This document shows, one piece after another, positions 1-64,000 of a stretch of 64,000 nucleotides of DNA. The position numbers were made by a program, and so were the translations under genes. This DNA is from a virus (taxonomy: Duplodnaviria; Heunggongvirae; Uroviricota; Caudoviricetes). Below the pieces are notes generated by a model that had not been told where the DNA came from, ran no database searches, and was given only the letters and a program-made list of their open reading frames with translations. The stretch lies in IMG/VR virus record IMGVR_UViG_3300015365_000054, one strand, 5' to 3'. Each line of letters starts with the position of its first letter. Within the stretch, counting starts at the first letter, position 1.

Positions 1-2530
1 TTATGATATTCAATCTTTCCTTATTGATTATTGGTGATACATCAGAATCAGTTGTAGATAACTCAATAGCAACATTCATGGATTCTTTACTACCAGCAAC
101 AACCACTTTTTGTCGTGATGATGTGGTAGATACTGAGGATATTGCCAAATCACTACCAAAATTATACATTGTATTTACTGGAATATATGTATAAGGTAAT
201 ACGTTTCCAAACGTATCGGTTGTTGACATTTTGTATTTTGTGGTTGTTGGTTTTGGATCATATTCTGTTGATGATATAACAACAGAGTCCATTGCAATAT
301 TAGAATATGCAGGTTTTGCATATGTTGTAATTGCGCCAGATGTTACAAATGAGCATTTGTTGATCCTGAACATAAGATCTTGGGTTAATATTGGCGACCA
401 TAATGAAGCATTTTGTGATTTATATAACAATCCGACATATGGCTGATCAGATATTCTTCTTGCTGGATTCGAGCCTAGTACAGAACCCCCAACTTCAGCA
501 ACATATACACTATATTCCGGTGAATCTGATGATATGGTTATTGCATATGTTGTATTGTTCTCCAGATACACTGGATCATTGAATTTAAATTTCGTTGCGG
601 TTGACGAATTGTTTGCACTAGGAATAGTTGATAAATTAACACTACTCCAAGGTACATTCTTTTCGGCAATTATGTTATTGGTAGGTACTTCGTTTTCTAC
701 TTCTACTATTCGTACAGTTACTGATAATTTTGAATCGATATCGGAATATGATGTTGGTTTTGTAGCAAACCATAAATCAACAGATGAAACATATATTCCA
801 TATGAAGTTTTTACTTCACCATTTACTAGTGTATTAGATGATGGGACAAAGAATGTTTGAGCAACAGGATCAAAACCTGTTGCTGTCCATGAATATCTTC
901 TGGATGGTACTGTTGGATTTACGGCACTAACTGTGTTTACTGGTTGACCATAACTAAGATATCTATACCAATTACCTGCTCCGGTTGGATCTGTTTGATA
1001 TGGAATAGCACTGCTGAATGGTGGTGCAACCGTCGTAGTTATTATCGTAGGGACTAATGGTGTAGCATATCCACCAGTAGTCACTGTATATTTGGCAGAG
1101 CATCTCATTAGATAATTATTATCATCCGCAGTAGCCGTATCGGTTATTACGAATAAACCTTCCCCAGCTGGGAATTTAGCATCGTTATATTCTGGTATGT
1201 TAAATACACCCGCAGCAACACCATAATCATCCACAACTTGCGGACCAATACTATACCTAGAATTGGATGATAACGCAGGGAAATTAGTTGATACTGTTAT
1301 CTGATTACCATTAGATACAGCAGAAATTGTTCTTGATGCGCCATATCCAGTACCAGATACAATCTTGATTTCTTTTCCTATAATAGTGGAGGATACATTT
1401 CCTTGTGCATATAATGTATTGCCAGATGTACTGGATTTGACATCCAATACACCACCTGATCTATGTTCGTATGCAATAACCGTATCCACGAAACTGGAAT
1501 CTTTGGTTTTTATTATGTTACTTCCGGCAGGAAATGGTGTTTTTTGTGGTATTATGATATTCGTATTAGATGAATTTGTAGTATCCCATGTGGAACCAGT
1601 TATCATGGTTGACACATTGGATAATATAGTACTGTTAATTTTTCTTATGGTACTATCCACACCATCCTTACCACTTCGGAATGTACCCAGTTCAGGCACA
1701 ATAGCAAGTATTCCGGTAGCATAATTCCAATACGCAACTCTTCCTTCAAATACAGTGGATGTTTGTATGGTTTCTAATCCAGGTGGGAATCTAGCATTGA
1801 ATACTGTTGTTCCGGATCCTGTTCCACCGCTTGCAGTGGTTATTACTGCTGCAAACGCACCATTCCCGCCAGTATTAGTTGCACTATATGATACGGTATG
1901 CACACCAGCCGTGGTTATAGTGAAAGCCACACCACTTCCGGAAGCATATCCATTATATGTCCAATTTTTATATGGAGATGATATAAGAGCACCATCAACA
2001 TATACACTTGCATAATCATCCGCAGCACAATATAGATAATATGTTCCTGCTGTATCAAAAGATACCTTATATGATCGTGTTTCTGAAGTTGCAACATCAA
2101 CAGCAAAATTATTTACCCAACTACTATATCTATAATAGGATTTTGGTCCTGGTGCTGTTTGTCCATATGAATTCGTTCTAGTTAAAACTTGTTGATATAC
2201 TAGATCACCAACAGCATAATAATTTGCTGCTAAAGTATTGGCTGCGTATGGGGTAACATTTATCGTTATGTAATTCTGGTCTAGGTATATGTAATTATTT
2301 GATGTTGCCATTACCGTAGCAAAAGCATTGGTTGTCGTGTTCAATATACCATCACCAACCATCAAGGTTGATACGTTGGCGGTATTAGCAACCTCAACAC
2401 GATTACCTTGTTGACAATAACTATTTACTGATATACCGTTGAAAAAACAATTAGCTGTTCTATCTGGATTTAATGAGTTTCCAGTATAGATTATCTGATT
2501 TTGTCTAGCATATCTTGTTATTAAATCCAT
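1..2530 (-). CDS. large virion structural protein (tail-fibre or baseplate-associated), partial: ATG at 2530, runs off the window start (at least 843 aa)
   Basis: Continuous minus-strand frame from ATG 2530..2528 to position 2, absent from the ORF track only because no stop lies inside the window. Ser/Thr/Gly/Asn-rich composition like the neighbouring fibre proteins. Plus-strand ORFs 3..2015 are antisense artefacts. Confidence 0.5.
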   Translation of the reverse strand, partial: MDLITRYARQNQIIYTGNSLNPDRTANCFFNGISVNSYCQQGNRVEVANTANVSTLMVGDGILNTTTNAFATVMATSNNYIYLDQNYITINVTPYAANTLAANYYAVGDLVYQQVLTRTNSYGQTAPGPKSYYRYSSWVNNFAVDVATSETRSYKVSFDTAGTYYLYCAADDYASVYVDGALISSPYKNWTYNGYASGSGVAFTITTAGVHTVSYSATNTGGNGAFAAVITTASGGTGSGTTVFNARFPPGLETIQTSTVFEGRVAYWNYATGILAIVPELGTFRSGKDGVDSTIRKINSTILSNVSTMITGSTWDTTNSSNTNIIIPQKTPFPAGSNIIKTKDSSFVDTVIAYEHRSGGVLDVKSSTSGNTLYAQGNVSSTIIGKEIKIVSGTGYGASRTISAVSNGNQITVSTNFPALSSNSRYSIGPQVVDDYGVAAGVFNIPEYNDAKFPAGEGLFVITDTATADDNNYLMRCSAKYTVTTGGYATPLVPTIITTTVAPPFSSAIPYQTDPTGAGNWYRYLSYGQPVNTVSAVNPTVPSRRYSWTATGFDPVAQTFFVPSSNTLVNGEVKTSYGIYVSSVDLWFATKPTSYSDIDSKLSVTVRIVEVENEVPTNNIIAEKNVPWSSVNLSTIPSANNSSTATKFKFNDPVYLENNTTYAITISSDSPEYSVYVAEVGGSVLGSNPARRISDQPYVGLLYKSQNASLWSPILTQDLMFRINKCSFVTSGAITTYAKPAYSNIAMDSVVISSTEYDPKPTTTKYKMSTTDTFGNVLPYTYIPVNTMYNFGSDLAISSVSTTSSRQKVVVAGSKESMNVAIELSTTDSDVSPIINKERLNII

Positions 2531-2548
2531 GTGTATTGACCTAATTTA

Positions 2549-5500
2549 TTAAATGTTATTTTTTGTGGGAATCCCACCAGTAGATGTGGTTGGCGCAGCA
2601 CCATATACGGATGTTACCGGATTAGCATAATAATTTTGACTACTTACGATAACACCACTAGGTGTAGTAGGTAATATTGGTCGTGTCTCCAGCACATCTG
2701 GTGGTATATTTAGTGAGAACCAGAAATCAGAATCAGGATTCAATTTAAGATTACCATCAAATTTACCAAATAAGAAAGGATTCACCGTAACCTGTGTGGT
2801 TGCTGATGGCTGTTCTATTGCAGTTGTTTCTGTATAATTCAATACAATGCTCTTATCACCAACATATATAAGAGAACTATCATATGCACCAACTTGAAGT
2901 TGTGTACTGTTAAGATTTGCATATGCACCAAGTTTATTGTTTTCAATGGAGCATTTAAAATCGGGTGATAATGTATCTGCTGTGGAGAAATCAATGAAGC
3001 TATCCACAAGAATTCCATATTTTTCTTTTTGTGTTGCGTTATCTTTGTATAGTAGAACCTTATCCTTTGCTGTTTTTTCGGACAAACTCAAAGCAGTGTA
3101 ATACTCAATATTCTGTACTCTTTGTTCAAGATTACCTATATCTTGCATCGTATATCGTTTATGTTTAGTTAACGTTACATTAACATCGGACGGGAAATAT
3201 GTATATGCAGGTATACTTAATCTAAATAATTCCATGGAATTTGTATTATCCATTGGCGGAACCGGATTCTTTGCTGGTACACCAGATAACAATTTCATCT
3301 CTTTACTTTTTGTGAGAACAATTTTGTCTATTCTTGGTACATAGTATGCATACGTTAATCTAAAGACATCACTTGGTGATGGGGTTTTTGATCCATAATA
3401 CGTATTGGCAATATCTAATTTGACCCTAGTTGCTCTGAAATCAATACAATCACGTAAATTATATTCTGTACCATCTGATGTTATGAATGTGGGGATCGAA
3501 TTGTTTACATAATCTGATACATTCAGATATGAATCCACAGTGAAATACCCATTAGGACTACTGCTATGATCATAATATTGAGCCAATACAACAATACGTC
3601 CAGCCGGAACAGTTGCATTGGATTTTAGAACTATGCTGGCATGATCATATGTGGTTAATGTTTGTCCGGAATTTAGATAAAATCTATCTGTTATATCAAT
3701 TGCATTGCTTGGATTAGGATCAACCGAATTATCCCCAGAGGAATATATCTTCTTTATTCGGAACACATCAGGAAGGTATAGCGAAGTTTTTCCTTGCGGG
3801 TTTTTGTTGATGACAGTAGGATCAGTGAACCAAATAAACCCATTCGTGGTATTTACCTTAACCGATGTTTGTCCGGTAACTGAAGTTGTACCTGTACCAG
3901 ACAAATCACCGCTGGATAGTGTAGTTGTTGTATCATCACCGATTTTTGTTTTCGTTCGTAGATTTGGATTAGTACTTACAAGACTTCTATCCCAATTCGA
4001 TCTAACTTTAACAATGACATCAACTTTTGCTGTTGCACTGGCTGTTGTTCTATTTAAATTTAATGTTATTGATTGGTTTGTTGTTCTGGACACATATCCG
4101 ACACCACCCCCACCACTACCCGATAAATTTAATATTTCGCCGTTAGCTGTTACTGAGTTATTTGCCGACACCACGCATATGATGTTGTCATTGGCAGAAA
4201 CACCAACATTTGATCCATCAGTACCGAAATTAAATGTTTCATCACCAGATAATGTTATTGTTGCTTGTCCGGTAGTACTTAAAGTCAATCCCTTTATAAA
4301 TTTCTCATAAACAAAATCTGCTTTTGTTATGGAATTGTTTGCAATATGATCTTCTGGTAATTTGTATATGAATGAATTGATACTAGGATCATACATTATT
4401 GTAGAATTTGCTGCATCCTTACTAGTACTGGATATATCCATACTAACATTAAATACGGTCTTATTAGTCGATACTTCCACCATTGAATCTGTATCAGTAA
4501 TACCATACAAGAATGCTATATTACATGATGCTGTTGGAGTGACAGTGAATGTTCCTTGAATCGTCAGTGTTTTAGTGCCATCAGTGCCGCTATAACTCAA
4601 TACCTTTTTAACATCGCCAGCTGCTGCACCATCAAGCACTTTTATGGTTGTATTGGCATACGCATTAACCAAATTGCTATAATAAGCAGGAAGAGTTATC
4701 GTACTTATGGTTGGAACTGGTGATGCTACTGTTGCGACATTGGATACCATATTAACATTTGACAAATACATCGCATATTCTTTTGAATTTTTTCGGATCA
4801 CATTCAGAACGGTTGCTGATCCCATATATGTGGTATTATAACCAAGAAGGGATGTTGTATTAATATTACAAGATGGTACGCAATGCAAATCTATGGTTGG
4901 TAACTTGGTGATATCAAACATACCATTACTGGTATTTGATGTCGCAGCGGAATTTGTAGAAATAACATTAGATACATACAAATAATTGCCATAATTCATT
5001 GATAGGTCATAATCTGATGATGTATTTTGTGATCTTGCTTTAGGTATATTCAATACAGTTGAACCAACTGTTTCAAACTCATAACCGTTGATATAAGCCT
5101 TGCCCGGAGAAATACTAGCGACGAAATAATCATCCGATGTTGTATTAGCAGCAACAGAGATGGAGAAATCTTTTACAATATAATCACCAGATTCATCATA
5201 TGTTCGTCTTGCCAATGTCTTTTCCAATTCTGAGTATATTGGATAATCAACTTGCTTGGTGACAACACCATTTTCTACACGAAGCAACTCGAAAAACTTT
5301 TGATCTTCTATTGAAGTGAGGGATCGCTTTGCTAGATTTAGGCTAAATTTGTACCTTGCCGCACCAGGTGCTTGATAGTTAAATGAATCTTGTGCAGGAT
5401 CCAGTAAGTTGGCATCATCATTTTCATCCACAATAACATCATCTATTTCCAATCCAACTCTAAATGATGGTGTATTGCTATATGAATCCAGTACGATTGT

Positions 5501-6040
5501 TTGCCCAGCAACCTGCACGAAATATCCATCAACATAGAAAATACCATCATTAATTGATACTGTTGATCCAATGCCAGTACTAGTACTATCAAGTATTAGT
5601 TGTGCTGTTGGATTACCTGTAATTGTTTCAATTACATCCCCACCAGTGAATGGTCCACCACTCATATATGTAACCATGAGTGTTGGGTACTGCTGTGTGT
5701 CATCAACAGCAATTACTTTTGAGCGTACACCATTAGAATTGAATATAACTTTATCGATAAATTCACTAGAATCAACGTCAACGTTATTATATACTGGGTC
5801 TAATTTCAGATATTGTGCTTTTGTGTTTAGAGATAAATGACCACCAGTTACAGGAGAACCATCAGTGAATACATGATCACCAAAGTTCTTTATTTGATTC
5901 TGTAGAATTGATTGTATCTGGGTGAGTTCTCTAGCCTGAACAGCATATTCTGGGCGAAAGAGAATTTTCATGTAATTCTCGTCTTTTGCTCCATTTGTGC
6001 TTTCGAAATCATCCCAAAACGGTTCTGCGTTAAAATCCAT
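2549..6040 (-). CDS. baseplate or short-tail-fibre structural protein (gp10-position homologue?), 1163 aa
   Basis: Large Ser/Thr/Asn-rich beta-type protein in the baseplate operon, directly downstream of the gp8-like gene. Only 11 nt separate it from the neighbouring gene. Confidence 0.4.
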   Translation of the reverse strand: MDFNAEPFWDDFESTNGAKDENYMKILFRPEYAVQARELTQIQSILQNQIKNFGDHVFTDGSPVTGGHLSLNTKAQYLKLDPVYNNVDVDSSEFIDKVIFNSNGVRSKVIAVDDTQQYPTLMVTYMSGGPFTGGDVIETITGNPTAQLILDSTSTGIGSTVSINDGIFYVDGYFVQVAGQTIVLDSYSNTPSFRVGLEIDDVIVDENDDANLLDPAQDSFNYQAPGAARYKFSLNLAKRSLTSIEDQKFFELLRVENGVVTKQVDYPIYSELEKTLARRTYDESGDYIVKDFSISVAANTTSDDYFVASISPGKAYINGYEFETVGSTVLNIPKARSQNTSSDYDLSMNYGNYLYVSNVISTNSAATSNTSNGMFDITKLPTIDLHCVPSCNINTTSLLGYNTTYMGSATVLNVIRKNSKEYAMYLSNVNMVSNVATVASPVPTISTITLPAYYSNLVNAYANTTIKVLDGAAAGDVKKVLSYSGTDGTKTLTIQGTFTVTPTASCNIAFLYGITDTDSMVEVSTNKTVFNVSMDISSTSKDAANSTIMYDPSINSFIYKLPEDHIANNSITKADFVYEKFIKGLTLSTTGQATITLSGDETFNFGTDGSNVGVSANDNIICVVSANNSVTANGEILNLSGSGGGGVGYVSRTTNQSITLNLNRTTASATAKVDVIVKVRSNWDRSLVSTNPNLRTKTKIGDDTTTTLSSGDLSGTGTTSVTGQTSVKVNTTNGFIWFTDPTVINKNPQGKTSLYLPDVFRIKKIYSSGDNSVDPNPSNAIDITDRFYLNSGQTLTTYDHASIVLKSNATVPAGRIVVLAQYYDHSSSPNGYFTVDSYLNVSDYVNNSIPTFITSDGTEYNLRDCIDFRATRVKLDIANTYYGSKTPSPSDVFRLTYAYYVPRIDKIVLTKSKEMKLLSGVPAKNPVPPMDNTNSMELFRLSIPAYTYFPSDVNVTLTKHKRYTMQDIGNLEQRVQNIEYYTALSLSEKTAKDKVLLYKDNATQKEKYGILVDSFIDFSTADTLSPDFKCSIENNKLGAYANLNSTQLQVGAYDSSLIYVGDKSIVLNYTETTAIEQPSATTQVTVNPFLFGKFDGNLKLNPDSDFWFSLNIPPDVLETRPILPTTPSGVIVSSQNYYANPVTSVYGAAPTTSTGGIPTKNNI

Positions 6041-6051
6041 GTGGTTTTACC

Positions 6052-7452
6052 TTAAAAACTTAATACAAATTTAAACTGTGTTGTTTCGTCCAAAGACCTA
6101 TTGAATTTTGTACTATTCTCTATATATAGAAGATTGCCACTATACTTTTTCAATGGTGAAACTTCTTCGATCATAATACTATCCCCATTACCATTACTAT
6201 CTGCTATATTTAGTGGTAGTAAACTGACCCCACTAGAATTAACTAATTTTCCTGTTATATTAGACAAATAGAGTAGACTTCCGCTTGTCTTGTTTAATAC
6301 GTGATCAACTATCCCAGAAAATGTAATTGTATTATCTGCTTGGTTTTTGTGAAATACCGTTGAACCATGACTAAATGGAGCACTACCACTTGTTGTATAT
6401 TTATTAGTTGCTCTGTATTTAGTGTCTATAGCCAAGGCATTATTTGCCATGAGTCTTGGGGAATTTATTATTCCAATTTGTCTGGTATAGTGATATTCCC
6501 CAGCACTTATTGGGAAATATCCACCTTCATCACCTTCTATATCAACAGATACCATTAGGTTTGATGCGCCCAATTCTTTCACCACATCCGAACCATGCCC
6601 GCCAGCAGGACCTATAACTGCTAGGAGTGACCCATTAGCAGTCCCAGCTATCTTCAATGGATCATTTAATGTTAATGTGGCATTTCTATACCCATAACCA
6701 GCATCTATAATATTATAATCAACAATGTTCGCACCATTAGCAGCTGTTGTTGATACCTTTAACGTAATTATCGCATCTTCACCATCACCAGATACTGTTA
6801 CGATTGATAGGCTATTGGCATTACTGTTTGCATTATATCCAGCACCCGCAACTGGTATTTTAATAATATCCAATCTACCATCAACTGCGCTATTTGTAAC
6901 GATACTTTCTGATACAACTGGCATGAAATCTGATGTGAAAAACTTTTGTTTTAACCCCGATGGAATGGTGTACATATATTTCCACTTATATCCATCAGAT
7001 GTGATTATATACGCGCTTTCCGGTAGTTGACCATCAATACGTATTTCCGGCATAACTGTTGATGGTGCAGAATTATTGTTGTATAAACACTTGAATATCT
7101 GATCCTTCGTATTTCTTGCATAGAAGTTATAGTAATATTTTGTGCTGGAATCTGATACTTTCTTTAATAATTCTGTGCTACCAGAATACTCCGTATATAC
7201 TGTGCCAGTTGTCCAATCAACTCTAGGGATAACTAGATTTATGTCTGCTGGAGTTATCTGCTTCATTCCAATCATATTATCCCAATAATCAAAGAATGTA
7301 CTAGATGCATCTGTTGGTGTCGGTGGTGAACTCTCATCAGTCCAAGATGCACATTTACCAAAAGTAATGTATGTGTGTCCAACAGTGGAGATATATCTTT
7401 CGAAATTTAATGCATTGAATACTCCGAAATAATTTGTAAATAGTGAACTCAT
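6052..7452 (-). CDS. baseplate wedge protein, gp8-position homologue (466 aa)
   Basis: Lies between the gp7-like and gp10-like genes as in the T4 order 6-7-8-10. No sequence motif was recognised with confidence. Confidence 0.3.
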   Translation of the reverse strand: MSSLFTNYFGVFNALNFERYISTVGHTYITFGKCASWTDESSPPTPTDASSTFFDYWDNMIGMKQITPADINLVIPRVDWTTGTVYTEYSGSTELLKKVSDSSTKYYYNFYARNTKDQIFKCLYNNNSAPSTVMPEIRIDGQLPESAYIITSDGYKWKYMYTIPSGLKQKFFTSDFMPVVSESIVTNSAVDGRLDIIKIPVAGAGYNANSNANSLSIVTVSGDGEDAIITLKVSTTAANGANIVDYNIIDAGYGYRNATLTLNDPLKIAGTANGSLLAVIGPAGGHGSDVVKELGASNLMVSVDIEGDEGGYFPISAGEYHYTRQIGIINSPRLMANNALAIDTKYRATNKYTTSGSAPFSHGSTVFHKNQADNTITFSGIVDHVLNKTSGSLLYLSNITGKLVNSSGVSLLPLNIADSNGNGDSIMIEEVSPLKKYSGNLLYIENSTKFNRSLDETTQFKFVLSF

Positions 7453-7463
7453 GTTTCCCTCAA

Positions 7464-10400
7464 TTAATCTGGAATATAATTAGTTTTGATAATTTCATAA
7501 TTCTCTGCATTTATCTTCGATGATACATTATATGATACGTTATTCTTTGTATATACAATACCTGAACTTGTATTTAGGGTAATTGTATTACCCGTCACAC
7601 CAATAACAGATTTGGTTACCAATCCATTACCATATATGGCAATATTACTGGTTGCCGTTGGAGCCACACCTAACGCTGGTGATAAGTATGCTATTTTTGT
7701 TACTCCATTATATTCAACAATAGTGCTAGTATTTGGCTGCACTGTCGAATTCAACACTTGAAGTGTCATTCCAGTATAGTAATCACTGGTATTTGCCATA
7801 TAATTACTGGTATTTATATTGACTGTGCTGGTTGTATTACCACTTCCCGTTGTTAGGTTTGCTGTAATATAACTTGATCCCACATTGAAAGTCATTCTAT
7901 CAGAATTGTCATATTGTATATTCAATAAATTTCTAGTATATGAGAAACTACCACTACTTGTGCCAACCCCACTTTGCCAACTGGTGAATTTCACCTTGTA
8001 ATATTTATCATTAATTGTATCATGCATTACCAGATCATAATTTGGTGTATTTACGGATGTGTCACCAGTTGCAGCAGTTATTGTTGTGTAATATGTTCTT
8101 GTTTTTACATCCGTTAGTGTTGTCCAGCCACTTGCATTCCATAGAACACCAGTCACAGGCAATGAGCTACTACCAACTACATTCGTTAATGGATTATATA
8201 CTGAGCCAGCCTCACCACATCTTGTGATATAGACATTATTATCCACATAATCCGCAGCTTGAGCATATATTGTTGTCGATGATACTGGTTGACCAACATC
8301 ACGACTCAATTGCCAATAAGAACCCGAACTAACATACTCAACAACATACACATTAGCACCAATCAGATTTGTCGTGTCGTGTATATACATACCAGCAACT
8401 ATTCCACCAAGAGTTGGTGTTGGTGTGCCTATGTATAATTGATTATTGGCTGTGCCACCAATAGATCCACCAAACCCAGTTCCTGCTCTGGTAAATGAAT
8501 GAGTAGGTCCTAGCCCCACACTGGTTACTGTGGATATTGGTGTGGTGGTGTTTAATACCGGATAATCATTGGATGACATCACAACCGATGCATTCATGGC
8601 ATTCACGTATAATTTACCATCACCAAAGACTGCGCATGGACTTTCTATTGTTAGATGGTTGTTATCGACAACACTTGTTATCACTTTATTGAAAATTATA
8701 CCAGAATGCTCTATTCTGATGATATCATTTGCCGCAGCCACTGATGTTAGCGTATCACCACTGTATGTAACAACAGAAGTTGATCCATATGCAATATTGC
8801 AATTGGATATGCTAGTGTTGGAATTAACAACTTCAATATGAACATTGATTGTTGAGTGTTCATTCACCTTTTTATTGATCTGTCGTGTGTACACCGGAAG
8901 TAATTTTGTTCCAGCCGGATGCACAATATCTAATATAGACTTCGAATATTCTGAATATTGAATGTCTGACTGTATTCCATATGAAAAGTTGTGGTATTTA
9001 TTTGATCCTTGTAATTTTTTATCTGAACTCACCTGACCATCTGTGTTCATGTAGTATCCATTATATTTAATGATACCATTGGAGAATGATACATTAGCTT
9101 TAGCTTTACCGTCACCATACTTACGGAATAATGCAGGACTACCATTTATGATAACTGGCACTATTGTTGTGTTTATTGTTTCTGTTGATGATTTATATAC
9201 AACCAAATTAGATGATTGTGTTGGTGTACCTGAATAATTAAATACTCTAACTATGCTATTGGCTGTATCATAACTATCCACAGTAGAGTAGAATGATGCC
9301 GTATTTACGTTAGATCCCTGATAGATTATATCCCCATCAATTATGTGGTCATTTTCACTGAGTGGGGATATTTTAATATCCATTATTTTGAGTGATACTA
9401 TTGGTGTGGTTCCATAACCAACTCCCCTATCATCAACAATTATATCGCGTATTTGCCCAACTCTACCACTAACAGATGATAATGATTCACCATCACCAAG
9501 TAGAATTGGAGTTAAGATTGCACCAGATCCACCAGATGAATTTATTGTTATAGTAGGAGGATTTCTATATCCCTCTCCGGTGAAGTTCGTAGAGCTTGTT
9601 TCATAGTCATGTAGTGTAACTGCTGATATAGTGCCACTACCAGTAACTGATATAGTAGCAGACGCACCATAACCATCACCAACAAAGGTTAATGTATCAG
9701 ATGCACTGTAACCAACACCACCAGCAGATATTTTAATCTTGGCAATTTTACCCAATCCTTTTATATTACACCTAGAATCCAAGGTGGATCCAAAATCACT
9801 TATATTTGAATCAAGAATATTGGATTCAAATTTTCTATTTAAATAGGCTTTATTGGTTGCTCCATCATATCTTATGATAGATCTGGCTTGGTTACCTACA
9901 TGCAATAACCAGTTTGTGTAGTAATCATCAACTGAAGATACACCAACATGTGATAGCACAACCGTGGCAGCAACATTATCATAATTTAATAGGCTTGTGG
10001 TTATGATTGTGCCGGATGCATCCGTATCATATAGGGAGATGGCATCAAATGATGGAGTGTCTTTATAGAATGATCCAGAGCTTTCTACCATAATTGTTTT
10101 TATTGGTGATATACTCAAATCATTATATTGTAGATTTAATATATCAGATACCGTATTGGATATGTTTCTTGGAGGAGATGCCATTGTCGTAAATGGTGTT
10201 CCACTCAATAGTGTATCTCTGTGATTATATATTGATCCAGTGTAAACTCTAATAGGTATTGCATTTCCGGTATCTACAGAATCAACTTCCAACAGAGTAC
10301 CACTACCCGTATCAGTGCTAATATCTATCAGTGTTGAATATGTGCTGAAACCAAAACCCCCATCAAGAACATTAATGGCATCTATTGATCCGGTTGACAC

Positions 10401-11198
10401 GTTACCAACATGAGCAACAGCCTTTCGTGTTGTGGGAAGTGTCTTATCTAATCCACCGCTAATAACAACTGGATCACCCGTATTATATTGTGTCCCCCTA
10501 TAGCTTGGATTTGGTGTTATATTAGAAATAGCACCTATGATTTTCGCAGAAAACGTCTGCGAAATCCCATCGTCATCCAAATAGTTGATTACTAGATCTT
10601 CTCCGTTCTGGAAGAATCTATTAATGTTTGATATGAATAATTCCAGAATTTCGGTATTGCTTGATGTATCTATCCGTAGATACGCAGATTCCACCACACA
10701 ACTCGCCTTTGATAGGGAACCATAGGCTTTTCTCTTTTCCAGTAATTTTATATTGATGTTGGTATTTGTTATACTTAATCTTATGGATTGTGGCTGCACC
10801 CATTTACCATCAGATGCTTTTAATATTTGTAATTTAGGAAAGAATATATCTAAATCTTTGTTGTATAACACCCTGAATAGGAATTTGAATGATTCTGGTG
10901 TACCCTTCTTAGCATAGAAGTCTCTTGATGCTTTAATTATTCTTTCTGTTGATAATGCTGTTTCTTCTGGGAAAGATGGTAGTATTTTGCTCTTAAAATA
11001 TTTTAAGAGTGATTCGCGTGTTGCATCAATATCATAATTATCTTGAAATTTCTTTAATTCGTATATGGGATTGCTTGGTTGTTCAAGAAACTCATAATAC
11101 TTTTGAAGAAATTCAACAAAAATAGGATGTTCTTCCCTGATAAATCTAGGAAGCTGATCATTGATTAGTATTGATACTTTGTTTGTGCTAATTGTCAT
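7464..11198 (-). CDS. baseplate wedge initiator, gp7-like (1244 aa)
   Basis: Very large protein immediately downstream of gp6, matching T4 gp7 in size class and position. Confidence 0.45.
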   Translation of the reverse strand: MTISTNKVSILINDQLPRFIREEHPIFVEFLQKYYEFLEQPSNPIYELKKFQDNYDIDATRESLLKYFKSKILPSFPEETALSTERIIKASRDFYAKKGTPESFKFLFRVLYNKDLDIFFPKLQILKASDGKWVQPQSIRLSITNTNINIKLLEKRKAYGSLSKASCVVESAYLRIDTSSNTEILELFISNINRFFQNGEDLVINYLDDDGISQTFSAKIIGAISNITPNPSYRGTQYNTGDPVVISGGLDKTLPTTRKAVAHVGNVSTGSIDAINVLDGGFGFSTYSTLIDISTDTGSGTLLEVDSVDTGNAIPIRVYTGSIYNHRDTLLSGTPFTTMASPPRNISNTVSDILNLQYNDLSISPIKTIMVESSGSFYKDTPSFDAISLYDTDASGTIITTSLLNYDNVAATVVLSHVGVSSVDDYYTNWLLHVGNQARSIIRYDGATNKAYLNRKFESNILDSNISDFGSTLDSRCNIKGLGKIAKIKISAGGVGYSASDTLTFVGDGYGASATISVTGSGTISAVTLHDYETSSTNFTGEGYRNPPTITINSSGGSGAILTPILLGDGESLSSVSGRVGQIRDIIVDDRGVGYGTTPIVSLKIMDIKISPLSENDHIIDGDIIYQGSNVNTASFYSTVDSYDTANSIVRVFNYSGTPTQSSNLVVYKSSTETINTTIVPVIINGSPALFRKYGDGKAKANVSFSNGIIKYNGYYMNTDGQVSSDKKLQGSNKYHNFSYGIQSDIQYSEYSKSILDIVHPAGTKLLPVYTRQINKKVNEHSTINVHIEVVNSNTSISNCNIAYGSTSVVTYSGDTLTSVAAANDIIRIEHSGIIFNKVITSVVDNNHLTIESPCAVFGDGKLYVNAMNASVVMSSNDYPVLNTTTPISTVTSVGLGPTHSFTRAGTGFGGSIGGTANNQLYIGTPTPTLGGIVAGMYIHDTTNLIGANVYVVEYVSSGSYWQLSRDVGQPVSSTTIYAQAADYVDNNVYITRCGEAGSVYNPLTNVVGSSSLPVTGVLWNASGWTTLTDVKTRTYYTTITAATGDTSVNTPNYDLVMHDTINDKYYKVKFTSWQSGVGTSSGSFSYTRNLLNIQYDNSDRMTFNVGSSYITANLTTGSGNTTSTVNINTSNYMANTSDYYTGMTLQVLNSTVQPNTSTIVEYNGVTKIAYLSPALGVAPTATSNIAIYGNGLVTKSVIGVTGNTITLNTSSGIVYTKNNVSYNVSSKINAENYEIIKTNYIPD

Positions 11199-11201
11199 CT
11201 A

Positions 11202-13265
11202 TTATTTTATCGGTATAGGAGTGATTTTAACTGATGCCAAATTTTCGGTGTCTATGGTTATTATCGAATTCTTTTTGGAATTGAATAATACATTCTGTGG
11301 CTCCGCGAAAAAGCTGATTACTTTGGTATCATTACCAATATCCAATGGGGTGAATGAATTTAGTGTTATTTTTCCGGTAGTATAATTAATAACACCAGCA
11401 TCATTCGAATATATCTTTTTGATCTTATTATCATCATAGTAATATGTTCTCAGATTTCCTATTGTGTTTTCTATGTTCGCTGATAAGATAACATTACTTA
11501 ACGCATTGCCTTCCAAGTCATACGCAATTAATTCTACTGTAGTATATCCTGTACCACTCTTGACAACACTAACAGATGTTACTTTCCCGTTAGTCACTAA
11601 TGCTTCTACTTCCGCACCAACACCATCACCAATAACTCTGATGGTTGGGGTATAATCAAATCCTGAACCACCATAGATTATATTTACAGAACTTATTCCC
11701 GTGAATGATAGTGGAACTTCTTCAAAATAGAATTGGCGCACTGTGCCACTTCCATCTTTCTGTGAATAGCCGGGTGAGGAATTGATCTTAATCTTTCCGG
11801 TTGATCTCTTTATTTCTGTATGGAAATCTATGACATAGTTTCTGGATTTACCTAAAACAGGACTTAGCTTCTTCTCCATCAGAACATCTATCTGGTTGCT
11901 TTCTATTGATGATTCGATGTTATCAATAGCTCGCATAAGCCTAGACAATTTGAAATATGAATTGAATGTGTTTAGGTTGGCAGCAGAATATGAATACACA
12001 ACTGATCTGACCAGACTTTCTATTTGCCCAGCCGTTAAACTTGTACTGGTTGGATTGTATGTTACCTTTATATCCAAGTTCATGTAGGTATAATCCGGAT
12101 CAACGAACTCTGGAGTGACTGTTACAATACTCAAAGGAGACACGATATTATCAAGGATGTATTGTTTTTCTGTTGTTGTTATTTCATAGCCCAGCGCAGG
12201 TTTTGCTGATATGTATACTTTTCCATATACTGGTGGTACATTTTCTTCCCCACCCCAAACATTTACTGCTTGTAGGGATGGATATTTTTTCTGTAACAGA
12301 ACGATGTAATCATTCTTGGTTACTGCTCTATTGTTTGAAATGTATGATTTTGGTGCCGCAAATTTGATATTATCAATTGATTCAATGTATGCTCCACCAG
12401 CAGCTGCTTGTGTCGTTGTTACTGTTCCTTGAACTGACCCATCAATACTATCCAGCAAGGTGAAGTTGGTCGCTTTATTTGCAGCAACACCACTACTAAC
12501 CAAGTAGCTGATCACCACAAGATTACCATCGGATAGAGCATTTCCCAGAATACCATTACCGAAATATATTTTGTATTTTCCGTTTCTGGTTTCATCTATG
12601 AAGAATACAAGTGAAGTAGAATCAACTAATGTTGGATCTGTTGATAAAACATATTTTGTCTGTGTTGTATTTGTGGATGATGACTGTACAATTACTTCTA
12701 TGGTTGATACATCAACTCCAGCATCAGGAATTTCAAATTCTGCTTGTGGGTTTGTCTGCATGTTGTATTGGTACACGAAATTTACAGGATTACCCTCAGT
12801 AATATTAATACCCGTGAATTCGAATGTGTTTCCGGTTTTCAATACAGTGACTTCTTCCAGATTGGAAAATATGTAATTAACACCATCCAATGGCTCAGAT
12901 GAGAATTTAGTGAATCTCGGTAGAGTCAATATTGTTGCTGATGATGTATCTGTGAAGGATATATTTACTTTAGCAATGGCACTAGTCACAGAATGTGGTG
13001 TATAGCCAAGCATCTTAGCGTGAGATACCACGGAATCTCGTATTGATGCAGTATCCAAGAATGATTCATTTGCAATCATGTTAGCATAAAACGCCATATA
13101 GTGGGTATTGTATGCCAACAAATCAATAAGGTTGGATAATCCAGATCCTTCAAAATCATAATCAGAGAACGTATCCTGTGAACGTAGGAAGTTCTTGAGA
13201 TTTGTCTTTATGTTCTCAAAATCAGGATCAGTTACGATTAATTTGTTTTCTAGGTCATTTGTCAT
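11202..13265 (-). CDS. gp6: baseplate wedge subunit gp6
   Basis: N-terminal motif DYDFEGSGLSNLIDLLAYNTHY matches the conserved T4 gp6 segment DYDFEGSRLNVLCDLLAYNTLY. Length 687 aa versus T4 660 aa. Sits next to gp25. Confidence 0.85.
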   Translation of the reverse strand: MTNDLENKLIVTDPDFENIKTNLKNFLRSQDTFSDYDFEGSGLSNLIDLLAYNTHYMAFYANMIANESFLDTASIRDSVVSHAKMLGYTPHSVTSAIAKVNISFTDTSSATILTLPRFTKFSSEPLDGVNYIFSNLEEVTVLKTGNTFEFTGINITEGNPVNFVYQYNMQTNPQAEFEIPDAGVDVSTIEVIVQSSSTNTTQTKYVLSTDPTLVDSTSLVFFIDETRNGKYKIYFGNGILGNALSDGNLVVISYLVSSGVAANKATNFTLLDSIDGSVQGTVTTTQAAAGGAYIESIDNIKFAAPKSYISNNRAVTKNDYIVLLQKKYPSLQAVNVWGGEENVPPVYGKVYISAKPALGYEITTTEKQYILDNIVSPLSIVTVTPEFVDPDYTYMNLDIKVTYNPTSTSLTAGQIESLVRSVVYSYSAANLNTFNSYFKLSRLMRAIDNIESSIESNQIDVLMEKKLSPVLGKSRNYVIDFHTEIKRSTGKIKINSSPGYSQKDGSGTVRQFYFEEVPLSFTGISSVNIIYGGSGFDYTPTIRVIGDGVGAEVEALVTNGKVTSVSVVKSGTGYTTVELIAYDLEGNALSNVILSANIENTIGNLRTYYYDDNKIKKIYSNDAGVINYTTGKITLNSFTPLDIGNDTKVISFFAEPQNVLFNSKKNSIITIDTENLASVKITPIPIK

Positions 13266-13651
13266 TATCGTAGCCTATTGAGGAATAGATTAACTGTTAT
13301 TGGTTTTATGGAATTGTTGGTATAAAATACCAGAGTAACATCATATTTATCACTATCCGGATCAGCATTTACCTGTAGATCATTTATTCTGACTCTAGGT
13401 TCGTAATTGGAAATCATGGTTTTGATTTCGTTTCTCATGATTGATGCCGTGATAGTATCAATTGGTTCGAATAACAGAGCAGATATATTACTTCCCATTT
13501 TTGGGTTGAATGGTCTTTCATAATAATTGGTCATTATCAGATTGCGCAATGAGGCAATGATGGCATTGTCATTTATTTTTTTACTGACATCTTTCGTGAC
13601 TGGATGCTTTGTGAAATCCAGATCCAAATCAGAAAATATTCTTGTTACCAT
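13265..13651 (-). CDS. gp25: baseplate wedge subunit gp25 (GpW/lysozyme-like fold family)
   Basis: 128 aa. Motifs PFNPKMGSNISALLFEP and YEPR resemble T4 gp25 PFDPEFGCDLSDQLFE and YEPR. Stop and start overlap with gp6. Confidence 0.85.
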   Translation of the reverse strand: MVTRIFSDLDLDFTKHPVTKDVSKKINDNAIIASLRNLIMTNYYERPFNPKMGSNISALLFEPIDTITASIMRNEIKTMISNYEPRVRINDLQVNADPDSDKYDVTLVFYTNNSIKPITVNLFLNRLR

Positions 13652-13681
13652 TTTAGTCCTGCTGCCAAATATGTGTTATAT

Positions 13682-15682
13682 TTATGCTAGATTTATATAA
13701 TATGGTTTATATGGGGTATGATTCATAAATGTCATATTCTTGGTGGAATTCTGTCTATTTCCTTCCTTATTAAAGGATATATGTATCCACGGCATTCCAG
13801 TACCAGTAGTTTTGTACTCCAGCAATAATTGATCATGTGGAACATTGTCACGTATCCAAAGTACAATGTTATAGTATTCGGATTTACTGAAACTAGGGAA
13901 TTGCATATCAGCAGCCTGTCCAATTTCATGCTGTGACCTACCAGCAGCTGCACCTGTAGGATATCTGAACGCATTGGTTACTATCATCGATGGGTATTTT
14001 GCCTTAATTGGATCAAGGCAATTCATCGCAAGAAGTTTTAAGTTACATGCAATCTGACCCTTAGTTAATCCTCTTTGATCCTTCAATGGATCACCCATGA
14101 CAGCTTGACCGGATAATGCACCAAGAGTAAATGATTTGGATAATTGTAGGCTATTTGGGAAATCTGTATTTTTCTCTATTCCACCACAATCTTTAGTTTC
14201 AGTTATATTCGTTGGTGGTGGAGTTGTGTCTGATTCGCCTTCCGTTGGGTTCTTACCTTCATCAATTTGTTGCTGGGTGTACACTCCAGCATCTATTTGT
14301 TTTTGTACATATTCAGCTGTTTCCGCCGGATCATCACCAGAATCAACAAAAAATGCTGCTCTATCTGCTGGTGTCTGTTCAATGAATGGTGCGGCTGTTG
14401 TGGGTGATCCTGTTTCTGGGGCATCACCCAAACCGGACTTTTTAGCGGATTCAGCGGAGCTTGGTGATGCTGCATCAGTGCCATTTATAGGTAGAGCATG
14501 GCTATCCCCATTGGAATCCGAACCAGTGGCTATTAGATTGGTGGTGGAGCCAACATCCAACATACCAGTACTTAGCTTATTTGCGGAGTTGGTGGCTGAC
14601 CCAGCAAGATTGATTGCACCAGAGCCACTTAAATTGACGCTGGAGCCACTTTTGGCGTTGAACGACCCCCCACTGCTCATTTTGGTAGCACCGCCAGAAA
14701 CGGCGTTTAATTCGTCTGATAGTTCGACGTTCATATTGGTGGCTTTTATGTTAAAATCCCCACCTATGGTGAGATTGGTGTCTCCGGCAATGCCAGCATT
14801 CAGGTTTCCGTTTCCTTCCAGATTGATATCACCCACAACTTTTATATTGGCATGGGAATTTATGGTTATGTTAACTTTACCTGCCACATATAGGTGATCA
14901 TCACATAATATGATCTGGTAATTATTCTTTACGATTTTTTCTACTTTAGTGCCGGATGGATATATCTCTTCGAATGTTCCAGTTCTGTGTGCAATATGGA
15001 TTCTTTCTGCTTTTGGTGTGTCGTCGAATTCCATTATATGACCAGATTCGGTTTCCAGTGCTTTATTGTATGGATACTTTGTGGCGTATGCCGGAAATGG
15101 TTCTTTCCAAGAAGTGCCAAATGCACCCTCAACTGACGTTAGATTTTCACGTCTATCTTGTATCAATGTCTTTTTGATATTTTCATTTCGTGTGAGATTG
15201 CTATTTGTTGGATGCCCAAGTTGATCATCCGGCGGAAATCGCAATGGCTCAAATGATTCTTTTTCTGTCACCTTTACACCGGAGCCATCAGAACTGAAAT
15301 TCAAGGAATCTGGCTTTTTTGGTGCGGTTGATATTTCTTCTGTTGTGCGCAGATCAGCAAATCCGGTTGATGTTGATTGTTTTTCATGAGGTATGCCGGG
15401 TATTATTCCAACCATAACAGGTGATTGGGCGAACTTACCATCAATGAAAAATCCGAATACATGCTCACCTTCTTTTGGTGTTGAGAATGTTTGATTGTTT
15501 AATGCGTGAACTGGATGCGCCCAAGGCAAATCGTCTGATGGGATATCACTCAATACTTCTGTGTGTGCACCAAATATTCTAACTTGGCATCTACCAAGAC
15601 CAAGTGGATCCTGTCTATTCTCAACAACACCAAACCACCAATAGAAACCATCTAATCCAATAAACTCTTTTCTAAATTTCAT
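13682..15682 (-). CDS. gp5: baseplate hub and puncturing device gp5-like: N-terminal OB domain, beta-helix, then a C-terminal M15-type peptidase domain
   Basis: N-terminus WWFGVVENRQDPLGLGRCQVRIFGAHTE is the gp5 OB-fold signature (T4: NWFVGVVEDVMDPSLIGRVRVRVVGLHTE). Central repeats such as VGDINLEGNGNLNAGIAGDTNLTIGGDFNI indicate a beta-helix. C-terminal SQHEIGQAADMQF resembles the M15 Zn-peptidase motif SxHxxGxAxD. Confidence 0.8.
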   Translation of the reverse strand: MKFRKEFIGLDGFYWWFGVVENRQDPLGLGRCQVRIFGAHTEVLSDIPSDDLPWAHPVHALNNQTFSTPKEGEHVFGFFIDGKFAQSPVMVGIIPGIPHEKQSTSTGFADLRTTEEISTAPKKPDSLNFSSDGSGVKVTEKESFEPLRFPPDDQLGHPTNSNLTRNENIKKTLIQDRRENLTSVEGAFGTSWKEPFPAYATKYPYNKALETESGHIMEFDDTPKAERIHIAHRTGTFEEIYPSGTKVEKIVKNNYQIILCDDHLYVAGKVNITINSHANIKVVGDINLEGNGNLNAGIAGDTNLTIGGDFNIKATNMNVELSDELNAVSGGATKMSSGGSFNAKSGSSVNLSGSGAINLAGSATNSANKLSTGMLDVGSTTNLIATGSDSNGDSHALPINGTDAASPSSAESAKKSGLGDAPETGSPTTAAPFIEQTPADRAAFFVDSGDDPAETAEYVQKQIDAGVYTQQQIDEGKNPTEGESDTTPPPTNITETKDCGGIEKNTDFPNSLQLSKSFTLGALSGQAVMGDPLKDQRGLTKGQIACNLKLLAMNCLDPIKAKYPSMIVTNAFRYPTGAAAGRSQHEIGQAADMQFPSFSKSEYYNIVLWIRDNVPHDQLLLEYKTTGTGMPWIHISFNKEGNRQNSTKNMTFMNHTPYKPYYINLA

Positions 15683-16953
15683 GATTTTTTCGCCTTATCA
15701 TATAGAACACCATTTGACATTTCTGGTATTGCTTCTACCATAGAATCCTTACATATCTCCAGATAATTTATGTACTTATTATTGAATATCCTGTGCCTAA
15801 GAGACGTAACAATATATTTACCAGACTTACTATTATCCGGTTTTATTTTTTGTGATGAATCTGTTGGTTGTATGGATGGATAATCCACATTCAGAATAGC
15901 ACCAACTCTGAGTTGTGAGTCACCAGATAATTGAATATTCATACGAAATGAATTTAACAAGGATAGTTGTGTGGCTCTTTGTAGCAACCATTTATCAACC
16001 AAGTTCCCCTGAAATGACGGGAAATATCTGGTATACGCAGAACCATCAACAAGACTATTACCTAATCTATTCGTGGCATTGTTTGTGATTGGAAAATCAT
16101 TTAATGCTGGAACCTTGTTCTTGATTGGATTGAATGATAGGAACTCATGCTTCTGTCTCAATAGGTCAAGTTTTATCATGTTTGATGAATACCCACCAGT
16201 TGATAATGTACCCAACACATCAAAGGTTTGAGGGATTTCCATCCTATCTGGAATATATCTGTTTTGCTCCGGCTTATTATCGTCATCTATTATGTTTTTT
16301 GGATTTATTGTTATATCCTTGTATACTTGTGATGTAAACATGCTATCAAGGGATATAAAGTTAAATCCATCTCTATTTTCAAAAAACAGATATGATGAAC
16401 TGAGTTTTTTATTAAGAGAGAATGAGGATATCCAATTTATGGCTTCGAATGGCTTCATGTTGGGAACAATTATATTTTGTATACCCTTAGTTTCTTCTAT
16501 GAATGATATTTTTTCTGCTGGAACTTTTAATTTGTTCTTTAGGATATCCTGCACGATATTATCGTTGGTCATATTTGAATACGATTTGGATATTCTTATT
16601 TGTTGATTTATTACAAATTCATCTGAGCAAAAATGCATGGTATACTCATATGAATTGAGATTACGCATGTTCAGATTTGATATCTTATATACTCTAAAAT
16701 ACTTATCAAATGGTTTTAATGTTGGTGTTTCGAATGCTATATGTAAATATTCATTACCACATAGACTCATCACATCAACTATATTGTGTGCATCTCTGAC
16801 TAGAATATCACCTGTAATAACAGAAGAAAATATATCCTCATATACATTCATATCCTGTATCATGAATTTTATATCTATCGCTGCACCACTGGAGTTAACT
16901 AGTGTTGCAGTAGTAAATGTAAATTGTGTGGATTCTGTTACACCATCTGCCAT
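15679..16953 (-). CDS. baseplate hub subunit, gp27-like (424 aa)
   Basis: Immediately upstream of gp5 and overlapping its start by 4 nt, as expected for a gp27-gp5 pair. The match to T4 gp27 is weak, so the call rests on position and size. Confidence 0.4.
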   Translation of the reverse strand: MADGVTESTQFTFTTATLVNSSGAAIDIKFMIQDMNVYEDIFSSVITGDILVRDAHNIVDVMSLCGNEYLHIAFETPTLKPFDKYFRVYKISNLNMRNLNSYEYTMHFCSDEFVINQQIRISKSYSNMTNDNIVQDILKNKLKVPAEKISFIEETKGIQNIIVPNMKPFEAINWISSFSLNKKLSSSYLFFENRDGFNFISLDSMFTSQVYKDITINPKNIIDDDNKPEQNRYIPDRMEIPQTFDVLGTLSTGGYSSNMIKLDLLRQKHEFLSFNPIKNKVPALNDFPITNNATNRLGNSLVDGSAYTRYFPSFQGNLVDKWLLQRATQLSLLNSFRMNIQLSGDSQLRVGAILNVDYPSIQPTDSSQKIKPDNSKSGKYIVTSLRHRIFNNKYINYLEICKDSMVEAIPEMSNGVLYDKAKKS

Positions 16954-16959
16954 ACTATA

Positions 16960-17847
16960 TTACCCACCAAGTAGAGATTTAAATTGAGATTCTATGACAG
17001 ACACATGTTCTTTCTTTGGAATCTTTATTTTTCTTTTCTCTTCATTAAGAGCATCTTCATATTGGTAATATGATATTGGTGCTGTTGTTTTTTCTATGAT
17101 GAGTTCTGATCCATCACTAATTGGAGTGGACGATGTTGATGATACGTATTCTACATCATTATCCACAATTGACTTCGTTGCAAAATTATATGTTTTGTTA
17201 GTGACTTTATAGCTGGAGTTTGTCACTGTTTTATCGTGTGTATTATATTTTCTTTCTGTTGTTTCATAGTATATGTGGGTATTTGATGCCCAGTTAAAGC
17301 CATCATTGTTGATGGTTATACTAGCCACATTGTGCGTTACTCCAGAGGATGATCCTGTTACTGGTTGGCTCGCATCCAATGAATCTGTTAGGAAATTGAC
17401 GTGTAATATTTTGTTTATGTTGTCATATGATATGACATGCCCATACGCAATTGATTTATCTATGGAGCTTCCCTGATATAGAGTCTCAGATGCAATATAA
17501 TCACCTGAATACGTATCACTGGTATCAAGTTGTATATTAACTGATGAGTATTTTTTGTTAATGTATTCTTGGAAAGAATTATAACTCAATACCCAATCAA
17601 ATTGTGGATCTGTAATATCATTAGCCAACAGTATTATCCAATGTTTGAATGGGTCATCATACAGTTTACTGGCAATATCTTCTGGTTTCTCCCCATCTCG
17701 CACAGTGTACTCAAAGTATAATGCTGAATTGTTCAGTGTATTTTTTATGAAATTTACTTTAGATAAGATGTTGGGTACTTGCACAAAATTCTGTGCATTT
17801 AAACTTGTCGAATATAATAGCTGTGGGAAGTATTTAAAATATGACAT
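16960..17847 (-). CDS. gp53: baseplate wedge subunit gp53-like
   Basis: Segment PEDIASKLYDDPFKHWIILLANDITDPQFDW resembles T4 gp53 PEELANAIYGNPQLYWVLLMCNDNYDPYYGW. Position is upstream of gp5 as in T4. Confidence 0.6.
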   Translation of the reverse strand: MSYFKYFPQLLYSTSLNAQNFVQVPNILSKVNFIKNTLNNSALYFEYTVRDGEKPEDIASKLYDDPFKHWIILLANDITDPQFDWVLSYNSFQEYINKKYSSVNIQLDTSDTYSGDYIASETLYQGSSIDKSIAYGHVISYDNINKILHVNFLTDSLDASQPVTGSSSGVTHNVASITINNDGFNWASNTHIYYETTERKYNTHDKTVTNSSYKVTNKTYNFATKSIVDNDVEYVSSTSSTPISDGSELIIEKTTAPISYYQYEDALNEEKRKIKIPKKEHVSVIESQFKSLLGG

Positions 17848-17849
17848 GC

Positions 17850-18968
17850 TTAGTATCCGATATCTATATCTTGTTTTGTTAGCACCACTGTTTCAACAAA
17901 CAATAGCGTCATTTTTATTTCAATTGGTGTACCATCCCAGAATGTCGAATAGTGTCCGGAGCTGGCATAATCGACATTTATTTCTGATAACACGCATTGT
18001 CCTATTCTAGGTAACTTTTCGTTTGGGTATCCACCCATAAGAAAGTTTAATCTGAATTCTGATGGGGGAACAAAATATCTGCTACCAACGGCAGCAGAAT
18101 ATTCTGGTGCGGCATGATACCTGAGAGTTCTGATTATGGAGTCAATCGAATCCGCTTCTTTCTTGCTTCTCGGTGAGAACTTGAATTCGTATCTGAATTC
18201 TCTATTTTTAGTTTTACTGTATAGAATTTCAAGTTGAGGATTCAATGCATATCCATTCGAGAATATAGATACATCCTTTATCTTATCTCCCATTATTCCA
18301 GTTGCAGAAGCTGCTGCTCCAGATAATTCGCCAGTGCCAGTTTTACTCTGATCCAATAACCCAGCACTACCAAGTGCATCAGTTACAGAAACAGGATCAA
18401 AATCGTGTCTATAATCATATACAACCATATCCGGCATGAATAGATGGATATAGGCAACAGGATCTTTTACTGTCTTACGTGATACATCAACTGTAGCAGC
18501 AGCATGACCAGTAACAACTTGACCGCCCTTAACTACACCATTGGTCACGGATTTAACCGTTGAACTACCAACAGCATCCACACCAATCTGCCCAGCTTTA
18601 ACATCATATCCGGTTGTTACATCAATCTTATTATTTTTATCAAATCCGGCTTCTTGTTTCCATTGATCACTATTATATTTGATGTTGCCTTTATTTAATG
18701 TTGATTGTATCTGCTTATACACAACTATTTCTAATATGTGCTTATTTACAGAATCAACAGAACCAAGATCTTCTGGATATTTCAACATTGATGCATGTGG
18801 ATCTGTGTTATTGAGATCAGATGCCGGAGAATTTTTTTCTGATGGTTTAAGTGTTCCTTTCGAAATAGCCCATGCTGTATTCGGAGGAGCACCCGCACCA
18901 CCACGAGGACCAACCTTACCACCACTAGTGAATGCTGGTTTACCATTTATATTCGATGGTAGCCCCAT
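17850..18968 (-). CDS. baseplate tail-tube cap, gp48-like (gp19/gp48/gp54 family)
   Basis: 372 aa, first gene of the minus-strand operon. C-terminus PIEIKMTLLFVETVVLTKQDIDIGY resembles the shared C-terminal module of tube-family proteins. Confidence 0.5.
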   Translation of the reverse strand: MGLPSNINGKPAFTSGGKVGPRGGAGAPPNTAWAISKGTLKPSEKNSPASDLNNTDPHASMLKYPEDLGSVDSVNKHILEIVVYKQIQSTLNKGNIKYNSDQWKQEAGFDKNNKIDVTTGYDVKAGQIGVDAVGSSTVKSVTNGVVKGGQVVTGHAAATVDVSRKTVKDPVAYIHLFMPDMVVYDYRHDFDPVSVTDALGSAGLLDQSKTGTGELSGAAASATGIMGDKIKDVSIFSNGYALNPQLEILYSKTKNREFRYEFKFSPRSKKEADSIDSIIRTLRYHAAPEYSAAVGSRYFVPPSEFRLNFLMGGYPNEKLPRIGQCVLSEINVDYASSGHYSTFWDGTPIEIKMTLLFVETVVLTKQDIDIGY

Positions 18969-19026
18969 TAGAAAATACCTATATATGTGTTGATATACAT
19001 CTTTTTTACCTACTAAATAACGTTAT

Positions 19027-19470
19027 ATGGCATATTCAGGAAAATTTACACCCAAAAATCCTAGTAAATATTTAGGCGACCCCACGAACATAATTTTTAG
19101 AAGTTTGTGGGAAAGGAAGACTATGGAGCATTTAGACACGAATCCTGGTGTTATTAAATGGGCTAGTGAAGAATTGTTCATTCCTTATTTATCACCAATA
19201 GATAATAGATGGCACAAATATTATCCGGATTTTTATGTGGAAACCAAGAACGTAAATGGATTGATTGATAACACAATAATAGAAATCAAACCAGCCAAGG
19301 AAAGCAGCCCACCAGAGAAAAAATCCAAAATAAGTAAGAGATACATAAGAGAAGTTGTTACTTGGGGAATCAATGAAGCCAAATGGAATGCGGCTATCGA
19401 ATATTGTAATAAGCGGGGATGGAATTTTAAGGTGTTAACCGAAAGAGAGCTTTATGGCATCACTGTTTGA
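19027..19470 (+). CDS. head completion nuclease-fold protein, gp4-like (PD-(D/E)xK)
   Basis: 147 aa, transcribed divergently from the baseplate operon as T4 gene 4 is from 53-5-6. Motif YPDFYV...IIEIKP is PD-(D/E)xK-like. A CTAAATAA motif lies 10 nt upstream. Confidence 0.45.
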   Translation: MAYSGKFTPKNPSKYLGDPTNIIFRSLWERKTMEHLDTNPGVIKWASEELFIPYLSPIDNRWHKYYPDFYVETKNVNGLIDNTIIEIKPAKESSPPEKKSKISKRYIREVVTWGINEAKWNAAIEYCNKRGWNFKVLTERELYGITV

Positions 19471-19999
19471 TAAATTTAGTAAGAATATGACTGCTGCTGG
19501 GATAAAGCCAAGAACGGATCAGGCAAGAGCTTGGCTTGGCTCACAGATAGCAAAGACAAGAATCCCATCAAACAGGTCAAATATATTAAATGATGCCAAG
19601 CGCATTGCATCAAGGGCATATATTGGGAAAATGTATTTCTTCCATTATGACGCTAAACACAAAGATACTTTACCAGTATGGGATAAATATCCATTGGTGA
19701 TACCAATGGAGCATTATGATAATGGTTTTTTGGGTTTAAATCTTCACTACCTAGACCCATATAGCAGACTGGTATTGTTGGATAAATTACACGACTTCAT
19801 AAATAATGATAAATATGATGACACGACAACATTTAATTTGTCGTATAATTTATTGGCTGGATCTAGGCGTTATAAACTTATAGAAAATTGTGTAAAGAGA
19901 TATTTGTTCGAACATATAGTATCCCCTATGATATACATAGAACCAGATAATTGGGAAACTGCACTATTCCTTCCTGTGCAAAGATTTGTTTATTTGTAG
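19454..19999 (+). CDS. hypothetical protein (position suggests gp2- or gp3-like head/tail completion)
   Basis: 181 aa ORF overlapping the gp4-like stop by 17 nt. No diagnostic motif. Confidence 0.3.
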   Translation: MASLFDKFSKNMTAAGIKPRTDQARAWLGSQIAKTRIPSNRSNILNDAKRIASRAYIGKMYFFHYDAKHKDTLPVWDKYPLVIPMEHYDNGFLGLNLHYLDPYSRLVLLDKLHDFINNDKYDDTTTFNLSYNLLAGSRRYKLIENCVKRYLFEHIVSPMIYIEPDNWETALFLPVQRFVYL

Positions 20000-20014
20000 G
20001 AGCAATGACAATTA

Positions 20015-20923
20015 ATGGCAATTAGACCCCCACCACTTCCACCTCCTCCGCCACATGGTAATACGAGTGGATATCTTAGACCACCACTAGCAAGAACTGA
20101 TGTAACTTCTTCAAGAAGTAAGCCATTCTTCGATGTTAAGGGTGAAATTAAAACAGCAGTAAAAACCAGTGCTGCGGTTGGACAGCTTAAAGCATTAGGG
20201 AAAGAAATTAAGAATATCCATTCTTTTAGTGATGCATATAATGCCGCTAATGATATAGGTAAATATTTGGGTGGTATCGGATTCAAAAAGCGTGTTCAGC
20301 CAAATGGTGCAGATGACGCATTAGGGTTTATGAGAGTAACACCTGATACCAATCTACTAGAAAGAGCAGACACAAACATCAGTCCATCTAGCGTTGATAC
20401 ATTCATAGCACAAGTAAAATCTGATGGATTAGCAAAAAGCAATAGGTTTAATGTTATATTTTCTTCACCAAAATTTATAGGTGATAATAACGTCGAACAT
20501 CGCTTTTCCACAGACACTCTACAAAGGATGACATTTTATTGTGAAATGGCTGAATTTCCTGGTAGGTCATTGAATACTGTAGATTCAAGAATATATGGTG
20601 CCACGTATAAAACACCAACACTATCAACGTATCAGGAAGTGAATTTCACATTATTATGTGATAGATCATTAGAACAAAAGAAGTTCTTTGATGTCTGGAT
20701 GGAATATATAAATCCAACCAAAACATTTGATTTTAGTTTTAGAGATGATTACACATCAAACATAACTATAAATCAATATACAGAACATGGAGATCTTACA
20801 TACGCATGTACACTCATGGAAGCATTTCCCACAACAACGACACCAATGACTATCACATGGAGCGACGACCAATTCCAGAAGATACAGGTTACCATGTGCT
20901 ATAGATATTGGGTTGCAGAATAA
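20015..20923 (+). CDS. tail tube or baseplate tube initiator protein, gp19/gp54 family
   Basis: C-terminal module YGATYKTPTLSTYQEVNFTLLCDRSLEQKKFFDVWMEYINP ... TITWSDDQFQKIQVTMCYRYW is typical of T4 gp19/gp54/gp48. The Pro-rich N-terminus (MAIRPPPLPPPPP) may be mis-started, and an internal Met near 20327 is an alternative start. Preceded by AGGAG. Confidence 0.55.
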   Translation: MAIRPPPLPPPPPHGNTSGYLRPPLARTDVTSSRSKPFFDVKGEIKTAVKTSAAVGQLKALGKEIKNIHSFSDAYNAANDIGKYLGGIGFKKRVQPNGADDALGFMRVTPDTNLLERADTNISPSSVDTFIAQVKSDGLAKSNRFNVIFSSPKFIGDNNVEHRFSTDTLQRMTFYCEMAEFPGRSLNTVDSRIYGATYKTPTLSTYQEVNFTLLCDRSLEQKKFFDVWMEYINPTKTFDFSFRDDYTSNITINQYTEHGDLTYACTLMEAFPTTTTPMTITWSDDQFQKIQVTMCYRYWVAE

Positions 20924-20955
20924 ATATAAACATAATTGAATTACAGAGAGACATT

Positions 20956-21687
20956 ATGAATTTACCAAAAATTGATTTGCCGACATATACAATGAAATTG
21001 GCATCATCGAAGAAAGATATACAGTTCAGACCATTCTTAGTGAAAGAAGAAAAAGTATTGCTTCTTGCCCTTGAGAGTGGTGATTTTAACGAAATACTGG
21101 CAGCAACAAAACAGATGATACGAAACTGTGTATTATCTGATATAAATGTTGAGCAACTACCACTATTTGAAATAGAACATATATTTCTAAACATACGCGC
21201 TAGGTCAATGGGGGAAACAATATCATTAGGATATACTTGCCAAACTAATGTGTCGGATAATGACGATGTTGTTATATGTGGTAACCAGATGCCAGTAAAC
21301 GTAAATTTGCTTGAGGCTAAACTGAATGTGGTAGATGATAATATGACCATAATGCTAGATTCTACCACAGGGATAAAACTAAAATACCCAACCATTAATA
21401 TATCAAGTATATTGAATGATTCTATATCAGAAGCAGATTCAGCCATAGCCATAATAGAGCAGTGTACTGATTATCTGTTTGATTCGGATCAAGTATATAA
21501 GCCAGAGGATATGCAGGAAGGGGAATTTGTTGGGTTTGTTGAAGGTCTTACACAGTATCAATTTAATCTGATACAGAACTTTTTCAATAATCTCCCTAAA
21601 GTAGAATATGATACAGAAGTTGTTTGCTCCAGATGTAATACACAACACAAGATACATCTGGAGGGAATTATGGATTTTTTCGAATAA
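20956..21687 (+). CDS. hypothetical baseplate-hub-associated protein (gp26/gp28/gp51-position)
   Basis: ORF 20908..21687 is taken from the internal Met (MNLPKIDL). It lies between the tube-family gene and the gp29-like gene. C-terminal CSRCNTQH Cys pair. A TATAAATA-like motif ATAAATAT sits at 20921. Confidence 0.3.
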   Translation: MNLPKIDLPTYTMKLASSKKDIQFRPFLVKEEKVLLLALESGDFNEILAATKQMIRNCVLSDINVEQLPLFEIEHIFLNIRARSMGETISLGYTCQTNVSDNDDVVICGNQMPVNVNLLEAKLNVVDDNMTIMLDSTTGIKLKYPTINISSILNDSISEADSAIAIIEQCTDYLFDSDQVYKPEDMQEGEFVGFVEGLTQYQFNLIQNFFNNLPKVEYDTEVVCSRCNTQHKIHLEGIMDFFE

Positions 21688-21704
21688 GCTTTCGTAATGA
21701 AAAT

Positions 21705-21896
21705 TTGAGAAGTTATTTTAAAACTAACTTCGAGTTGATGCAACACCACCATTATAGTCTCACAGAGCTTGAGGCTATGATCCCGTGGGAAAGGGATGTG
21801 TATATCGCTATGGTATCTAAGTATGTGCAAGAGGAGAATGATCGAATCAAGCATGAAAAAGAACAAATAGAAGCAAATAAACGAAGAAGAAGGTAG
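21705..21896 (+). CDS. small basic hypothetical protein (63 aa)
   Basis: ORF directly upstream of the gp29-like gene with a Lys/Arg/Glu-rich C-terminus. May be an assembly chaperone. Confidence 0.25.
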   Translation: MRSYFKTNFELMQHHHYSLTELEAMIPWERDVYIAMVSKYVQEENDRIKHEKEQIEANKRRRR

Positions 21897-21897
21897 A

Positions 21898-23646
21898 ATG
21901 GATAAGAAACGCGAAGACACAGTAAAGCAACTTGAGGCTCTTTTATCGGATCTCAAAAAGAAAGAAAAAAAGAAAAAAAGTAATACTTTATTTTCCCATA
22001 TCAAACGTACTGGGAATGTTCGTGCTGGGTTCAAGGATTATGTTGGTAGTAAGAATGAAGAATCCATAAAAGAACACGGAAGAACTAGTACAGTAGAAAC
22101 TGTAGCTGGGTTGTTCTTCAATAAAGATATATCTTCTGTATTGGGGAAAGTATTTGATAAAGATGTTGCATCTCCACCAACAGAAGCCAATATACCACAA
22201 CAAGAAGAGTCGCAGGAAAAACAATCACCAAAAACAGATGCATCAGTATCTAAGAGTTACATGGATCATAATTTTGGCAAGATATACAAATCTGTTATGG
22301 GATTAGAAAAATTCCTAAAGACAATAAAAGATGACTTTAAAACATCATCACAAAAGATAGAAAAAAGCGTAAGTAATCTATCGAAAGATGTTGATAATAA
22401 AATAATCAACAAAACAAAGAAACTACTGAATGATATTAGTCTAAAATTAGAAAAGGATCTCGGTAAGCTGGACGATTCCTTCTCCAGTTCATTGTCTAAT
22501 GTCAATCATGATATGGAATCTATTCTAGATAAACTCAACAAATTGATAAAAATAACAGAATCCAACACAAAGAAGGGTGGGGGTAGCGATCATGATTCAA
22601 GTAAAGATGAATTATATGATCCATTGGCGGATGAAGATGATGAAAAAGAAGATCAAATGTATCATTCTGTGAAGAAAGCATTAGAAGATATAATGAGAGA
22701 TAATCCAGACTTATTAGGTAACAAATCTTCCGATGGTGGAATATTGGGTGGAGTTGGAAATTTAATTGGTTCTAGGGCTATTACGGCTGGTGCTGGTGAA
22801 TTATTGGGTAGTGCTGGTGCTGCCATTGGTGGTGCTGGTGGATTAATGAGTGGGGCATTAGTTGCTGGTGCTGGTGCTATTGGATATGGCACAGGAAAAC
22901 TAATAAACAAGTTAGGACCAAACGGGAATCTTGGTGGATGGATTGGGGATAAAATTTATGATATGACCCATTCCGATAACTCTAATACAACAGAATCACC
23001 AAAAACAGTTATCAATAACACAACGAAGAACACGACTGCGCAACAAAAAACACAACCTCTTGTGATTAAACCAACACAGGAAAAAGAAGAAGATGCGCCA
23101 GACAAAAAAACACCAACATCCACAGCAATAAAACAAAAAGAAATTGCCCCAACAGAAAAACCCACATCAGTGAGTAATGATAAGGCAGATACGAATACTA
23201 CATCATTAACACCACAACCACAACAATCACAAGTTACTGATACTATTTTCATAGCAAATGAGCCAGTGATAGATGGTGTACCATTAAGTCCTAAACAGAT
23301 GAAGATGGCGGACATGTCCATGAGAATGGGAAATAAACTAGATCCAATTGTTAAGAAATCGTATGATCTAGCTATACAAAGGAATCAAACGGCTACATTA
23401 GCACCAAATCAACAAATAAACAATCAATCATATGTTGTGGATAAGAATACGAACAATATAGATAAATCATCAAATCAACAATCTGATAATGCAACCAATC
23501 AAACAATCAACCAAATAACCAATAATACCGTATTGCCTACACCACAAAGCGGTAATAAAATTGTTGTTGCTAATAATGAGAACACACTGAATAAATTAAT
23601 ATTCCATGACAGTGATCTTCCATACGTAGCATTTAATATGGGTTAA
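21898..23646 (+). CDS. tail length tape-measure and baseplate hub protein, gp29-like
   Basis: 582 aa versus T4 gp29 590 aa. Coiled-coil N-half, a Gly/Ala-rich run (GSAGAAIGGAGGLMSGALVAGAGAIG) and a Thr/Asn/Gln-rich C-half. Follows a hub-like gene as in the T4 order 27-28-29. Confidence 0.5.
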   Translation: MDKKREDTVKQLEALLSDLKKKEKKKKSNTLFSHIKRTGNVRAGFKDYVGSKNEESIKEHGRTSTVETVAGLFFNKDISSVLGKVFDKDVASPPTEANIPQQEESQEKQSPKTDASVSKSYMDHNFGKIYKSVMGLEKFLKTIKDDFKTSSQKIEKSVSNLSKDVDNKIINKTKKLLNDISLKLEKDLGKLDDSFSSSLSNVNHDMESILDKLNKLIKITESNTKKGGGSDHDSSKDELYDPLADEDDEKEDQMYHSVKKALEDIMRDNPDLLGNKSSDGGILGGVGNLIGSRAITAGAGELLGSAGAAIGGAGGLMSGALVAGAGAIGYGTGKLINKLGPNGNLGGWIGDKIYDMTHSDNSNTTESPKTVINNTTKNTTAQQKTQPLVIKPTQEKEEDAPDKKTPTSTAIKQKEIAPTEKPTSVSNDKADTNTTSLTPQPQQSQVTDTIFIANEPVIDGVPLSPKQMKMADMSMRMGNKLDPIVKKSYDLAIQRNQTATLAPNQQINNQSYVVDKNTNNIDKSSNQQSDNATNQTINQITNNTVLPTPQSGNKIVVANNENTLNKLIFHDSDLPYVAFNMG

Positions 23647-23674
23647 AAAATGGGGGCTTTTCAGCCCCCAAATT
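23645..23674. terminator. bidirectional intrinsic terminator between the convergent gp29-like and gp32 genes
   Basis: AAAAAA followed by the hairpin TGGGGGCT-tttc-AGCCCCCA (8 bp, GC-rich) at 23651..23670. Confidence 0.6.
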
Positions 23675-23677
23675 GGA

Positions 23678-24616
23678 TCATTCGTTGTTATTAGCTAACC
23701 TCTTGAAAAAATCCAAATCTCCATCTTCATCTTCCATATCAAGTCCTTCTGCTGATGATATTGGCATCTGTGGAGCAGGAGATGTCTTCTGTGGTGCAGC
23801 AGATGACTGATGATCTTCTCTATCAGCAATCTTACCCGCAACAGCACCAGCGACTCCACCAGCACCCAAGACAATATTTAACCTGTCCTTTAGTTGGTCA
23901 TATGTCTTGAACTTATCTGGTGCCACGTAATCCTTTAGTGAATGCCCCATTCTCCAGATACGTTCAATCTCAGCATCCGAACTTGCAATCGGTGATGGGT
24001 TATCAAACTCAGATTTGTCGTAGTTTGTATATGCCTCACCATCACCAACAGCGATCTTACAAATTCGCAATTTGAAATTTGCGCCCTTAAAGAGATCGAA
24101 TACTTCCACTAATGTCTCACCCAATTCAGGCTTGGGATTTAGTTTGGCATTGATCTTTTCATAAATCTTTGCGCCATACTTAAACAGAAATACCTTACCC
24201 TCATTCTCTGGATGCTTTGGATCAGTTACCACCAGAATATTGGATACGTATGTCAATTTACGCTTTTGGGAGCTTGCCTTCTTTTTATTTTCTGGAATAC
24301 CGGAATTCCACAAGGATGTGTTATATTCCGATACCGGATCCGGTTTGCCCAGAGACGTTAGGGATTTTTCTATGTACCAACCACCCGGTCCTTTGAATCC
24401 GTGCTGGTAGTACTTCACATATGCTGTACCATCCTCACCATCCTGTGGGGGAGCGTCAAGAAATCGAATAACGGCATATCCATTACCATCTTTATCAACA
24501 TCGGCTCGCCATTCGCGGTCATCCTTATATGATGCCTTTCCTTTAGATTGTTCCTGTAGCTTTGCTAATGCTTCGCCAGTGCTGGAACGTGCTTTCAATC
24601 TGTTAAAATCAATCAT
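23678..24616 (-). CDS. gp32: single-stranded DNA-binding protein gp32
   Basis: [14 protein letters not shown] and [23 protein letters not shown] match T4 gp32 GNGQAVIRFLPSK and [23 protein letters not shown]. Acidic C-terminal tail. Confidence 0.9.
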   Translation of the reverse strand: [312 protein letters not shown]

Positions 24617-24673
24617 GTTTAATTCCTCTTAATTAGTTTAAATTAGTTCGACTTGTCCACTTACACATAATAA

Positions 24674-25264
24674 CTAGGTATATAAATTTTTCGTTATTGA
24701 TCTATATACACTAGCATCAAATTTCAAGAAACAACCATACTTGGAAATTTTCCTTGAAATCTTGGGATAAATTATATCATCCGATATGTATTTATCCCAA
24801 ATCTTTAGATAACCAACGACACTATCCAATATGACCATAGTTTCAAGGGAAACATCTTTCTGTAAAAATGCAGAAAGTAATTTTGGATATTGTGCCTGTT
24901 TAGTCTTAAAAAGTTCATTAAAATCATCAGATGATTTGGTAATTCCGATAATATCATTTTTATATACATTCTCCATAGAATCCATTCGTCTCTTCCAATC
25001 ATCAAATGTTTTCTTTGCATCCAATTTCAATAAATCATTCACCCATATATCATCAGAGTGTGCAAAATTCACCGCAATATAATTCACCATATCATCATAT
25101 TCATATAATCTAGCAAGACGATGAAACAGGTATTTATCTTTTCTTTTCTGGAAAGAATCTACCGAACTTCTGGTCTTACCACCATACAAAAAGAAATTGT
25201 ATGAGTCAGATTTGAAATGTAATTTTAATGAATTAAATAGGCAGAACAAATCATATGCATTCAT
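24674..25264 (-). CDS. gp59: helicase loader gp59 (loads the gp41 helicase)
   Basis: SFQKRKDKYLFHRLARLY and SLETMVILDS match T4 gp59 AYQKRRDKYFFQKLSEKY and SFETFILLDS. Adjacent to gp32 as in T4. Start taken at the internal Met (MNAYD). Confidence 0.8.
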   Translation of the reverse strand: MNAYDLFCLFNSLKLHFKSDSYNFFLYGGKTRSSVDSFQKRKDKYLFHRLARLYEYDDMVNYIAVNFAHSDDIWVNDLLKLDAKKTFDDWKRRMDSMENVYKNDIIGITKSSDDFNELFKTKQAQYPKLLSAFLQKDVSLETMVILDSVVGYLKIWDKYISDDIIYPKISRKISKYGCFLKFDASVYRSITKNLYT

Positions 25265-25443
25265 AGAATATATGTTAGTATTACTGGTAACATTAACCAC
25301 CAAGGGGATGCGTTAGTCAGCAATATAATACCACCAGCAACCATCCATATGGATAATATTATTTCGAAAGTGATACTTGGAAATGTTCTACCAAAAATCA
25401 TCAACATAAACAATATTAATCTATTAAACAGTGCAGTTATCAT
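25261..25443 (-). CDS. small hydrophobic membrane protein (60 aa, 2-3 predicted TM)
   Basis: Almost entirely hydrophobic. Its TGA overlaps the gp59 ATG (ATGA), indicating translational coupling. Confidence 0.4.
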   Translation of the reverse strand: MITALFNRLILFMLMIFGRTFPSITFEIILSIWMVAGGIILLTNASPWWLMLPVILTYIL

Positions 25444-25679
25444 AGCGGCAACCTACTTATCTTGGGAATGATTCTCATACTAGATGCTTCATTGGCTAAT
25501 AGACTCTTTAGATTTTCATCTATCATCTTAGCTGCCAATTCAACTTCCATTTCATTCTCTTCACAATATGTAGTAATGGAATCAATGTAATCACATTTTA
25601 ACCTAATTGCTCTTTCGATTATCATCATCGAGAATTTTTCTTTCTCTTGCTTGGATATTACTGCCATTAATAACCCCAT
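25440..25679 (-). CDS. late transcription co-activator gp33-like (79 aa)
   Basis: Small acidic protein in the T4 gene-33 position next to gene 59. Segment ITTYCEENEMEVELAAKMIDENL resembles T4 gp33 TTAFLEENSIPE...SEAIDENL. Recognised from memory only. Confidence 0.4.
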   Translation of the reverse strand: MGLLMAVISKQEKEKFSMMIIERAIRLKCDYIDSITTYCEENEMEVELAAKMIDENLKSLLANEASSMRIIPKISRLPL

Positions 25680-26299
25680 TATGTATTGGTCTTATAGAAC
25701 AAATGACCACCGATTTGTTTCACGAACACGCTAGATGTTGCCCAAGTTGGGGTGACGTAGCTTGCATGATAATTCATCACTGTTGGTGGTATTATACTGT
25801 ATTTCTTCTTGGAAAGCAAAATGTTCTCCGCAATCCGTTTAGAATCTCTCCAAGCGGATGTTGTTGATGATATTGCTTTCGATTTCACACAAACCCAACT
25901 AAACTGGCATGTTCCTTTTATTTTCTGCTTGACTACTCCACACACAGTGCTTGCATAATCTCCACTACGAACCCTATTCATTGTCACTTGAGCAACTGCA
26001 ATTTTTCCTTCAATTGGTTCTGCCCCAGCTTCATAATAGATATTCTGTGCCAGACAATCTACCTCTTTCATCATCACTTGCTGTTTATCGAATGAGAGTT
26101 GGTAAAACGACATACGAGTCTTCATCTCTTCCATTTCATCTACCAACTCTTGATACTTCTGCTCTTTTTGATTGATCTGGGATGTCAATTGTGCGGGTAT
26201 ATACAATGCCAATAAAAGGAATGTAAATAGCCCAAAAAATCTAATCCAAAGATTTCTAGTTCGATCAAAATACGCATCTATTTTATCGACATAAGTCAT
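25679..26299 (-). CDS. membrane-anchored cell-wall hydrolase, SleB/Hydrolase_2 family
   Basis: N-terminal TM segment (LWIRFFGLFTFLLLALYIP), a coiled-coil linker, and the SleB catalytic-domain signature NIYYEAGAEPIEGKIAVAQVTMNRV. Confidence 0.7.
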   Translation of the reverse strand: MTYVDKIDAYFDRTRNLWIRFFGLFTFLLLALYIPAQLTSQINQKEQKYQELVDEMEEMKTRMSFYQLSFDKQQVMMKEVDCLAQNIYYEAGAEPIEGKIAVAQVTMNRVRSGDYASTVCGVVKQKIKGTCQFSWVCVKSKAISSTTSAWRDSKRIAENILLSKKKYSIIPPTVMNYHASYVTPTWATSSVFVKQIGGHLFYKTNT

Positions 26300-26309
26300 T
26301 TAATTGCTC

Positions 26310-27704
26310 CTATTCGTTAGACCTATTGCGAATCTCGTCAAACGTGTATTCTTTAACCAGCTTACCATTTTCAAATATTGTTTCCAGTACTGGTTTCCAT
26401 TCAACCCCACGATCCGCCCAATTAGTGGGCTTTTCGATAGATGATTGATATTCACCACCACATTCCCATAGCTCAATTCGTCCTTTCTTGCTGCGCTTTC
26501 CTGAATCTGTAATTGGATCTTTCTGTACATCTTCCCAAACATCATCAATACAAGCGGATGAACATTTCATAGCAAATTTTGCGGTATCTCGGACAACACC
26601 TTGAAGTAGAGCACCACCCATACCAAATGCGATGTTATCTGCACTCCATCCATTTACTTCAAACGTGTGTAGAATTGATTCAATGGTATTTTCGTTGACA
26701 CCATCGCCTTGAATCAGTCTTACATGATTCAGTACTTTGTATCCCTTAGAGTTTTTAATGTAACCAAATTTACTACCCAGAATCTCAATTAGCTTGATAT
26801 TGACTTCTACAGGGTCACCTGAATCAGGACGGATAACAACAACCGCACCGCTGTCGATAACTTCCTGTCTTAGTTCTTCACCCCACAGTTTTTCTGCGGC
26901 ATTAAACACATCATAACTATCAGATACGCATGCTAGGATAGCACCCGGTTTTGCATAATTTTTCAACATGTTTCTATATGCATCAACTTCACGGTCTCTG
27001 CCCCATGAAGTCACAGTGCTGTGCTCCATTGCTGGAATAGAGAAACCAGCAACACCGGCATCGTAATATTCTCTTGCATACAAGAGTCCAGTAATATTAT
27101 CAGTACCCATGAAATTTACAAGGTGAGCAGCACCACCAATACCAACACTTTCCATACTTGACCCACCACGAGCACCAAAATCATGCAATTTGAAATTGAT
27201 ACCAGCAGGATCACCTGTTAGATTTAGGTATGGTAGAATAATGTCTTTAATTGACCTACTTAGTGTAGCGACCGTGGTTGGATACCATACCGCACGTAAT
27301 AATGCAGTCTCTGCTTGAGTGGTTAACCAAAAGCAATTTGTGTCTGTGGCTTCAATCGTAACGAGAACGTTACTGGTTGGCAGAATAGTGCCTTCTGGTA
27401 CAGCCCGAATACGTAATGGCAAATAACCATTGTGTTTATCTAAAATATATTCCCATCCTGCACGATAGAATGGCACACCATGTGCTGTGAGAATCTCGTC
27501 TGCAATGGTAATATCTTCTTTGGTGATTGGCTTGGTTAGATAATCCTTAATGAATATCTGTAGCCCAAAGAATAGAGTCTTTTCCCACGCACCACCACGG
27601 GATTCGATATAAGAATATACACCAGTGGTATTTGGTGGATATTGGTTATACATCGAAGTTTTGTACGAATCTAAATTAAGTATGATATTATTTTCTAGTT
27701 TCAT
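26310..27704 (-). CDS. nadV: nicotinamide phosphoribosyltransferase (Nampt/NadV)
   Basis: 464 aa. N-terminus NIILNLDSYKTSMYNQYPPNTTGVYSYIESRGG is the Nampt signature. Confidence 0.9.
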   Translation of the reverse strand: MKLENNIILNLDSYKTSMYNQYPPNTTGVYSYIESRGGAWEKTLFFGLQIFIKDYLTKPITKEDITIADEILTAHGVPFYRAGWEYILDKHNGYLPLRIRAVPEGTILPTSNVLVTIEATDTNCFWLTTQAETALLRAVWYPTTVATLSRSIKDIILPYLNLTGDPAGINFKLHDFGARGGSSMESVGIGGAAHLVNFMGTDNITGLLYAREYYDAGVAGFSIPAMEHSTVTSWGRDREVDAYRNMLKNYAKPGAILACVSDSYDVFNAAEKLWGEELRQEVIDSGAVVVIRPDSGDPVEVNIKLIEILGSKFGYIKNSKGYKVLNHVRLIQGDGVNENTIESILHTFEVNGWSADNIAFGMGGALLQGVVRDTAKFAMKCSSACIDDVWEDVQKDPITDSGKRSKKGRIELWECGGEYQSSIEKPTNWADRGVEWKPVLETIFENGKLVKEYTFDEIRNRSNE

Positions 27705-27776
27705 TTTTTAAATCTCCTTTAAAATTAAATTGCCCCAAGTCTATCTTGAGGACTTCTCAACATTATAACAAAAAGT

Positions 27777-28286
27777 TCAACCAAATTCAACCAATGAAGT
27801 TTGGCAAGCATTATTAGAAACTATACTTGCAAACTCTTCGATCATATTAATAATGCGGGTTTTATCACCACAAGCCAATCCCATACCAATATACGGAAAC
27901 CCAAAACGCATTCCGACATGCATACCATAGATAAAAGACAATTTCTGTAGAATTAGTTGGAATGAATTATATTCAAATACATCCCTTCTTGCACCAGAAA
28001 CATTAATATTATATTGTGTGTATGCATTGATCACAGTAAAAGAAGATGCTGGGGATGAATCTGTTGCTGGTATAATTATCTCAGCATGAGTATAATTTCC
28101 CAATTTGTTATAGTCACCCCATTCTGATTGCTGATCCACAATCCATGCTGGCTCACAACGTCCTCTAATTTGCTTGGCAATACCACTACCCATAGTATTG
28201 AAACAATTACACCCATGGACAATCACATCAAACTGCCTATCAAACGCCATAGTGATCAAATCACCTTTTATACGTTGTAACATCAT
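27777..28286 (-). CDS. macro-domain protein (ADP-ribose or O-acetyl-ADP-ribose binding or hydrolysing)
   Basis: GDLITMAFDRQFDVIVHGCNCFNTMGSGIAKQI matches the macro-domain motif GDITxxxxDAIVNAANxxLxxGGGVxxAI. 169 aa. Confidence 0.65.
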   Translation of the reverse strand: MMLQRIKGDLITMAFDRQFDVIVHGCNCFNTMGSGIAKQIRGRCEPAWIVDQQSEWGDYNKLGNYTHAEIIIPATDSSPASSFTVINAYTQYNINVSGARRDVFEYNSFQLILQKLSFIYGMHVGMRFGFPYIGMGLACGDKTRIINMIEEFASIVSNNACQTSLVEFG

Positions 28287-28939
28287 TCACTCCTTGAGGT
28301 ATCATTACGTGTTACCTTACGTGCATACATTTCCCAATCATAATTGAATAGGTAATTGTGTGAATTATTCTCCAGATTATATCTATTATTAGAAAAAGAT
28401 AGTTTGACAAATGACCTGAGTATTGGTTCATCCACAACTGGATTGGCATGTACAATAGTGTTGTCTAATCTATACAATCCATAAGGTACGCAAGTCATTA
28501 CTGTATCTGGATTAATTTGCTGCTCAAATTGGGCAAGAGAAACTTCGTGATCATCCGAGATATCATAGAAATCCTGAAATGCATATTTCGTAGGACATAC
28601 ATCAGACCAGATATAGTTTATATCATCCGTACCAAATCCATCACAATGCCATCCAGCTCTATTTTGTGTATTGCCAGCAACCACCCATGATTTCTTTGCT
28701 GTTATGTATACGTATACTGGCAATATTTGATATGTAAGTACATAATCATCCAATGCCATTTTGACCAATGATCTAAGTGATTGCAGATTGGGTGGCAATC
28801 TGATTTCATCCTTGGCTTCCGGATACATCATAATGGGCAGATTCTGGTACAACATGAATTCAGAAATGCGACCCCCAACAATACCTAATCTAGTTGGAAG
28901 GGTAAATGAATATCTATCATCTGGTGTTTGGGTATTCAT
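28283..28939 (-). CDS. possible 2OG-Fe(II) oxygenase superfamily protein
   Basis: HxD (WHCDGFGTDD), a distal His (TIVHANP) and RxS 13 residues later (LRSFVKLSF) fit the HxD...H...RxS pattern. The evidence is weak. Confidence 0.3.
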   Translation of the reverse strand: MNTQTPDDRYSFTLPTRLGIVGGRISEFMLYQNLPIMMYPEAKDEIRLPPNLQSLRSLVKMALDDYVLTYQILPVYVYITAKKSWVVAGNTQNRAGWHCDGFGTDDINYIWSDVCPTKYAFQDFYDISDDHEVSLAQFEQQINPDTVMTCVPYGLYRLDNTIVHANPVVDEPILRSFVKLSFSNNRYNLENNSHNYLFNYDWEMYARKVTRNDTSRSE

Positions 28940-29220
28940 AGAGTCATATCCACTACTTCAAAAACATACAAGCATAATTCTTGCATGATAAAGAGTTTAC
29001 ATGTACCCAGAAATTTCAATTTACTAGGTTCAGTAACGATTGGCATGCCAGTCTTATAACATTCAAAATATCTTTTGGTTGGTTCTTTTTCTGTATCAAC
29101 CATAGCCCACATAAAGAACATACCATCAACATCTTCTACACGAATGATATTCGCACCATCTGGCAAGTTCAATGTAAATTTTTCTTGCACAGGAATCTGA
29201 TATTTAAAAATTGTATACAT
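28936..29220 (-). CDS. small hypothetical protein (about 94 aa from the internal Met MYTIFKY)
   Basis: Starts 1 nt after the natV stop, with a GGGGG Shine-Dalgarno inside the natV 3' end, so it is tightly coupled to natV. Confidence 0.4.
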   Translation of the reverse strand: MYTIFKYQIPVQEKFTLNLPDGANIIRVEDVDGMFFMWAMVDTEKEPTKRYFECYKTGMPIVTEPSKLKFLGTCKLFIMQELCLYVFEVVDMTL

Positions 29221-29221
29221 A

Positions 29222-30250
29222 TTAACCCCCAATAGCCCATGAAATGATATCGTAATGATCTTCAAAACATTCCCAGCGTTTTACTTCTGACAATGGAACC
29301 CACTTTGCTTTTTCAGCATCGTCCATGCCCTTTACTCTAGGAAGTTTACCATCAGGCAATACAATCTTGAATGCATGTGTTACAGTTCTGCCTCTTGATG
29401 AACGTCCAATTGCGTCAAATACTTTGCTATCTACGATTGATCCAGCTAGTACAGGCTCTGGTACTTTGATGCCAGTTTCTTCACGCAGTTCTCGTAACAT
29501 TGCTGCTTCAATGGATTTATCCGTGTCGGCATTGACAAACCCACCGGGTAGTGCCCACAAACCTTTACCGGGTAGTGCTTTTCGCTTGACCATCAGTACA
29601 TGACCAGACTGAATCACTATTGCATCAGTGGTGACAAAGATTGGTGGATGTGGAAGAGGTGCGTATGGTATGTTATATTTTTCAACATGTTGTCTTTCAG
29701 CAATGATCTGGTTAAATGCATCACGCTCATTGACATGAAATCGTTGCAGGAAAGATAGTGTTGATAATGGTACAACACCACGAATGAAATTGAAATTTAG
29801 ATTTTCTCTAAAGAACATTTCGCGGACTGCGGTCGCATCCAATGGTTCAAACAATGGTGTTTCAATGTGAACCCATTGAGGGAACATGTCTAGGTAATCT
29901 GAAGTCCGATCTTTCTTATGCCCAATAATCCCAATGTTGTTATCGATATGGTTGTCGATGCAACCATCGACAATTTCTTGTATCTGAGTTATCCATTTTG
30001 GATTATTATAGATGTAATCCACCGAATGATTGATCTCATAATTCACATCATATTGATTAACAATAGATGAAATCATCTCAGTTCTTTCTTTGAAATTGAA
30101 TGGATTTTTGTATGTTCTTGGTTGATCACAAGAACCGATAATGATAATTAGATTATCTGTTAGTGCTGCTGCACGACGAATTGTTTCTTCATGCCCATTA
30201 TGGCATGGTTGAAAACGTCCAATAAGGACTATATGACTATACACTTTCAT
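29222..30250 (-). CDS. natV: bifunctional NMN adenylyltransferase / Nudix ADP-ribose pyrophosphatase (NadM-Nudix, NatV)
   Basis: N-terminal IGRFQPCHNGHEETI carries the HxGH nucleotidyltransferase motif. C-terminal GGFVNADTDKSIEAAMLRELREETGIKV is a Nudix box. Confidence 0.9.
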   Translation of the reverse strand: MKVYSHIVLIGRFQPCHNGHEETIRRAAALTDNLIIIIGSCDQPRTYKNPFNFKERTEMISSIVNQYDVNYEINHSVDYIYNNPKWITQIQEIVDGCIDNHIDNNIGIIGHKKDRTSDYLDMFPQWVHIETPLFEPLDATAVREMFFRENLNFNFIRGVVPLSTLSFLQRFHVNERDAFNQIIAERQHVEKYNIPYAPLPHPPIFVTTDAIVIQSGHVLMVKRKALPGKGLWALPGGFVNADTDKSIEAAMLRELREETGIKVPEPVLAGSIVDSKVFDAIGRSSRGRTVTHAFKIVLPDGKLPRVKGMDDAEKAKWVPLSEVKRWECFEDHYDIISWAIGG

Positions 30251-30316
30251 TCTAACTCCTAGAATTTAAATTATCAACCAAGTCTATCTTGGTTATTCTT
30301 ATTTAGTACAAATTAA

Positions 30317-30643
30317 TCAAGATCCAACATGTAACACCAAAGTTTCACCCCGTGGGGAGAAACCTTCAATAAACACATGAAAACCATCACCACTATCACG
30401 AATACATGCATTCGCTGCCATATACAATGCAGCATATGTACTCCCCACAATCGCTCTGGTAATTGGCTTTCCACCCAAATGATTTTCGTGAGTTATTGTC
30501 TTTGCTGCTGCATATGGATGTGGTTTGTTGAGATTATCAATCTCAAAAATAGACCAAATAGCATCCAAATCAAGATCAGAACGAACACTTTCATAGTGTT
30601 CAAACTTCTCATGAAATGTATCATACTCAGGCAAAGTCTTCAT
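30317..30643 (-). CDS. hypothetical protein (108 aa), first gene downstream of a consensus sigma70 promoter
   Basis: ORF with its ATG 23 nt downstream of the predicted transcription start. No recognisable motif. Confidence 0.4.
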   Translation of the reverse strand: MKTLPEYDTFHEKFEHYESVRSDLDLDAIWSIFEIDNLNKPHPYAAAKTITHENHLGGKPITRAIVGSTYAALYMAANACIRDSGDGFHVFIEGFSPRGETLVLHVGS

Positions 30644-30672
30644 TTCAAAATCCCATTTGTTGGTATGGGGTA

Positions 30673-30701
30673 ATTATATAGGTAATTTGGTTATATGTCA
30701 A
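30673..30701 (-). promoter_or_regulatory. perfect consensus sigma70 promoter (TTGACA-17 nt-TATAAT) reading leftward into the NAD island
   Basis: Minus-sense ATCTTGACA-tataaccaaattaccta-TATAAT-taccc. The -35 element is the reverse complement of 30696..30701 and the -10 of 30673..30678. Confidence 0.7.
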
Positions 30702-31133
30702 GATAAAACACCAGACTATTTCTAGTCTGGTGGGTATTTTTGGTAACAAGGTATTTCCTACCCCGTGGAGATCACGCTGCTAGGCGGTCTGCTCCAAAAA
30801 ATGCGTCATTTGCATTTATATTTTTTGCTTCTTCGGCTAGGAAACTCCCAACCCTAACGGCTTTCACATTGCCGAATTGTCTGGTCTAATACTACGTCGC
30901 CTGTCGAACCTATTTCCAGCCCATCAAATATAGTCTGACTTCACAGACAGTAGAGACTATATTTGGTGGACTGGGCGAGGAACTGCCCCTCGCGTCCAGT
31001 CAACTGTTCTTATTCCTTCATACAATCATAAATATAACTAATAAGGAGTGTCCTGCTGTTCACAGGTCGGGAATTCCAGTCCTCTAAGTCGTGTTAAACT
31101 TATACTTACCACCCTAAACACCACTTCTATTTA
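30702..31133. other. ORF-free, relatively GC-rich structured spacer
   Basis: No ORF of 60 aa or more on either strand. Perfect 11-bp inverted repeat AAATATAGTCT...AGACTATATTT (30926..30964) and an extended hairpin GACTGG-GCGAGG...CCTCGC-G-TCCAGTC (30969..31001). Confidence 0.4.
30926..30964. repeat. perfect 11-bp inverted repeat with a 17-nt loop
   Basis: AAATATAGTCT (30926..30936) and AGACTATATTT (30954..30964). Confidence 0.8.
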
Positions 31134-31523
31134 TCATAAAACAATGGGATCACTATCTTTTCTATTTTTATGTGCCTTGTATTTAGCAATCAATTCCCTA
31201 TGCGCAGTATCACTGCATGCTATTTTAATTTCCCTAATATATTTATCCTCCAAACATGTATTATTACCATATGTAACCACTGTACAATCGCAATTATCTT
31301 CTTTTCTTCTGACTCTAATAATAGAGGATACACCTTGAACAGTATCGAAATCCACCAAGAACGGAGAATCGATAATGCTTGTTTTGTTCAACATGTTCTC
31401 TAGTGTTTTCATATCTTCCTTCAAATACTCAATTTGCTTTTTGAGCATTTTGATTTCGACATCTTTTTCGGTATTGCGCTTGAGGTCAATTAAATAATCA
31501 ATAAATTTCATTTTTATCACCAT
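31134..31523 (-). CDS. hypothetical coiled-coil protein (129 aa)
   Basis: N-terminal heptad-like Lys/Glu-rich segment and a C-terminal Cys cluster (DNCDCTVV...NNTC). Confidence 0.4.
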   Translation of the reverse strand: MVIKMKFIDYLIDLKRNTEKDVEIKMLKKQIEYLKEDMKTLENMLNKTSIIDSPFLVDFDTVQGVSSIIRVRRKEDNCDCTVVTYGNNTCLEDKYIREIKIACSDTAHRELIAKYKAHKNRKDSDPIVL

Positions 31524-31525
31524 TT

Positions 31526-31553
31526 AAAGAAACCCTCTCATGGTGAGAGGGTT
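31526..31553 (-). terminator. putative intrinsic terminator after the SPFH gene
   Basis: Hairpin AACCCTCTCA-tgg-TGAGAGGGTT (10 bp) followed in minus sense by TCTTT. The U-run is weak. Confidence 0.35.
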
Positions 31554-31567
31554 TCGATTACGTCAGG

Positions 31568-32416
31568 TTACTTATTTGTAATCCCACTCAAGTTAATGAA
31601 TGGTGTGTTACCACCAGACACTGTTGGGAGTTTTCCATCCCAACGTTCAATCGCAGTCAGTTCAACCAGACGTGGATTCTCACGAAGAGCCTCACCACGG
31701 ATTCGGATTGATTCAGCTTCACCCTTGGCTTGAGCAATTGTCTTCGCAGCTTCGGCTTCTGCCTGTGCTACTTCATTCTGACGTTGCTGTGCCATCTGTG
31801 TTGCCTTAATCTTAGCATTGATTGAGTCTGTTACTGTTTCTGGTAGACGGAAATCACCTGCCCAGTATAGACGCTCAAGTTTAATACCAACAGGGTCAAC
31901 CTGCTCACGAACACGCTTTTCAACATCCGCAATCAACTCAGCCTTACCAGAACCATATACGCTTTCAATTGGCTTGGTGCTTGCAGCAGTAACCAATGCA
32001 TCACGAACCATGTTTCTCAGATAAGTATCTGTAATTTCATCAATACCCTTGCGGTACTTCTGATACAACATACTTACCTTTGCTGGATCAACTGAATAGC
32101 TAATACCCACGTCGCTGTTAACACTCAATCCTTCCACTGTCTGAAACGAAATTGATTCATCAGCAGCATTACCCTCATGTGTATTTTTAGTCCACGTATA
32201 ATTCTGTGTGAATGTTGGGAACAGATAAAGCTCCTCATTCACACCAATCCAGTATCGTCCTGGTGTCAATTCTTGCGTATCAACACCCTTCGCACCACCC
32301 AACAGATACACCTTGACACCTACGTTACCTGCGGGGACTTTTGAACACCCCACAAGACCAATCATCATAATCAACAGAATACTAAAGATCTTATTCACTG
32401 AATTTCTCCCATACAA
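31568..32416 (-). CDS. SPFH/band-7 (stomatin/prohibitin/HflKC-like) lipoprotein
   Basis: Signal peptide with lipobox LVGC. SPFH-like core with an Ala/Glu/Gln-rich coiled coil (QMAQQRQNEVAQAEAEAAKTIAQAKGEAESIRIRGEA). Confidence 0.6.
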   Translation of the reverse strand: MYGRNSVNKIFSILLIMMIGLVGCSKVPAGNVGVKVYLLGGAKGVDTQELTPGRYWIGVNEELYLFPTFTQNYTWTKNTHEGNAADESISFQTVEGLSVNSDVGISYSVDPAKVSMLYQKYRKGIDEITDTYLRNMVRDALVTAASTKPIESVYGSGKAELIADVEKRVREQVDPVGIKLERLYWAGDFRLPETVTDSINAKIKATQMAQQRQNEVAQAEAEAAKTIAQAKGEAESIRIRGEALRENPRLVELTAIERWDGKLPTVSGGNTPFINLSGITNK

Positions 32417-32594
32417 ATTTAAAAGTTGACATCACCAATACCACTCCCACCACAACTCCAGCAAGAACCAGCTCAGTAGCCCTTTCTGAAATCAAAGTAG
32501 GTCCAACGAAGCCCAAGTATAACACCCAAACTAACACATAAGCAAGACTCTTATAGTCCCACTTAAATTCTTTTTTACTCGCCTTTATCTTCAT
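32391..32594 (-). CDS. small membrane protein (2 TM) overlapping the SPFH gene start
   Basis: Hydrophobic segments LAYVLVWVLYLGFVG and LVLAGVVVGVVLVM. Overlaps the SPFH start by 26 nt. Resembles an NfeD-like partner of SPFH proteins. Confidence 0.4.
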   Translation of the reverse strand: MKIKASKKEFKWDYKSLAYVLVWVLYLGFVGPTLISERATELVLAGVVVGVVLVMSTFKFVWEKFSE

Positions 32595-32733
32595 TTCTTA
32601 TCCTCACAAGTGACCACATGTAAAAGAAAACACACTAGTGCCGCAACGTTCAACCAATTTACCCAAGACAATACATGATAAAAGTATGCATCGGCTAATA
32701 TGAATATATTCATTATACTCAAAATCATAATTA

Positions 32734-33015
32734 TCATAGCAACCCATCTCCCCTATAAACCGATTGGTCTTCTTCCAAGAATTCTACTGGACGAATGCAA
32801 TAATGGGTTCGTTCATCATCCCTAGCAGAATCATGTTCACTCCAATCCAGTAGAGGTCGTGTATACAGCATCCCACGGACTATTTTTAGTAGCCCCACCT
32901 CTATTAGTTGATGTTGCTTTACTAGCAATTCTCGATCAAAGCTCACACACTGTAAATGCTCCCATTCGTGGTAGTCATATTTGTATCGAAACAGTCCCAG
33001 CAATTCTCTTTTCAT
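32734..33015 (-). CDS. hypothetical protein (93 aa)
   Basis: ORF only. Confidence 0.3.
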   Translation of the reverse strand: MKRELLGLFRYKYDYHEWEHLQCVSFDRELLVKQHQLIEVGLLKIVRGMLYTRPLLDWSEHDSARDDERTHYCIRPVEFLEEDQSVYRGDGLL

Positions 33016-33054
33016 GATTAGTAATCATCCTCACCAAATGATATTTCTCGTGAA

Positions 33055-33504
33055 TTACGCTGCAATCAAAGTATCAACTTGCTCATACTTGTATGGTTTA
33101 TTCCAACGCCCGATGTTGATTTCAATATAATGAGAGCAATGGAAATAATCTGTTTGTGAATCACTATCATCAAAAAAGTCTGCTCCGCGCATGGCTTGCT
33201 TCACTTCATTCAGAAAGTCCAATGATACACCACTAAACTGATAGTGCTGCCAATAGGTATTGACGCTAATATGATCCTTGGCTGGATGGAATGGTTCATT
33301 TTGATTTTGTGCTTTCTCACTAGCGATCTGATTGAACATACCGATAAAATCGATACAACCAGATTGCACTGTGAGAACCAGTGTTGAATTATTACGCACA
33401 GAAATAGAACCTTTTACCCCATAACGCTTGCAAATCTTTTTGATTGCAGGGGCAAGTTCAGCTTTCTTTTCTTGTGATACGTATGCCATTTTTGTGCTCC
33501 ACAA
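33055..33504 (-). CDS. hypothetical protein (149 aa; alternative start at MAYVSQ)
   Basis: ORF only. Confidence 0.35.
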   Translation of the reverse strand: MWSTKMAYVSQEKKAELAPAIKKICKRYGVKGSISVRNNSTLVLTVQSGCIDFIGMFNQIASEKAQNQNEPFHPAKDHISVNTYWQHYQFSGVSLDFLNEVKQAMRGADFFDDSDSQTDYFHCSHYIEINIGRWNKPYKYEQVDTLIAA

Positions 33505-33576
33505 AAGTGCCTTCGATGGGGTGTACTATACCACCAAATTAATGCCCTGTCAACAGATTTTTGTGTTTCCTAGATC

Positions 33577-33816
33577 TTATTGTGTCCAACTTTCCCTTTC
33601 CAAGCGTCGAAGTACCTTATTATACTGATCATGCAGTAAAAATCCAACACAAGCAAGAACGAACCCAATACTGAACATAATTGTATACTTTACTATAAGC
33701 CATAGACTTATAATAACACCGGATACGATTGCTGCCCATATCCCAGTGCATAACACAACATCCATTGCGACAGTTTTTGCCGTTTCGATAAGTGCCTTTT
33801 TCTGTAAAGGTGACAT
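33577..33816 (-). CDS. small membrane protein (79 aa, 2 TM)
   Basis: Two hydrophobic helices and a basic C-terminus. No diagnostic motif. Confidence 0.4.
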   Translation of the reverse strand: MSPLQKKALIETAKTVAMDVVLCTGIWAAIVSGVIISLWLIVKYTIMFSIGFVLACVGFLLHDQYNKVLRRLERESWTQ

Positions 33817-33962
33817 AATATTTTACCTACCCTCTGTTCTTGAATATTGATAGCAAATCACATTATGATTGACTATGCGTTCGTCTAGTCATCTTGGATA
33901 TGTTGTATTATACATGAAATCGAATAAAATGCAAGGAAAATAAATTCAATAAAAACAATAAC

Positions 33963-34202
33963 TTACGCTGTGACATCAAACATTTGGGTATCCAATTTAT
34001 TCAACATCATCAATAATTCTGAAATATCAACTTCGTTTAGTATATAACCACGAACTAGACCAGCATTAATTTTGTCTCTTATGTTGTTTATGATTGGTCT
34101 AAATTCACCGATATAGCCATCATATGGGAAGTTGTAGAATTTATTTTGATTTATCATATTGACCTCTACAGCAAATAACTTGTGTTCCGTATTTCTGCTC
34201 AC
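33963..34202 (-). CDS. hypothetical protein (79 aa)
   Basis: ORF only. Confidence 0.3.
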   Translation of the reverse strand: MSRNTEHKLFAVEVNMINQNKFYNFPYDGYIGEFRPIINNIRDKINAGLVRGYILNEVDISELLMMLNKLDTQMFDVTA

Positions 34203-34638
34203 CAGTTAATGCACATTCAATTCTATCATACAAATACTTATAGTGATTATTATCAACACCTATATATTTTTTTATTACATCCAATGCTTGTTTCTGGAAA
34301 TCTATATTAAAGTCACAATGTTGAGTCAGTAACCAATATCTATCCCAATCATCATCGGTAAAAATATCAAAATCAAATTCCATACCCATGAATGTATTCA
34401 ATCTTTCCTTATCACCAAATATATCATCTATGTGTCTGTGTTTGATATCTGCATATATTAGTGCTCCCTGATCATAATCCCCATCAGCTTCCAAGCGGAT
34501 AAAGTGTGCATAGTCATTACGCTCTGCTTGATCTTGTGACACCAAATCATTCAATATGATTGATTCATGATTGTCTGGATTGATTTTTCTCATTTTTGGC
34601 TTTTTCTGCTGCCACTTGATCCAGTGTGGAATCAACAA
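34141..34638 (-). CDS. hypothetical acidic protein (up to 165 aa), downstream partner of the DUF2384-like ORF
   Basis: Overlaps the upstream ORF by 29-74 nt depending on start. Asp-rich, no RES-domain signature recognised. Confidence 0.3.
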   Translation of the reverse strand: MLIPHWIKWQQKKPKMRKINPDNHESIILNDLVSQDQAERNDYAHFIRLEADGDYDQGALIYADIKHRHIDDIFGDKERLNTFMGMEFDFDIFTDDDWDRYWLLTQHCDFNIDFQKQALDVIKKYIGVDNNHYKYLYDRIECALTGEQKYGTQVICCRGQYDKSK

Positions 34639-34828
34639 TCATATTCACGACGATGGATAATCTACCAAGTTGTAGCATTTGTTTTGGTGTTATTTCACCA
34701 AACATCGGATTGGGTGATTTCCACCAAATATCAACCTTTTCTCTGTCCTTATCGAAAAATCGCATCAGTAAAATATCCAGAACGGATAGTAGAAGTTCTT
34801 CTGTTGTTAATTTTTCTTCATTATTCAT
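34565..34828 (-). CDS. possible DUF2384 (ParS/MbcA/Xre-like antitoxin C-terminal domain) protein
   Basis: WWKSPNPMFGEITPKQMLQLGRLSIVVNMI fits the recalled DUF2384 core pattern W..PN..LGG..P..LL..G...V...L..I. 87 aa. Identified from memory, not from a search. Confidence 0.35.
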   Translation of the reverse strand: MNNEEKLTTEELLLSVLDILLMRFFDKDREKVDIWWKSPNPMFGEITPKQMLQLGRLSIVVNMIVDSTLDQVAAEKAKNEKNQSRQS

Positions 34829-34839
34829 GATATTATTTC

Positions 34840-35172
34840 CTAAAGGGGGAGTGTCACCTTAGACGAAGTTGTCTTTTTTGGCTTTGTGGTTTTCTTCTTT
34901 GCTGTCTTTTTCTTGACAACAGGTGTATCTGCCACATAGTCAGGTGTATCTACCGACTTGATAGATTCTGTTTTTGCTCCATGAGCATAAAATGCCTTTG
35001 TATCATCTTGGATGTAATATGGTTTCACTTCTTCATCCATAATGGATACATTAATATTTTCCTTTGCCTTGTTTTCTGCTATATCATTTGCATTGCCAAT
35101 GAATTTGGCAACTTTATACATGATGTAGAATAATCCAAGTATCGCAACTAAAATTAATATGCTATTAAACAT
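34840..35172 (-). CDS. membrane-anchored protein with a Lys-rich C-terminal tail (110 aa)
   Basis: N-terminal TM (ILILVAILGLFYIMY) and a KKKTAKKKTTKPKKTT tail. Confidence 0.4.
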   Translation of the reverse strand: MFNSILILVAILGLFYIMYKVAKFIGNANDIAENKAKENINVSIMDEEVKPYYIQDDTKAFYAHGAKTESIKSVDTPDYVADTPVVKKKTAKKKTTKPKKTTSSKVTLPL

Positions 35173-35837
35173 TTTTGATTCCCCTGTGTTTTCTCGTTGT
35201 AAATATCTATATATCTCTTTAATTCATCAATATGGTTACTGGCTTTTTCCGTAATGACCTGACAATCAATGGTTTCATCTACGGCAATCATGATAACTAT
35301 ATCATCAATATATATGCCTGTCAATTCATGGAACATTTGTGAATATGCAGCACATTGCATGAAATAATTACCAACCCAATCATTCCTTTTGATCTTTTTT
35401 GAGGTTTTGAAGTCAATTATGGACAACACCCCATTATATTCCGCAATGCAGTCAACTGTGCCAGCCAAGCATAAATTATCAGAGAACATCCTAGTTTCTA
35501 GGCAATGGATATTATCTATTTTTTTTAGTTGTGGTTTTAGTTGGACAAATGATGGTTTCACATCAGCTGCAATTGGATAAGAAGACATATCATTATTATT
35601 CAGATAATGTTCTATGGTGGAATGCACCTTTGTGCCTCTTGATGTTGCATATCTGGATATTCTATCTGCCTCTTCCTCACCAACACGTTTTCTCCATGCA
35701 GTAATACTTTTCTTACTATATTCGGATAGGACAGTTGTCACTGATGGATATCGTTTTCCATTAGCCACATAATATCTTCCGGTGCTGGTGTTTTCCTGAA
35801 TTATTTCAGGAAAACTATATTTTTTATGGGTAAACAT
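35154..35837 (-). CDS. PD-(D/E)xK nuclease of the RecB/Cas4/lambda-exonuclease type
   Basis: Motifs GTVD...SIIDFKTSKK (D...D-x-K) and QCAAYSQM (the QxxxY motif of the RecB nuclease family). Start taken at MFTHKKY. Confidence 0.55.
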   Translation of the reverse strand: MFTHKKYSFPEIIQENTSTGRYYVANGKRYPSVTTVLSEYSKKSITAWRKRVGEEEADRISRYATSRGTKVHSTIEHYLNNNDMSSYPIAADVKPSFVQLKPQLKKIDNIHCLETRMFSDNLCLAGTVDCIAEYNGVLSIIDFKTSKKIKRNDWVGNYFMQCAAYSQMFHELTGIYIDDIVIMIAVDETIDCQVITEKASNHIDELKRYIDIYNEKTQGNQKCLIAY

Positions 35838-35838
35838 A

Positions 35839-36516
35839 TTATTTTCTGGAAGTAAGCATTGGTGATGTTCTGATCGGTTGTCGAACTGATTGCAGTCTCT
35901 TCTCAAAAACAACCACACTATCATAGCATGCAATATAATCTGTTATTGCGGTGAATATTGTTGGATTATAATTTTCTCTGATGTGAATAGCATTAATTTC
36001 ATCCAACTTATCTTTAGTGAATTCCATGAAGCTACCACCTTTCTTCAATCCGCCCTCATGTGATTCCCAGTAACATGCATGAGTATCTTCTACCATATAG
36101 ACACCATTGTGGTGTATTTTATCATATAGCAACTCAAATGTTTTCACCATATGCCTATTGATATGGCTACCATCATCCAACACAATATCAATACGTGGAT
36201 ACTTTTCTAAAATAGCATCAATCACAGTAGCATCATCTTGACTACCAATAAACACATCGATATTATTATCGGGATCATTGAATGCCTCACATGCAGGGTT
36301 TATATCCAATCCAACAATCTGACATCCCTCGCCAAAATAATCTCTCCACATCGACAATGATCCGCCACCCATCACACCAATTTCTAGGATGACTGGTGCT
36401 TTTCCCCTGAATCGAGAAAAATGTCGTTCGTATATATCGAAGTAATGTAGCCACTTCTCCATATATAATGTGGAATTGTTAAGACAGTATTTGTGTAAAT
36501 ATCCAGAATTACTCAT
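35839..36516 (-). CDS. class I SAM-dependent methyltransferase, CmcI/rhamnosyl-O-methyltransferase-like
   Basis: VILEIGVMGGGSLSMWRDYFGEGCQIVGLDINP is a motif I/II Rossmann SAM-binding segment, with the acidic IVLDDGSH motif downstream. Confidence 0.55.
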   Translation of the reverse strand: MSNSGYLHKYCLNNSTLYMEKWLHYFDIYERHFSRFRGKAPVILEIGVMGGGSLSMWRDYFGEGCQIVGLDINPACEAFNDPDNNIDVFIGSQDDATVIDAILEKYPRIDIVLDDGSHINRHMVKTFELLYDKIHHNGVYMVEDTHACYWESHEGGLKKGGSFMEFTKDKLDEINAIHIRENYNPTIFTAITDYIACYDSVVVFEKRLQSVRQPIRTSPMLTSRK

Positions 36517-36536
36517 ATCATTCTCTCCATCAAAAA

Positions 36537-37292
36537 TTAATTATCTATATGATCTCTCTCATATTTGTCTACGGCAACTAGGAAATCTTTAACCAAGCTG
36601 CTACGAACAATATCATCCACAGTAAATTCCACACTAGAGAATGATTGCATTGTTTTTGCAATATCATGGAACTTACGCAATCCGGATTTATCACTCTGTT
36701 TTCTATATAGGTCACTTTGTCTGTAATCACCACAAAATATGATCTTTGATCTATATCCAACACGAGTCATTATAGTGGACATTTCTTCCCATGTTAAATT
36801 TTGACATTCATCTACTATGATAACAGAATCATCAAAACTCATACCACGAATAAAACTTGTCGAAATGAATTCAATTTTACCTGCTTCTTTTAAGCACTCA
36901 TATGCATTGTGTCTATTGAAGAGTGTGTGGTATATCTGCACATATGGCTGTTCATATAAGCTCATTTTTTCTTCTAGTGAACCTGGTGTAAAACCAATGT
37001 CTCTGCCCTGTACTGCGGATCTTACTATAACGACCCTTTTGAATGATGTCGTTTTATCATATACTTCTTTTATAGCTTTATAACATGCAATAAATGATTT
37101 CCCTGTCCCAGCACTTCCGGTTAACATGACAAAATAATCCCCACGATCATAATTATCAAAGAAGGTACGTTGATTTGCGGTTAATGGTTCAAATGTTCTT
37201 AGTTCGCTTGGCTTTATTCTTGGTGGGGGTGGGGTTTTGGTTAAATCTACATCAGATTCTACATGATCAATGTGCTTTCTTTTATTGGACAT
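36537..37292 (-). CDS. phoH: PhoH-like ATPase
   Basis: Walker A GSAGTGKS and Walker B IIVDECQN. 251 aa. Confidence 0.9.
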   Translation of the reverse strand: MSNKRKHIDHVESDVDLTKTPPPPRIKPSELRTFEPLTANQRTFFDNYDRGDYFVMLTGSAGTGKSFIACYKAIKEVYDKTTSFKRVVIVRSAVQGRDIGFTPGSLEEKMSLYEQPYVQIYHTLFNRHNAYECLKEAGKIEFISTSFIRGMSFDDSVIIVDECQNLTWEEMSTIMTRVGYRSKIIFCGDYRQSDLYRKQSDKSGLRKFHDIAKTMQSFSSVEFTVDDIVRSSLVKDFLVAVDKYERDHIDN

Positions 37293-37618
37293 TAACGCTC
37301 CTTTTTCTTAGCCTTTTTCATGTGTTTATTGAATATTTCCTTCGTCTTGATTTCCTTCGTACTCTTCTTGCCATGTGTTTGTGCTAGAGCACTTGCCGGA
37401 TGGTGCTCTGATATCTTTTGTAGAACTTCTTTGAAGGTATTATCTGTCCTATCTGTTACTGATCTAAACCCCTGACCAGAATAGTTGAATTGTGGAGGAT
37501 GCTCCATATAGGATTCCAGATGCACATTTTCTTTTAGATATTCTTCTCTGGCAGATATGGACATGAATTCTTCTGTTATCTCGCCAGTTTCTTTATTACG
37601 AAAATTATAGGTCGGCAT
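37292..37618 (-). CDS. hypothetical basic protein (108 aa)
   Basis: ORF ending in a 1-nt overlap with the phoH start. Confidence 0.4.
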   Translation of the reverse strand: MPTYNFRNKETGEITEEFMSISAREEYLKENVHLESYMEHPPQFNYSGQGFRSVTDRTDNTFKEVLQKISEHHPASALAQTHGKKSTKEIKTKEIFNKHMKKAKKKER

Positions 37619-37871
37619 GCATTGCCTCGACAGATGTAACCACTAATTCTTTATGTAGCGATCCAAATTTACGTCTGTAGACAGTTTTGCCTTTATCTGG
37701 ACTTTCGTAAATGTATTGTGGTTCTTTATTTTGCACATGATGTGCACCATCAAAATCATTAGGCCAATTCATTGTATTTTCACTCATATAATTATAACTT
37801 TTTGTTTGGTTGTTTTTTCTTTGGTTTGAAAATAGCGTCCCAATTACTTTCGAATTTATCTCTTGGAACAC
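37605..37871 (-). CDS. hypothetical protein (88 aa)
   Basis: ORF only. Confidence 0.3.
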   Translation of the reverse strand: MFQEINSKVIGTLFSNQRKNNQTKSYNYMSENTMNWPNDFDGAHHVQNKEPQYIYESPDKGKTVYRRKFGSLHKELVVTSVEAMHADL

Positions 37872-37907
37872 TTATTGGTCGTGGTTTACTGCCCTTTCCG
37901 CCTGAAC

Positions 37908-38189
37908 TCATGTTATACCTACTTTTGCCTTTATTTGTGATAAAAATGAAACCTTTTGATCAATCGTATTTGATGTCAATGCGTTAGCATATACTCTTGA
38001 TGTATTTATGAGATTATTTGCACATACATTAAAAATATCTCTGACTTCATCATCATTTAGGGAAATGCTTAATTTTGTGGGTGATTCTGTGTCGGTGAAT
38101 GACACAGAACCTTCATATTGTCCCTTTCTATCCCCATATCGGATTTTATCTATTCTGATCTCTTCTATGATAATTGGCATATAACCCAC
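37908..38189 (-). CDS. hypothetical protein (93 aa)
   Basis: ORF preceded by a near-consensus promoter. Confidence 0.35.
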   Translation of the reverse strand: MGYMPIIIEEIRIDKIRYGDRKGQYEGSVSFTDTESPTKLSISLNDDEVRDIFNVCANNLINTSRVYANALTSNTIDQKVSFLSQIKAKVGIT

Positions 38190-38211
38190 CCAGTAATATA
38201 TTAATGGACAT

Positions 38212-38240
38212 ATTATAACATAGCATAATCACATAGGCAA
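38212..38240 (-). promoter_or_regulatory. near-consensus sigma70 promoter (TTGCCT-17 nt-TATAAT)
   Basis: Minus sense TTTGCCTATGTGATTATGCTATGTTATAATATG in the 52-nt gap between two minus-strand genes. Confidence 0.5.
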
Positions 38241-38241
38241 A

Positions 38242-39873
38242 TTATGGTATGGGATATGCGTTATTTGCTCCCGGAAGAGCAGGAACACCACCCGGAACAT
38301 TCACAAGAACAATATTAACATTATTGAAAATTTGAGCAGTGTTAGCACCTAATTGCACAACATTTGTTCCTGTCACTAGATCTGATATTGGGATTGTTAC
38401 TGCGAATGTACGCCATGAATATTGTATTTGATCCGGATAAGGCCAAGCTACTGAATGTGCGTGACCATTCACGATTACATTTATCGTAGTTGGTACTGGA
38501 TTCAATTCCCCGTTGAATGAGAACAATACGCGAGCAGCCGCAGCTTGTCTGTTAGCTGGCATACCCAACACATTCCATGTTGATGTTTGATTAGCAGCGG
38601 AGAATTTGCCCAGATTTATGGAATTATTAACCCCAGCAATATTATTATCTAATGCATCATAACTAAAATCACGATATGTGAACTGACCATCAAACGCAAC
38701 ATTATCCCAAGCAAAAGTGTGGTTTCTCTGTGAAGGACGATCTGTTGGGCCTTTGTCTGCATTATAGTGTACGTCTTCTAACCATATCAATCCTTTCGTT
38801 AGAGTTAGATTTAAATTAGTAATGACCGCAATATGTTTTAATGATGCAAGAGTAGCAGGTACTCCGGCATCTGTTGCATATACATCTATCTGATTCTGTG
38901 AAATTTTCAATTCCACATGATTCATTTGACCAGTAACAGTTGGTTCAGTAACACAATCCAATTGCGTTACCTTTATATTTGTATTAGGAGTAATACCAGG
39001 GAATGTGTCATCTAATACATAATTGCGAGAAACCACAACAGAATCAACAGTCCATCTCAATTTATCACTGTTAGTTAAATTTGGACAAAGACCAAATTGT
39101 CCAATAGGAGCACCCGCCGCAAAACGAACACCAAATCCATTAGCGGGTAATGATTGCCATGAGTCGAAATGATTAAATGGGATGGGTACTGGAAGATCCG
39201 ACATCCAAAATTCTGGCCAGGCTGCATGTGGTCCGCCCGTATCATTCGACACATCAAAACTTACTGTTCCAGTACGTCCAGCAAAATCAAATGGTTGTTT
39301 AGGATACATAGCAAGTGTTGTTACGCTACCAGCCTCAAATGCTCCAGTAAGGTTGTCATTGGTTGCTTCTCTAAGTTGACCATTACAAATAATAACATCA
39401 TTTGGTGGGTTTACTGGTGTCATTACACCATTACAATTTTCTATTATTGCTTGTGCCCATGTATTCCAATTACTTTGACCAAAATTAACTTCACCACCAG
39501 CCCTCGAAACACCCCAAACATTAGCATCTAAATCACCAGATCGACTTACTGTTTTATGTGGCGCATCAAATGTATCACAGAAAATAGCTGGAGTATCATT
39601 TAATAACATGCCACATGGATTATCTGTGGATGCCACTGAACTGGAAGAACTACTTGAACTACTTGATACACTATTAGAACTTGAAGAGCTAGAGCTAGAT
39701 AAACTAGAACTTGAACTAGAACTAGATACAACACTACTGGATGAACTAGAGCTGGATGATAATAGTTGATCACAAGTTGGACAACTGATGTTAAGTGATT
39801 GGTTACAACTATTAAGTCCAGCTGTAGCTGCTAATAGCGTTAATAATAATACAAATACATTGTTCATAATCAC
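38242..39873 (-). CDS. secreted or lipoprotein with a poly-Ser linker and a beta-rich C-terminal domain (paralog A, 543 aa)
   Basis: Signal peptide ending LNSC. A 44-residue run SSSSSSSSSVVSSSSSSSSLSSSSSSSSNSVSSSSSSSSSSVAS. The globular part shares FCDTFDAP, QPFDFAGRTGTxSFDV and WDNVAFDG with paralog B. Confidence 0.6.
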   Translation of the reverse strand: MIMNNVFVLLLTLLAATAGLNSCNQSLNISCPTCDQLLSSSSSSSSSVVSSSSSSSSLSSSSSSSSNSVSSSSSSSSSSVASTDNPCGMLLNDTPAIFCDTFDAPHKTVSRSGDLDANVWGVSRAGGEVNFGQSNWNTWAQAIIENCNGVMTPVNPPNDVIICNGQLREATNDNLTGAFEAGSVTTLAMYPKQPFDFAGRTGTVSFDVSNDTGGPHAAWPEFWMSDLPVPIPFNHFDSWQSLPANGFGVRFAAGAPIGQFGLCPNLTNSDKLRWTVDSVVVSRNYVLDDTFPGITPNTNIKVTQLDCVTEPTVTGQMNHVELKISQNQIDVYATDAGVPATLASLKHIAVITNLNLTLTKGLIWLEDVHYNADKGPTDRPSQRNHTFAWDNVAFDGQFTYRDFSYDALDNNIAGVNNSINLGKFSAANQTSTWNVLGMPANRQAAAARVLFSFNGELNPVPTTINVIVNGHAHSVAWPYPDQIQYSWRTFAVTIPISDLVTGTNVVQLGANTAQIFNNVNIVLVNVPGGVPALPGANNAYPIP

Positions 39874-39877
39874 CCCA

Positions 39878-41794
39878 TTAGTGTGTTAAAATAAGATCAA
39901 TGTTTGCAACAGTTGGGAAGTATCCACCAAATGGCACATTGACAGTTGCGATTTCTAATACATTATCCCCATCAACAAGATCATACACCGGCACATCAAC
40001 AACATGTCCAAAGACACCTTGCATTCCACCATTAGCCTGTCCAAGCTTAGAACCCATGAATACTATACCATTGTTATACATCGCCACTTCCTGCATAGAC
40101 AATGTATATACATGCCATGCTTTACCATTTACTCTGTATTTGAATCCCCAATCAAGTGTTGCTGGAGTCCAGCTACCCCAATAATGTAGATTCAATGTTA
40201 ACTTGGCACTGGATGCTGTAGATGAACCAGTGACATTGTGTATTGTGAGTGGGATGATTGGTTTAGTTGAATCATCTATGAAATAACCCACATCCACACC
40301 ATTCTCTACACCTGTAACGCCGGCATCTGTTCTCGAATCTGGCTTGTAAGAATCATATACTTCAAATTCTTTAGTGTTAGTAATTGCAGGTCCATCAAAT
40401 CCTACGTTATCCCAGCTGGCTACCCAAGCAGCTTGCATGTCTGGTGGGCTTATGACTTGTGTATTCCAATATTTTAATGTTGCATGGTTTCTGCCAATCA
40501 GCTGAACATACCCTCTAGTGAAACCAAGATTAACATTTGCACTTGCAACTAAGCTGAGAGCACCAAAGTGTACTCCATCATCAGAGTAAGGTGTTGCCCA
40601 CAATTCTAATTTAGTTTGTGATAGACGCAATTCAAAGTGGTTTAGGTGATATCGTGAAGCTGTGAAGCAAGGGGCATCACCCCATCCAAAGTCATGATCA
40701 TAATCAACATAGTTTCTAAACTCATGGATCATAGTCACCCACGTATTGCTTGGATTGTCTAAGCAAGATCCAGCCATTTCGACACTGATGCCGTTCTTAG
40801 GTATCAAACCAGTTTCAAAATTACCAGCACCTGGTATATTAGCAAAAGATGGGGATTGTATTGGATCTTCTGTTACTGCTATCGCAACCCATCCCATAAG
40901 TCCCACAGTTGTGGGATCAACATCGAAAGCAATCGTACCTGTGCGCCCAGCAAAATCAAATGGTTGACGGATGCGATATGAGTTTGAACCATAATTTTGT
41001 GCACCCGTTGCAGTCTTTAGGAATCTGCTTTGGATAGCACTGTTGCTATCACATATTCTAGTATCATATGGTGGTAGATTGGTGGCTGGGATATCAAAAC
41101 GACAATCCAACATAGATGCAGCACCAACAATAATGTCTGGGTGACTGAGATCAGGAGCCATACGAGCTAAACTCCAGCGTGTGGAATCCAATTCATAAGA
41201 ACGTCCTGATAATGAAGTTGCTGGTGCATCAAAGGTATCACAGAATGCTGGAGAAGAAAGTCCACATTGCGAACCAGATGATGCGCTACTAGAAGAGCTA
41301 GAGCTACTAGATGATCCTGATCCAGAAGAATTTACACTACAGTTAATTACCACATCAGTAACATCAGCACCACTAATAGTGCCTGAGTTGTTTAAAGCAA
41401 GACAAGTCTCACCACTTGGTTGAATTGCAACATTCACTGCATATGTAGAACCATCTGCTACTAGTGTATTGAATTTAAATGATGTTGCAGTATTAGCTAT
41501 CACTAAACTAGATGTATTCATTCTGAGTACTAATCCAGATACATTCAATCCAGTGATTGAACCCGAAATAGAATAGAAACTAGGTTGGTTTACTGATGAA
41601 CTAGAAGAACTTGATACACTGGAAACGCTAGACGAGCTACTGGAAACGCTTGAGGAACTACTAGACAGTGATGTAGTAGTGAGACATATCATTGTTCCGG
41701 AGGATGAACTGTTACCTGAACAGTTTAATGAGATTACACCATCACACCCAGAAAGGACAAGCAATAATAGTACAAATGAGAATATTTTTGTCAT
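39878..41794 (-). CDS. lipoprotein with two poly-Ser linkers, an Ig/beta-sandwich-like module and a beta-rich domain (paralog B, 638 aa)
   Basis: Lipobox LLLLVLSGC. Ser-rich linkers flank a 90-aa module. Shares AFCDTFDAP, QPFDFAGRTGTIAFDV and WDNVGFDG with paralog A. Confidence 0.6.
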   Translation of the reverse strand: MTKIFSFVLLLLVLSGCDGVISLNCSGNSSSSGTMICLTTTSLSSSSSSVSSSSSSVSSVSSSSSSSVNQPSFYSISGSITGLNVSGLVLRMNTSSLVIANTATSFKFNTLVADGSTYAVNVAIQPSGETCLALNNSGTISGADVTDVVINCSVNSSGSGSSSSSSSSSSASSGSQCGLSSPAFCDTFDAPATSLSGRSYELDSTRWSLARMAPDLSHPDIIVGAASMLDCRFDIPATNLPPYDTRICDSNSAIQSRFLKTATGAQNYGSNSYRIRQPFDFAGRTGTIAFDVDPTTVGLMGWVAIAVTEDPIQSPSFANIPGAGNFETGLIPKNGISVEMAGSCLDNPSNTWVTMIHEFRNYVDYDHDFGWGDAPCFTASRYHLNHFELRLSQTKLELWATPYSDDGVHFGALSLVASANVNLGFTRGYVQLIGRNHATLKYWNTQVISPPDMQAAWVASWDNVGFDGPAITNTKEFEVYDSYKPDSRTDAGVTGVENGVDVGYFIDDSTKPIIPLTIHNVTGSSTASSAKLTLNLHYWGSWTPATLDWGFKYRVNGKAWHVYTLSMQEVAMYNNGIVFMGSKLGQANGGMQGVFGHVVDVPVYDLVDGDNVLEIATVNVPFGGYFPTVANIDLILTH

Positions 41795-41890
41795 ATCAAT
41801 CCACCCAATACAATTGTTTTATTGTATTTAGTAAAATCAGAATGACCAAATCCGCCCTGCATTCCTGCAAGACGGATTTTTATTATTCCC

Positions 41891-42457
41891 TCAGTTGTTC
41901 CAGACTCTGGAAGTTTTTGGGATACTAGCCATTAGGAATTCCATCTGATCCGCAAGTACTTTCCTATTTTGCAGAAGAATCCGTTCATGTACTGTTGGTG
42001 CATATGGAACATAAAGAAGCTCCATTCCAGCATCTTTTAGTAGTCTGTCACCTTTGTAATGATTACATCTTTTACATGCAGTCACACAGTTTACCCACAT
42101 ATTGGATCCACCCTTAGATTTTGGATGAACGTGATCAATTGTTAGGTTACTTGAAGTAAATACTTCCCCACAGTATGCACACATATGTCTATCTCTGGCA
42201 TATAGTGTCCATCTATCTGCGTACTTTGTTTCTCTGCTGTAGAATTTGTCGCCAAGGATTGGTCCGGACACACCTATGATGGCTGACACATTCAGAATGG
42301 ATTGTTCACCATTCTTATTATGACCACCATGGAATGTTCGTACTGTTTGACCAACTTCCCATAGAACCTTTTCTCTTGCGTAGTAGCAGCAAGCGTCTTC
42401 TGTGGAAGCCCAATCTTTTGGAGTACCATTTTTATCAACAACTAATACCTGTACCAT
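41891..42457 (-). CDS. HNH endonuclease (McrA-like)
   Basis: CAYCG...LTIDHVHPKSKGGSNMWVNCVTACKRCNHYKG is an HNH motif with two Zn-binding Cys pairs. Confidence 0.8.
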   Translation of the reverse strand: MVQVLVVDKNGTPKDWASTEDACCYYAREKVLWEVGQTVRTFHGGHNKNGEQSILNVSAIIGVSGPILGDKFYSRETKYADRWTLYARDRHMCAYCGEVFTSSNLTIDHVHPKSKGGSNMWVNCVTACKRCNHYKGDRLLKDAGMELLYVPYAPTVHERILLQNRKVLADQMEFLMASIPKTSRVWNN

Positions 42458-42493
42458 ATTATATCTCTAAAATAACAATTATTTATAACCGAA

Positions 42494-43084
42494 TCATTCA
42501 TCTCCACCAGACAATAAGAACTTATTGCTGATTGTTTTGAAGCTGAAATCTTCGTTCACATTTTTCCAAACCAATCCTTCTCTGACTTTGGCGTTAATTG
42601 ATGCACCATCAGCAAATGCTAATAGATCACCAACAGTGTTACCAATTTCAGCTGGAGTGTAGTGCCCAATCACAGGAACATGTTCAATGCAATCAGTCAA
42701 ACCAAGATTCTTCATAACATTAAAGAGTTGCATTCTATCTGCTGGGGATAAATACGATTGTTTATCGATATCGAAAATATCAAAAACAAACAATTTAACA
42801 TCATCAAATCCTTCCTTGTTTCCTTGAATACCTGGTCCCATAAGTTCACATTGGATGGCGATATTCCCATAAGAATCACCGTGGTTTTTTAATAGGTCAA
42901 GTAATCCGGATAGACGTGCTGCTCGAACAAACGAATTACCAGCATTTTCGTCCGAAATTACAAGATCCATATTCCTAGAACATACCCCAACATCACCATC
43001 ATTGTAGTAGATGGTGCAAGAACTTCTTATATTTTTCTTTTCTGGATTCAACATATGCATGCTCAACTTCTTTACCAAATCCAT
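42494..43084 (-). CDS. hypothetical protein with Rnl2-like nucleotidyltransferase motifs III-V but no motif I
   Basis: IQCELMGPGIQG resembles motif III, EGLVWK motif IV and FKTISNKF motif V of ATP-dependent RNA ligases. No KxDGxN was found. The listed ORF uses a TTG start at 43099, and the first ATG is at 43084. Confidence 0.3.
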   Translation of the reverse strand: MDLVKKLSMHMLNPEKKNIRSSCTIYYNDGDVGVCSRNMDLVISDENAGNSFVRAARLSGLLDLLKNHGDSYGNIAIQCELMGPGIQGNKEGFDDVKLFVFDIFDIDKQSYLSPADRMQLFNVMKNLGLTDCIEHVPVIGHYTPAEIGNTVGDLLAFADGASINAKVREGLVWKNVNEDFSFKTISNKFLLSGGDE

Positions 43085-43913
43085 GGTCACGAGCCACAAT
43101 ATGTTTCTCCCCAGTTAATGGATGCGTCCATATTCCCATATTTTTTATCTGTCCATAATCAGCTGGCGATGTTCCCATGTTATTATGGAAATCTGTAAAT
43201 TTTCGAACCAATGGATGGTTCGATAGATGATTATGTTTAGCCTCAACCTCTTCTGTATTTTCCCAATATCTACCATTATTCATATGGTGTGTTCTATTCA
43301 ACGTATCAACAAAATCTCTATGTGATATTCCTTGTGGATATTCTGGTGTCTTTGTCAATGATTTAAATTGTGATGGTGATACATTAGATACATGACCAAC
43401 ATGACTCCATGTATGTGTGTGCCAATCATGATCCACTAATGGTGGAAATATACCATCATGATTGGTTTCATAGTTACCATTATCCTTATGCTCTAATACC
43501 CTATAACCAGCATTTACAAACGAATCCGCATTCTCTGATGCATTTTGCATCTCACCCAAGCTTCTATCGCCATATTCTTGCTTCTTATGGAATTTATCCA
43601 ATGCGCTTCTAATAGCAACTTTCATTCCGGTTGCCATTGTTGTTGGTGTACCATCCACAGTCACGGGCACACGTTCTCCAATTTTCAGATATGCACGGGA
43701 GCTGCCTTTTGGCATGTTCCCTTCAATACCCGTCTCTTCGCCACGATTTGTTAGTTCACGTATTTTCTTAGCAAGTTTCGTCTGCATTGGCGTAGTTGAG
43801 CGTATCCCAGCTGCGCGTGATGCATATGATGTATCATGTATCACATCCTGTAATTCAGGATGTAAGTTCTCTGTAATTAGGTTGATTATAAAATCTTTGA
43901 AATTTGTGATCAT
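42999..43913 (-). CDS. His-rich hypothetical protein (304 aa)
   Basis: Many His residues (HDWHTHTWSHVGHV, HNHLSNH), suggestive of metal binding. Its 3' end overlaps the downstream ORF by about 86-101 nt in another frame. Confidence 0.4.
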   Translation of the reverse strand: MITNFKDFIINLITENLHPELQDVIHDTSYASRAAGIRSTTPMQTKLAKKIRELTNRGEETGIEGNMPKGSSRAYLKIGERVPVTVDGTPTTMATGMKVAIRSALDKFHKKQEYGDRSLGEMQNASENADSFVNAGYRVLEHKDNGNYETNHDGIFPPLVDHDWHTHTWSHVGHVSNVSPSQFKSLTKTPEYPQGISHRDFVDTLNRTHHMNNGRYWENTEEVEAKHNHLSNHPLVRKFTDFHNNMGTSPADYGQIKNMGIWTHPLTGEKHIVARDHGFGKEVEHAYVESRKEKYKKFLHHLLQ

Positions 43914-43972
43914 GAGACCGTCCTATGTGGGTGATATGGCGTATATGTGTTAGTATATACACCATATTTATA

Positions 43973-44248
43973 TCACATAGACCAATATGTCTCTGATGAT
44001 GGGGAGCAACAGTTTGGGGTATCATATCGTTCTTGATATTCTTCCCCACTCAACAGATTGGTCTTGGTGACATACATTTCATGGATTTCATAGCGATATC
44101 CACCACTACCAAACAGCTCCCGCCAGATATCTTTGATATCTCTCTCAACAGATTCCTTATCCTTCCGGTCATACTCATATTCCCCAAACAGACGCTCACC
44201 TTTCTTTGTACGCTTGTCTGTCTTGAAGATTTTAACTACGAACAACAT
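43973..44248 (-). CDS. hypothetical protein (91 aa)
   Basis: ORF only. Confidence 0.35.
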   Translation of the reverse strand: MLFVVKIFKTDKRTKKGERLFGEYEYDRKDKESVERDIKDIWRELFGSGGYRYEIHEMYVTKTNLLSGEEYQERYDTPNCCSPSSETYWSM

Positions 44249-44258
44249 TTTACACCTC

Positions 44259-44789
44259 TTATGCAGTTACGGTATAAGGACATGACTTGTTGAGAACAGA
44301 ACCAAAACTCGTTCTATACACTACACCCTTCTGGATTCTATTGTGGCGTGTCGTACTAACCACAATTATTCTACCACAAGAAAGTGTATATGTAAACTGT
44401 TTTCCATTAGCATATACAAATTTCAGTTTATGGCATCGTTCACCGGATCCACCCAAGTTTTTGCAAACACGACTCCATCCGGTATTGTGGTTCTTTCCCA
44501 GATATGGGCAAATGAAACACACAATATGTGCAAGTTCGTGTGGGACAGTATCACCGATGATATCATTCCAAGATTCATCAGAAGCCATCATATCCACATT
44601 AATGCGAATATAATACCCATTGTAATCTCGCCCTGCACGTCCAGCACAACGTCCTTTTAAATCGAATCGAATGGCAATATGTGGAAGAGTGATACCATAG
44701 ATAGATTTGACTTTGAGTGTCAGATTCCGGATTTTTTCCTGTACGGATTCACATCTACGGACGAAAGTACTATTTCTATAATGAGACAT
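44259..44789 (-). CDS. SprT-like zinc metalloprotease
   Basis: HELAH zinc motif (TVPHELAHIV) followed by Cys-rich segments (CFICP...C...C). 176 aa. Confidence 0.5.
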   Translation of the reverse strand: MSHYRNSTFVRRCESVQEKIRNLTLKVKSIYGITLPHIAIRFDLKGRCAGRAGRDYNGYYIRINVDMMASDESWNDIIGDTVPHELAHIVCFICPYLGKNHNTGWSRVCKNLGGSGERCHKLKFVYANGKQFTYTLSCGRIIVVSTTRHNRIQKGVVYRTSFGSVLNKSCPYTVTA

Positions 44790-44826
44790 GGTTATGTTCC
44801 AGTTGTAAAAATGCTCTATCTGCTGA

Positions 44827-44866
44827 GTATTATACGGGAATATTACACAAAGTCAACAACTATTTT
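44827..44866. repeat. 40-nt direct repeat, copy 1 (identical to 45167..45206)
   Basis: GTATTATACGGGAATATTACACAAAGTCAACAACTATTTT occurs twice, 340 nt apart. Confidence 0.9.
44829..44856 (-). promoter_or_regulatory. strong sigma70-type promoter (TTGACT-16 nt-TATAAT), copy 1 of a 40-nt repeat
   Basis: Minus sense AAAATAGTTGTTGACTTTGTGTAATATTCCCGTATAATAC, 40 nt upstream of the SprT-like start. Confidence 0.6.
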
Positions 44867-44884
44867 ATCAATAAAAACAATGAT

Positions 44885-45139
44885 TTACGGCTTGAATGTC
44901 TCGTAACTACGAATAGGGCTGCGCTTGTCTGTATATCGGTCAATAAATTCTGGCACAATTCCACGGGATTTTATGGTGGAGATTAATATGGACATATCAC
45001 GATCCTCTTCCAGATATACAGTACCACCTCGTTGGTAACTATAACTGGAAATACGTTCTAATATTCCAAGATCAATCAACACTTTACGCTTCACCGCAGC
45101 CCAACCATGAGCAGGATCATTATAAAAACGAATTTTCAT
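44885..45139 (-). CDS. hypothetical protein (84 aa)
   Basis: ORF directly downstream of promoter copy 2. Confidence 0.4.
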   Translation of the reverse strand: MKIRFYNDPAHGWAAVKRKVLIDLGILERISSYSYQRGGTVYLEEDRDMSILISTIKSRGIVPEFIDRYTDKRSPIRSYETFKP

Positions 45140-45166
45140 GTCAGATGCCTTTTTGTTTGGAATGTG

Positions 45167-45206
45167 TGTATTATACGGGAATATTACACAAAGTCAACAA
45201 CTATTT
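45167..45206. repeat. 40-nt direct repeat, copy 2
   Basis: Identical to 44827..44866. Confidence 0.9.
45169..45196 (-). promoter_or_regulatory. strong sigma70-type promoter, copy 2 of the 40-nt repeat
   Basis: Identical -35, spacer and -10 to copy 1. Lies immediately downstream of the terminator at 45218..45246. Confidence 0.6.
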
Positions 45207-45217
45207 TCAGATTTTAT

Positions 45218-45246
45218 AACAAAAAATCCGGCATTATAGCCGGATT
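45218..45246 (-). terminator. intrinsic terminator (minus strand)
   Basis: Hairpin ATCCGGC-attata-GCCGGAT followed in minus sense by TTTTTTGT. Downstream of the 45260..46138 gene. Confidence 0.65.
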
Positions 45247-45259
45247 TAGTGTATTTTGG

Positions 45260-46138
45260 TTATACCACGAATTTGTAGAGTTTCAGTTTCTGCTTTTCTT
45301 CGTCACTTGCATTAGCAATTGCTTGCTCCTGCTGTGCTGGATGATTGGCATGTAATATCCCATTAGCATCCAAATTTTTTGGATTGTGTAATAATGTTGA
45401 ATGCTTTAATTCATCATTAGGTGTCGATGATACAGCACTGGATACGATAGCTAATCCAACATGCTTTCCTTCTGGTGTTTTGGTATTACCACCGCCAATT
45501 TCATCATCAGCTGCTCTATTATCATGTGCTGGTGTGATGGCTTGATAATCTTGATAATGATATCTTATTTTTCTGCCATCTGGACGATGTATGGTTATAT
45601 GACCAAATCCAGATTCATCATGATGTTCATCTGCTGTGGCATCAGTGGCATCAACCGCAACACCTTGATCCCAATTTCTAAATTTCTTCACTCTACCCAT
45701 AAAATCTTCATGGGTTTTGTATGTTTTATCTTTGGTCTTTTTGGATTTCTTATTTGGTCTACGCAAACCAACAACAACGTATTGATTCATCCCAATGGAT
45801 TCCCCAGTTTCTGGGTTTATGTTTTTGGTATTTTCTGTTGTTTTGATTTTTGTATGGGTGTGTCTCGTTACATTATTGAATATGGCTGATGCATTGTTAT
45901 CTGGATCAGTATGCATGAAAGGACCCGGATTACTCCACACAATACTCTTGCCTCTTTTAGGATCAGTATAATCTGTAGTTTTCTTCGTATATCCATATTG
46001 AATATATGGTCTTCTTCCTGCTTCAACTTCCTTGAAATTTAAATAATTATGTAATGCACCATATTTGTCATTGTGATCATTGGTGTAGTTATCACCACGA
46101 AGCAATAAGTTGCGTCCGTCATCTGTAGTATTAGTCAT
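45260..46138 (-). CDS. hypothetical protein (292 aa, basic and His-rich)
   Basis: ORF only. Confidence 0.45.
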   Translation of the reverse strand: MTNTTDDGRNLLLRGDNYTNDHNDKYGALHNYLNFKEVEAGRRPYIQYGYTKKTTDYTDPKRGKSIVWSNPGPFMHTDPDNNASAIFNNVTRHTHTKIKTTENTKNINPETGESIGMNQYVVVGLRRPNKKSKKTKDKTYKTHEDFMGRVKKFRNWDQGVAVDATDATADEHHDESGFGHITIHRPDGRKIRYHYQDYQAITPAHDNRAADDEIGGGNTKTPEGKHVGLAIVSSAVSSTPNDELKHSTLLHNPKNLDANGILHANHPAQQEQAIANASDEEKQKLKLYKFVV

Positions 46139-46943
46139 TTGAAGAATTCTCCGCAGAATTAGCTTGTTTATTCAATAGTCTTATATTGTGCATTAGTGTG
46201 ATAACGTGATCACTTAGACTGTCTTTATTATGATGCTCTGCTTGTGAGTAATGATCTCTGGCTGCACGGATAATAGATTGCTTTCCTTGTGCCATTTGAG
46301 CCAAACATGTACCACCAATACCACGCTTTGTTCCAGTACCACCACATGATGCAGTTGCTGCTGGGCATGTCACAACATATTTCACACCACCAGATGTTAT
46401 ATGTGGATATCCTTCTGGGCTACCGGATAATCCATATGTTAAATTTTTTCTTCCCGCACTTGGAACATCATTTGCTGTTTCATTTTTAGAATTACCAGCA
46501 GTATGTGTGCTCTGTAGTCCAGCAGCAGTTCTTCTTTGTTTTGCTAGAGACAAACGTGCTTTTTGGTCTTTTGGTGATAAGGAATCGAATTCCATTGCAA
46601 CATTTACCGCATGAGCTGAAATTTCTTTATTTGATAATGGTTTATCACTGACACCATACACATCTTCTAAACGTTTCTGTTTTGCATTACGTATTTTTGT
46701 GTATTTTGGATCCCATCTATCAGCACCATATTCAGTGGATGCTACGTGATCTGCACCATGCGCCTCTCTGATCAGAGATTCATCTGGTTCTGCCAATGTT
46801 ACTAGATGCTTTTCTTTGTTGATTTTTTGATCTCTGGCATCTTGTGCGTCCATATTCATAAATCCTTGTACACCAGCATCATAATCTACTCCTTTAGAAT
46901 GTGTAAACACATCCTCTTTCAGGAACTCAATAAATGTTAGCAT
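46131..46943 (-). CDS. hypothetical protein (270 aa)
   Basis: ORF overlapping the downstream gene by 8 nt. Confidence 0.45.
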   Translation of the reverse strand: MLTFIEFLKEDVFTHSKGVDYDAGVQGFMNMDAQDARDQKINKEKHLVTLAEPDESLIREAHGADHVASTEYGADRWDPKYTKIRNAKQKRLEDVYGVSDKPLSNKEISAHAVNVAMEFDSLSPKDQKARLSLAKQRRTAAGLQSTHTAGNSKNETANDVPSAGRKNLTYGLSGSPEGYPHITSGGVKYVVTCPAATASCGGTGTKRGIGGTCLAQMAQGKQSIIRAARDHYSQAEHHNKDSLSDHVITLMHNIRLLNKQANSAENSSND

Positions 46944-46982
46944 GTAGATATCCTCAAATTATGTTTACTATATTTATATTTA

Positions 46983-47375
46983 TTAGATGATGATATCCAT
47001 TCCCAAAACGGCATCTCTTTTGATGAATTTGAAGAGGGTTTGCTGTGGCGAAAAATACTCACTAACTACAGAAATAACATCAGATGCATGGAATTTCTTA
47101 CATGAGAACACATCCAGATACATGTCTCCGGTATCATTACAGAAATGAGCACAAATATTACTGGTTTCAATCAGCTGAACAAGGGTGTATCCTGCCTTGT
47201 TTCCTGTGCCGAAATTGACAATTTGTGGATCACCATATGCCACCATATCAATTCTTTTCACTAATTCCCTAACAAAGGCATCAATATTATCCTTATCCAT
47301 TATCTTTTCTTTATCACATGCTGCGCAATTCAGCATCAATGAAAATCCCCAATATCCACTCATATTACTCTCCAA
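46983..47375 (-). CDS. speD: S-adenosylmethionine decarboxylase proenzyme (pyruvoyl-dependent, SpeH/SpeD-type)
   Basis: 130 aa. GYTLVQLIETSNICAHF contains the E-S self-cleavage site. Flanking AYGDPQIVNFG and DMYLDVFSCKKF fit bacterial SpeH. Confidence 0.65.
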   Translation of the reverse strand: MESNMSGYWGFSLMLNCAACDKEKIMDKDNIDAFVRELVKRIDMVAYGDPQIVNFGTGNKAGYTLVQLIETSNICAHFCNDTGDMYLDVFSCKKFHASDVISVVSEYFSPQQTLFKFIKRDAVLGMDIII

Positions 47376-47386
47376 TTTATTTTTTG

Positions 47387-47728
47387 TTATTTAATGTTTC
47401 TTTTATCATATGGCGATAATTCTTTGATTACGGATTTAGCCCTATCAATATCACCCTGTATGGCTAATTGACAATGATCCTTTTCCATCCAAGAAAGGAA
47501 TGTTGACATGGCTTTACCCCATCGCTTTCCTTTTGTTTCAGCAACTCCGGCTCTTGCCGAAATAGTTATTCCCACTGTGCCGCCAGTAATGACGTTCCAA
47601 AAAACATCAAATGCCAATGCGATATAGCGACTAAATGTATAATTGCCCGAGAAAATACCAGCAATTACCATTAATATAGTGAAAACAGTAAACCCAAGCG
47701 TAACGTATGCGATTGTTAAAATATCCAT
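47387..47728 (-). CDS. membrane protein (113 aa, 3 TM)
   Basis: Hydrophobic N-terminal two-thirds. No motif. Confidence 0.4.
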   Translation of the reverse strand: MDILTIAYVTLGFTVFTILMVIAGIFSGNYTFSRYIALAFDVFWNVITGGTVGITISARAGVAETKGKRWGKAMSTFLSWMEKDHCQLAIQGDIDRAKSVIKELSPYDKRNIK

Positions 47729-47851
47729 GAATATCCCCCGTTAAGTACTAGGGATATTTATTCTTTTTTATCTTTTCTCTCAAAATAATTACATTTATCT
47801 GACCAATACATATATATCCCATAACAACAAAATATAAAAAATGCTTCTGCT

Positions 47852-47995
47852 TCAACGATCATCATTGATAACGTAAACATCTTTTTCGGATTTGTGGTGT
47901 GTTAGGCAATATACAGCTGGTAGTATTAAAAATAATATAAGAATACAAAATCTTTTGATGATAAACATCATAGCCTGTTTTTGATATTTGTTCAT
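47852..47995 (-). CDS. small membrane protein (47 aa, below the ORF-track cutoff), paralog of 47992..48258
   Basis: Minus-strand ORF MNKYQKQAMMFIIKRFCILILFLILPAVYC.... Its N-terminus MNKYQKQAMM matches MNNYQKQAMI of the next gene. Confidence 0.3.
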   Translation of the reverse strand: MNKYQKQAMMFIIKRFCILILFLILPAVYCLTHHKSEKDVYVINDDR

Positions 47996-48258
47996 GATTT
48001 CTCTGCTCTCAATTTTTCATCTCTACTCTCTAGTTCTTTTGATATCCTTACCCAATCACTGTATAGCATAGGAACAAATGTTAACCATGTATATACCATA
48101 GCTCCAACTATCCATACGACAAAAAGAGGAATAGCCCAAAAACTTAGATATATCAAAACAATTGTTGCAATAAACACATTCAATATGGATACACCAAGTA
48201 GAATAATACCTAACTTTTTAGCTAAGATTATCATAGCTTGTTTTTGATAATTGTTCAT
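47992..48258 (-). CDS. small membrane protein (88 aa, 2 TM)
   Basis: Hydrophobic helices and an acidic or basic coiled C-terminus. Shares its N-terminus with the 47-aa paralog. Confidence 0.4.
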   Translation of the reverse strand: MNNYQKQAMIILAKKLGIILLGVSILNVFIATIVLIYLSFWAIPLFVVWIVGAMVYTWLTFVPMLYSDWVRISKELESRDEKLRAEKS

Positions 48259-48518
48259 TCTTCCTCTTCTTTAAGAATCAATTTCATTTCATGAATACGC
48301 ATTGTATTTCTGAAATCACGAATCATTAGTTTAAATGTTAAATACAACGCAAAAGCAAACACCGCCGAGACAGACCAAAGTATAATTCTTTCTGATATAT
48401 GTCTTCCAATAAAATAAATGGCTTTGGTGAACAAATAAATTGCTGGTGAAAGAATCATAGTAGGTATGATAATTTCACCATACAATGTATACCAAAATGA
48501 TTTTGATCTGTTATTCAT
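48255..48518 (-). CDS. small membrane protein (87 aa, 2 TM)
   Basis: Its stop overlaps the next gene's start by 4 nt. The architecture is similar to its neighbours. Confidence 0.4.
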   Translation of the reverse strand: MNNRSKSFWYTLYGEIIIPTMILSPAIYLFTKAIYFIGRHISERIILWSVSAVFAFALYLTFKLMIRDFRNTMRIHEMKLILKEEEE

Positions 48519-48957
48519 ATGTTAACCCCAAATACTGCATCATCCTTCGCTTTACCATTGTATTTGGTATTCGGTGTTTTCTGTTTGTTGGTTCAAACCC
48601 AAGTATAGTACCCACTTCAACTACAGCACCAGACCTGCAAACTCCAGCATGACAATGTACAATCACATCATGCTTATCATCTATTGCAGATGTGAGAATC
48701 TTACACAGATATTCAGCCTGTGTTGGTGTGATTAAATCCTCATATCCACACTTATACAAAACAGATGATTCCCAAGTATCATTGGTGACATCTGATTCAT
48801 CAGCATCCAAAAATTTGAGCTGATACACTTCCTTGAATTTTTTCTTTGGAAAAGGATGACCAACACCCGGATCTGAAATTTGGATCAGGATGGCATTAGA
48901 TGAATCAGAATGATTCCCTTTAATAATATCATCTCTTGATACATTTTCAATGAACAT
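48511..48957 (-). CDS. dual-specificity protein phosphatase (Cys-based, CX5R)
   Basis: VIVHCHAGVCRSGAV is the HCxxGxxRS catalytic P-loop. 148 aa. Confidence 0.8.
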   Translation of the reverse strand: MFIENVSRDDIIKGNHSDSSNAILIQISDPGVGHPFPKKKFKEVYQLKFLDADESDVTNDTWESSVLYKCGYEDLITPTQAEYLCKILTSAIDDKHDVIVHCHAGVCRSGAVVEVGTILGFEPTNRKHRIPNTMVKRRMMQYLGLTYE

Positions 48958-48994
48958 TTAATTTTATTTCCTAGATAATTCAATTTCAAAAATA

Positions 48995-49219
48995 TTATTC
49001 GATACCATATTCTTTTTTCATATCCCCAAGTTTACTTAGATATAACATTCGAATCCAAGCACCAAGAAATACAAGACCAAGAATTGAACTGGATACAAGC
49101 TGAACTGTTATGTCGCGAGAACAAACCATAATAGCAAAATTAGAAAACATGAATATGAAACAGAATGCTTCCCATATGGTTTTCTTGAGTGCCTTTTTCT
49201 TAATGGCTACGACATCCAT
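48995..49219 (-). CDS. small membrane protein (74 aa)
   Basis: Two hydrophobic segments. Confidence 0.35.
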   Translation of the reverse strand: MDVVAIKKKALKKTIWEAFCFIFMFSNFAIMVCSRDITVQLVSSSILGLVFLGAWIRMLYLSKLGDMKKEYGIE

Positions 49220-49695
49220 TATTCAATACCCAATGCTTCTTTTGCTACTCTCTCAAGAAAAGCAATATACGTTTCACCGGAAGACCTATCTTCTAAATAT
49301 GCATTATATAATGCGCTGTGTGGATTACCAACTTCACTAAAGTAGTTATTTGGATCAGCGTTTAGATCAAAGTAGATGGCTTCCTTTCCTCGGTAATATC
49401 CTGCTTCACGGGCTGATAATACCGGATTGCCTTTGTTGTCGTAATAGTTTGATGATTCAAATTGCTTATTATAATCATCAAATTGTGTATAATCAAAATA
49501 CACACAAATACAATCGCATTCAATCGTAATGTTTGTGATGTTTGCTCTCATTCCCTTTTCAGCATAACACTCCATGTAGCGTATCTCGTTGGTGAACTCA
49601 ACCGTAATCGGCATCTGACGGGTGCGAAAATCCATCAAGTCGAATCCAGATTCCAATTCGCGGAATGTATTTGGAAACATCACATCAATCCTCAT
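49219..49695 (-). CDS. hypothetical protein (158 aa)
   Basis: ORF preceded by a strong promoter. Confidence 0.4.
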   Translation of the reverse strand: MRIDVMFPNTFRELESGFDLMDFRTRQMPITVEFTNEIRYMECYAEKGMRANITNITIECDCICVYFDYTQFDDYNKQFESSNYYDNKGNPVLSAREAGYYRGKEAIYFDLNADPNNYFSEVGNPHSALYNAYLEDRSSGETYIAFLERVAKEALGIE

Positions 49696-49711
49696 AATTC
49701 AGTATATGGCG

Positions 49712-49739
49712 ATTATACAGGAAACAATATAGAAGTCAA
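49712..49739 (-). promoter_or_regulatory. sigma70-type promoter (TTGACT-16 nt-TATAAT)
   Basis: Minus sense TATTGACTTCTATATTGTTTCCTGTATAATCGCC, about 17 nt upstream of the ATG at 49695. Confidence 0.55.
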
Positions 49740-49748
49740 TAGATAAAT

Positions 49749-50000
49749 TCAGGAATTGGTACCAATACGATCAATTCTATCATGCAGATCATTTATCTGT
49801 GCCTGTAAAGTATCAAATGAATACTTTATGTCAGAAACCTCTGCATCATGTGCGTATTTCAGGTTACATAAAATCTCGGCGGTGCTGAGACGATCCGGAT
49901 CAAATGGTAGATCACCAACCTTTTCATTTATTTTGGCTTCTACCCATTCCAGCATGATGTCGAAGGATGTCTGTACTGGTGGATTTGTATTTTTGCTCAT
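49749..50000 (-). CDS. hypothetical protein (83 aa)
   Basis: ORF only. Confidence 0.35.
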   Translation of the reverse strand: MSKNTNPPVQTSFDIMLEWVEAKINEKVGDLPFDPDRLSTAEILCNLKYAHDAEVSDIKYSFDTLQAQINDLHDRIDRIGTNS

Positions 50001-50006
50001 GATATA

Positions 50007-50234
50007 TTATTCCGATATAACATCATCTTCGATAACACTCAACATCATTTTCTTCATATCTTCAAAGCTTTTTTGAAGGTCAATGAGGAATTTCCGTTTT
50101 GATCTAAATGATTCATTACCCTTCATATTCGAAAGCGTCCCGTTTAGGGGTTTAAGATCTTTCAGTGCATCATCACAAGCCTTAATTACAGACTTGCAAT
50201 ATGCATTCATTGAGGTTCTTTGTTCTGGTGTCAT
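50007..50234 (-). CDS. hypothetical protein (75 aa)
   Basis: ORF only. Confidence 0.35.
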   Translation of the reverse strand: MTPEQRTSMNAYCKSVIKACDDALKDLKPLNGTLSNMKGNESFRSKRKFLIDLQKSFEDMKKMMLSVIEDDVISE

Positions 50235-50254
50235 ATGTGCTCATTATGTAATGA

Positions 50255-50342
50255 TGGCGGGTAGTGAAGGATTCGAACCCTCGTGGCTGTTACACCCATC
50301 TGATTTCAAATCAGCGACAATTGGCCTCTCTGTCAACTACCC
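50255..50342 (-). tRNA. tRNA-Ser (anticodon TGA), class II
   Basis: Acceptor GGGTAGT/ACTACCC, discriminator G, encoded CCA. Anticodon loop TTTGAAA, long variable arm, T-loop TTCGAAT. Confidence 0.75.
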
Positions 50343-50389
50343 ATAATCTTAGTGTATATTATTTATGATCAAATGTACAGCATTATTTT

Positions 50390-50479
50390 CGGAAGATGTA
50401 GGATTTGAACCCACAAACCATTTTTCAATGATCAAACAACTTTCGAAGTTGCGCGGCTCACCAATACCGTAGATCTTCC
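50390..50479 (-). tRNA. tRNA-Ser (anticodon CGA), class II
   Basis: Acceptor GGAAGAT/ATCTTCC, discriminator G. Anticodon loop TTCGAAA, long variable arm, T-loop TTCAAAT. CCA not encoded. Confidence 0.65.
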
Positions 50480-50484
50480 ATATA

Positions 50485-50931
50485 TTATTGCATAAATTCC
50501 GGAACTTGTCTATTTTTCCAGTGAGCAATATGCCCCTTATGTAATTTATAGTATTTTCGGTATGATTCAATAACATTATTAGTTTTACAATCATCTGGCA
50601 TTGCTTGTGCAAATGTAGTCAATTCCCCATCAGGAATGTTGTCTGGTGGTGATGTCAGTTGTTCGATTATAGCCTGACACTTATGCACTTTACCATATCT
50701 ATGCGTATATTCCTTACACAATGCAATCCCCAACTCAACCAACCAAGAATAATTTGATTTTGTTGATCTCGCCCATATAGTGCATGGGTGATTCCGATGT
50801 GTAGGTTTATACGGACCGCCACAAATCGTACTCAACATTTGTGCTGTCTCCAATGGCATCTTAACCACATGCTTATCCATGTGCATCTGTGCTGATATTA
50901 CAGGATCTTTATCTAATACAAATATGTTCAT
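50485..50931 (-). CDS. possible pyrimidine-dimer DNA glycosylase (DenV-like)
   Basis: 148 aa. N-terminus MNIFVLDKDPVISAQMHMDKHVVKMPLETAQML follows the pattern of the T4 endonuclease V N-terminus ([24 protein letters not shown]). Resemblance is weak and from memory. Confidence 0.3.
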   Translation of the reverse strand: MNIFVLDKDPVISAQMHMDKHVVKMPLETAQMLSTICGGPYKPTHRNHPCTIWARSTKSNYSWLVELGIALCKEYTHRYGKVHKCQAIIEQLTSPPDNIPDGELTTFAQAMPDDCKTNNVIESYRKYYKLHKGHIAHWKNRQVPEFMQ

Positions 50932-50945
50932 AATTTAGTGTGTAA

Positions 50946-51020
50946 TGGTGCGGATAGTGAGAATCGAACTCACATCTAAACGTTGGCAACGTCCAATAAT
51001 AGCCTTTATACCATATCCGC
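50946..51020 (-). tRNA. tRNA-Gly (anticodon GCC)
   Basis: Acceptor GCGGATA/TATCCGC, discriminator A, CCA encoded. Anticodon loop TTGCCAA, T-arm GTGAG-TTCGATT-CTCAC. Confidence 0.65.
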
Positions 51021-51033
51021 ATAATAATGTAAA

Positions 51034-51122
51034 TGGCAGAGGATAGTGGAATCGAACCACAGCCAGTTTCCCAACTATCTTGATTTCCAATCAAGCGCAG
51101 ATGCCAAACTGCAATATCCTCT
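51034..51122 (-). tRNA. tRNA-Ser (anticodon GGA), class II
   Basis: Acceptor AGAGGAT/ATCCTCT, discriminator G, CCA encoded. Anticodon arm CTTGA-TTGGAAA-TCAAG, long variable arm. Confidence 0.65.
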
Positions 51123-51124
51123 AC

Positions 51125-51199
51125 TGGTGCCCAAATAAGGAATCGAACCTTAATCTCATTCTTACCAAGAATGTATACTTACCATTGTAATATATGGGC
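51125..51199 (-). tRNA. tRNA-Thr (anticodon GGT)
   Basis: Anticodon arm CATTC-TTGGTAA-GAATG, T-loop TTCGATT, CCA encoded. One acceptor mismatch. Confidence 0.6.
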
Positions 51200-51204
51200 A
51201 ATGA

Positions 51205-51627
51205 TTACCTAATACCGATTAAAACAGCGTGATCATAAATGAGTTCACAGTCTGGCATGTCAACAACATATACACATGGTATCATTTTGGTCGAATCATT
51301 TCTTCTACCTTCAAGATTAAAATAATTACCTTCCCACATAACATTTCTATAACAATGTATTGTTGCTGTGTCATTATGACTGAAGTTGATCGTGCATCCC
51401 CTAATCAGTCTATTACCAATATAAGATGGTATTTCTATGGAGTTGTGGATATGATATATCTTACCATCAACTAATTGATTATAGGTGATATCATTCAACA
51501 AATCATTTTCATTTAGTTCTCTGGTATATTGATTCGTTTTGGGTAAAATCCGTAAATTTTTAGCTGCCACAGGAAATGCAACCACCGAAGCAATACCCAA
51601 TCCAAGCAAAAAATGTCGTCTATTCAT
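51205..51627 (-). CDS. secreted protein with a twin-arginine (Tat) signal peptide (140 aa)
   Basis: N-terminus MNRRHFLLGLGIASVVAFPVAAK matches the Tat consensus (S/T)RRxFLK followed by an AxA-like cleavage site. Confidence 0.45.
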   Translation of the reverse strand: MNRRHFLLGLGIASVVAFPVAAKNLRILPKTNQYTRELNENDLLNDITYNQLVDGKIYHIHNSIEIPSYIGNRLIRGCTINFSHNDTATIHCYRNVMWEGNYFNLEGRRNDSTKMIPCVYVVDMPDCELIYDHAVLIGIR

Positions 51628-51644
51628 AACAAATTCCTCGTATT

Positions 51645-51717
51645 TGGTAGCGGGCTAGGGTAACGATCCCTATTCGACTTAGGCTTATGAGACCTAGCGG
51701 TGCCATCACAACCCGCA
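51645..51717 (-). tRNA. tRNA-Met/fMet/Ile2 (anticodon CAT) with an unpaired 1-72 position and an atypical T-loop ATCGTTA
   Basis: Acceptor TGCGGGT/GCCCGCT with T-T at 1-72. Anticodon arm TAGGT-CTCATAA-GCCTA, T-arm TAGGG-ATCGTTA-CCCTA, CCA encoded. The 1-72 mismatch suggests an initiator. Confidence 0.5.
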
Positions 51718-51721
51718 AAAC

Positions 51722-51796
51722 TGGTGCGCAAAGAAGGACTTGAACCTTCATCCTCGGTTTCGTAAACCGAAATTCTCTCCATTGAACTATTCGCGC
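51722..51796 (-). tRNA. tRNA-Arg (anticodon ACG)
   Basis: Acceptor GCGCGAA/TTTGCGC, anticodon arm TCGGT-TTACGAA-ACCGA, T-loop TTCAAGT, CCA encoded. Confidence 0.75.
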
Positions 51797-51801
51797 AAAA
51801 T

Positions 51802-51876
51802 TGGTTGTGGCGGTCAGACTCGAACTGACACATAATCCCCTATGATGGGATCTTTCTACCATTGAACTACACCACA
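51802..51876 (-). tRNA. tRNA-Met or Ile2 (anticodon CAT)
   Basis: Acceptor TGTGGTG/CGCCACA, D-arm AGTTCAATGGTAGAA, anticodon arm ATCCC-ATCATAG-GGGAT, T-loop TTCGAGT, CCA encoded. Confidence 0.7.
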
Positions 51877-52093
51877 ATATTATTTATTTAAACAATACAT
51901 ATCCGGCATCAGATGGGAAGGAACTTCCCCAATCCATAATTTTCTTAATATCGTCCGCTTCACTTGCACCATCTACTTGCCCAACATAGTACTTGTGACT
52001 AAAATCATCACAAATTACCTTAACAATGCCGACATTACCATGTCCCGCACAAAACCACTTTACACCAACAAATGATTGCATATATACCTCTTG

Positions 52094-52167
52094 TGGGTTT
52101 ACTGAGATTCGAACTCAGATCATACTGGGTAAGAGCCAGATATAATAGCCATTATACGATAAACCCA
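52094..52167 (-). tRNA. tRNA-Lys (anticodon CTT); the anticodon assignment is tentative
   Basis: Acceptor GGGTTTA/TAAACCC, T-arm CTGAG-TTCGAAT-CTCAG. Best anticodon parse is a 4-bp stem with loop CTCTTAC. Confidence 0.5.
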
Positions 52168-52181
52168 AATTAATTGCAAAC

Positions 52182-52400
52182 TTAAACTCCAAAATGGTCA
52201 ATAATTCTCGCAACTGCTTCATATGCCACACCATTTTCGTCTTTCCTAATTTGTGCAATGCATTCATTCACAATCAATGCGGTGAACTTTTGTAAATCTT
52301 CTTCTTTATAGAACTTGACAGAGGTTGACATACCTTCCCACCATCCAGGGAAGAATTCTCCACCAGCCTGTTCAGCCAATACTTTAATTCTTTCATTCAT
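52182..52400 (-). CDS. hypothetical protein (72 aa)
   Basis: ORF only. Confidence 0.3.
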   Translation of the reverse strand: MNERIKVLAEQAGGEFFPGWWEGMSTSVKFYKEEDLQKFTALIVNECIAQIRKDENGVAYEAVARIIDHFGV

Positions 52401-52581
52401 ACATCACCATCAACTTCTAAAATCAACTCGAAACCAAACGCCAGTCGCATCACACCTTTCTTCAGCATCAGCAAACTGATCTGCTTCGGGGACATTATCA
52501 AACTCCGCCACATCCTTTTCCCAAGTTTCATAACCATCGTTAAAGCATCTGACCACAACCCACGTCATTTCAATCTCCTGA

Positions 52582-52827
52582 TTAAACACAACCTTCTAAT
52601 AACTGACTGACCCAGATCGATTTAGTATTATCGACCAACGTCCCGTCACTGGTTGCAACTTTAACCTTAACAACACGATCTGGTTTACCAAATCTCTTAG
52701 AAACATCTTCTAGTGATAGAACTGTAGAGACGTAGAAGAAAGCATCCCCATACCAACCTTTGCGTAAACTGCTAGTGAATATATCACCAACTTTCACGTT
52801 TAAATAATTTGGGTTATTTGCTGGCAT
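52582..52827 (-). CDS. hypothetical protein (81 aa)
   Basis: ORF only. Confidence 0.3.
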   Translation of the reverse strand: MPANNPNYLNVKVGDIFTSSLRKGWYGDAFFYVSTVLSLEDVSKRFGKPDRVVKVKVATSDGTLVDNTKSIWVSQLLEGCV

Positions 52828-52908
52828 TTCTCTCTACCTCAATTCACTATAGAATCATTATACACGAAAAAAGTAAAAAAGCAATAGAAAAATTAGACAA
52901 ATTTAAAA

Positions 52909-52984
52909 TGGCGACCCCGCAAGGATTCGAACCTCGATTTTACGGCTTTGGAGACCGATGTAATAGCCATTATACCACGGAGTC
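52909..52984 (-). tRNA. tRNA-Trp (anticodon CCA)
   Basis: Acceptor GACTCCG/CGGGGTC (one G-T), discriminator G, CCA encoded. Anticodon loop CTCCAAA on a 4-bp stem, T-loop TTCGAAT. Confidence 0.6.
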
Positions 52985-53075
52985 ATAGTGCTAGGACTCG
53001 AACCTAGTATCGTAATGCGATTTCACGTAGGGCAACGTAACCTTCCTACGCCTTACCATACAGCTGGAGGCACAT
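52985..53075 (-). other. tRNA-like element: canonical T-arm (CTAGG-TTCGAGT-CCTAG) without a resolvable acceptor stem
   Basis: Perfect T-arm at 52991..53007 abutting tRNA-Trp. No complementary 5' acceptor strand within 120 nt. Possible pseudo-tRNA or a fold I could not resolve. Confidence 0.3.
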
Positions 53076-53108
53076 TTGATAGCAAAATCCTGCCACTGTA
53101 TATATTTA

Positions 53109-53183
53109 TGGTGTGACATGCAGGATTCGAACCTACATCAAGAGTTTAGGAAACTCCTATTCTATCCATTGAACTAATGTCAC
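53109..53183 (-). tRNA. tRNA-Arg (anticodon CCT)
   Basis: Acceptor GTGACAT/ATGTCAC, anticodon arm GGAGT-TTCCTAA-ACTCT, T-loop TTCGAAT, CCA encoded. Confidence 0.65.
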
Positions 53184-53186
53184 AAT

Positions 53187-53606
53187 TTATCGCCCACATT
53201 TGGTGGCTATTTCCACTAGATTGGGTGTTTCCAACACTGTTCTACTTGCTAAGAAACGGGTATCTGAAGAGTCACCATCTATCCTAACCCAAATGTATTC
53301 TGATGGTTTGGGTTCGATGTATTTAACCACGCCACGGCTGATTCTCTCGAATCCATGAAAAATACCTACTCTACTACCGATATTAACAGTGTCAATCTCT
53401 AAAATGGTTTTTAATTTGGCTGTCAGGATATTTTTCTGTATTGGGGATGATGTAGCATCATCAACACATACACCAATGATCATTTTTGTATATTCCTTTA
53501 GATCAAAGTTATCACACTGAGAACACGAATCAAAATCATCTTCTTGCCACCCAGCCTGTGCTGCTATTTTTTCCCATCTATTCATAATATTCATAACCTT
53601 ACTCAT
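53187..53606 (-). CDS. hypothetical protein (139 aa)
   Basis: ORF only. Cys pair CSQCDN near the N-terminus. Confidence 0.35.
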   Translation of the reverse strand: MSKVMNIMNRWEKIAAQAGWQEDDFDSCSQCDNFDLKEYTKMIIGVCVDDATSSPIQKNILTAKLKTILEIDTVNIGSRVGIFHGFERISRGVVKYIEPKPSEYIWVRIDGDSSDTRFLASRTVLETPNLVEIATKCGR

Positions 53607-53626
53607 AATCTACCTCTATATTAAAT

Positions 53627-53710
53627 TGGTGCGAGTGGTCGGACTCGAACCGACATGATTTTCATCGACGGATTTTAAGTCCGTTGCGTCTACCATTTCA
53701 CCACACTCGC
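53627..53710 (-). tRNA. tRNA-Leu (anticodon TAA), class II
   Basis: Acceptor GCGAGTG/CACTCGC, anticodon arm ACGGA-CTTAAAA-TCCGT, long variable arm, T-loop TTCGAGT, CCA encoded. Confidence 0.75.
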
Positions 53711-53711
53711 A

Positions 53712-53930
53712 TTATGCATTAATTTTCTTTACAAATTTATCATATAGGATTTTAAGTTTAATTTTAATTGTCTGATCCCTATCAACCAAGTACGTGATGG
53801 AATTACCTGTTTTTTCTATCACGTAATAATTTTTAACTATGTTACGAAATGTTTCATCTTCCACAAAATACATGTATAACAAATCCCAGCCTTCCGGTGT
53901 GATATTTTCAGCTTGTAATTCTTGTATCAT
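53712..53930 (-). CDS. hypothetical protein (72 aa)
   Basis: ORF only. Confidence 0.3.
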   Translation of the reverse strand: MIQELQAENITPEGWDLLYMYFVEDETFRNIVKNYYVIEKTGNSITYLVDRDQTIKIKLKILYDKFVKKINA

Positions 53931-53939
53931 AAATCCCCC

Positions 53940-54272
53940 TTAGAACATTGTTCTTATTTCTATTCCATATTTGGATGGTCTGATATAAGTGTTTCCTAAC
54001 CAGACACCAAGTGATGCTCCAACAGCATCAGCCAACAAATCGCCCTTTGAAAATATGTTGTTATGTTGTCTTGAATCAATAATTTCTTTGATAAGACCAG
54101 ATGCCATAGCAACACCAAAAGCAGCATATTTGTTTTCTATCAGTGTCCCTGATGCAGCACCTAATAATAGGGATACACCAGCATGATAGTTTTTGTCAAC
54201 ACCATATGTATCCGTCTCTGCTGCAATGGCTGTTGATGATAAAAGTAACAATAAAATATATAATGTTTTCAT
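53940..54272 (-). CDS. small secreted or membrane protein with an N-terminal signal peptide and a Gly/Ala-rich hydrophobic core (110 aa)
   Basis: MKTLYILLLLLSSTAIAAE signal peptide. Gly-zipper-like segments GAASGTL and GVAMASG. Confidence 0.35.
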   Translation of the reverse strand: MKTLYILLLLLSSTAIAAETDTYGVDKNYHAGVSLLLGAASGTLIENKYAAFGVAMASGLIKEIIDSRQHNNIFSKGDLLADAVGASLGVWLGNTYIRPSKYGIEIRTMF

Positions 54273-54478
54273 ACAGTGATGTTATTGACGAATGAATCCA
54301 ATACTTCCATTTTAAATCGGTTACATCCAAAACTATCTTTCTGATTGTCCATTTCATATCTATCCGAAGTAGAATATGCCTCTCTTTCATCAGTATGAAT
54401 GGAGACAACATCTATTGTATCATCTATTATATCTCGACGTATTACAACATATAACATTTTAACATTTATGTCCATCAA
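54269..54478 (-). CDS. hypothetical protein (69 aa)
   Basis: ORF only. Confidence 0.25.
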   Translation of the reverse strand: MMDINVKMLYVVIRRDIIDDTIDVVSIHTDEREAYSTSDRYEMDNQKDSFGCNRFKMEVLDSFVNNITV

Positions 54479-54499
54479 TAAACCCTCATGATATTAAAT

Positions 54500-54577
54500 T
54501 GGTCGGGTATGCAGGATTTGAACCTGCAACCTTCTGCTCCCAAAGCAGACGCACTACCAAGTTGTGCTAATACCCGA
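54500..54577 (-). tRNA. tRNA-Pro (anticodon TGG), copy 1
   Basis: Acceptor (T)CGGGTA/TACCCGA, anticodon arm TCTGC-TTTGGGA-GCAGA, T-loop TTCAAAT, CCA encoded. Confidence 0.7.
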
Positions 54578-54586
54578 ATTTCAAAA

Positions 54587-54662
54587 TGGTGCAAGGTCCA
54601 AGATTTGAACTTGATTCTTACCGTCTTCAGCGGTACGCTATGACCACACCAGCTCACCTTGC
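54587..54662 (-). tRNA. tRNA-Phe (anticodon GAA)
   Basis: Acceptor GCAAGGT/ACCTTGC, anticodon arm TACCG-CTGAAGA-CGGTA, T-loop TTCAAAT, CCA encoded. Confidence 0.8.
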
Positions 54663-55297
54663 AATATTCTTTTGTATTCTGCTTTCTCAACAATTACTAT
54701 TTTTTTATCCGGATGCTGTTCCATTACAGCCTCCATTTTTTGCTTATCATTTCCCCACCAGTATCCTTTAATCTCAAGATAAACATTAAATCCAGAGAGA
54801 TAGAAATCTGGAGAGTAAGATCTAATTTTACCATTTAATACATACTTTATCAAATCTGTATTGGTTTTTGGTTTGCTCCAGTCAATTCCCATTTCGTTTA
54901 ACTTTAATGCTATATTGTATTCCCATGTACCTTGTACCTTAATACCATTAACATCAAACCATTTACATTTTCCGCCACGATTTTTTATGGATTGTTCTTC
55001 GCTTAATTTCAAGCGAGCTGATTCCCCCATACGATTGATTCGATATGTGCCGTTTTTAACTTTAGTTTGTAGTGTATCTGAAACTGCTTTGGCGTGTCTT
55101 GCTACAGCATCACTAGTTTCTTTTGTTAATCCTTTATTCCACGCAGGAACCCCAACTGGGTGACCAACTTTACCTGGTCTATTTGCACGTTCTTCTTGCA
55201 TTCGTAAACACTTTGATTGATGATCTTTATGTCTAGTTGATACAATAGATTTATTACAATGAATACAATTTCTATAACTCTTAATATACATGGGCAT
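54638..55297 (-). CDS. putative endonuclease: N-terminal Zn-finger plus C-terminal PD-(D/E)xK-like domain (possible free-standing homing endonuclease)
   Basis: CIHCNKS...H..H..C finger and a C-terminal YSPDFYL...NVYLEIKGYW (D...E-x-K) motif. The 3' end overlaps tRNA-Phe by about 25 nt, so the true stop may differ. Confidence 0.3.
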   Translation of the reverse strand: MPMYIKSYRNCIHCNKSIVSTRHKDHQSKCLRMQEERANRPGKVGHPVGVPAWNKGLTKETSDAVARHAKAVSDTLQTKVKNGTYRINRMGESARLKLSEEQSIKNRGGKCKWFDVNGIKVQGTWEYNIALKLNEMGIDWSKPKTNTDLIKYVLNGKIRSYSPDFYLSGFNVYLEIKGYWWGNDKQKMEAVMEQHPDKKIVIVEKAEYKRILQGELVWS

Positions 55298-55368
55298 ATC
55301 TCCTCTACACCAATGTATTTATTATTCAGTGCTAATCCATCTCAGCTAAGTTGGCAAATAAACGACTT

Positions 55369-55447
55369 TGGGGTGACTGGTGGGACTTGAACCCACAAAA
55401 ATCCAAGGTCACAGCTTGGGATGTCTACCAATTCCATCACAGTCACC
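55369..55447 (-). tRNA. tRNA-His (anticodon GTG) with an encoded G-1
   Basis: 8-bp acceptor G-1 plus GTGACTG paired with CAGTCAC plus C73. Anticodon arm CCAAG-CTGTGAC-CTTGG, T-loop TTCAAGT, CCA encoded. Confidence 0.8.
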
Positions 55448-55480
55448 CCAAAGTCGTCTAATTATAAGATAACACACCAG

Positions 55481-55570
55481 ATGCTGATCAGGCATTTACA
55501 GGAATCGAACCTGCCACCCTGTGGTACAAGGCTGTATCCAACGACCCATTGCGCATGGGCTAGTGTGTTA
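55481..55570 (-). other. tRNA-like element: T-arm (GCAGG-TTCGATT-CCTGT) lacking a matching acceptor stem, flanked by the inverted repeat AACACAC/GTGTGTT
   Basis: T-arm at 55498..55514. No 5' strand complementary to AAATGCC was found. Possible degenerate tRNA. Confidence 0.25.
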
Positions 55571-55807
55571 TATTCGAATTTGTTTACCGCTACTCGTTAC
55601 CACGAAATTGAATAGCTGAATCAACGTATTGATCTGCTGCACACATCGGATTCACACATAACGGCAGTGGTGTGGTTATGTGCTTTTGGGTATCTGTGCA
55701 CACACGTAAACAAAATAGGTTAAATATCTAAATATACTAAATAAAGGTGTCTGTCACGATATTAGCAGTATCCACAGACTCTAGTAACTTAATAGGAGTA
55801 TACCAGC

Positions 55808-56617
55808 ATGTCTATTTATTCAACAATATATTGTTCCTGCATTATCTGTAAGGAAGTAAGACCATCCAAAGGCATTCGTTCTCACTACGCTGCTTCACAT
55901 ACCGAAGAAGGTAGGAAGCGAATAAAGGAAAATGGTATTCTATATGGTAAACTTGGCAGAGATACCTTTAAAAAGAAATGCACATCTAAAAAAGAATATG
56001 CAATTCACCAATATAATTTATCACCTAATACATGTAAACATTGTAATAGTATATTAGATTTTGATAAAAAAAGCAATAAATTTTGTTCACAATCATGTTC
56101 TGTTTCCTATTCTAACAAAAGAAGACATAAAATATTATCTCAAACTGCACTTGATAATATCCGTAACGCTAACTTAGTTCGTTCTGTTGTTGCTGGTGAT
56201 TATTGTAGAATTTATCGCTGTAGGAAATGTCAAAAATATCACCCATCAACCGAACAAAAACATTTATGTTGTAAAGATTCATCTACCGCATATAGACCAT
56301 TATGTAAATTTTCCTTTAATCTCGGTGATTATCCAGAAGAGTTCGACTTGAGTTTAATAGAAAAGCATGGAATGTTTTCCCCAACAAAAAATCCAACTGG
56401 AGTATCAAGGGATCATATGGTTTCTATTGATTATGCGTTTAAGCATAAAATAGATCCATCAATAATCAGGCATCCAGCAAATTGTAGGATTATTCTACAA
56501 AAAGATAATTCTCAAAAACACACTAAGAGCGAAATATCTTTAGATGAATTACTATATAGAATTATCGATTGGGATATCAAATATCAATCTAGGAATGGTG
56601 GGTCCGCTGAGAGTTGA
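55808..56617 (+). CDS. HNH-type endonuclease-like protein with N-terminal Cys-rich zinc-finger repeats (possible homing endonuclease)
   Basis: C-terminal SRDHMVSIDYAF...HPANCRIILQKDNSQKH is HNH-like (DH..N..H). Multiple CxxC pairs upstream. Only plus-strand gene inside the minus-strand tRNA array. Its 3' end overlaps tRNA 56596..56672 on the other strand. Confidence 0.45.
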   Translation: MSIYSTIYCSCIICKEVRPSKGIRSHYAASHTEEGRKRIKENGILYGKLGRDTFKKKCTSKKEYAIHQYNLSPNTCKHCNSILDFDKKSNKFCSQSCSVSYSNKRRHKILSQTALDNIRNANLVRSVVAGDYCRIYRCRKCQKYHPSTEQKHLCCKDSSTAYRPLCKFSFNLGDYPEEFDLSLIEKHGMFSPTKNPTGVSRDHMVSIDYAFKHKIDPSIIRHPANCRIILQKDNSQKHTKSEISLDELLYRIIDWDIKYQSRNGGSAES

Positions 56618-56672
56618 ACTCAGAGTTTCATCGATTATGAGTCGAGTGTTTTGACCATTAAACTACAGACCC
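56596..56672 (-). tRNA. tRNA-Met (anticodon CAT), G1-C72 paired, so elongator Met or Ile2
   Basis: Acceptor GGGTCTG/CGGACCC, anticodon loop CTCATAA on a TCGA/TCGA stem, T-arm CTGAG-TTCAACT-CTCAG, CCA encoded. Confidence 0.65.
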
Positions 56673-56679
56673 CAAACAT

Positions 56680-56955
56680 TTACAATTTCTCAGTAGGATT
56701 CCATATAGTAACAATAAATCTGTTTTGTCCTTTTCCAATAGAATGCTGTTCATATCCATCAGGAATAGAAACATACCAATTGTTTTTTCTAGCTTCACTT
56801 ATGGATTTAAACTTACCAATCCTAGCAAGAAGATGTGCCATTGTTTTATCAGATTCTTCCAATGGAATGATTATATCATCTCCACCAAATCCAAGCAAAT
56901 CATTATCAACATCAGATTGATAATTTTTTCCAACAATGACAAAATTATTTTTCAT
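56680..56955 (-). CDS. hypothetical protein (91 aa)
   Basis: ORF only. Confidence 0.3.
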   Translation of the reverse strand: MKNNFVIVGKNYQSDVDNDLLGFGGDDIIIPLEESDKTMAHLLARIGKFKSISEARKNNWYVSIPDGYEQHSIGKGQNRFIVTIWNPTEKL

Positions 56956-56971
56956 ATAATCTCCAAAACAA

Positions 56972-57046
56972 TTGGCAGGGGATGGTGGTAACGCTCCACC
57001 TCACTCGGTTTCAAAGACCGATATCTGCTCTTATCGATTTATCCCC
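56972..57046 (-). tRNA. tRNA-Gln (anticodon TTG) with atypical T-loop AGCGTTA
   Basis: Perfect acceptor AGGGGAT/ATCCCCT, discriminator G, CCA encoded. Anticodon arm TCGGT-CTTTGAA-ACCGA, T-arm GGTGG-AGCGTTA-CCACC. Confidence 0.55.
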
Positions 57047-57052
57047 TATAAA

Positions 57053-57127
57053 CTGGAGTTGTGGACTGGATTTGAACCAGCGTAATAGAATTTTGCAGAC
57101 TCTAACCTAACCACTCGGTCACCACAA
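57053..57127 (-). tRNA. tRNA-Cys (anticodon GCA)
   Basis: Acceptor GTTGTGG/CCACAAC, discriminator T, CCA encoded. Anticodon arm AGAGT-CTGCAAA-ATTCT, T-loop TTCAAAT. Confidence 0.65.
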
Positions 57128-57146
57128 CATAAACCTGCGAAATCAA

Positions 57147-57320
57147 TTTGGTTTATACCAAACACATTCCTTATCATGTTCTAATTCTTTTCCCACATAG
57201 TGTGGAGCACCACAACAATTACAGTAACTATCAATACCAGTTCGTCGTATTAGTTCCTGTATATCTCTCTGGTGATAAAATTCCCTCAACCATTCGGAAA
57301 AATTAAATTCTTTATCCATA
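57147..57320 (-). CDS. small Cys/His-rich zinc-finger-like protein (57 aa, below the ORF-track cutoff)
   Basis: Minus-strand ORF MDKEFNFSEWLREFYHQRDIQELIRRTGIDSYCNCCGAPHYVGKELEHDKECVWYKPN between two tRNAs. Confidence 0.25.
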
Positions 57321-57345
57321 AAAATTACCCCAACAATAAAATAAA

Positions 57346-57435
57346 TTGGCGGAAGGTACAGGATTCGAACCTGTGTGCCCTTTTCAGAACCATCTGTTTA
57401 GCAAACAGTGTCAATTAGCCACTCTGACAACCTCC
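57346..57435 (-). tRNA. tRNA-Ser (anticodon GCT), class II
   Basis: Acceptor GGGAGGT/ACCTTCC, discriminator G, CCA encoded. Anticodon loop TTGCTAA on stem CTGT/ACAG, long variable arm, T-arm ACAGG-TTCGAAT-CCTGT. Confidence 0.6.
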
Positions 57436-57747
57436 CATAAATTTTATCTTAAAAACTGTTCCGGTTGGTGTGGTCATTGGTTGAACATCAACTAGACTTG
57501 CAGCGATTATAGATGGATACAAACCTCGTACCTTTCTTGTGTAGATTCTAAAAGCACGTATCATATACAATTTCTTATGTCTACCGGATAACTTATTATA
57601 TCGATGTGATGTACCAGCCTTTTCATGATTGGTAATAGCATCTGTTAACTGTTTTTCCAAGTATTCTAATGTATGCTTCATATATAACCTGTATATAATT
57701 GGTGCCCTCACGAGGTAACGCTCCCCGAACTGATGATTACAAGTCAA
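57415..57747 (-). CDS. hypothetical basic protein (110 aa; may start at the internal MKHTLEY)
   Basis: ORF whose last 20 nt overlap the tRNA-Ser(GCT) 5' end. Uncertain. Confidence 0.25.
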   Translation of the reverse strand: MTCNHQFGERYLVRAPIIYRLYMKHTLEYLEKQLTDAITNHEKAGTSHRYNKLSGRHKKLYMIRAFRIYTRKVRGLYPSIIAASLVDVQPMTTPTGTVFKIKFMGGCQSG

Positions 57748-57781
57748 CTGTTATACTACTTAACTATAAGGGCAAATCATT

Positions 57782-57857
57782 TGGTGCACAGTGTAGGACT
57801 CGAACCTACATCTTCCACTTTGTAAGAATGGTGCTTAACCCCTCAGACCAACTGTGC
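57782..57857 (-). tRNA. tRNA-Val (anticodon TAC)
   Basis: Acceptor GCACAGT/ACTGTGC, anticodon arm CCATT-CTTACAA-AGTGG, T-arm GTAGG-TTCGAGT-CCTAC, CCA encoded. Confidence 0.7.
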
Positions 57858-57864
57858 GTGAATT

Positions 57865-57946
57865 TGGTGGAAGCCGAGGGAGTTGAACCCTTCTAGTCAG
57901 CAATCTTGCAAGGATTACCCGTAACCCGTTACTGCCCCCATGAAAT
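57865..57946 (-). other. tRNA-like element with an Ala-type anticodon arm (TAATC-CTTGCAA-GATTG, anticodon TGC) but no resolvable acceptor stem
   Basis: T-loop TTCAACT with only a 4-bp stem. The 3' end GGCTTCC-A-CCA has no complementary 5' strand before tRNA-Tyr begins. Possible pseudo-tRNA-Ala. Confidence 0.3.
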
Positions 57947-58031
57947 TGGTGGAATGTACTGGGATCGAACCAGTCGTGCCATTAGGCGGCTGATTTACAG
58001 TCAGCTGCATCACCATTGATGCTTCCACTCC
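57947..58031 (-). tRNA. tRNA-Tyr (anticodon GTA), class II
   Basis: Acceptor GGAGTGG/ACATTCC (6 of 7 pairs), D-arm GCAT-CAATGGTG-ATGC, anticodon arm GCTGA-CTGTAAA-TCAGC, variable hairpin GCC-TAAT-GGC, T-arm ACTGG-TTCGATC-CCAGT, CCA encoded. Confidence 0.7.
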
Positions 58032-58042
58032 GAAATAAAATT

Positions 58043-58118
58043 TGGCGGTCTTAGGGGGTAACGATCCCCACTCTTCGGCAGTGACAGTACCGTGTGCGTC
58101 CATAAACACTTTAAGACC
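58043..58118 (-). tRNA. tRNA-Asp (anticodon GTC) with atypical T-loop ATCGTTA
   Basis: Perfect acceptor GGTCTTA/TAAGACC, discriminator G, CCA encoded. D-stem GTGT/GCAC, anticodon arm CGGTA-CTGTCAC-TGCCG, T-arm (T)GGGG-ATCGTTA-CCCC(C). 76 nt. Confidence 0.55.
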
Positions 58119-58262
58119 TATGTTCTTTTCTTTCCAGCATATGTACTGGTTTGTGAGTGACAATTTGGACAGACCAATCTGATGTTTTCTGGTCTATTAT
58201 CATTATTGATGCCATTCACATGATCGACTTGAAGCGATAGGTAATTGCCATTCTTTATAGCG

Positions 58263-58280
58263 TACCATATAGAAACACAC
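58263..58280. repeat. 18-nt repeat copy 1 (TACCATATAGAAACACAC)
   Basis: Matches 58480..58497 with one mismatch and is the inverse complement of 58341..58357. Confidence 0.75.
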
Positions 58281-58340
58281 TGCGTTGACAAATCTTGTCA
58301 ATAACACATAATCTTATTTCGACACTGCTTATTCCTACAT

Positions 58341-58357
58341 TGTGTTTCTATATGGTA
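58341..58357. repeat. inverted copy of the 18-nt repeat (TGTGTTTCTATATGGTA), itself embedded in a CCTACAT/ATGTAGG hairpin
   Basis: Reverse complement of copy 1. Confidence 0.75.
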
Positions 58358-58479
58358 TGTAGGGCGGGGGGTGGTTTTAATTCCCGTTTCAAACGATAGT
58401 CCGGACTATCTACGCGGTTATCAGTGAACTTTGCTTCCGCAACCTAACTAAGTCTTTGTCGTTTCGGTTACTTCCTACA

Positions 58480-58497
58480 TACCATATAGGAACACAC
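58480..58497. repeat. 18-nt repeat copy 3 (TACCATATAGGAACACAC), preceded by TCCTACAT like the inverted copy
   Basis: One mismatch relative to copy 1. Confidence 0.75.
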
Positions 58498-58688
58498 CTA
58501 ATTTGTTCAATGCTGACACAAAGAACCTTTCGCAACTGTTAGGTCACCGCAGACAGCACTGCGGCTTAGGGCAGCACTGAATGCGTCAGGAATGTTCATA
58601 TATGGTACTAATTTTTAAAGAACGTTTAATATCTAATTAATATAACATTATTTAACGTACATGTCAACAAGATTCACATTACCATAAA

Positions 58689-59111
58689 TTACAGTAACTT
58701 CAAATGTCCAGTAATTGGATCTAATTTCTCTGGAAATTCGGGTCCAATAGCTACTACAGTGTTAGTAGGAACCCCATGAAATTCAGTTAATCCACTATCA
58801 GTAATTAATGAACAAAGTATACCAGCATCTTGTGCTTTTTTATAAAGATCAAGTAATTCTTCTTCTGAATCTACTGATACACAAACTTTAGTAAATTTTC
58901 CTTTAATCCAATTGTTTAATGGACTGTTATAGTACAACGGAAGAACTAACCCATCTATTACATGATTTTCATCATTAGTATATTCTTCCATTAAATCCAA
59001 TAACACTTTCATTGAAGCATGTGCGACTTGCGCAGCAATTTTACCTTTACGCATGTTCAAGTCTTTTCGCACAATTAAAATTTGTTTTGGTTCACTCATA
59101 TTATCCCACAT
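58689..59111 (-). CDS. peptidyl-tRNA hydrolase, PTH2 (archaeal/eukaryotic type) family
   Basis: KGKIAAQVAHASMKV and ITDSGLTEFHGVPTNTVVAIGP match the PTH2 signature segments (GKxAAQxxHA and DAGxTEfxGxPTxTAxAIGP). 140 aa. Confidence 0.7.
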   Translation of the reverse strand: MWDNMSEPKQILIVRKDLNMRKGKIAAQVAHASMKVLLDLMEEYTNDENHVIDGLVLPLYYNSPLNNWIKGKFTKVCVSVDSEEELLDLYKKAQDAGILCSLITDSGLTEFHGVPTNTVVAIGPEFPEKLDPITGHLKLL

Positions 59112-59301
59112 ATGTTGATTGTTGATACTGAAATGTTCTGGTATGGACTCGCACCATACTCCGCTCTATCCACAAACTACTAATGAATACGGAACTTGTA
59201 CTTCATTCTATCTTATCACTTTCACCTAAAGCACATGCACATCAAACACTTCAGAACATATCAATAATCTGTACTAGTGATAACGCACACTAGCAAGCAA
59301 A

Positions 59302-59377
59302 GTCTGATTGTTGGCGCGTCTGGTAGGATTCGAACCTACGTTTATCTGCTTAGAAGGCAGATGCCTGATCCACTAGA
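59302..59377 (-). tRNA. tRNA-Arg (anticodon TCT)
   Basis: Acceptor GCGTCTG/CAGACGC, discriminator G, CCA encoded. Anticodon arm TCTGC-CTTCTAA-GCAGA, T-arm GTAGG-TTCGAAT-CCTAC. Confidence 0.8.
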
Positions 59378-59383
59378 CTACAG

Positions 59384-59459
59384 ACGCATAATTTGGTAGG
59401 CATGAGTGGAATTGAACCACACATCTATGAGTTATCAGCTCATTGTTCTCGCCATTGAA
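59384..59459 (-). tRNA. tRNA-Ile (anticodon GAT)
   Basis: Acceptor GGGCATG/CATGCCT, anticodon arm ATGAG-CTGATAA-CTCAT, T-loop TTCAATT, CCA encoded. Confidence 0.7.
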
Positions 59460-59467
59460 CTACATGC

Positions 59468-59544
59468 CCAATAAAATTGGCTCCACCTCGTGGGTTCGAA
59501 CCACGCAATTTCTGATTAACAGTCAGACCCGTTCACCAAGCTCG
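59468..59544 (-). tRNA. tRNA-Asn (anticodon GTT)
   Basis: Perfect acceptor TCCACCT/AGGTGGA, discriminator G, CCA encoded. Anticodon arm TCTGA-CTGTTAA-TCAGA, T-arm CGTGG-TTCGAAC-CCACG. Confidence 0.75.
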
Positions 59545-59617
59545 GTCAGGTGGAATAAAATTGGTCGTTTATTATAGACCGAACGATAGCGGTCACCTCT
59601 TTCTACCACTGGTAGGT
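59545..59617. other. 73-nt spacer folding into three consecutive hairpins; contains an ATCGTT T-loop-like segment and a TATAAT box but no foldable tRNA
   Basis: Minus sense CTACC-agt-GGTAG, GACCG-ctatcgtt-CGGTC and GGTC-tataataaac-GACC, ending ACCA. Confidence 0.3.
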
Positions 59618-59703
59618 GAGCAAAAATTGGAGCGGATAGCGAGACTCGAACTCGCGTGCAACTTTCGTTTGCTGGTTTGGAAGACCAGTGCCTGACCTCT
59701 AGG
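59618..59703 (-). tRNA. tRNA with a Gly anticodon (TCC) but a 16-nt class-II-like variable region (86 nt)
   Basis: Perfect acceptor GCGGATA/TATCCGC, discriminator T, CCA encoded. Anticodon arm CTGGT-CTTCCAA-ACCAG, variable region CAAACGAAAGTTGCAC (hairpin AAC-gaaa-GTT), T-arm GCGAG-TTCGAGT-CTCGC. Confidence 0.5.
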
Positions 59704-59707
59704 CTAT

Positions 59708-59783
59708 ATCCGCAAATTGGTACTCCAGAAGGGATTCGAACCCTCTCTTCAAGATTGAAAGTCTTGCGATCTGACCGATTAAT
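59708..59783 (-). tRNA. tRNA-Glu (anticodon TTC)
   Basis: Anticodon arm CAAGA-CTTTCAA-TCTTG, T-arm GAGGG-TTCGAAT-CCCTT, CCA encoded. Acceptor has one mismatch and one wobble. Confidence 0.6.
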
Positions 59784-59786
59784 CTA

Positions 59787-59860
59787 CAGGAGCATATGGT
59801 GGGGGTGTAGGGTACTGACCCCTATTTTACGAGTTAAAAGCTCGGTACTTCACCTTAAAG
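59787..59860 (-). tRNA. tRNA-Lys (anticodon TTT) with a non-canonical T-loop (GTCAGTA)
   Basis: Perfect acceptor GGGGGTG/CACCCCC, discriminator A, CCA encoded. Anticodon loop CTTTTAA on a 4-bp stem CGAG/CTCG, T-stem TAGGG/CCCTA. Confidence 0.5.
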
Positions 59861-59868
59861 TTTCACCC

Positions 59869-59954
59869 CCCCGAAACTTGGTGCCTGTGGAGGGAATCGA
59901 ACCCCCAATCTCGTATGAGCAATGCGTTCTAAGCGCATCGTGTATCCCGTTCCA
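59869..59954 (-). tRNA. tRNA-Leu (anticodon TAG), class II
   Basis: Perfect acceptor GCCTGTG/CACAGGC, discriminator A, CCA encoded. Anticodon arm ATGCG-CTTAGAA-CGCAT, variable hairpin CTC-atac-GAG, T-loop TTCGATT. Confidence 0.75.
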
Positions 59955-59958
59955 CCAC

Positions 59959-60035
59959 ACAGGCAAATTGGTCAGCTAGGCAGGACTCGAACCTGCAACC
60001 ACATGCTCCCAAAGCATGCATTCTCGCCAATTGAA
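59959..60035 (-). tRNA. tRNA-Pro (anticodon TGG), copy 2 with a different body
   Basis: Perfect acceptor CAGCTAG/CTAGCTG, discriminator A, CCA encoded. Anticodon arm CATGC-TTTGGGA-GCATG, T-arm GCAGG-TTCGAGT-CCTGC. Confidence 0.65.
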
Positions 60036-60533
60036 CTACTAGCTGTGAAATCATTGTATGTCTCTCCATACTGTCACGCACTCTTGAATTAAGAATAGTG
60101 GCGTTGACTATATTCGTAAAACTAATATGTTATTAAAGATCATAATTCCAATCAACTTAGGATTAGAACCCCAGCTTACTTTATACTGGGTCTTTTATCA
60201 AAAGAGACAAAAGACAGAATTCATAATAAATCATGCCGCATTTTTCATCGTCGGATGACGACTTGGGATTTTTCACAATCCTACCCAATTTGGGAAGTAG
60301 CGGATCACTCCAGATAATTCCGGTTTACTATATAGTCATATTATATAATTATATAGCACTTTTTTTGAAAAATCAACACATTTTTATTAAAAATTTAAAA
60401 CTTTTAACTAAATGTCTAGCGGCTGATTCATCATGTGAAGCATTATACACGCTAACCAAAAGAAGTCAATACATATTTTACATAAACACTAAATATTAAT
60501 TATACCCCAACCCATCTGAACACAAGGACAATC

Positions 60534-61607
60534 ATGAAGCCACGAGTGATCTTTATACTAAAACGACGCGAAGATTATAATGCAATTACACATTCCCATA
60601 TTGGATTGAGCACCGGATTATACAATTCAGCAAATTTCATGAATGAAATGCTGAATTCAATGCACATAGAAAGCAAACTCGTGGTGGTTCCGGATAACAA
60701 TCATATTGACAGGGAAGTAACAAAACACAAACCCACACACGTCATAATAGAAGCATTGTGGGTAGTTCCACAGAAATTTAATATATTAAAGAAACTACAC
60801 CCTAAAGTCAAATGGATAATCAGATTACATAGTGAGATGCCATTTATGGCTGGTGAAGGTATGGCTATGGATTGGATTGGTGATTACAGTGAAATTGATA
60901 ACGTTATTCTTGGTATCAATGCACCAAGAATGTATCATGAAGTTAAAAATTATCTAAAAATAAAGAACAATTGGAATGAAGCCACCAGCAATGAGAAAGT
61001 AGTATATCTACCAAATTACTATCCACAGCAATATAAGAAAACGAAAAAAATAGACAAGAACAAAGATACTATTGATATTGCATGTTTTGGAGCCATACGT
61101 CCATTGAAAAATCACTTGGTTCAAGCATTTGCTGCTATAGAATTTGCTGATAGAATTGGTAAGAAATTAAACTTCCATGTTAATGCAGGTAGAATCGAAA
61201 TGAATGGTTCACCAGTAATAAACAATCTGAAAGGATTATTTCAACATTTACACGGAAAACATGAACTAATAAACCACACATGGTGTCCAAGGGAACAATT
61301 CTTAGAGCTATGTTCTACTATGGATATTGGGGTACAATCCAGCTTTTCGGAAACATTTAATATTGTCGGTGCGGATCTTATAAGTCAGGGTGTACCTCTT
61401 GTTGGTAGCACAGAAATTCCTTGGTGTTCTACATTATATACAGCTGATCCAACAGATAGTAGAGACATAGCGAACAAATTGGAGAGGTCATATAACTGGG
61501 CATGCGCCAATGTGTTCCTCAATCAAGGATTACTATATGACTATTGTGGTACTTCGGCTACCATTTGGTATAAATACATGACACACAAACAAGGTACTAT
61601 TAAATGA
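60534..61607 (+). CDS. glycosyltransferase, GT-B fold (group 1/GT4-like)
   Basis: C-terminal half contains the E-x7-E-type motif (SFSETFNIVGADLISQGVPLVGS) typical of GT4 donor-binding domains. 357 aa. Preceded by AAGGA 8 nt upstream of the ATG. Confidence 0.5.
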   Translation: MKPRVIFILKRREDYNAITHSHIGLSTGLYNSANFMNEMLNSMHIESKLVVVPDNNHIDREVTKHKPTHVIIEALWVVPQKFNILKKLHPKVKWIIRLHSEMPFMAGEGMAMDWIGDYSEIDNVILGINAPRMYHEVKNYLKIKNNWNEATSNEKVVYLPNYYPQQYKKTKKIDKNKDTIDIACFGAIRPLKNHLVQAFAAIEFADRIGKKLNFHVNAGRIEMNGSPVINNLKGLFQHLHGKHELINHTWCPREQFLELCSTMDIGVQSSFSETFNIVGADLISQGVPLVGSTEIPWCSTLYTADPTDSRDIANKLERSYNWACANVFLNQGLLYDYCGTSATIWYKYMTHKQGTIK

Positions 61608-61816
61608 GTAAACATCACCACAACAGAGAAGGATATTTCAAAGCAAGAATCCATAAATGGGATAAGCATGGAAAATTGGCAATTATAGAAGAATACCTAT
61701 CTAGCTTAGATGCCTGTATAGAATACGCAAGAGGATTCCATGGTCACATGGTGAAAATATACGATAATGGTGAATTGATTCATACAGAGAGCATCAGCTA
61801 CGACACCTATGCGTAG
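61604..61816 (+). CDS. hypothetical His-rich protein (70 aa)
   Basis: Start overlaps the glycosyltransferase stop (ATGA). Its stop lies inside the terminator hairpin. Confidence 0.35.
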   Translation: MSKHHHNREGYFKARIHKWDKHGKLAIIEEYLSSLDACIEYARGFHGHMVKIYDNGELIHTESISYDTYA

Positions 61817-61832
61817 CTGATGCTCGTTTTTA
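61792..61832 (+). terminator. intrinsic terminator of the plus-strand pair
   Basis: 11-bp stem CATCAGCTACG/CGTAGCTGATG with a 9-nt loop, followed by CTCGTTTTTA. Confidence 0.65.
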
Positions 61833-62036
61833 CGAATATTCCGATAAAGTCTCTACTCGTTTTTCTGGGAACTCACATGTGTTCTGTTGACACATCCTAC
61901 GTTGATAGTCAACAGTGCAATCTGAGCATATATCAAATTTTCTCACACCCTTATCTTTTGGGATATATTTGATATATTCATTCCATTCTTTCTCAGAAAA
62001 ACATTTCAATTTACTAATCATACAACTCCACACCAC
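61830..62036 (-). CDS. small Cys-rich hypothetical protein (68 aa)
   Basis: Seven Cys residues including CSDC and CQQNTC, possibly a zinc ribbon. Confidence 0.3.
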   Translation of the reverse strand: MVWSCMISKLKCFSEKEWNEYIKYIPKDKGVRKFDICSDCTVDYQRRMCQQNTCEFPEKRVETLSEYS

Positions 62037-62368
62037 TCAACACGACCAAAAGTACCATCCAGAATATTTCCACGAGGGAAATTTGTGGCTGGAGTATTCC
62101 AAGAAGCAGCCTTTAACACATCACCAACACGAAACACTGTTCCTTTCGAATTTGTGAACTCTTTCTTTACAACGAAAGAATGCACATACCTTGCGCCACC
62201 ATCCGATGGACACTGGAAAACTTTAATATACTTTGATCCTGCACTCAGGGACAAAGAAAATGTTCCAGTTGGCATGATGATATAGTCATTATACACTTGT
62301 TTGATATGATCCATATATCGTGCAATTGCAATATCAAAATCTGATTCAGGCAGAGGATCATTATACAT
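62018..62368 (-). CDS. hypothetical protein (116 aa)
   Basis: ORF only. Confidence 0.35.
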   Translation of the reverse strand: MYNDPLPESDFDIAIARYMDHIKQVYNDYIIMPTGTFSLSLSAGSKYIKVFQCPSDGGARYVHSFVVKKEFTNSKGTVFRVGDVLKAASWNTPATNFPRGNILDGTFGRVEWCGVV

Positions 62369-62407
62369 GTGAGTATCCTATGTGATGAATTGAATTATTA
62401 ACAACAA

Positions 62408-62749
62408 TTAATCCAGACGATTACGGGCATTTGCCTTGATGCCATACTTACGCAGTACGTCCGCATAAGCAATTGCACCAAGTTCTTTCACATCAACATT
62501 CTGCACAGGCAGTCCGGACGGATTCCACAAATCCAAACCCTTGTCATATGATTTACGGAAACCAAGTGATACAAGTGTCTTGCCGAGCTTGGTTGATGCC
62601 TTTTCGGAAACATTAACCCAAGCGAAACCACACATAGGACGATCAACACCATTCAAATGTGTCTGGAAGGCATTATTTGCGGCATTATACGCTGCAATCT
62701 TAGCTTCCTCGTGGATCGCTTTCATGGCTTCTACTGTGATAGTGGTCAT
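62408..62749 (-). CDS. hypothetical protein (113 aa)
   Basis: ORF only. Confidence 0.35.
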   Translation of the reverse strand: MTTITVEAMKAIHEEAKIAAYNAANNAFQTHLNGVDRPMCGFAWVNVSEKASTKLGKTLVSLGFRKSYDKGLDLWNPSGLPVQNVDVKELGAIAYADVLRKYGIKANARNRLD

Positions 62750-62805
62750 CAGAATCTCCAGTTACGTTGTCGATGTGAAGTATTACACGCCCAAATTACC
62801 CGAAG

Positions 62806-63390
62806 TCAACAACTTTTTTCAACATTTGTTGATGTTTTTCCGTGGTGTGTCCGGATTTCCCTAGCACCCATCATGGCATCCAGTTCTTCCCAATCCCACA
62901 ACATCATATCACCACCAAATCTGGTGTCAATACCCACGTTGAAGTTTCTACCAGGAATTGGTGCGATTTCTTGGTGAATATGTCCATAGAACATATATGA
63001 TCCATAGTGCATATTTCGCCATTCCCAAACAGGATAGTGAAACATACACACCAGCTGATCACCAATTTTGATTTCCTTATAATCTTGAACAGACACAAAC
63101 AAATCACGCAATGATTTATTGTTGCGAATCACGTTGTCATGGTTGCCATACACCAGATGTATTTGACCAGTCAACTGCTTCATGATGTGTAATGCTCTTT
63201 CATAGTTACAAAAGAACACATCACCAAGAACATAAACCCTATCCTGTGGACGAACTTGTTCACGCCAATTCTTGATCAGAATTTCATCCATTTCCATAAA
63301 GTCTTTTCCCTGACGGGTTTCTCTACAGAAATTCAAAATGTTCTTGTGTGAAAAATGAACATCGCTTGTGAAAAATATTTTCTCAGTCAT
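62806..63390 (-). CDS. calcineurin-like metallophosphoesterase (Ser/Thr phosphatase-like)
   Basis: Motifs SDVHFSH, VLGDVFF and VYGNHD (the GDxHG / GDxxDRG / GNHE-type metal-binding set). Start taken at MTEKIFF, 2 nt after the upstream stop. Confidence 0.75.
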   Translation of the reverse strand: MTEKIFFTSDVHFSHKNILNFCRETRQGKDFMEMDEILIKNWREQVRPQDRVYVLGDVFFCNYERALHIMKQLTGQIHLVYGNHDNVIRNNKSLRDLFVSVQDYKEIKIGDQLVCMFHYPVWEWRNMHYGSYMFYGHIHQEIAPIPGRNFNVGIDTRFGGDMMLWDWEELDAMMGAREIRTHHGKTSTNVEKSC

Positions 63391-64000
63391 AATTTCCTTC
63401 ATATACAATATCCAAAAACCAATCAAAATTTGAATCGTATATCATACGATATTTTTTACCATCTATATCATAATATAATTCACCAAACCCATCTTCAACA
63501 TCATCCCTATAAGGTTGCAGTTTTAATTCATCAATTTTACTACATAGGTTTTTTGTTTCTTCGTCAGACAATTGCCGTTCGTTCATATTTGACTCCAATT
63601 TAATAATATAAAGATATAAATCACGTATTCCACGAGCATCACACAATGCGTTGTGTGGGATTTTGCTTTCGCCAAAATCTATCCTAACAACTTCCATCGT
63701 TAGTGGTGGGGTATCAATACGCATACCTGCACCAACAATAAGAGCATCACAAAAATGCTTAATGTCTTCCGGCCAATCCGCAATAATATGAACCTTGTCA
63801 AATTGAGCAAGAAAATGTTGTAAACTACGTTGCATTTCTTGTACAGATATAGCTGGCTTTCCTAAAATGGGCATAACATGTTCTTTTACCCAAGGACCAG
63901 GATTCTCACATGGAACCACCTCATACCATTCATAGTTACCATCTTCTGATACCAGTGCCATCGATATAAGGTCACCCTTGAATTCATTAAATTCGCAATC
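63383..64000 (-). CDS. DEDDh-family 3'-5' exonuclease (DexA/oligoribonuclease-like), N-terminus beyond the window end
   Basis: Frame is open to the window edge. DCEF at the edge fits Exo motif I (DxE) and HNALCDARGIRDLY fits Exo motif III (H-x4-D). Confidence 0.5.
   Translation of the reverse strand, partial: DCEFNEFKGDLISMALVSEDGNYEWYEVVPCENPGPWVKEHVMPILGKPAISVQEMQRSLQHFLAQFDKVHIIADWPEDIKHFCDALIVGAGMRIDTPPLTMEVVRIDFGESKIPHNALCDARGIRDLYLYIIKLESNMNERQLSDEETKNLCSKIDELKLQPYRDDVEDGFGELYYDIDGKKYRMIYDSNFDWFLDIVYEGNYD

Follow-up and report, generated by a model that had tools for sequence, protein, structure and literature searches.

A macro-domain gene situated between natV and nadV in a T4-like phage: a probable three-enzyme extension of the NARP2 pathway for NAD+ reconstitution

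Two phage pathways that rebuild NAD+ following its destruction by bacterial immunity are the closest described relatives of the locus considered here. NARP2 (Nampt plus Nmnat) is reportedly the pathway of Vibrio phage KVP40 (Lee et al. 2017; Osterman et al. 2024). In that phage, nicotinamide and PRPP are converted to NMN by NadV. NatV forms NAD+, its N-terminal domain adenylating the NMN, and its Nudix domain cleaves ADP-ribose (ADPR) to AMP and ribose-5-phosphate, the latter of which can be returned to PRPP by the host Prs. In published experiments, the NARP2 of KVP40 cancelled the aRES defence without any macro-domain protein. The second pathway, NARP1-AP of Vibrio phage Gary, consists of Adps, Adpp and Namat (Osterman et al., bioRxiv 10.64898/2026.01.28.702374). 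Adpp is a macro-domain phosphatase, observed by LC-MS to convert ADPR-1''-phosphate (ADPR-1''P) to ADPR and needed against aRES; 15% of NARP1 systems were reported to have such a phosphatase (bioRxiv 10.64898/2026.01.28.702374), which is essential in NARP1 because Adps cannot use ADPR-1P. A two-enzyme NARP2 and a macro phosphatase that extends NARP1 are, then, already known. The operon described here appears to extend the two-enzyme rebuilding of NAD+ with a third, macro-domain enzyme.

The DNA analysed (the window) is a stretch of 64 kb from the genome, roughly 195-200 kb in size, of a T4-like phage. On its minus strand are found, in order, a promoter, a gene for a conserved phage protein of 108 aa (ORF108), natV, genes for a DUF7352 protein and a 2-oxoglutarate (2OG)-oxygenase-like protein, the macro-domain gene and nadV, all at the coordinates given in the original prediction. 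The macro, 2OG-like and DUF7352 genes thus lie between natV and nadV. The product of nadV (26310-27704) matched Pfam NAPRTase (8.5e-62) and NAMPT_N (7.3e-25) as well as phrog_448 (E value 7e-156), and it scored 617 bits against the NCBIfam equivalog NF006629, for which the cutoff is 405. It is a nicotinamide phosphoribosyltransferase of the Nampt clade rather than a Namat, and its identity with the Namat encoded by phage TAC1 is just 30%. The product of natV (29222-30250) matched Pfam CTP_transf_like (1.4e-12) and NUDIX (9.4e-20) and contains the motifs GRFQPxHxGH, of NMN adenylyltransferases, and RELREETG, of Nudix ADPR pyrophosphatases. Its match to NCBIfam NF003786, 'bifunctional NMN adenylyltransferase/Nudix', had an E value of 1e-104 and a score of 350.6 bits, which is under the 397-bit equivalog cutoff of that model.

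These Nampt-clade and NMNAT-Nudix profile matches uphold the view that the two genes represent a NARP2 pathway of the KVP40 type. As in KVP40, NadV belongs to the Nampt clade, NatV is an NMNAT-Nudix fusion, and both are encoded on one strand in the early-gene region of a T4-like phage; the chemistry and the role against NAD+-depleting defence are presumably shared. Unlike the KVP40-type NARP2, however, the present locus has natV separated from nadV by a foreign cassette as well as the macro gene. NatV shares about 36% identity with the NatV of a KVP40-like phage. In the KVP40-like phage phi-Grn1, neither nadV nor a macro gene of the present family occurs within 10 kb of natV. Assignment of the system to NARP1-AP was considered and rejected, as the macro gene is flanked by genes for NatV and a Nampt-clade NadV, and tblastn with the TAC1 Adps as query gave no match within the 64-kb window.

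It had been expected that profile searches would recover the families of all four predicted enzymes. NAPRTase and CTP_transf_like with NUDIX were indeed matched, but neither the macro protein nor the 2OG-like protein had a direct match in Pfam or NCBIfam; Pfam Macro was nonetheless matched by 28 of 32 homologues of the former. The macro protein (169 aa; 27777-28286) matched phrog_335 (2.3e-34), its family profile matched Poa1p (6lfu; 1.9e-5) along with other macrodomains, and its AF2 model (pLDDT 87) was matched by Foldseek, with a probability of 1.0, to TARG1, Poa1p and DarG. Together these matches indicate that it is, as proposed, a macro domain, with a Poa1p-like fold and of the Poa1p/TARG1-like class. 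Yeast Poa1p, human TARG1 and the DarG macrodomains share the fold class at less than 20% sequence identity. The active-site loop is conserved (H24/N27/T31/G33-S34-G35); of the Poa1p catalytic residues (His23, Asn26, Ser30 and Gly33), His23 and Asn26 are kept as H24 and N27, and Ser30 is replaced by T31. The loop, CNCFNTMGSGIAKQIR, is identical, except for its first residue, to that of the NARP1-associated macros of Pakpunavirus.

Over its full length, the macro protein is 28% identical to the Adpp of phage Gary (E value 6e-13), and with macros associated with NARP1 in Acinetobacter phages (Table S1 of bioRxiv 10.64898/2026.01.28.702374) it shares 38-40% identity. Like NARP1-AP, the locus combines a homologous macro having a matching active-site loop with an operon for NAD+ reconstitution; it differs in its partners, which are those of NARP2. 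It also differs in that the NARP2-embedded macros form a clade of their own, separate from Adpp. Their second glycine loop ends in GGDK or GGNK, and in ACGDK in the window copy, as against GGDW in Adpp, and their substrate specificity may differ from that of Adpp. The homology points to a predicted ADPR-1''P phosphatase or 1''-ADPR hydrolase.

The known settings of Poa1p, TARG1 and DarG are tRNA splicing, protein or DNA de-ADP-ribosylation and a toxin-antitoxin pair, in contrast to the phage salvage operon seen here. TARG1 (E value 1.6e-7) and the DarG macrodomains are among the top Foldseek matches, no worse than Poa1p, which would suit an enzyme that removes ADP-ribose from macromolecules, either reversing the marks of host ARTs (DarT, CmdT-like) on phage DNA, RNA or proteins or trimming marks made by the phage's own ARTs. 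Such an enzyme would be found with NARP2 only since both handle the consequences of NAD+ consumption, and its linkage would be compatible with this role because the freed ADPR is still a Nudix substrate. This function is nevertheless considered unlikely: in sequence, the characterised protein that comes nearest is Adpp/Poa1p, a phosphatase of small molecules whose active-site loop is shared; the gene is strictly placed inside an NAD+ salvage operon; a scan of 42 other window proteins revealed no ART family; and phage macros have been argued, from comparative work, to favour soluble ADPr derivatives (PMC9503650).

The linkage of the macro gene to natV and nadV was determined in two IMG/VR surveys, one of 80 macro-anchored loci and one of 70 NatV-anchored loci having nadV downstream. 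In the first, natV or nadV was situated within 8 kb of the macro gene in 73 of the 80 loci, and the macro gene lay between the two in 56. In the second, it lay between them in 43 of the 70 loci (61%). Among seven metagenomic homologues, picked only by the length of their contigs, nadV adjoined the macro gene in six. All three close relatives of the present phage, whose NatV proteins are 92-94% identical to the one described here, have retained the gene (3/3); their macro alleles are just 52-66% identical, and their other cargo varies. Because natV and nadV flank the macro gene in 56/80 and 43/70 loci, it is regarded as functionally tied to the NARP2 pathway and as a real partner in it. The natV-macro-nadV order is a common layout, and it is the majority state among the environmental phages of this clade. 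Its frequency of about 61% in the surveyed NARP2 operons may be compared with the 15% reported for NARP1. The original prediction had called the macro gene an unusual addition, a description that does not fit these frequencies, nor the macro phosphatase already published for NARP1.

No description of this layout for NARP2 was found in the literature. Among eight cultured NARP2 phages sampled, none had an adjacent macro gene of the present family; a macro of another kind occurs in one of the cultured phages, phiM7, at a distance of 1.5 kb. The gap between natV and nadV in relatives was also seen to contain radical SAM and ATP-grasp genes, SLOG/YAcAr genes, deoxyribosyltransferase-like genes and the DUF7352-2OG cassette.

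The position of the macro gene bears as well on a role in RNA repair, in which the enzyme would clear Appr-1''p formed by KptA/Tpt1 followed by a 2H phosphoesterase, in the manner of Poa1p during tRNA splicing in yeast, with the link to NAD+ being secondary. This is the original role of Poa1p; genes for an RNA ligase and a metallophosphoesterase are present in the window, and RNA-repair genes occur near NAD genes in the loci L018 and L019 and in TAC1. The place of the macro gene is between natV and nadV, however, and not beside the RNA ligase, and a scan of 42 proteins in these 64 kb of the genome revealed neither a KptA/Tpt1 (PTS_2-RNA) nor a 2H family. The RNA-repair role is thus held to be highly improbable.

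The reading preferred here, to which a probability of approximately 0.6 is given, is that the core of the locus is a three-enzyme operon for NAD+ reconstitution, namely NARP2 with an Adpp-like macro enzyme between its two genes, and that the cassette and ORF108 are separate insertions. NadV would supply NMN from nicotinamide and PRPP, and the N-terminal domain of NatV would make NAD+. The macro enzyme would act on ADPR derivatives by stripping off the 1''-phosphate or a different 1''-substituent, and ADPR-1''P from NAD+ phosphorylases of the RES type is the leading candidate for its substrate. Its product would be plain ADPR, fed to the Nudix step of NatV, so that a potentially toxic metabolite is cleared and the ribose-phosphate and adenylate pools stay in circulation. 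That the macro protein feeds ADPR to the Nudix domain had been proposed originally; by homology to Adpp this is the most likely mechanism, with ADPR-1''P from RES-type cleavage as the probable substrate. The macro enzyme should not be required for cancelling aRES, because the NARP2 of KVP40 alone suffices, and since NARP2 has been published as working without a phosphatase, the macro enzyme would serve to recycle or detoxify by way of the Nudix step.

A second proposal had been that immune signals derived from ADPR are broken down by the macro protein. Its targets would be 1''-2' or 1''-3' gcADPR, or His-ADPR, and it would silence signalling of the Thoeris type as NARP2 restores the NAD+ pool. 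Macro-fold enzymes such as PARG can cleave 1''-O-glycosidic ribose-ribose bonds, and the product, ADPR, would be usable by the Nudix domain. Macros that target cADPR were in fact predicted by Iyer et al. 2022. The present analysis gave no evidence that such signals are degraded. The macro protein has no PARG-specific similarity in sequence or fold, its nearest characterised homologue is a phosphatase, and no experimental precedent was found in the literature; signal degradation is accordingly rated very unlikely. A further joint reading, doubtful in its turn though not to that degree, is that the NARP2-embedded macros are broader or different 1''-ADPR hydrolases, which open gcADPR or His-ADPR signals, for example, or remove ADP-ribose from phage nucleic acid, and, relatedly, that the gap between natV and nadV serves as a dedicated hotspot where counter-defence cargo integrates. 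On the former count, natV-macro-nadV would be an operon combining signal quenching with NAD+ refilling; on the latter, the cargo might act on undescribed molecules derived from NAD+ or ADPR.

The three-enzyme reading leaves aside the DUF7352 and 2OG-like genes, which, together with ORF108, had been grouped with the NAD genes. The DUF7352 gene (28936-29220; Pfam PF24043, E value 7.6e-20) most likely starts at the ATG at 29220, 1 nt past the natV stop codon, giving a protein of 94 aa, and its own stop codon overlaps the 2OG start as ATGA. The two genes form a translationally coupled pair of 0.9 kb. The second (28283-28939) encodes a protein of 218 aa belonging to phrog_1843, which had no match in Pfam (E values up to 0.1) or NCBIfam (E values up to 1) and none by sequence in the PDB. 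It has the double-stranded beta-helix fold of the 2OG-Fe(II) oxygenases, in agreement with the original assignment. Across 36 homologues, H98, D100, H164 and R175 show no variation and are canonically spaced, as a candidate HxD/E...H iron triad plus a basic residue for the C5 carboxylate of 2OG. By comparison with the superfamily at large (EvdO2, AlkB homologues, prolyl hydroxylases), its family is specific to phages and comes paired with DUF7352, and the putative substrate is most likely related to nucleic acid.

Might all six genes nevertheless constitute one expanded module against NAD+ depletion? From natV through macro, the genes are tightly packed and translationally coupled by stop and start codons that abut or overlap; the order natV-DUF7352-2OG-macro recurs in the relative L003; another viral contig (L111) has the 2OG-like gene directly after nadV; and in Xanthomonas phage BUDD an unrelated 2OG oxygenase is found beside an NAD synthase, near natV. 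Against this, the 2OG-like gene was seen in none of the 160 surveyed NARP2/macro loci, in which DUF7352 gave one weak partial match, and a clean indel of approximately 910 nt separates the present locus from that of L016, a relative with a 94% identical NatV and no cassette. The 2OG family occurs in phage genomes of 40-60 kb, where the sampled neighbourhoods contain Pnkp, RNA ligase or replication genes, not NAD genes. Of 33 unrelated viral loci, 8 have a DUF7352 gene directly adjoining the 2OG-like gene, and elsewhere the cassette is surrounded by genes of RNA repair and DNA metabolism. It is apparent that DUF7352 and 2OG are a separate mobile cassette, which landed between natV and macro and stands outside the NAD+ chemistry. 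ORF108 (30317-30643), which sits between the promoter and the ribosome-binding site of natV, likewise has no part in that chemistry. It had no match in Pfam, PHROG or PADLOC and has 71 database homologues (45-58% identity, mostly 149-165 aa). It is missing from L003 at the corresponding position and from L016, and the two homologue loci examined, both phage-like, had no NAD-salvage Pfam families. ORF108 is an insertion, specific to the lineage, downstream of the promoter. The two small ORFs had been correctly recognised, but a single module of six genes is judged highly improbable.

Transcription of the block from one promoter had also been predicted. The sequence TTGACA-17-TATAAT at 30673-30701, a 12/12 match to the sigma-70 consensus, is indeed the only perfect promoter in the window, where TTGACA-N15-19-TATAAT has a single exact occurrence. 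One such match is not improbable by chance, the expected mean being 0.32, with at least one in 27 of 100 shuffles. That the promoter is real is argued by its position directly after a strong terminator (30709-30732) and by its conservation in L003, which has TTGACA-17-TACAAT at the matching position. It is probably an early promoter, and would drive ORF108, natV, DUF7352, 2OG and macro. A single promoter for the entire block is improbable, however, as nadV has a promoter-like site of its own, TTGAAT-17-TATAAT with an upstream TG (27762-27790; 10/12 consensus match), which overlaps the 3' end of the macro gene. In five relatives (L030, L034, L078, L080 and L082), TTGACA-N17-TANAAT begins at the end of the macro gene. 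The site is a probable nadV promoter, from which nadV too would be expressed early, and transcription probably runs past nadV to a terminator at 23651-23670.

All of the elements named in the original prediction were found on the minus strand at 26310-30701: nadV, natV, a macro-domain gene, a 2OG-oxygenase-like gene and two small ORFs, with an exact TTGACA-17-TATAAT promoter at 30673-30701. Profile searches placed the product of nadV (26310-27704, minus strand) in the Nampt clade, with 617 bits against the 405-bit cutoff of the NCBIfam Nampt-type equivalog and matches to NAMPT_N and NAPRTase, and identified that of natV (29222-30250, minus strand) as an NMN adenylyltransferase (NMNAT) fused to a Nudix domain. 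The macro and 2OG proteins, for which profile matches had also been expected, gave no direct matches in Pfam and NCBIfam scans, so that alignments, structure prediction and fold searches were required. No homologue of Adps, a component of the NARP1 pathway, was found within the window.

The 169-aa product of the macro gene (27777-28286, minus strand) matches phrog_335 (2e-34). With the single sequence, a search of the PDB yielded only Poa1p, at a marginal E value (0.18). The family profile retrieves Poa1p and other solved macrodomains, and 28 of 32 homologues match Pfam Macro. A confident AlphaFold2 model (pLDDT 87) matched TARG1, Poa1p and DarG macrodomains at a Foldseek probability of 1.0. 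By these several lines of evidence, the 169-aa protein is a macro domain. The 218-aa product of the neighbouring 2OG gene (28283-28939, minus strand) has H98-x-D100, H164 and R175, none of which varies among 36 homologues. The 218-aa gene upstream of the macro gene in Synechococcus phage B23 was considered as a further homologue and rejected (E=1.4). One of the two small ORFs overlaps the 3′ end of natV and matches DUF7352 (minus strand; likely ATG start at 29220, one base past the natV stop codon); the other, ORF108 (30317-30643, minus strand), encodes 108 aa and has 71 homologues. In phages DSS3_MAL1, BUDD and phi-Grn1, the small genes adjoining natV proved to belong neither to the macro nor to the DUF7352 family.

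A counterpart of the macro gene was described in a 2026 preprint of the Sorek laboratory (10.64898/2026.01.28.702374), in which RES-domain defence proteins (aRES) were found to split NAD+ into nicotinamide and ADPR-1″-phosphate (ADPR-1″P), a form of ADP-ribose (ADPR) that NARP1 cannot use. A Poa1p-like macro protein, Adpp, is present in 15% of NARP1 operons and dephosphorylates this product, the extended pathway being termed NARP1-AP; the operon survey in that study covered NARP1 only. Aligned over its full length, the window macro protein shares 28% identity with the characterised Adpp from Vibrio phage Gary (E=6e-13); its identity to the Acinetobacter-phage macro proteins in Table S1 of the preprint is 38-40%. 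Macro proteins associated with NARP1 in Pakpunavirus have the same loop as the window protein, CNCFNTMGSGIAKQIR, except for its first residue. With respect to the Poa1p residues listed in PMC12846349, His23 and Asn26 are kept and Ser30 is replaced by Thr, a substitution also remarked there for a Pakpunavirus protein.

Whereas the partner genes of Adpp in NARP1-AP are those of NARP1, the partners in the window are those of NARP2, namely a Nampt-clade nadV and natV, with no Adps. In a neighbour-joining tree, the NARP2-embedded macro proteins form a separate clade, recognisable by TLVEF at the C-terminus and by a GMGLAGGDK/NK loop (GGDW at that site in Adpp), and this clade is closest to the NARP1-associated macro proteins of Acinetobacter phages and of the Vibrio Gary type. 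The window system is a NARP2 member carrying an Adpp homologue, not NARP1-AP; the description that best fits the sequence data is a NARP2 variant accompanied by a predicted macro phosphatase.

It was of interest to determine how widely the macro gene is linked to NARP2. Seven metagenomic homologues (50-66% identity) were picked solely for their long contigs; nadV adjoins the macro gene in six of these, and the macro gene lies between natV and nadV in five. A macro-anchored scan of IMG/VR gave 418 relatives, of which the best 80 loci were examined. It is apparent that natV or nadV occurs within 8 kb of the macro gene in 73 of these 80 (both genes in 61), and that the macro gene is situated between the two in 56, many of the others being cut by contig ends; Adps was present instead at one locus. 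When the scan was anchored on NatV, nadV was found downstream in 70 of 80 loci. A macro gene separates the pair in 43 of those 70 (61%), so that the addition, which had been supposed unusual, is not so in this lineage; 26 of the 70 have no macro gene, and in these often no more than 42-119 nt separates natV from nadV. Among cultured phages, no adjacent macro gene of the window family was found in phi-Grn1 (KVP40-like), DSS3_MAL1, Vibrio 2.275.O, BUDD, Yut2 or RHph_X66; the Pfam Macro gene of phiM7, 1.5 kb past nadV, is a different one, and in B23 a macro gene is 25 kb from natV.

The natV-macro-nadV variant is thus widespread among T4-like phages that have not been cultivated. Literature searches yielded no account of it, possibly because the cultured NARP2 phages sampled mostly have no adjacent macro gene of this family. 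The original NARP paper is silent on macro domains, and Iyer et al. (2022) noted NADAR domains near NadM/NadV. In the relatives L017, L019 and L021, the interval from natV to nadV serves as a slot for variable cargo and holds, beside the macro gene, radical-SAM, R2K ATP-grasp, nucleoside-deoxyribosyltransferase-like (PF15891) and weakly matching YAcAr/SLOG proteins. Some of these domain families are tied to nucleotide or ADPR chemistry.

NAD+ depletion is among the commonest bacterial anti-phage strategies, and its reversal by phages through NARP1, NARP2 and NARP3 is a very active topic. To our knowledge, phage macro phosphatases have been described in one role only, the rescue of NARP1 from RES-type cleavage. 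NARP2 has been presented as needing no such help (10.64898/2026.01.28.702374). Across a large, uncultivated clade of T4-like phages, an Adpp-like macro gene lies between natV and nadV in approximately 60% of operons and is retained while the surrounding cargo turns over, which suggests that NARP2 also gains from the processing of modified ADPR. The gain could be a ribose-phosphate and adenylate recycling loop closed via the Nudix domain, or the removal of a toxic or signalling metabolite.

For KVP40, the reactions of NadV, NMNAT and Nudix are already established (Lee et al. 2017). From homology and gene position, the macro enzyme would strip ADPR derivatives of the 1″-phosphate or of some other 1″ substituent. 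The ADPR so released would become a substrate of the Nudix domain, whose products, AMP and ribose-5-phosphate, would replenish the PRPP and ATP pools drawn on by NARP2. The same activity would also clear ADPR-1″P, which has been listed as a toxic metabolite (Iyer et al. 2022). The main weakness of this mechanism is that KVP40 NARP2 by itself overcomes aRES in the published assay (10.64898/2026.01.28.702374); the benefit of the macro protein would therefore lie in efficiency or detoxification rather than being all-or-none, or would concern a different substrate. Of the other activities, macromolecular de-ADP-ribosylation was given a lower probability; phage macro proteins, present in 41% of myoviruses, have been argued to act on soluble ADPr derivatives (Iyer et al. 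2022). Degradation of gcADPR-type signals was likewise considered less probable than the removal of a 1″ substituent. The same holds for the removal of a by-product of RNA repair. When 42 other window proteins were scanned with Pfam, no members of the KptA/Tpt1, 2H or ART families were found; an RNA ligase, Metallophos_2, peptidyl-tRNA hydrolase PTH2 and PhoH were present, at 33-64 kb. S-adenosylmethionine decarboxylase, a DSP-type phosphatase, an SprT-like protein and several HNH/TnsA-like endonucleases were also detected in that scan.

The block had been interpreted as a single expanded module. The conserved natV-macro-nadV order supports this for the macro gene, and not for the oxygenase gene or the small ORFs. 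All 160 loci anchored on macro or NatV lacked a 2OG-like gene, and DUF7352 gave one weak partial match. The window order is natV-DUF7352-2OG-macro-nadV. In L016, a relative with 94% identity in NatV and 66% in the macro protein, the order is natV-macro-171 aa-nadV, and DNA alignment reveals a clean insertion of approximately 910 nt (DUF7352 and 2OG) in the window, from the natV stop to the macro start. In L003 (NatV 92%, macro 52% identical), the order is natV-DUF7352-2OG-macro-six small genes-nadV; its DUF7352 is 90% identical to that of the window and its 2OG protein only 55%. Among close relatives, NatV, DUF7352 and NadV are 88-94% identical and the macro (52-66%) and 2OG (55%) alleles far more divergent, a pattern that implies, at the sequence level, allele replacement by recombination or fast evolution within an otherwise conserved operon.

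Elsewhere in IMG/VR (33 loci), DUF7352 is the commonest Pfam neighbour of the 2OG-like family; in eight of these loci the two genes abut directly, the stop codon of one overlapping the start codon of the other. Other neighbours are a poly(A)-polymerase/CCA-adding-type nucleotidyltransferase (PolyA_pol), DNA ligase, RtcB, PNKP and hmdU kinase. The 2OG-like gene lies beside Pnkp and RNA ligase in the cultured phages Microbacterium phage Fork, DSS3_VP1 and Erythrobacter XM05, and also occurs among the early genes of a 43-kb podophage. L111 is the sole other contig on which it adjoins nadV. No Pfam DUF7352 was detected in the small genes upstream of it in Fork, DSS3_VP1, XM05 and RHEph01. From the absence in 160 loci, the indel relative to L016, and the pairing with DUF7352 and RNA/DNA genes elsewhere, we conclude that DUF7352 and 2OG together make up a mobile cassette of two translationally coupled genes, inserted at the natV/macro junction; it probably acts on nucleic acids. 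A genuinely six-gene module, which the tight packing of the genes might suggest, is of lower probability: tight packing of neighbours does not equate to module membership, and the oxygenase here is a hitch-hiking cassette. In Xanthomonas phage BUDD (L013, 2502-4062), a Pfam-recognisable 2OG-FeII_Oxy_3 gene, unrelated to the window oxygenase family, is situated beside NAD+ synthase, three genes upstream of natV, and is a second 2OG oxygenase near phage NAD genes.

ORF108, the first gene behind the consensus promoter, is an insertion between that conserved promoter and the natV ribosome-binding site, and is missing from L003 and L016. Its homologues (P0242-P0311) are uncharacterised and usually 149-165 aa long, with the C-terminal core WAALYxAANACIRDSGDxHHVFIE conserved; approximately 45 aa are missing from the N-terminus of the window copy. 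No NAD-salvage Pfam families were found at the two homologue loci examined (L139 and L140), both phage-like.

The promoter at 30673-30701 (minus strand), directly after a strong terminator, is the sole exact consensus in the window, as predicted, and its position is kept in one relative as TTGACA-17-TACAAT. The perfect match was rejected as statistically remarkable by itself, at least one such site being present in 27 of 100 shuffles. The sequence supports transcription of the whole block from this promoter in part. The natV, DUF7352, 2OG and macro genes are packed end to end (junctions TAAtATG, ATGA and ATGA/TGATG), making their co-transcription and translational coupling very likely. A promoter-like site, TTGAAT-17-TATAAT with an upstream TG (27762-27790, minus strand), overlaps the macro 3′ end within the 72-nt gap before nadV, and in several relatives TTGACA-N17-TANAAT begins exactly where the macro gene ends; an early promoter of its own, besides read-through, is therefore probable for nadV. 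No convincing terminator precedes 23651-23670, after gp32, and the predicted transcription unit extends beyond 26310-30701.

The window derives from a T4-like phage of low G+C content (~0.37). On the same strand, 3′ of the island, are a SleB-like cell-wall hydrolase gene (25679-26299, minus strand; N-terminal hydrophobic segment) directly after nadV, a gp33-type late-transcription coactivator, gp59 and gp32. A Band-7/SPFH lipoprotein gene (31568-32416, minus strand) and a permuted tmRNA gene lie 5′ of it. SleB-type and Band-7/prohibitin genes are likewise near the NARP2 genes of DSS3_MAL1, as are Band-7/prohibitin genes in RHph_X66, L018 and L020. When the island was compared by Megablast with 50,697 phage records, no matches were obtained, and it is therefore without a close cultured relative; metagenomic contigs of ~195-199 kb carry proteins identical to those of the window. 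PADLOC detected nothing relevant in the window.

The permuted, two-piece tmRNA (30772-31027, minus strand) was identified with Rfam RF04321 (97.6 bits; gathering score 47) and alpha_tmRNA (66 bits), and was not called by ARAGORN. This tmRNA type hints at an alphaproteobacterial-type host. The gene is immediately upstream of the island promoter, with an associated terminator at 30709-30732, and its tag reading frame, read from the sequence, is ANDAFFGADRLAA followed by a stop. The same tmRNA is 5′ of natV in L003 (85 bits) and L006, where the contig end cuts the copy. A tRNA array (50255-60045, minus strand; 27 by ARAGORN, ~29 by Rfam) covers most amino acids, with small ORFs interspersed. In the closest relative phage (L003/L005, 1-2452), multihaem cytochrome-like genes (Cytochrome_C7, c3 and Paired_CXXCH matches, mostly weak) and a gene for an Fer4 and pyridine-nucleotide-disulphide oxidoreductase precede the NAD operon by a few kb, and are possible auxiliary metabolic genes.

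Follow-up and report, generated by a model that had tools for sequence, protein, structure and literature searches.

The biochemistry of RES-domain toxins, among them MbcT, NatT, ParT and the toxin of the P. putida RES system, is well understood, while their natural role is unsettled. Their antitoxins (MbcA, Xre, NatR, VPA0769 and ParS) are encoded directly upstream of the RES toxin; MbcA (Rv1990c), P. putida Xre, NatR and VPA0769 are two-domain proteins of 111–149 residues (solved chains), ParS was solved as a 72-residue fragment, and Xre autoregulates its operon by means of its HTH domain. [quoted passage not shown] A function in phage defence has been suggested for RES-domain toxins (PMC6436930), and no demonstration of RES-Xre systems defending against phage was found in the searched literature.

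Phages themselves encode relatives of these antitoxins. Ibhubesi gp52 is a short (61 aa), single-domain homologue of the toxin-binding part of MbcA/Xre/ParS, which is encoded by a 55-kb temperate actinophage; the surrounding genes are small and of early type, and none of those called next to it is a RES gene. The decoy idea considered below is not new, as Freire et al. 2019 proposed it for this mycobacteriophage protein (PMC6436930). Complete RES-Xre modules also occur in phages, e.g. gp26/gp25 of Stenotrophomonas phage S1 (PMC9503650): gp26 (141 aa, two domains) is followed after 3 nt by gp25, which has a RES domain (PF08808, E=1.3e-12) and carries the annotation NAD+ phosphorylase, and this complete toxin-antitoxin (TA) module is carried by a temperate phage beside integrase and repressor genes. 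In T4-like phages, counter-defence by orphan antitoxins is established, with DarG-like enzymes acting against DarT1 (PMC11825919). The strategy proposed here for the 87-aa protein ORF87 is the same as that of the DarG-like enzymes and of Dmd (which acts against RnlA/LsoA), i.e. a free-standing antitoxin or mimic of a lytic T4-like phage; those proteins differ from ORF87 in fold and in target toxin, and their activity was shown experimentally, whereas that of ORF87 is deduced. Compared to these systems, ORF87 resembles Ibhubesi gp52 in being a phage-encoded single-domain toxin-binding homologue, lacks the N-terminal domain and the toxin partner of MbcA, Xre, NatR, VPA0769 and ParS, and is an orphan, unlike the carried TA system of phage S1.

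The window analysed here (the whole stretch of DNA, 64 kb) derives from a large T4-like phage found in environmental metagenomes; it encodes baseplate wedge proteins, a gp5-like hub-lysozyme, a gp32-like SSB, PhoH and a PD-(D/E)XK exonuclease, with a GC content of 35–39%. Its closest relatives in culture, Methylophilales phage Melnitz and Pelagibacter phage HTVC008M, are only ~39% identical in gp6. ORF87 (Table 1), whose neighbouring genes are all on the same strand, starts with an ATG codon, and its AGGA motif overlaps the stop codon of the upstream gene ORF110. It is a real, expressed-looking small gene of a ~200-kb T4-like myovirus and not a chance ORF, since gene calling yields an identical protein on 24 contigs from metagenomes, the longest of 199 kb, phmmer run exhaustively against 1.84 billion representative proteins recovered ORF87 and 108 homologues at E<=1e-3 (best 3.9e-8), and a leave-one-out family profile gave it 80 bits while none of 2000 shuffles exceeded 12 bits, this last value being supporting and not independent evidence because the profile members were chosen by their similarity to ORF87. 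In a comparison of ten loci, the nucleotide sequence of ORF87, and likewise that of ORF150, did not vary wherever the gene was present. A word-indexed protein search returned ORF87 itself as the sole match, and a megablast search with 3.5 kb around ORF87 against 50,697 phage genomes returned nothing, the region thus having no annotated close relative. Additionally, a phmmer search of ORF87 against the PDB returned an IL-12 receptor fusion as its only match, which was rejected as spurious.

Table 1. Features of the ORF87 region and of the NAD+ salvage genes, numbered along the window
Feature	Position	Strand	Description
NAMPT	26310-27704	-	same strand as ORF87
NMNAT-Nudix fusion	29222-30250	-	same strand as ORF87
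Second sigma-70-like match	33525-33553	-	TTGACA-17-TATAGT with TG, 11 of 12; 5' of a 149-aa ORF (33055-33504)
ORF150	34141..34593	-	acidic all-alpha protein; overlaps ORF87 by 29 nt (34565-34593)
ORF87	34565..34828	-	87-aa single-domain protein, DUF2384 superfamily, without HTH domain
C-terminal extension of ORF87	34568..34615	-	16-residue helical extension VAAEKAKNEKNQSRQS, beyond the end of about half of the aligned relatives
Core conserved domain of ORF87	34616..34771	-	residues ~20-71; all nearly invariant family positions
AGGA Shine-Dalgarno/ribosome-binding motif	34838..34841	-	9 nt 5' of the ORF87 ATG; read from sequence
ORF110	34840..35172	-	upstream neighbour of ORF87; N-terminal hydrophobic helix, Lys/Thr-rich C-terminal tail
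Sigma-70-like promoter match	35296..35324	-	TTGACA-17-TATAGT with TG, 11 of 12; ~125 nt 5' of ORF110

A first-pass annotation had proposed a DUF2384 domain on the basis of a string in the 87-aa product, WWKSPNPMFGEITPKQMLQLGRLSIVVNMI, and had named an hmmscan against PF09722 and a comparison of an AlphaFold model as means of checking it. The ORF and the string (beginning at residue 35) were both present as described, and the assignment was correct at the superfamily level. The hmmscan gave a divided answer: PF09722 (Xre_MbcA_ParS_C) did match residues 25–63 of ORF87 (profile positions 6–44 of 51) with E=0.001, but at 19.4 bits the direct score remained under the gathering cut-off of 24.5 bits, which Ibhubesi gp52 passes (26.6 bits). 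The same stretch was matched by the NCBIfam model Xre_ParS_antitoxin (NF049845) with E=0.008 and 16.3 bits versus a cut-off of 90. Taken alone, these direct matches suggest the assignment without carrying it further.

The placement of ORF87 as a divergent member of the DUF2384 superfamily is supported through intermediates, profiles and fold, and not through a curated Pfam threshold. ORF87 and its homologues share the signature F-F-x-G-D-x-x-K-x-x-L-W-x-x-x-P-N-P-x-L-G-x-x-S-P-x-x-M-x-x-x-G-R, and PF09722 matched 59 of the 109 aligned family sequences at E<=1e-3 (best 1.4e-12). When the family profile was run against the PDB, the top four matches were MbcA (E=2.3e-4), VPA0769, P. putida Xre and ParS; against a collection of 5.8 billion proteins, the matches were named DUF2384 or antitoxin Xre/MbcA/ParS-like by their sources. 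Furthermore, hhalign aligned the family to Ibhubesi gp52 with a probability of 96% (E=2e-9). The AlphaFold model, built on the family alignment (pLDDT 93.1; helices 9–24, 29–37, 48–53 and 57–86), displayed the DUF2384 fold and not an unrelated one: all eight Foldseek matches in the PDB were DUF2384 antitoxins, with weak E-values (0.9–4) that are to be expected as the domain is helical and comprises only 60 residues. The DUF2384-like domain and its flanking helices fill the whole chain, and no HTH family was matched in Pfam or NCBIfam. That the gene is real and the DUF2384 fold present can be stated with high confidence.

Within the core domain, every one of the nearly invariant positions is kept in ORF87 (F25, D28, K31, W35, N40, P41, G44, P48, M51, G55 and R56). 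The protein departs from its family elsewhere: residue 59 is I where 95 of the 109 aligned sequences have K or R, residue 71 is Q where 66 of the 109 have N, and its C-terminal tail is 16 residues long, while about half of the aligned relatives have a tail of four residues or fewer (many of the shortest ending in ...N-x-P). The last codons of this tail fall within the ORF150 overlap, and the tail, together with an extra N-terminal helix, distinguishes ORF87 from Ibhubesi gp52. These departures may affect binding; as MbcA plugs its toxin with the C-terminus, the unusual tail could reflect another target or another way of binding.

Only one relative of the ORF87 family was detected among the 50,697 deposited phage genomes, namely gp26 of phage S1. 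The C-terminal domain of gp26 shares 35% identity with ORF87; its identity to P0026, a short-form relative, is 56% (E=1e-15). In two of the three bacterial long-form relatives that were looked up (L026 and L043), the next protein resembles parts of gp25 and looks decayed or remodelled. From the gp26/gp25 pair, the identity between P0026 and gp26, and the gp25-like genes following the L026 and L043 relatives, we infer by sequence comparison that, in cases with a partner, the ORF87 subfamily is associated with one of RES type. The product of L026:2883-3527 retains ~95 residues resembling the gp25-type N-terminal part (42% identity), after which comes a membrane-like tail rich in Gly and Ala, and the 152-aa product of L043:2927-3385 has only patchy similarity to gp25. 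The 52-aa ORF after the third long-form relative (L044:2921-3079) has no detectable similarity to gp25.

The majority of the relatives are short, 73 of the 108 being 100 aa or shorter (clusters at 50% identity). A degenerate DNA pattern located 14 viral loci, nine of which were accepted as family members from their translations. In the approximately 12 phage-like contexts of short relatives that were examined (L011, L022, L024 and nine IMG/VR contigs), the neighbours were varied, encompassing UDG, RusA, metallophosphatases, a zinc ribbon, DUF5662 and portal and scaffold genes, and those neighbours that were compared with Pfam included no RES protein. These numerous single-domain relatives from contigs of uncultured viruses fall outside the current phage protein families: PHROGs gave ORF87 only a marginal N-terminal match and contain no family for its relatives, the ORF87 family is without an anti-defence annotation, and PADLOC returned no match for ORF87, ORF150 or ORF64. 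The short domain is tandemly duplicated within 135 aa in P0022, and it is fused to an N-terminal CxxC zinc-finger-like segment in L030 (oriented 4936-5247) and L037 (oriented 1403-1765).

ORF87 is a phage-borne, free-standing toxin-binding domain of RES antitoxins with no toxin gene adjacent, i.e. a phage-encoded homologue of the toxin-neutralising part of an antitoxin without a toxin in cis. By analogy with the systems described above, it may tentatively be regarded as an orphan antitoxin mimic directed against a host RES-type toxin, thereby blocking abortive infection, a reading that we favour while placing it somewhat below even chances; the anti-defence role of gp52 likewise has the standing of a proposal (PMC6436930). 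Produced in the course of infection, the protein would bind a host RES-type toxin. Candidate targets are ADP-ribosyltransferases such as ParT, and NAD+ phosphorylases/NADases such as MbcT, NatT and the P. putida RES toxin. By filling the NAD+ cleft of its target in the manner of the MbcA and Xre C-terminal domains, it would keep the toxin silent once the labile antitoxin of the host decays, such that abortive infection would be averted.

The NAD+ reconstitution genes mentioned in the first-pass annotation are indeed present as NAMPT and an NMNAT-Nudix fusion (Table 1). The route from nicotinamide to NAD+ that they encode has been named NARP2 (PMC13464706), and the two genes constitute a NARP2-type NAD+ resynthesis pair. 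They are located 4–8 kb from ORF87 with about 12 genes between, which amounts to a loose co-location. The action proposed for ORF87 would lie upstream of, and be complementary to, this NAD+ resynthesis. A Band_7/SPFH protein (31568-32416) and PhoH (36537-37292) are encoded in the same leftward gene block as the NAMPT and NMNAT-Nudix genes.

Extending the reading from ORF87 to its relatives, the short HTH-less DUF2384 proteins might constitute a widespread, unannotated phage family that neutralises RES-type NAD+-targeting toxins, in which ORF87 would represent a T4-like phage that uses the protein alongside genes for NAD+ resynthesis; this broader proposition is speculative and, as we weigh it, rather unlikely. 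If true, it would provide the first natural evidence that RES-Xre/MbcTA-type modules act in abortive infection. Retention of just the toxin-binding half of an antitoxin in a lytic phage is the kind of footprint to be expected if RES toxins restrict phages, and ORF87 is a candidate 87-aa inhibitor and a ready reagent for testing such restriction.

A doubtful but serious alternative is that the domain was exapted, ORF87 being a helical binding module with a non-RES target, such as an Alt/Mod-type ADP-ribosyltransferase encoded by the phage, a different defence enzyme that has an ART fold or consumes NAD+, or some unrelated protein of the host. The very different phage modules in which the short forms reside (UDG, RusA, metallophosphatases, zinc ribbons and portal-scaffold) are consistent with this, as are the deviations of ORF87 at the K/R59 and N71 positions and at its C-terminal end, the region that plugs MbcT in MbcA, and the fact that its family has neither a PHROG nor an anti-defence annotation. 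Against it, all of the solved structures with a matching fold are antitoxins in complex with their RES toxins, genes of RES type or derived from RES come next after the closest two-domain relatives, and all of the nearly invariant core residues are retained.

It is improbable that ORF87 acts as antitoxin to a split or trans-acting phage toxin of the RES/ART type whose gene lies in another part of the ~200-kb genome, beyond the 64-kb window, and which would be used in taking over the host or in excluding superinfecting phages. The genes of a TA pair are usually neighbours. With phmmer and a few RES queries (a search of low sensitivity), no RES-like ORF was detected next to ORF87 or anywhere else in the window, and the relatives of ORF87 in other viral contigs are likewise without an adjacent toxin. 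Nevertheless, the 64 kb examined represent part of a contig family that reaches 199 kb, complete RES-Xre modules do occur in phages (S1 gp26/gp25), and ART enzymes are common in T4-like phages (PMC9503650).

The gene that overlaps ORF87, ORF150, offers a further possibility, namely that the two constitute a new two-gene TA or regulator-effector pair in which ORF150 is a non-RES effector curbed by the DUF2384 domain. The first-pass annotation had described an acidic, overlapping ORF of 165 aa without a RES motif and had concluded that a complete TA pair was probably not present. The overlap and the acidity (pI 4.7; 30 D+E versus 18 K+R) are as it stated, while the length requires correction: the longest reading frame does give 165 aa from a TTG codon (34141..34638), but the likely start is the ATG at 34593, yielding 150 aa, as supported by gene callers and by the N-termini of homologues (MRINE, MRLHE). 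Its view of the partner also stands, as ORF150 has no match to RES (PF08808) in Pfam, none to any toxin family and nothing significant in BLASTP against phage S1 gp25, and its model (pLDDT 89.8) is entirely helical with a TPR-like fold. ORF150 lacks the RES/ART alpha-beta fold with the R-E-S catalytic signature and is not a RES toxin.

In favour of an ORF87-ORF150 pair, the antitoxin-first order and the 29-nt overlap suggest translational coupling, and the segment from ORF87 to the start of ORF150 is kept in the mosaic contig L007. Additionally, the ORF150 family (homologues P0002-P0019) has invariant polar residues, i.e. Q91-H92-x-D94 (QHCD), D123-R124-I125 (DRI) and Q133...T137-Q138 (GTQ), which suggest a functional site, active or binding. 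Against this, the 17 homologues of ORF150 (49–64% identity) lie in other phage-like contigs, with no DUF2384-like gene upstream in the two context families examined, the genes downstream of ORF87 relatives are unrelated, and the all-alpha, TPR-like ORF150 has neither a toxin-family nor a PADLOC match. Given these homologues and the varied neighbours of the ORF87 relatives, the 29-nt overlap looks like ordinary phage packing, and ORF150 is an accessory gene with no connection to ORF87 beyond the overlap, and not a conserved partner. The conclusion that the two are not a TA pair is therefore supported, ORF150 being all-helical and not RES, ORF87 lacking an HTH domain and the ORF150 homologues occurring elsewhere without a DUF2384 neighbour; a novel effector pair is accordingly quite improbable. 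A PF09722 match on ORF150 (E=0.19, residues 91–109) was dismissed as noise, since ORF150 has an unrelated fold and none of its homologues shows the match. The sole annotated link of the ORF150 family is a distant relative that matches DUF6624, and some of its members are fused to Lys-rich KWV-type modules.

The weakest explanation, that the resemblance to DUF2384 arose by chance or that ORF87 is a non-functional remnant, could draw on the direct Pfam and NCBIfam scores below their curated cut-offs, the individually weak Foldseek E-values and the identity of all 24 ORF87 copies (as a result of which selection is not measurable), but it is highly implausible in view of homologues down to E=3.9e-8, a profile score far above that of the shuffles and an intact gene that has a ribosome-binding site and keeps every near-invariant residue.

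A weak PADLOC match of ORF110 to RmrT (E=0.0015) is probably compositional. Contig L007 has only 616 bp in common with the window (L007:4781-5396 versus ~34430-35050 of the window, 99.4% identity), a segment which extends from the middle of ORF110 through ORF87 and into ORF150, where L007 ends. The upstream genes of L007 (a Rv2179c-like exonuclease and a different PD-(D/E)XK protein) differ from those of the window, suggesting a recombination breakpoint inside ORF110. Promoter and terminator scans of the window gave match totals not above the shuffled background; judged on its match to the consensus only, the sigma-70-like sequence upstream of ORF110 may start an ORF110-ORF87-ORF150 unit read by the host RNA polymerase. 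Elsewhere in the window, 27 tRNA genes, which cover most amino acids, form a dense array (50255-60045, minus strand) with small ORFs interspersed.

Follow-up and report, generated by a model that had tools for sequence, protein, structure and literature searches.

Two exported poly-serine proteins of a T4-like phage, members of an unnamed bacterial family with a possible role at the glycans of the host envelope

Two adjacent genes in a stretch of viral DNA (IMGVR_UViG_3300015365_000054; 64,000 nucleotides, hereafter the window) encode proteins, P1 and P2, that combine N-terminal export signals, serine tracts and a common beta-rich region. The question raised by this locus is from where a phage obtained such proteins and what they would do during infection. 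The source of the window is a T4-like myovirus, as had been assigned in the initial annotation: genes for the baseplate wedge and hub, PhoH and RNA ligase are present, together with 27 tRNA genes.

Gene layout, export signals and serine tracts

Both ORFs are present on the minus strand, P2 being followed by P1, and the features referred to below are as follows.

39878..41794, minus strand: P2 gene, 638 aa, P2-type subfamily, predicted lipoprotein precursor
41744..41794, minus strand: P2 signal peptide with canonical lipobox, MTKIFSFVLLLLVLSG before the Cys and Asp at +2
41594..41671, minus strand: P2 poly-Ser linker 1, residues 42-67, 22 of 26 Ser
41339..41593, minus strand: P2 beta-rich spacer module, residues 68-152 (85 aa), between the two Ser tracts
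41270..41329, minus strand: P2 poly-Ser/Gly linker 2, residues 156-175, 16 of 20 Ser
40385..41275, minus strand: P2 ConA-like jelly roll, residues ~174-470, placed by alignment with the modelled P1 domain
39881..40384, minus strand: C-terminal CBM-like beta-sandwich region of P2, residues ~471-638, placed by homology to the last domain of the P1 model
38242..39873, minus strand: P1 gene, P1-type subfamily, 543 aa from GTG 39873 or 541 aa from ATG 39867, the probable true start
39805..39867, minus strand: P1 export signal with non-canonical lipobox, MNNVFVLLLTLLAATAGLNS before the Cys (Asn at -2)
39637..39759, minus strand: P1 poly-Ser linker, residues 39-79, 36 of 41 Ser
38686..39624, minus strand: P1 ConA-like lectin/glucanase jelly roll, residues 84-396, modelled
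38290..38685, minus strand: P1 CBM-like beta-sandwich, residues 397-528, modelled
41848..41879, minus strand: strong RNA hairpin, located after the HNH stop codon and before the P2 start
41848..41821, minus strand: sigma-70-like promoter match after the hairpin, 9 of 12 positions

Of the two possible P1 starts, ATG 39867 is the likelier one because a GGGGTG ribosome-binding site is located 5-10 nt 5' of it and 541 aa is also the length of P1-type proteins in independent metagenomic gene calls (P0003 and P0001, the latter 541 aa long and 100% identical to P1 across the domain). Depending on the start codon used, 4-10 nt separate the P2 stop codon from the P1 start. The hairpin upstream of P2 (-24.6 kcal/mol, z -5.8) was not equalled by any of 200 shuffled sequences, and together with the promoter match it may delimit a P2-P1 transcription unit; as the region has no more promoter-like sites than shuffled sequence (16 against an expected 18), the promoter match is weak evidence. 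The neighbours of the pair are non-structural (an adjoining HNH endonuclease gene, RNA ligase, PhoH and a methyltransferase), and the baseplate block lies ~20 kb away. NAD salvage genes, NAMPT and a NadR-like gene are also carried by the phage, and no sugar uptake or catabolic genes were found beside the pair.

Lipoprotein signals had been proposed for both proteins, and this held for P2 (LSGC) but not in full for P1 (LNSC). The rule applied (PROSITE PS51257-type) demands a hydrophobic h-region followed by [LVI][ASTVI][GAS]-C within the first ~35 residues, and uncharged residues directly before this box. P2 passed this rule, and its signal gave a weak match to Pfam LPAM_1 (E 0.24). The lipobox and the Asp at +2 are kept in the phage relatives P0121 and P0122, the G-C-D-G junction being retained in P0122 despite a diverged signal peptide. 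P1 (...AATAGLNS-C) did not pass, since Asn is disallowed at -2, and its n-region contains no K or R; it retains the h-region and the Cys, and the same sequence is found in the phage relative P0003. Most full-length bacterial P1-type homologs have a canonical lipobox (e.g., LAGC in P0006 and VVGC in P0104). Judged from these signals, P1 is clearly exported and may be lipidated, although lipidation is uncertain and an alternative cleavage at an A-T-A/G signal-peptidase I site is possible; both proteins are probably membrane-anchored.

The serine tracts connect anchor, spacer module and jelly roll and are polyserine linkers in the sense of near-pure Ser runs separating a signal or anchor from functional modules (PMC2386152). 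A Ser run of 30-45 residues had been noted in each protein; P1 has one of 41 residues, but P2 has two shorter tracts of 26 and 20 residues. Such tracts are peculiar to the pair, in which the maximum number of Ser in 30 residues is 27 and 22, against at most 10 in all remaining ORFs of the window with a length of 150 aa or more. Assembly artefacts, raised beforehand as a possible source of the runs, were ruled out by recurrence in independent assemblies (P0121 alone occurs on 20 contigs), by the mixed Ser codons and by an in-frame 8-codon length polymorphism between P2 linker 1 and its ortholog in the related phage contig L004. The tract of P0003 equals that of P1 in length and is patterned differently. 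The four tRNA-Ser genes of the phage were considered in connection with the tracts, and no specific evidence for a link was obtained, the codon mix of the tracts being that of the rest of the genome. Within the family, pure poly-Ser linkers were restricted to the phage lineage (four of the 382 proteins checked). The spacer module of P2 had no significant match in searches of PDB or GenBank phages, and P2 residues 56-152 are matched by phrog_24736 (unknown function; E 2e-7); in bacterial relatives such as P0123 the corresponding place is taken by an FN3 domain.

Fold and conserved residues of the common region

P1 and P2 have a region of ~460 aa in common (BLASTP 31% identity across 367 aa, E 1e-22), which bears out their earlier description as paralogs. 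All three motifs on which that description relied are shared by P1 and P2, and no other positions in the family are as conserved: FCDTFDAP (P1 residue 98, P2 residue 184), QPFDFAGRTGT (residues 193 and 277) and WDNVxFDG (residues 389 and 461, WDNVGFDG in P2), the three of P2 lying within its jelly roll. In the model of P1, the region consists of a two-sheet jelly roll, which superposes on known members of the concanavalin A-like lectin/glucanase superfamily, and a C-terminal, putatively CBM-like beta-sandwich; alignment with P1 and family members indicates that the C-terminal region of P2 is longer owing to an insertion.

Sequence comparison placed this region in no established family. The core domain matched no Pfam, PHROG or NCBIfam model, and in the PDB neither single-sequence queries nor a 46-sequence profile rose above chance level (CBM35, E 0.27; protocadherin, E 0.007). 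Foldseek against BFVD found generic jelly-roll likeness with TM <=0.34 and no close viral structural relative. For GH16, no Pfam match was obtained with P1, P2 or 46 family members even at E 1. The catalytic strand (ExDxxE) is missing and the equivalent strand, which follows a GH16-like WPEFWM motif, differs between the subfamilies (NGFGVRF in P1, NGISVEM in P2, NGFEVQF in the consensus) and has no conserved acidic pair. The L-type lectins (ERGIC-53, VIP36, Emp47p and the legume lectins) are ~10% identical to the domain; no L-type or legume lectin Pfam match was found, and, compared with these lectins, the family is characterized by a ~310-aa jelly roll with insertions and by the C-terminal CBM-like domain. 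No sequence-level relationship was found to the beta-jelly-roll polysaccharide lyases (PL7, PL14, PL20 and PL36). A jelly roll with a sandwich, export signals and genes outside the structural block also distinguish the pair from phage tailspike-type depolymerases, and the only match to the Cor/Llp group was PHROG 1119 (Cor; E 0.23) at P2 residues 1-32, i.e., the signal peptide.

Seven residues are invariant in the family (C147, C163, D196, R200, K374, D390 and D395 in P1 numbering), and N318 and E321 are nearly so. The five charged ones among them are constant in sequences only ~25% identical, a pattern that would suit a conserved chemistry better than a lectin site shaped by specificity alone.

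A bacterial family of two subfamilies and its residence in the phage

The domain is not novel to phages. It belongs to a family of ~1,300 clusters at 50% identity that are almost all bacterial, represented by 1,302 sequences in an exhaustive profile search and by >1,100 and >1,300 word-indexed matches for the two queries. Among 185,579 species genomes, 161 stretches from many phyla encode a relative. The family is unnamed and has no Pfam, NCBIfam or PHROG model. The strict lipobox rule was passed by 74 of 240 homologs, and many others have ordinary Sec signals. Long members additionally carry PA14, type I dockerin, FN3/Big or Sortilin/BNR modules, never a second catalytic domain. The family is rare in phages: neither tblastn with P1 nor megablast with the 8 kb surrounding the locus matched any of 50,697 GenBank phage records. 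Relatives occur on 9 of 2.9 million IMG/VR contigs, which do not indicate that the family is common in phages, as these contigs (43-61% GC, ordinary Sec signals, no poly-Ser) look bacterial or prophage-like.

In the bacterial loci, Wzx/Wzy-type gene clusters for exopolysaccharide and O-antigen recur. Four of the eight loci examined (L001, L002, L007 and L013) lie in or beside clusters of Wzx/Wzy/Wzz/Wza, glycosyltransferase and acyltransferase-3 genes, and the other half contain a conserved module of ECF sigma/anti-sigma, DUF5648, a MauG-like peroxidase and BNR/Sortilin proteins.

The two proteins had been described as tandem paralogs; a tandem duplication within the phage is rejected by three observations. 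P1 and P2 fall into different deep clades of the tree; both types occur within 6 kb of each other in nine bacterial loci, one of them (L016) with the order and orientation of the phage, and the L001 EPS cluster has both types; and single-chain fusions of one P1-type with one P2-type domain exist in both orders. Sequence thus indicates that P1 and P2 are members of two old, deeply separated bacterial subfamilies. As these are kept adjacent or fused in bacteria, P1-type and P2-type proteins probably work together. The closest bacterial relatives are P0002 (80% identical to P1) and P0123 (67% to P2), both of which begin with a lipobox followed by a Ser-rich linker and FN3.

Several lines of evidence bear on how long the pair has been in the phage. 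Its GC3 (0.22 and 0.27) is close to the phage background (0.25-0.31), and the bacterial loci have 54-71% GC. Against the L004 orthologs, dN/dS was 0.062 for P2 and 0.117 for P1, with dS up to 1.25. P2 orthologs at 95-96% identity are found in related phage contigs (P0121 and P0122), and the position of the pair is conserved in ~20 related phage contigs (130-200 kb). From the phage-like codon composition, the low dN/dS (0.06-0.12) and the conserved position, the phage copies are judged to be long-resident, functional and under purifying selection. Between two phages P1 is 80% and P2 94-96% identical; P1 was considered as a diversification hotspot, which was rejected because divergence across the whole region is a mosaic (42-99% per gene).

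Possible roles at the host envelope

The best explanation of these results, put forward tentatively and at a little under an even chance, is that P1 and P2 are host-derived envelope proteins which bind or cleave a host surface glycan during infection. An ancestor of the phage lineage would have captured one P1-type and one P2-type gene from a bacterium like the carrier of P0002 and P0123. The two genes would be co-transcribed and each protein exported through Sec, P2 and possibly P1 being lipid-anchored at the predicted N-terminal Cys, so that the flexible poly-Ser tether could hold the functional region off the membrane. There they would bind the surface or periplasmic polysaccharide of the host and probably cleave or trim it, and the outcome could be that glycan receptors are destroyed or masked on infected cells and debris, or that the matrix is loosened for the release of progeny. 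We infer a glycan ligand, catalysis (as hydrolase or lyase), location in the envelope, cooperation of P1 with P2 and a benefit to the phage. Three results count against this explanation: the missing GH16 catalytic strand, the half of the bacterial contexts that are other than EPS clusters, and the non-canonical P1 lipobox. Envelope remodelling and superinfection exclusion, two of the roles suggested initially, are plausible candidate roles.

Known systems resemble this arrangement in part. In the carbohydrases of Saccharophagus degradans a lipobox and a polyserine linker precede the catalytic module, and in Saccharophagus and Cellvibrio a flexible spacer is believed to tether the enzyme to the outer membrane (PMC2386152). 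The order of parts in the S. degradans and Cellvibrio japonicus enzymes (lipoprotein signal, polyserine linker, carbohydrate module) is that of P1 and P2, but those enzymes are chromosomal and catabolic and belong to defined CAZy families, whereas P1 and P2 have no family assignment and are encoded by a lytic-type phage. The setting of the bacterial homologs is like that of ExoK, a GH16-type succinoglycan glycanase encoded inside the exo cluster of Sinorhizobium meliloti (PMC5748678), and WceF, a stewartan glycosidase of the Pantoea stewartii EPS cluster that forms a beta-helix trimer and shows lectin-like behaviour (PMC7949094); both are secreted, belong to Wzx/Wzy-dependent EPS clusters and act on the cell's own polymer. 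ExoK is of the same broad fold class as P1 (GH16 being a ConA-like jelly roll), although P1 and P2 lack the GH16 strand and Pfam match, while the fold of WceF differs; paired subfamilies are a feature of the present family and not of ExoK or WceF. Among phage proteins, T5 Llp is a lipoprotein by which a lytic phage blocks its own receptor (bioRxiv 10.64898/2026.03.26.714494). Llp and Cor are, as proposed for P1 and P2, made in infection, sent to the host envelope and alter receptor availability; they are small, single-domain proteins binding the protein receptor FhuA, whereas P1 and P2 are multidomain proteins of 541-638 aa with glycan-type folds.

The main alternative, to which perhaps a quarter of the belief is due, is that P1 and P2 are non-catalytic lectins, anchored in the envelope and masking a surface glycan or glycosylated receptor, which like T5 Llp would exclude superinfection and protect progeny from debris. 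Lectins did score above GH16 in the structural comparison, but by only ~1 Z unit. The many charged residues that are invariant across phyla, whose polysaccharides must differ, would be unusual for a pure specificity site, and residence in EPS clusters matches the glycanases ExoK and WceF, though WceF is itself lectin-like.

It is rather improbable that the pair serves auxiliary nutrient acquisition, surface-tethered depolymerases attacking environmental polysaccharide and feeding the infected cell as the Saccharophagus carbohydrases do. The lipobox-polyserine architecture is that of such carbohydrases, some bacterial homologs adjoin GH3, GH44 or BNR/Sortilin genes or bear dockerin, and the phage has other metabolic genes, those for NAD salvage. 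However, breaking down polymer outside the cell would repay slowly within a short lytic infection, the genes around the bacterial homologs serve mainly biosynthesis (Wzx, Wzy, glycosyltransferases) and do not form utilisation loci with transporters, and the phage lacks sugar uptake or catabolic genes beside the pair.

Virion components (decoration proteins, adhesins or tail-associated depolymerases) are a very unlikely reading. A decoration role had been suggested initially and is disfavoured because both P1 and P2 carry Sec-type export signals, tailed-phage virions being assembled in the cytoplasm; the non-structural neighbourhood, the distance from the baseplate block and the BFVD result argue in the same direction. 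An artefact or passive cargo (contamination, chimeric assembly or a recent non-functional insertion), which the identity of up to 80% to bacterial proteins and the adjoining HNH gene might suggest, is hardly credible given the phage-like GC and GC3, the recurrence of the pair at one position in several phage assemblies made independently from different samples and the long-term purifying selection in the phage lineage.

Beyond the preferred reading of P1 and P2 as host-derived glycan-binding or glycan-cleaving envelope proteins, a bolder and rather unlikely proposal is that P1-type and P2-type proteins constitute a two-component (heterodimeric or fused) hydrolase or lyase class of CAZy level on a ConA-like scaffold, which would process Wzx/Wzy-made envelope polysaccharide, and that a lineage of T4-like freshwater phages uses the captured pair as a membrane-tethered receptor-destroying system on infected cells, which would parallel Llp, or viral neuraminidase, with glycan as the target.

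If P1 and P2 were simple lectins or had no role in infection, they would be an ordinary host-derived accessory gene pair. If the preferred reading is true, a lytic-type T4-like phage would retain host-derived envelope glycan machinery under strong selection; to our knowledge, lipoprotein-anchored remodelling by phages is well documented for protein receptors (Llp) and not for polysaccharides in such a form. The same series of lake samples yielded the closest bacterial homologs, which suggest the kind of bacterium that was donor or host. For the family itself, a secreted bacterial group of ~1,300 clusters can now be described by its fold, its domain plan and its recurrent setting in surface-polysaccharide clusters, and with its two subfamilies, kept adjacent or fused, it offers a defined starting point in the search for a new polysaccharide-processing activity.

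Gene pair and encoded proteins

The two open reading frames that the initial annotation had described as tandem paralogous lipoproteins were both found on the minus strand at the positions it gave, and their paralogy is evident from 31% identity across 367 residues (E 1e-22). The three motifs that it had listed as shared (FCDTFDAP, QPFDFAGRTGTxxFDV and WDNVxFDG) are common to P1 and P2, and are the most conserved positions family-wide.

39878..41794, minus strand: P2 gene, 638 aa
38242..39873, minus strand: P1 gene, 543 aa if counted from GTG
41848-41879, minus strand: RNA hairpin of -24.6 kcal/mol (z -5.8) with a 14-bp stem, located between the HNH stop and the start of P2

The P2 stop and the listed GTG of P1 are 4 nt apart. 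The probable start of P1 is the ATG at 39867, because a GGGGTG ribosome-binding site lies directly upstream of it and independent metagenomic gene calls of this protein (P0001 and P0003) are 541 aa long. The gene order at the pair is RNA ligase, HNH endonuclease, P2, P1, small ORFs and PhoH, in a setting of non-structural genes, and it is identical in three related phage contigs of 130-200 kb from lake metagenomes (L004-L006). The hairpin, which lies immediately 3' of the HNH stop codon and is followed by a U-rich stretch, looks like a terminator; it was not reported in a consensus terminator scan. Since this strong hairpin sets the HNH gene apart from the start of P2, P2 and P1 are probably a single transcription unit, for which the promoter evidence is weak.

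A long polyserine run had been claimed for each protein. This holds for P1, with one tract (residues 39-79, 36 of 41 being Ser), while in P2 there are two, both shorter (residues 42-67, 22/26 Ser; residues 156-175, 16/20 Ser), with an 85-aa beta-rich module between them. The ectodomains span residues 84-543 of P1 and 174-638 of P2. None of the other long ORFs of the window came close to this Ser density. An artefactual origin of the tracts was ruled out by their mixed Ser codons, their recurrence in assemblies made independently of several samples (P0121, the phage-lineage version of P2, is on 20 contigs) and an in-frame 8-codon indel in tract length between phage relatives. The tracts are real linkers of variable length and class as poly-Ser linkers by definition; by its sequence, P2 also classes as a lipoprotein. 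The lipoprotein-type signals claimed for both were borne out in P2, where LSG before the Cys is a canonical lipobox with Asp at +2. In P1, LNS before the Cys breaks the PROSITE-type rule at -2 and its lipidation is therefore uncertain; export of P1 is clearly predicted. Under the enterobacterial +2 Asp rule, which is not universal, a lipoprotein is kept in the inner membrane; P2 would remain there if that rule held, but it may not be the host's and is not relied on here.

Shared fold and bacterial relatives

The shared region matched no Pfam, NCBIfam or PHROG model and no PDB sequence. In fold comparison, about 200 residues align, roughly 10% of them identical. A separate model of the final ~130 residues of P1 (pLDDT 86.2) forms a CBM-like beta-sandwich, with which a marginal CBM35 sequence match (E 0.27) agrees. 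A GH16-like WPEFWM strand is kept in the P1 subfamily. The region lacks the catalytic ExDxxE strand of GH16, the equivalent strand varying between subfamilies; when tested, it fell outside GH16. L-type lectins, jelly-roll lyases and CBM6/35 were also considered as families to which it may or may not belong. The polar residues D196, R200, K374, D390 and D395 (P1 numbering) are invariant in the family, and N318 and E321 nearly so; C147 and C163 are further invariant positions. The fold is already known; the family itself is not.

For either of the two phage proteins, over 1,000 homologs were found. An exhaustive profile search of 1.84 billion proteins gave 1,302 representatives at 50% identity, and a scan of 185,579 species genomes gave 161 stretches encoding a relative. 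These come from Pseudomonadota, Myxococcota, Bdellovibrionota, Chloroflexota, Acidobacteriota, Actinomycetota, Gemmatimonadota and Saccharimonadales, chiefly from MAGs of soil, peat and freshwater origin, and multiple copies per genome are common. Close homologs are carried, for example, by Bradyrhizobium sp. McL0615 (57% identical) and Steroidobacteraceae. By their predicted signals the family members are secreted, 74 of 240 following the strict lipobox rule and many others having ordinary Sec signals. The linkers of bacterial members are Pro/Thr/Ala-rich or consist of FN3, He_PIG or Big domains; pure poly-Ser was seen in the phage lineage only (4 of the 382 proteins checked).

In the tree, P1 and P2 belong to different clades with a deep split between them. 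The family is bacterial and the pairing of its two clades, which bacteria also show, is old. At nine bacterial loci, P1-type and P2-type genes lie no more than 6 kb apart, and in a Xanthobacteraceae locus (L016) the pair has the same order and orientation as in the phage; both types are also present in an EPS cluster of 62% GC (L001). Single-chain fusions occur as P1 then P2 (P0241, P0243, P0244 and P0252, P0244 having a C-terminal PA14 domain) and as P2 then P1 (P0242, with an N-terminal collagen repeat, and P0250). Because the two subfamilies are adjacent in bacteria and fused in single polypeptides, they would be expected, on this Rosetta-stone evidence, to act together.

Wzx/Wzy-type polysaccharide clusters contain or adjoin a family member in 4 of the 8 bacterial loci examined:

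L001: Wzx, Wzy, GT2 and acyltransferase-3 genes
L002: Wzx, GT2, epimerase, aminotransferase and Bac_transf genes
L007: Wzy, Wzx, GT2 and GT1 genes
L013: Wza, Wzz, glycosyltransferase, acyltransferase-3, Wzy, GH3 and GH44 genes

A second recurrent module, alternative to the EPS context, consists of an ECF sigma factor, a putative anti-sigma factor of ~230 aa, the family member, DUF5648 (~710 aa), a MauG-type di-haem cytochrome c peroxidase, a ~680-aa protein and Sortilin/BNR (L011 6765-16648, L012 6753-16682 and L007 1272-11797; partial in L010). The extra modules of long members are PA14, type I dockerin, Big/FN3, collagen or BNR, and another catalytic domain is never among them, so the functional part of the proteins appears to be the jelly roll with the sandwich.

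Origin and maintenance in the phage

The window is part of the genome of a large T4-like myovirus. Its genes include those for the baseplate wedge and hub, a tail tube cap, PhoH, NAMPT, a NadR-like protein, an RNA ligase and 27 tRNAs. No close relative was found among GenBank phages.

26310-27704 and 29222-30250, minus strand: NAD salvage genes (nicotinamide phosphoribosyltransferase; NadR-like cytidyltransferase/Nudix fusion)
35839-36516, minus strand: methyltransferase-like gene just downstream of PhoH (phrog_21658, E 1e-20)
42494-43099 and 42999-43913, minus strand: RNA ligase region and adjoining 302-304-aa gene of unknown function (compared with L004 6920-9282)
50255-60045, minus strand: tRNA block of 27 genes, four of them tRNA-Ser (anticodons tga, cga, gga and gct)

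Similar NAD salvage genes are known in other large T4-like phages. By standard wobble pairing the four tRNA-Ser would decode all six Ser codons; a specific link to poly-Ser was not established, the Ser codons of the tracts being mixed much as genome-wide. In L004, a Rv2179c-like gene follows PhoH in place of the methyltransferase-like gene.

The P1 and P2 genes (GC 0.39-0.41, GC3 0.22-0.27) cannot be told from the rest of the phage's genes (GC3 0.25-0.31), whereas GC at the bacterial loci is 54-71%. Between the window and L004, dN/dS is 0.062 for P2 (dS 0.34) and 0.117 for P1 (dS 1.25). No GenBank phage gave a tblastn match to P1, and the IMG/VR relatives are 9 contigs, all bacterial-looking with 43-61% GC. 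Given this phage-like composition, low dN/dS and rarity in viral data, the pair is an old acquisition, under selection and specific to this phage lineage. The nearest bacterial relatives are P0002 (80% to P1) and P0123 (67% to P2). A single donor-like bacterial lineage is suggested, since their N-termini are nearly alike (lipobox, Ser-rich linker, FN3) and P0123, on a contig of 54% GC (L007), comes from the lake sample series that also gave the phage relatives.

The RNA ligase-HNH-P2 block (window 39881-43024, minus strand; L004 8245-11941) has 94-99.5% protein identity, against 42-86% for the flanking genes (P1 80%, PhoH 86%), a disparity that points to recent recombination or homing with the HNH gene (41891-42457) at its centre. 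The ligase ORF of the window has only 201 aa and matches only 176 aa at the C-terminal end of the L004 ortholog (345 aa); the 302-304-aa gene occupies the place of the ortholog's N-terminal half, and the genes around it are ordered otherwise than in L004. This phage may thus have a truncated or rearranged ligase. L004 (5374-6933), L005 and L006 carry, a few kb upstream of P2 and P1, genes for AdoMet decarboxylase, an Asp/Arg hydroxylase and Sulfotransfer_2, a carbohydrate sulfotransferase family. With the L004 proteins in tblastn, the first was located in the window at 46998-47363 and the other two gave no match there.

Possible role during infection

P2 and P1 are read here as host-derived envelope proteins, exported by Sec and tethered to a membrane by N-terminal lipids (for P2 by sequence, for P1 uncertainly), with poly-Ser spacers holding out a glycan-type jelly roll and a CBM-like module. 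During infection they would most likely act on polysaccharide of the host itself, at its surface or in the periplasm, by binding and probably also cutting or trimming it. Glycan receptors on infected cells and debris would thereby be removed or masked, or the matrix loosened when progeny are released. This reading is favoured tentatively; catalysis, substrate, membrane location, cooperation of P1 with P2 and fitness benefit are all what we infer. Masking of receptors by a pair of lectins, with no cutting, is a less likely reading. Nutrient acquisition is improbable, and a role in the virion, for genes among non-structural neighbours, or an artefact is very improbable.

The layout is shared with the lipobox-polyserine carbohydrases of Saccharophagus degradans (PMC2386152), and the bacterial homologs have the same genomic setting as ExoK and WceF, glycanases of EPS clusters (PMC5748678, PMC7949094). 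The purpose proposed for the pair is that of T5 Llp, but Llp acts for a protein receptor; the pair falls outside the definitions of Cor/Llp and of tailspike depolymerases. The carriage of host-derived surface-modifying genes by phages is already a familiar idea. Here, a T4-like phage appears to have captured both members of an uncharacterised, paired ConA-like family of polysaccharide loci and to have given them poly-Ser tethers; the result is useful and testable, and the function putative.
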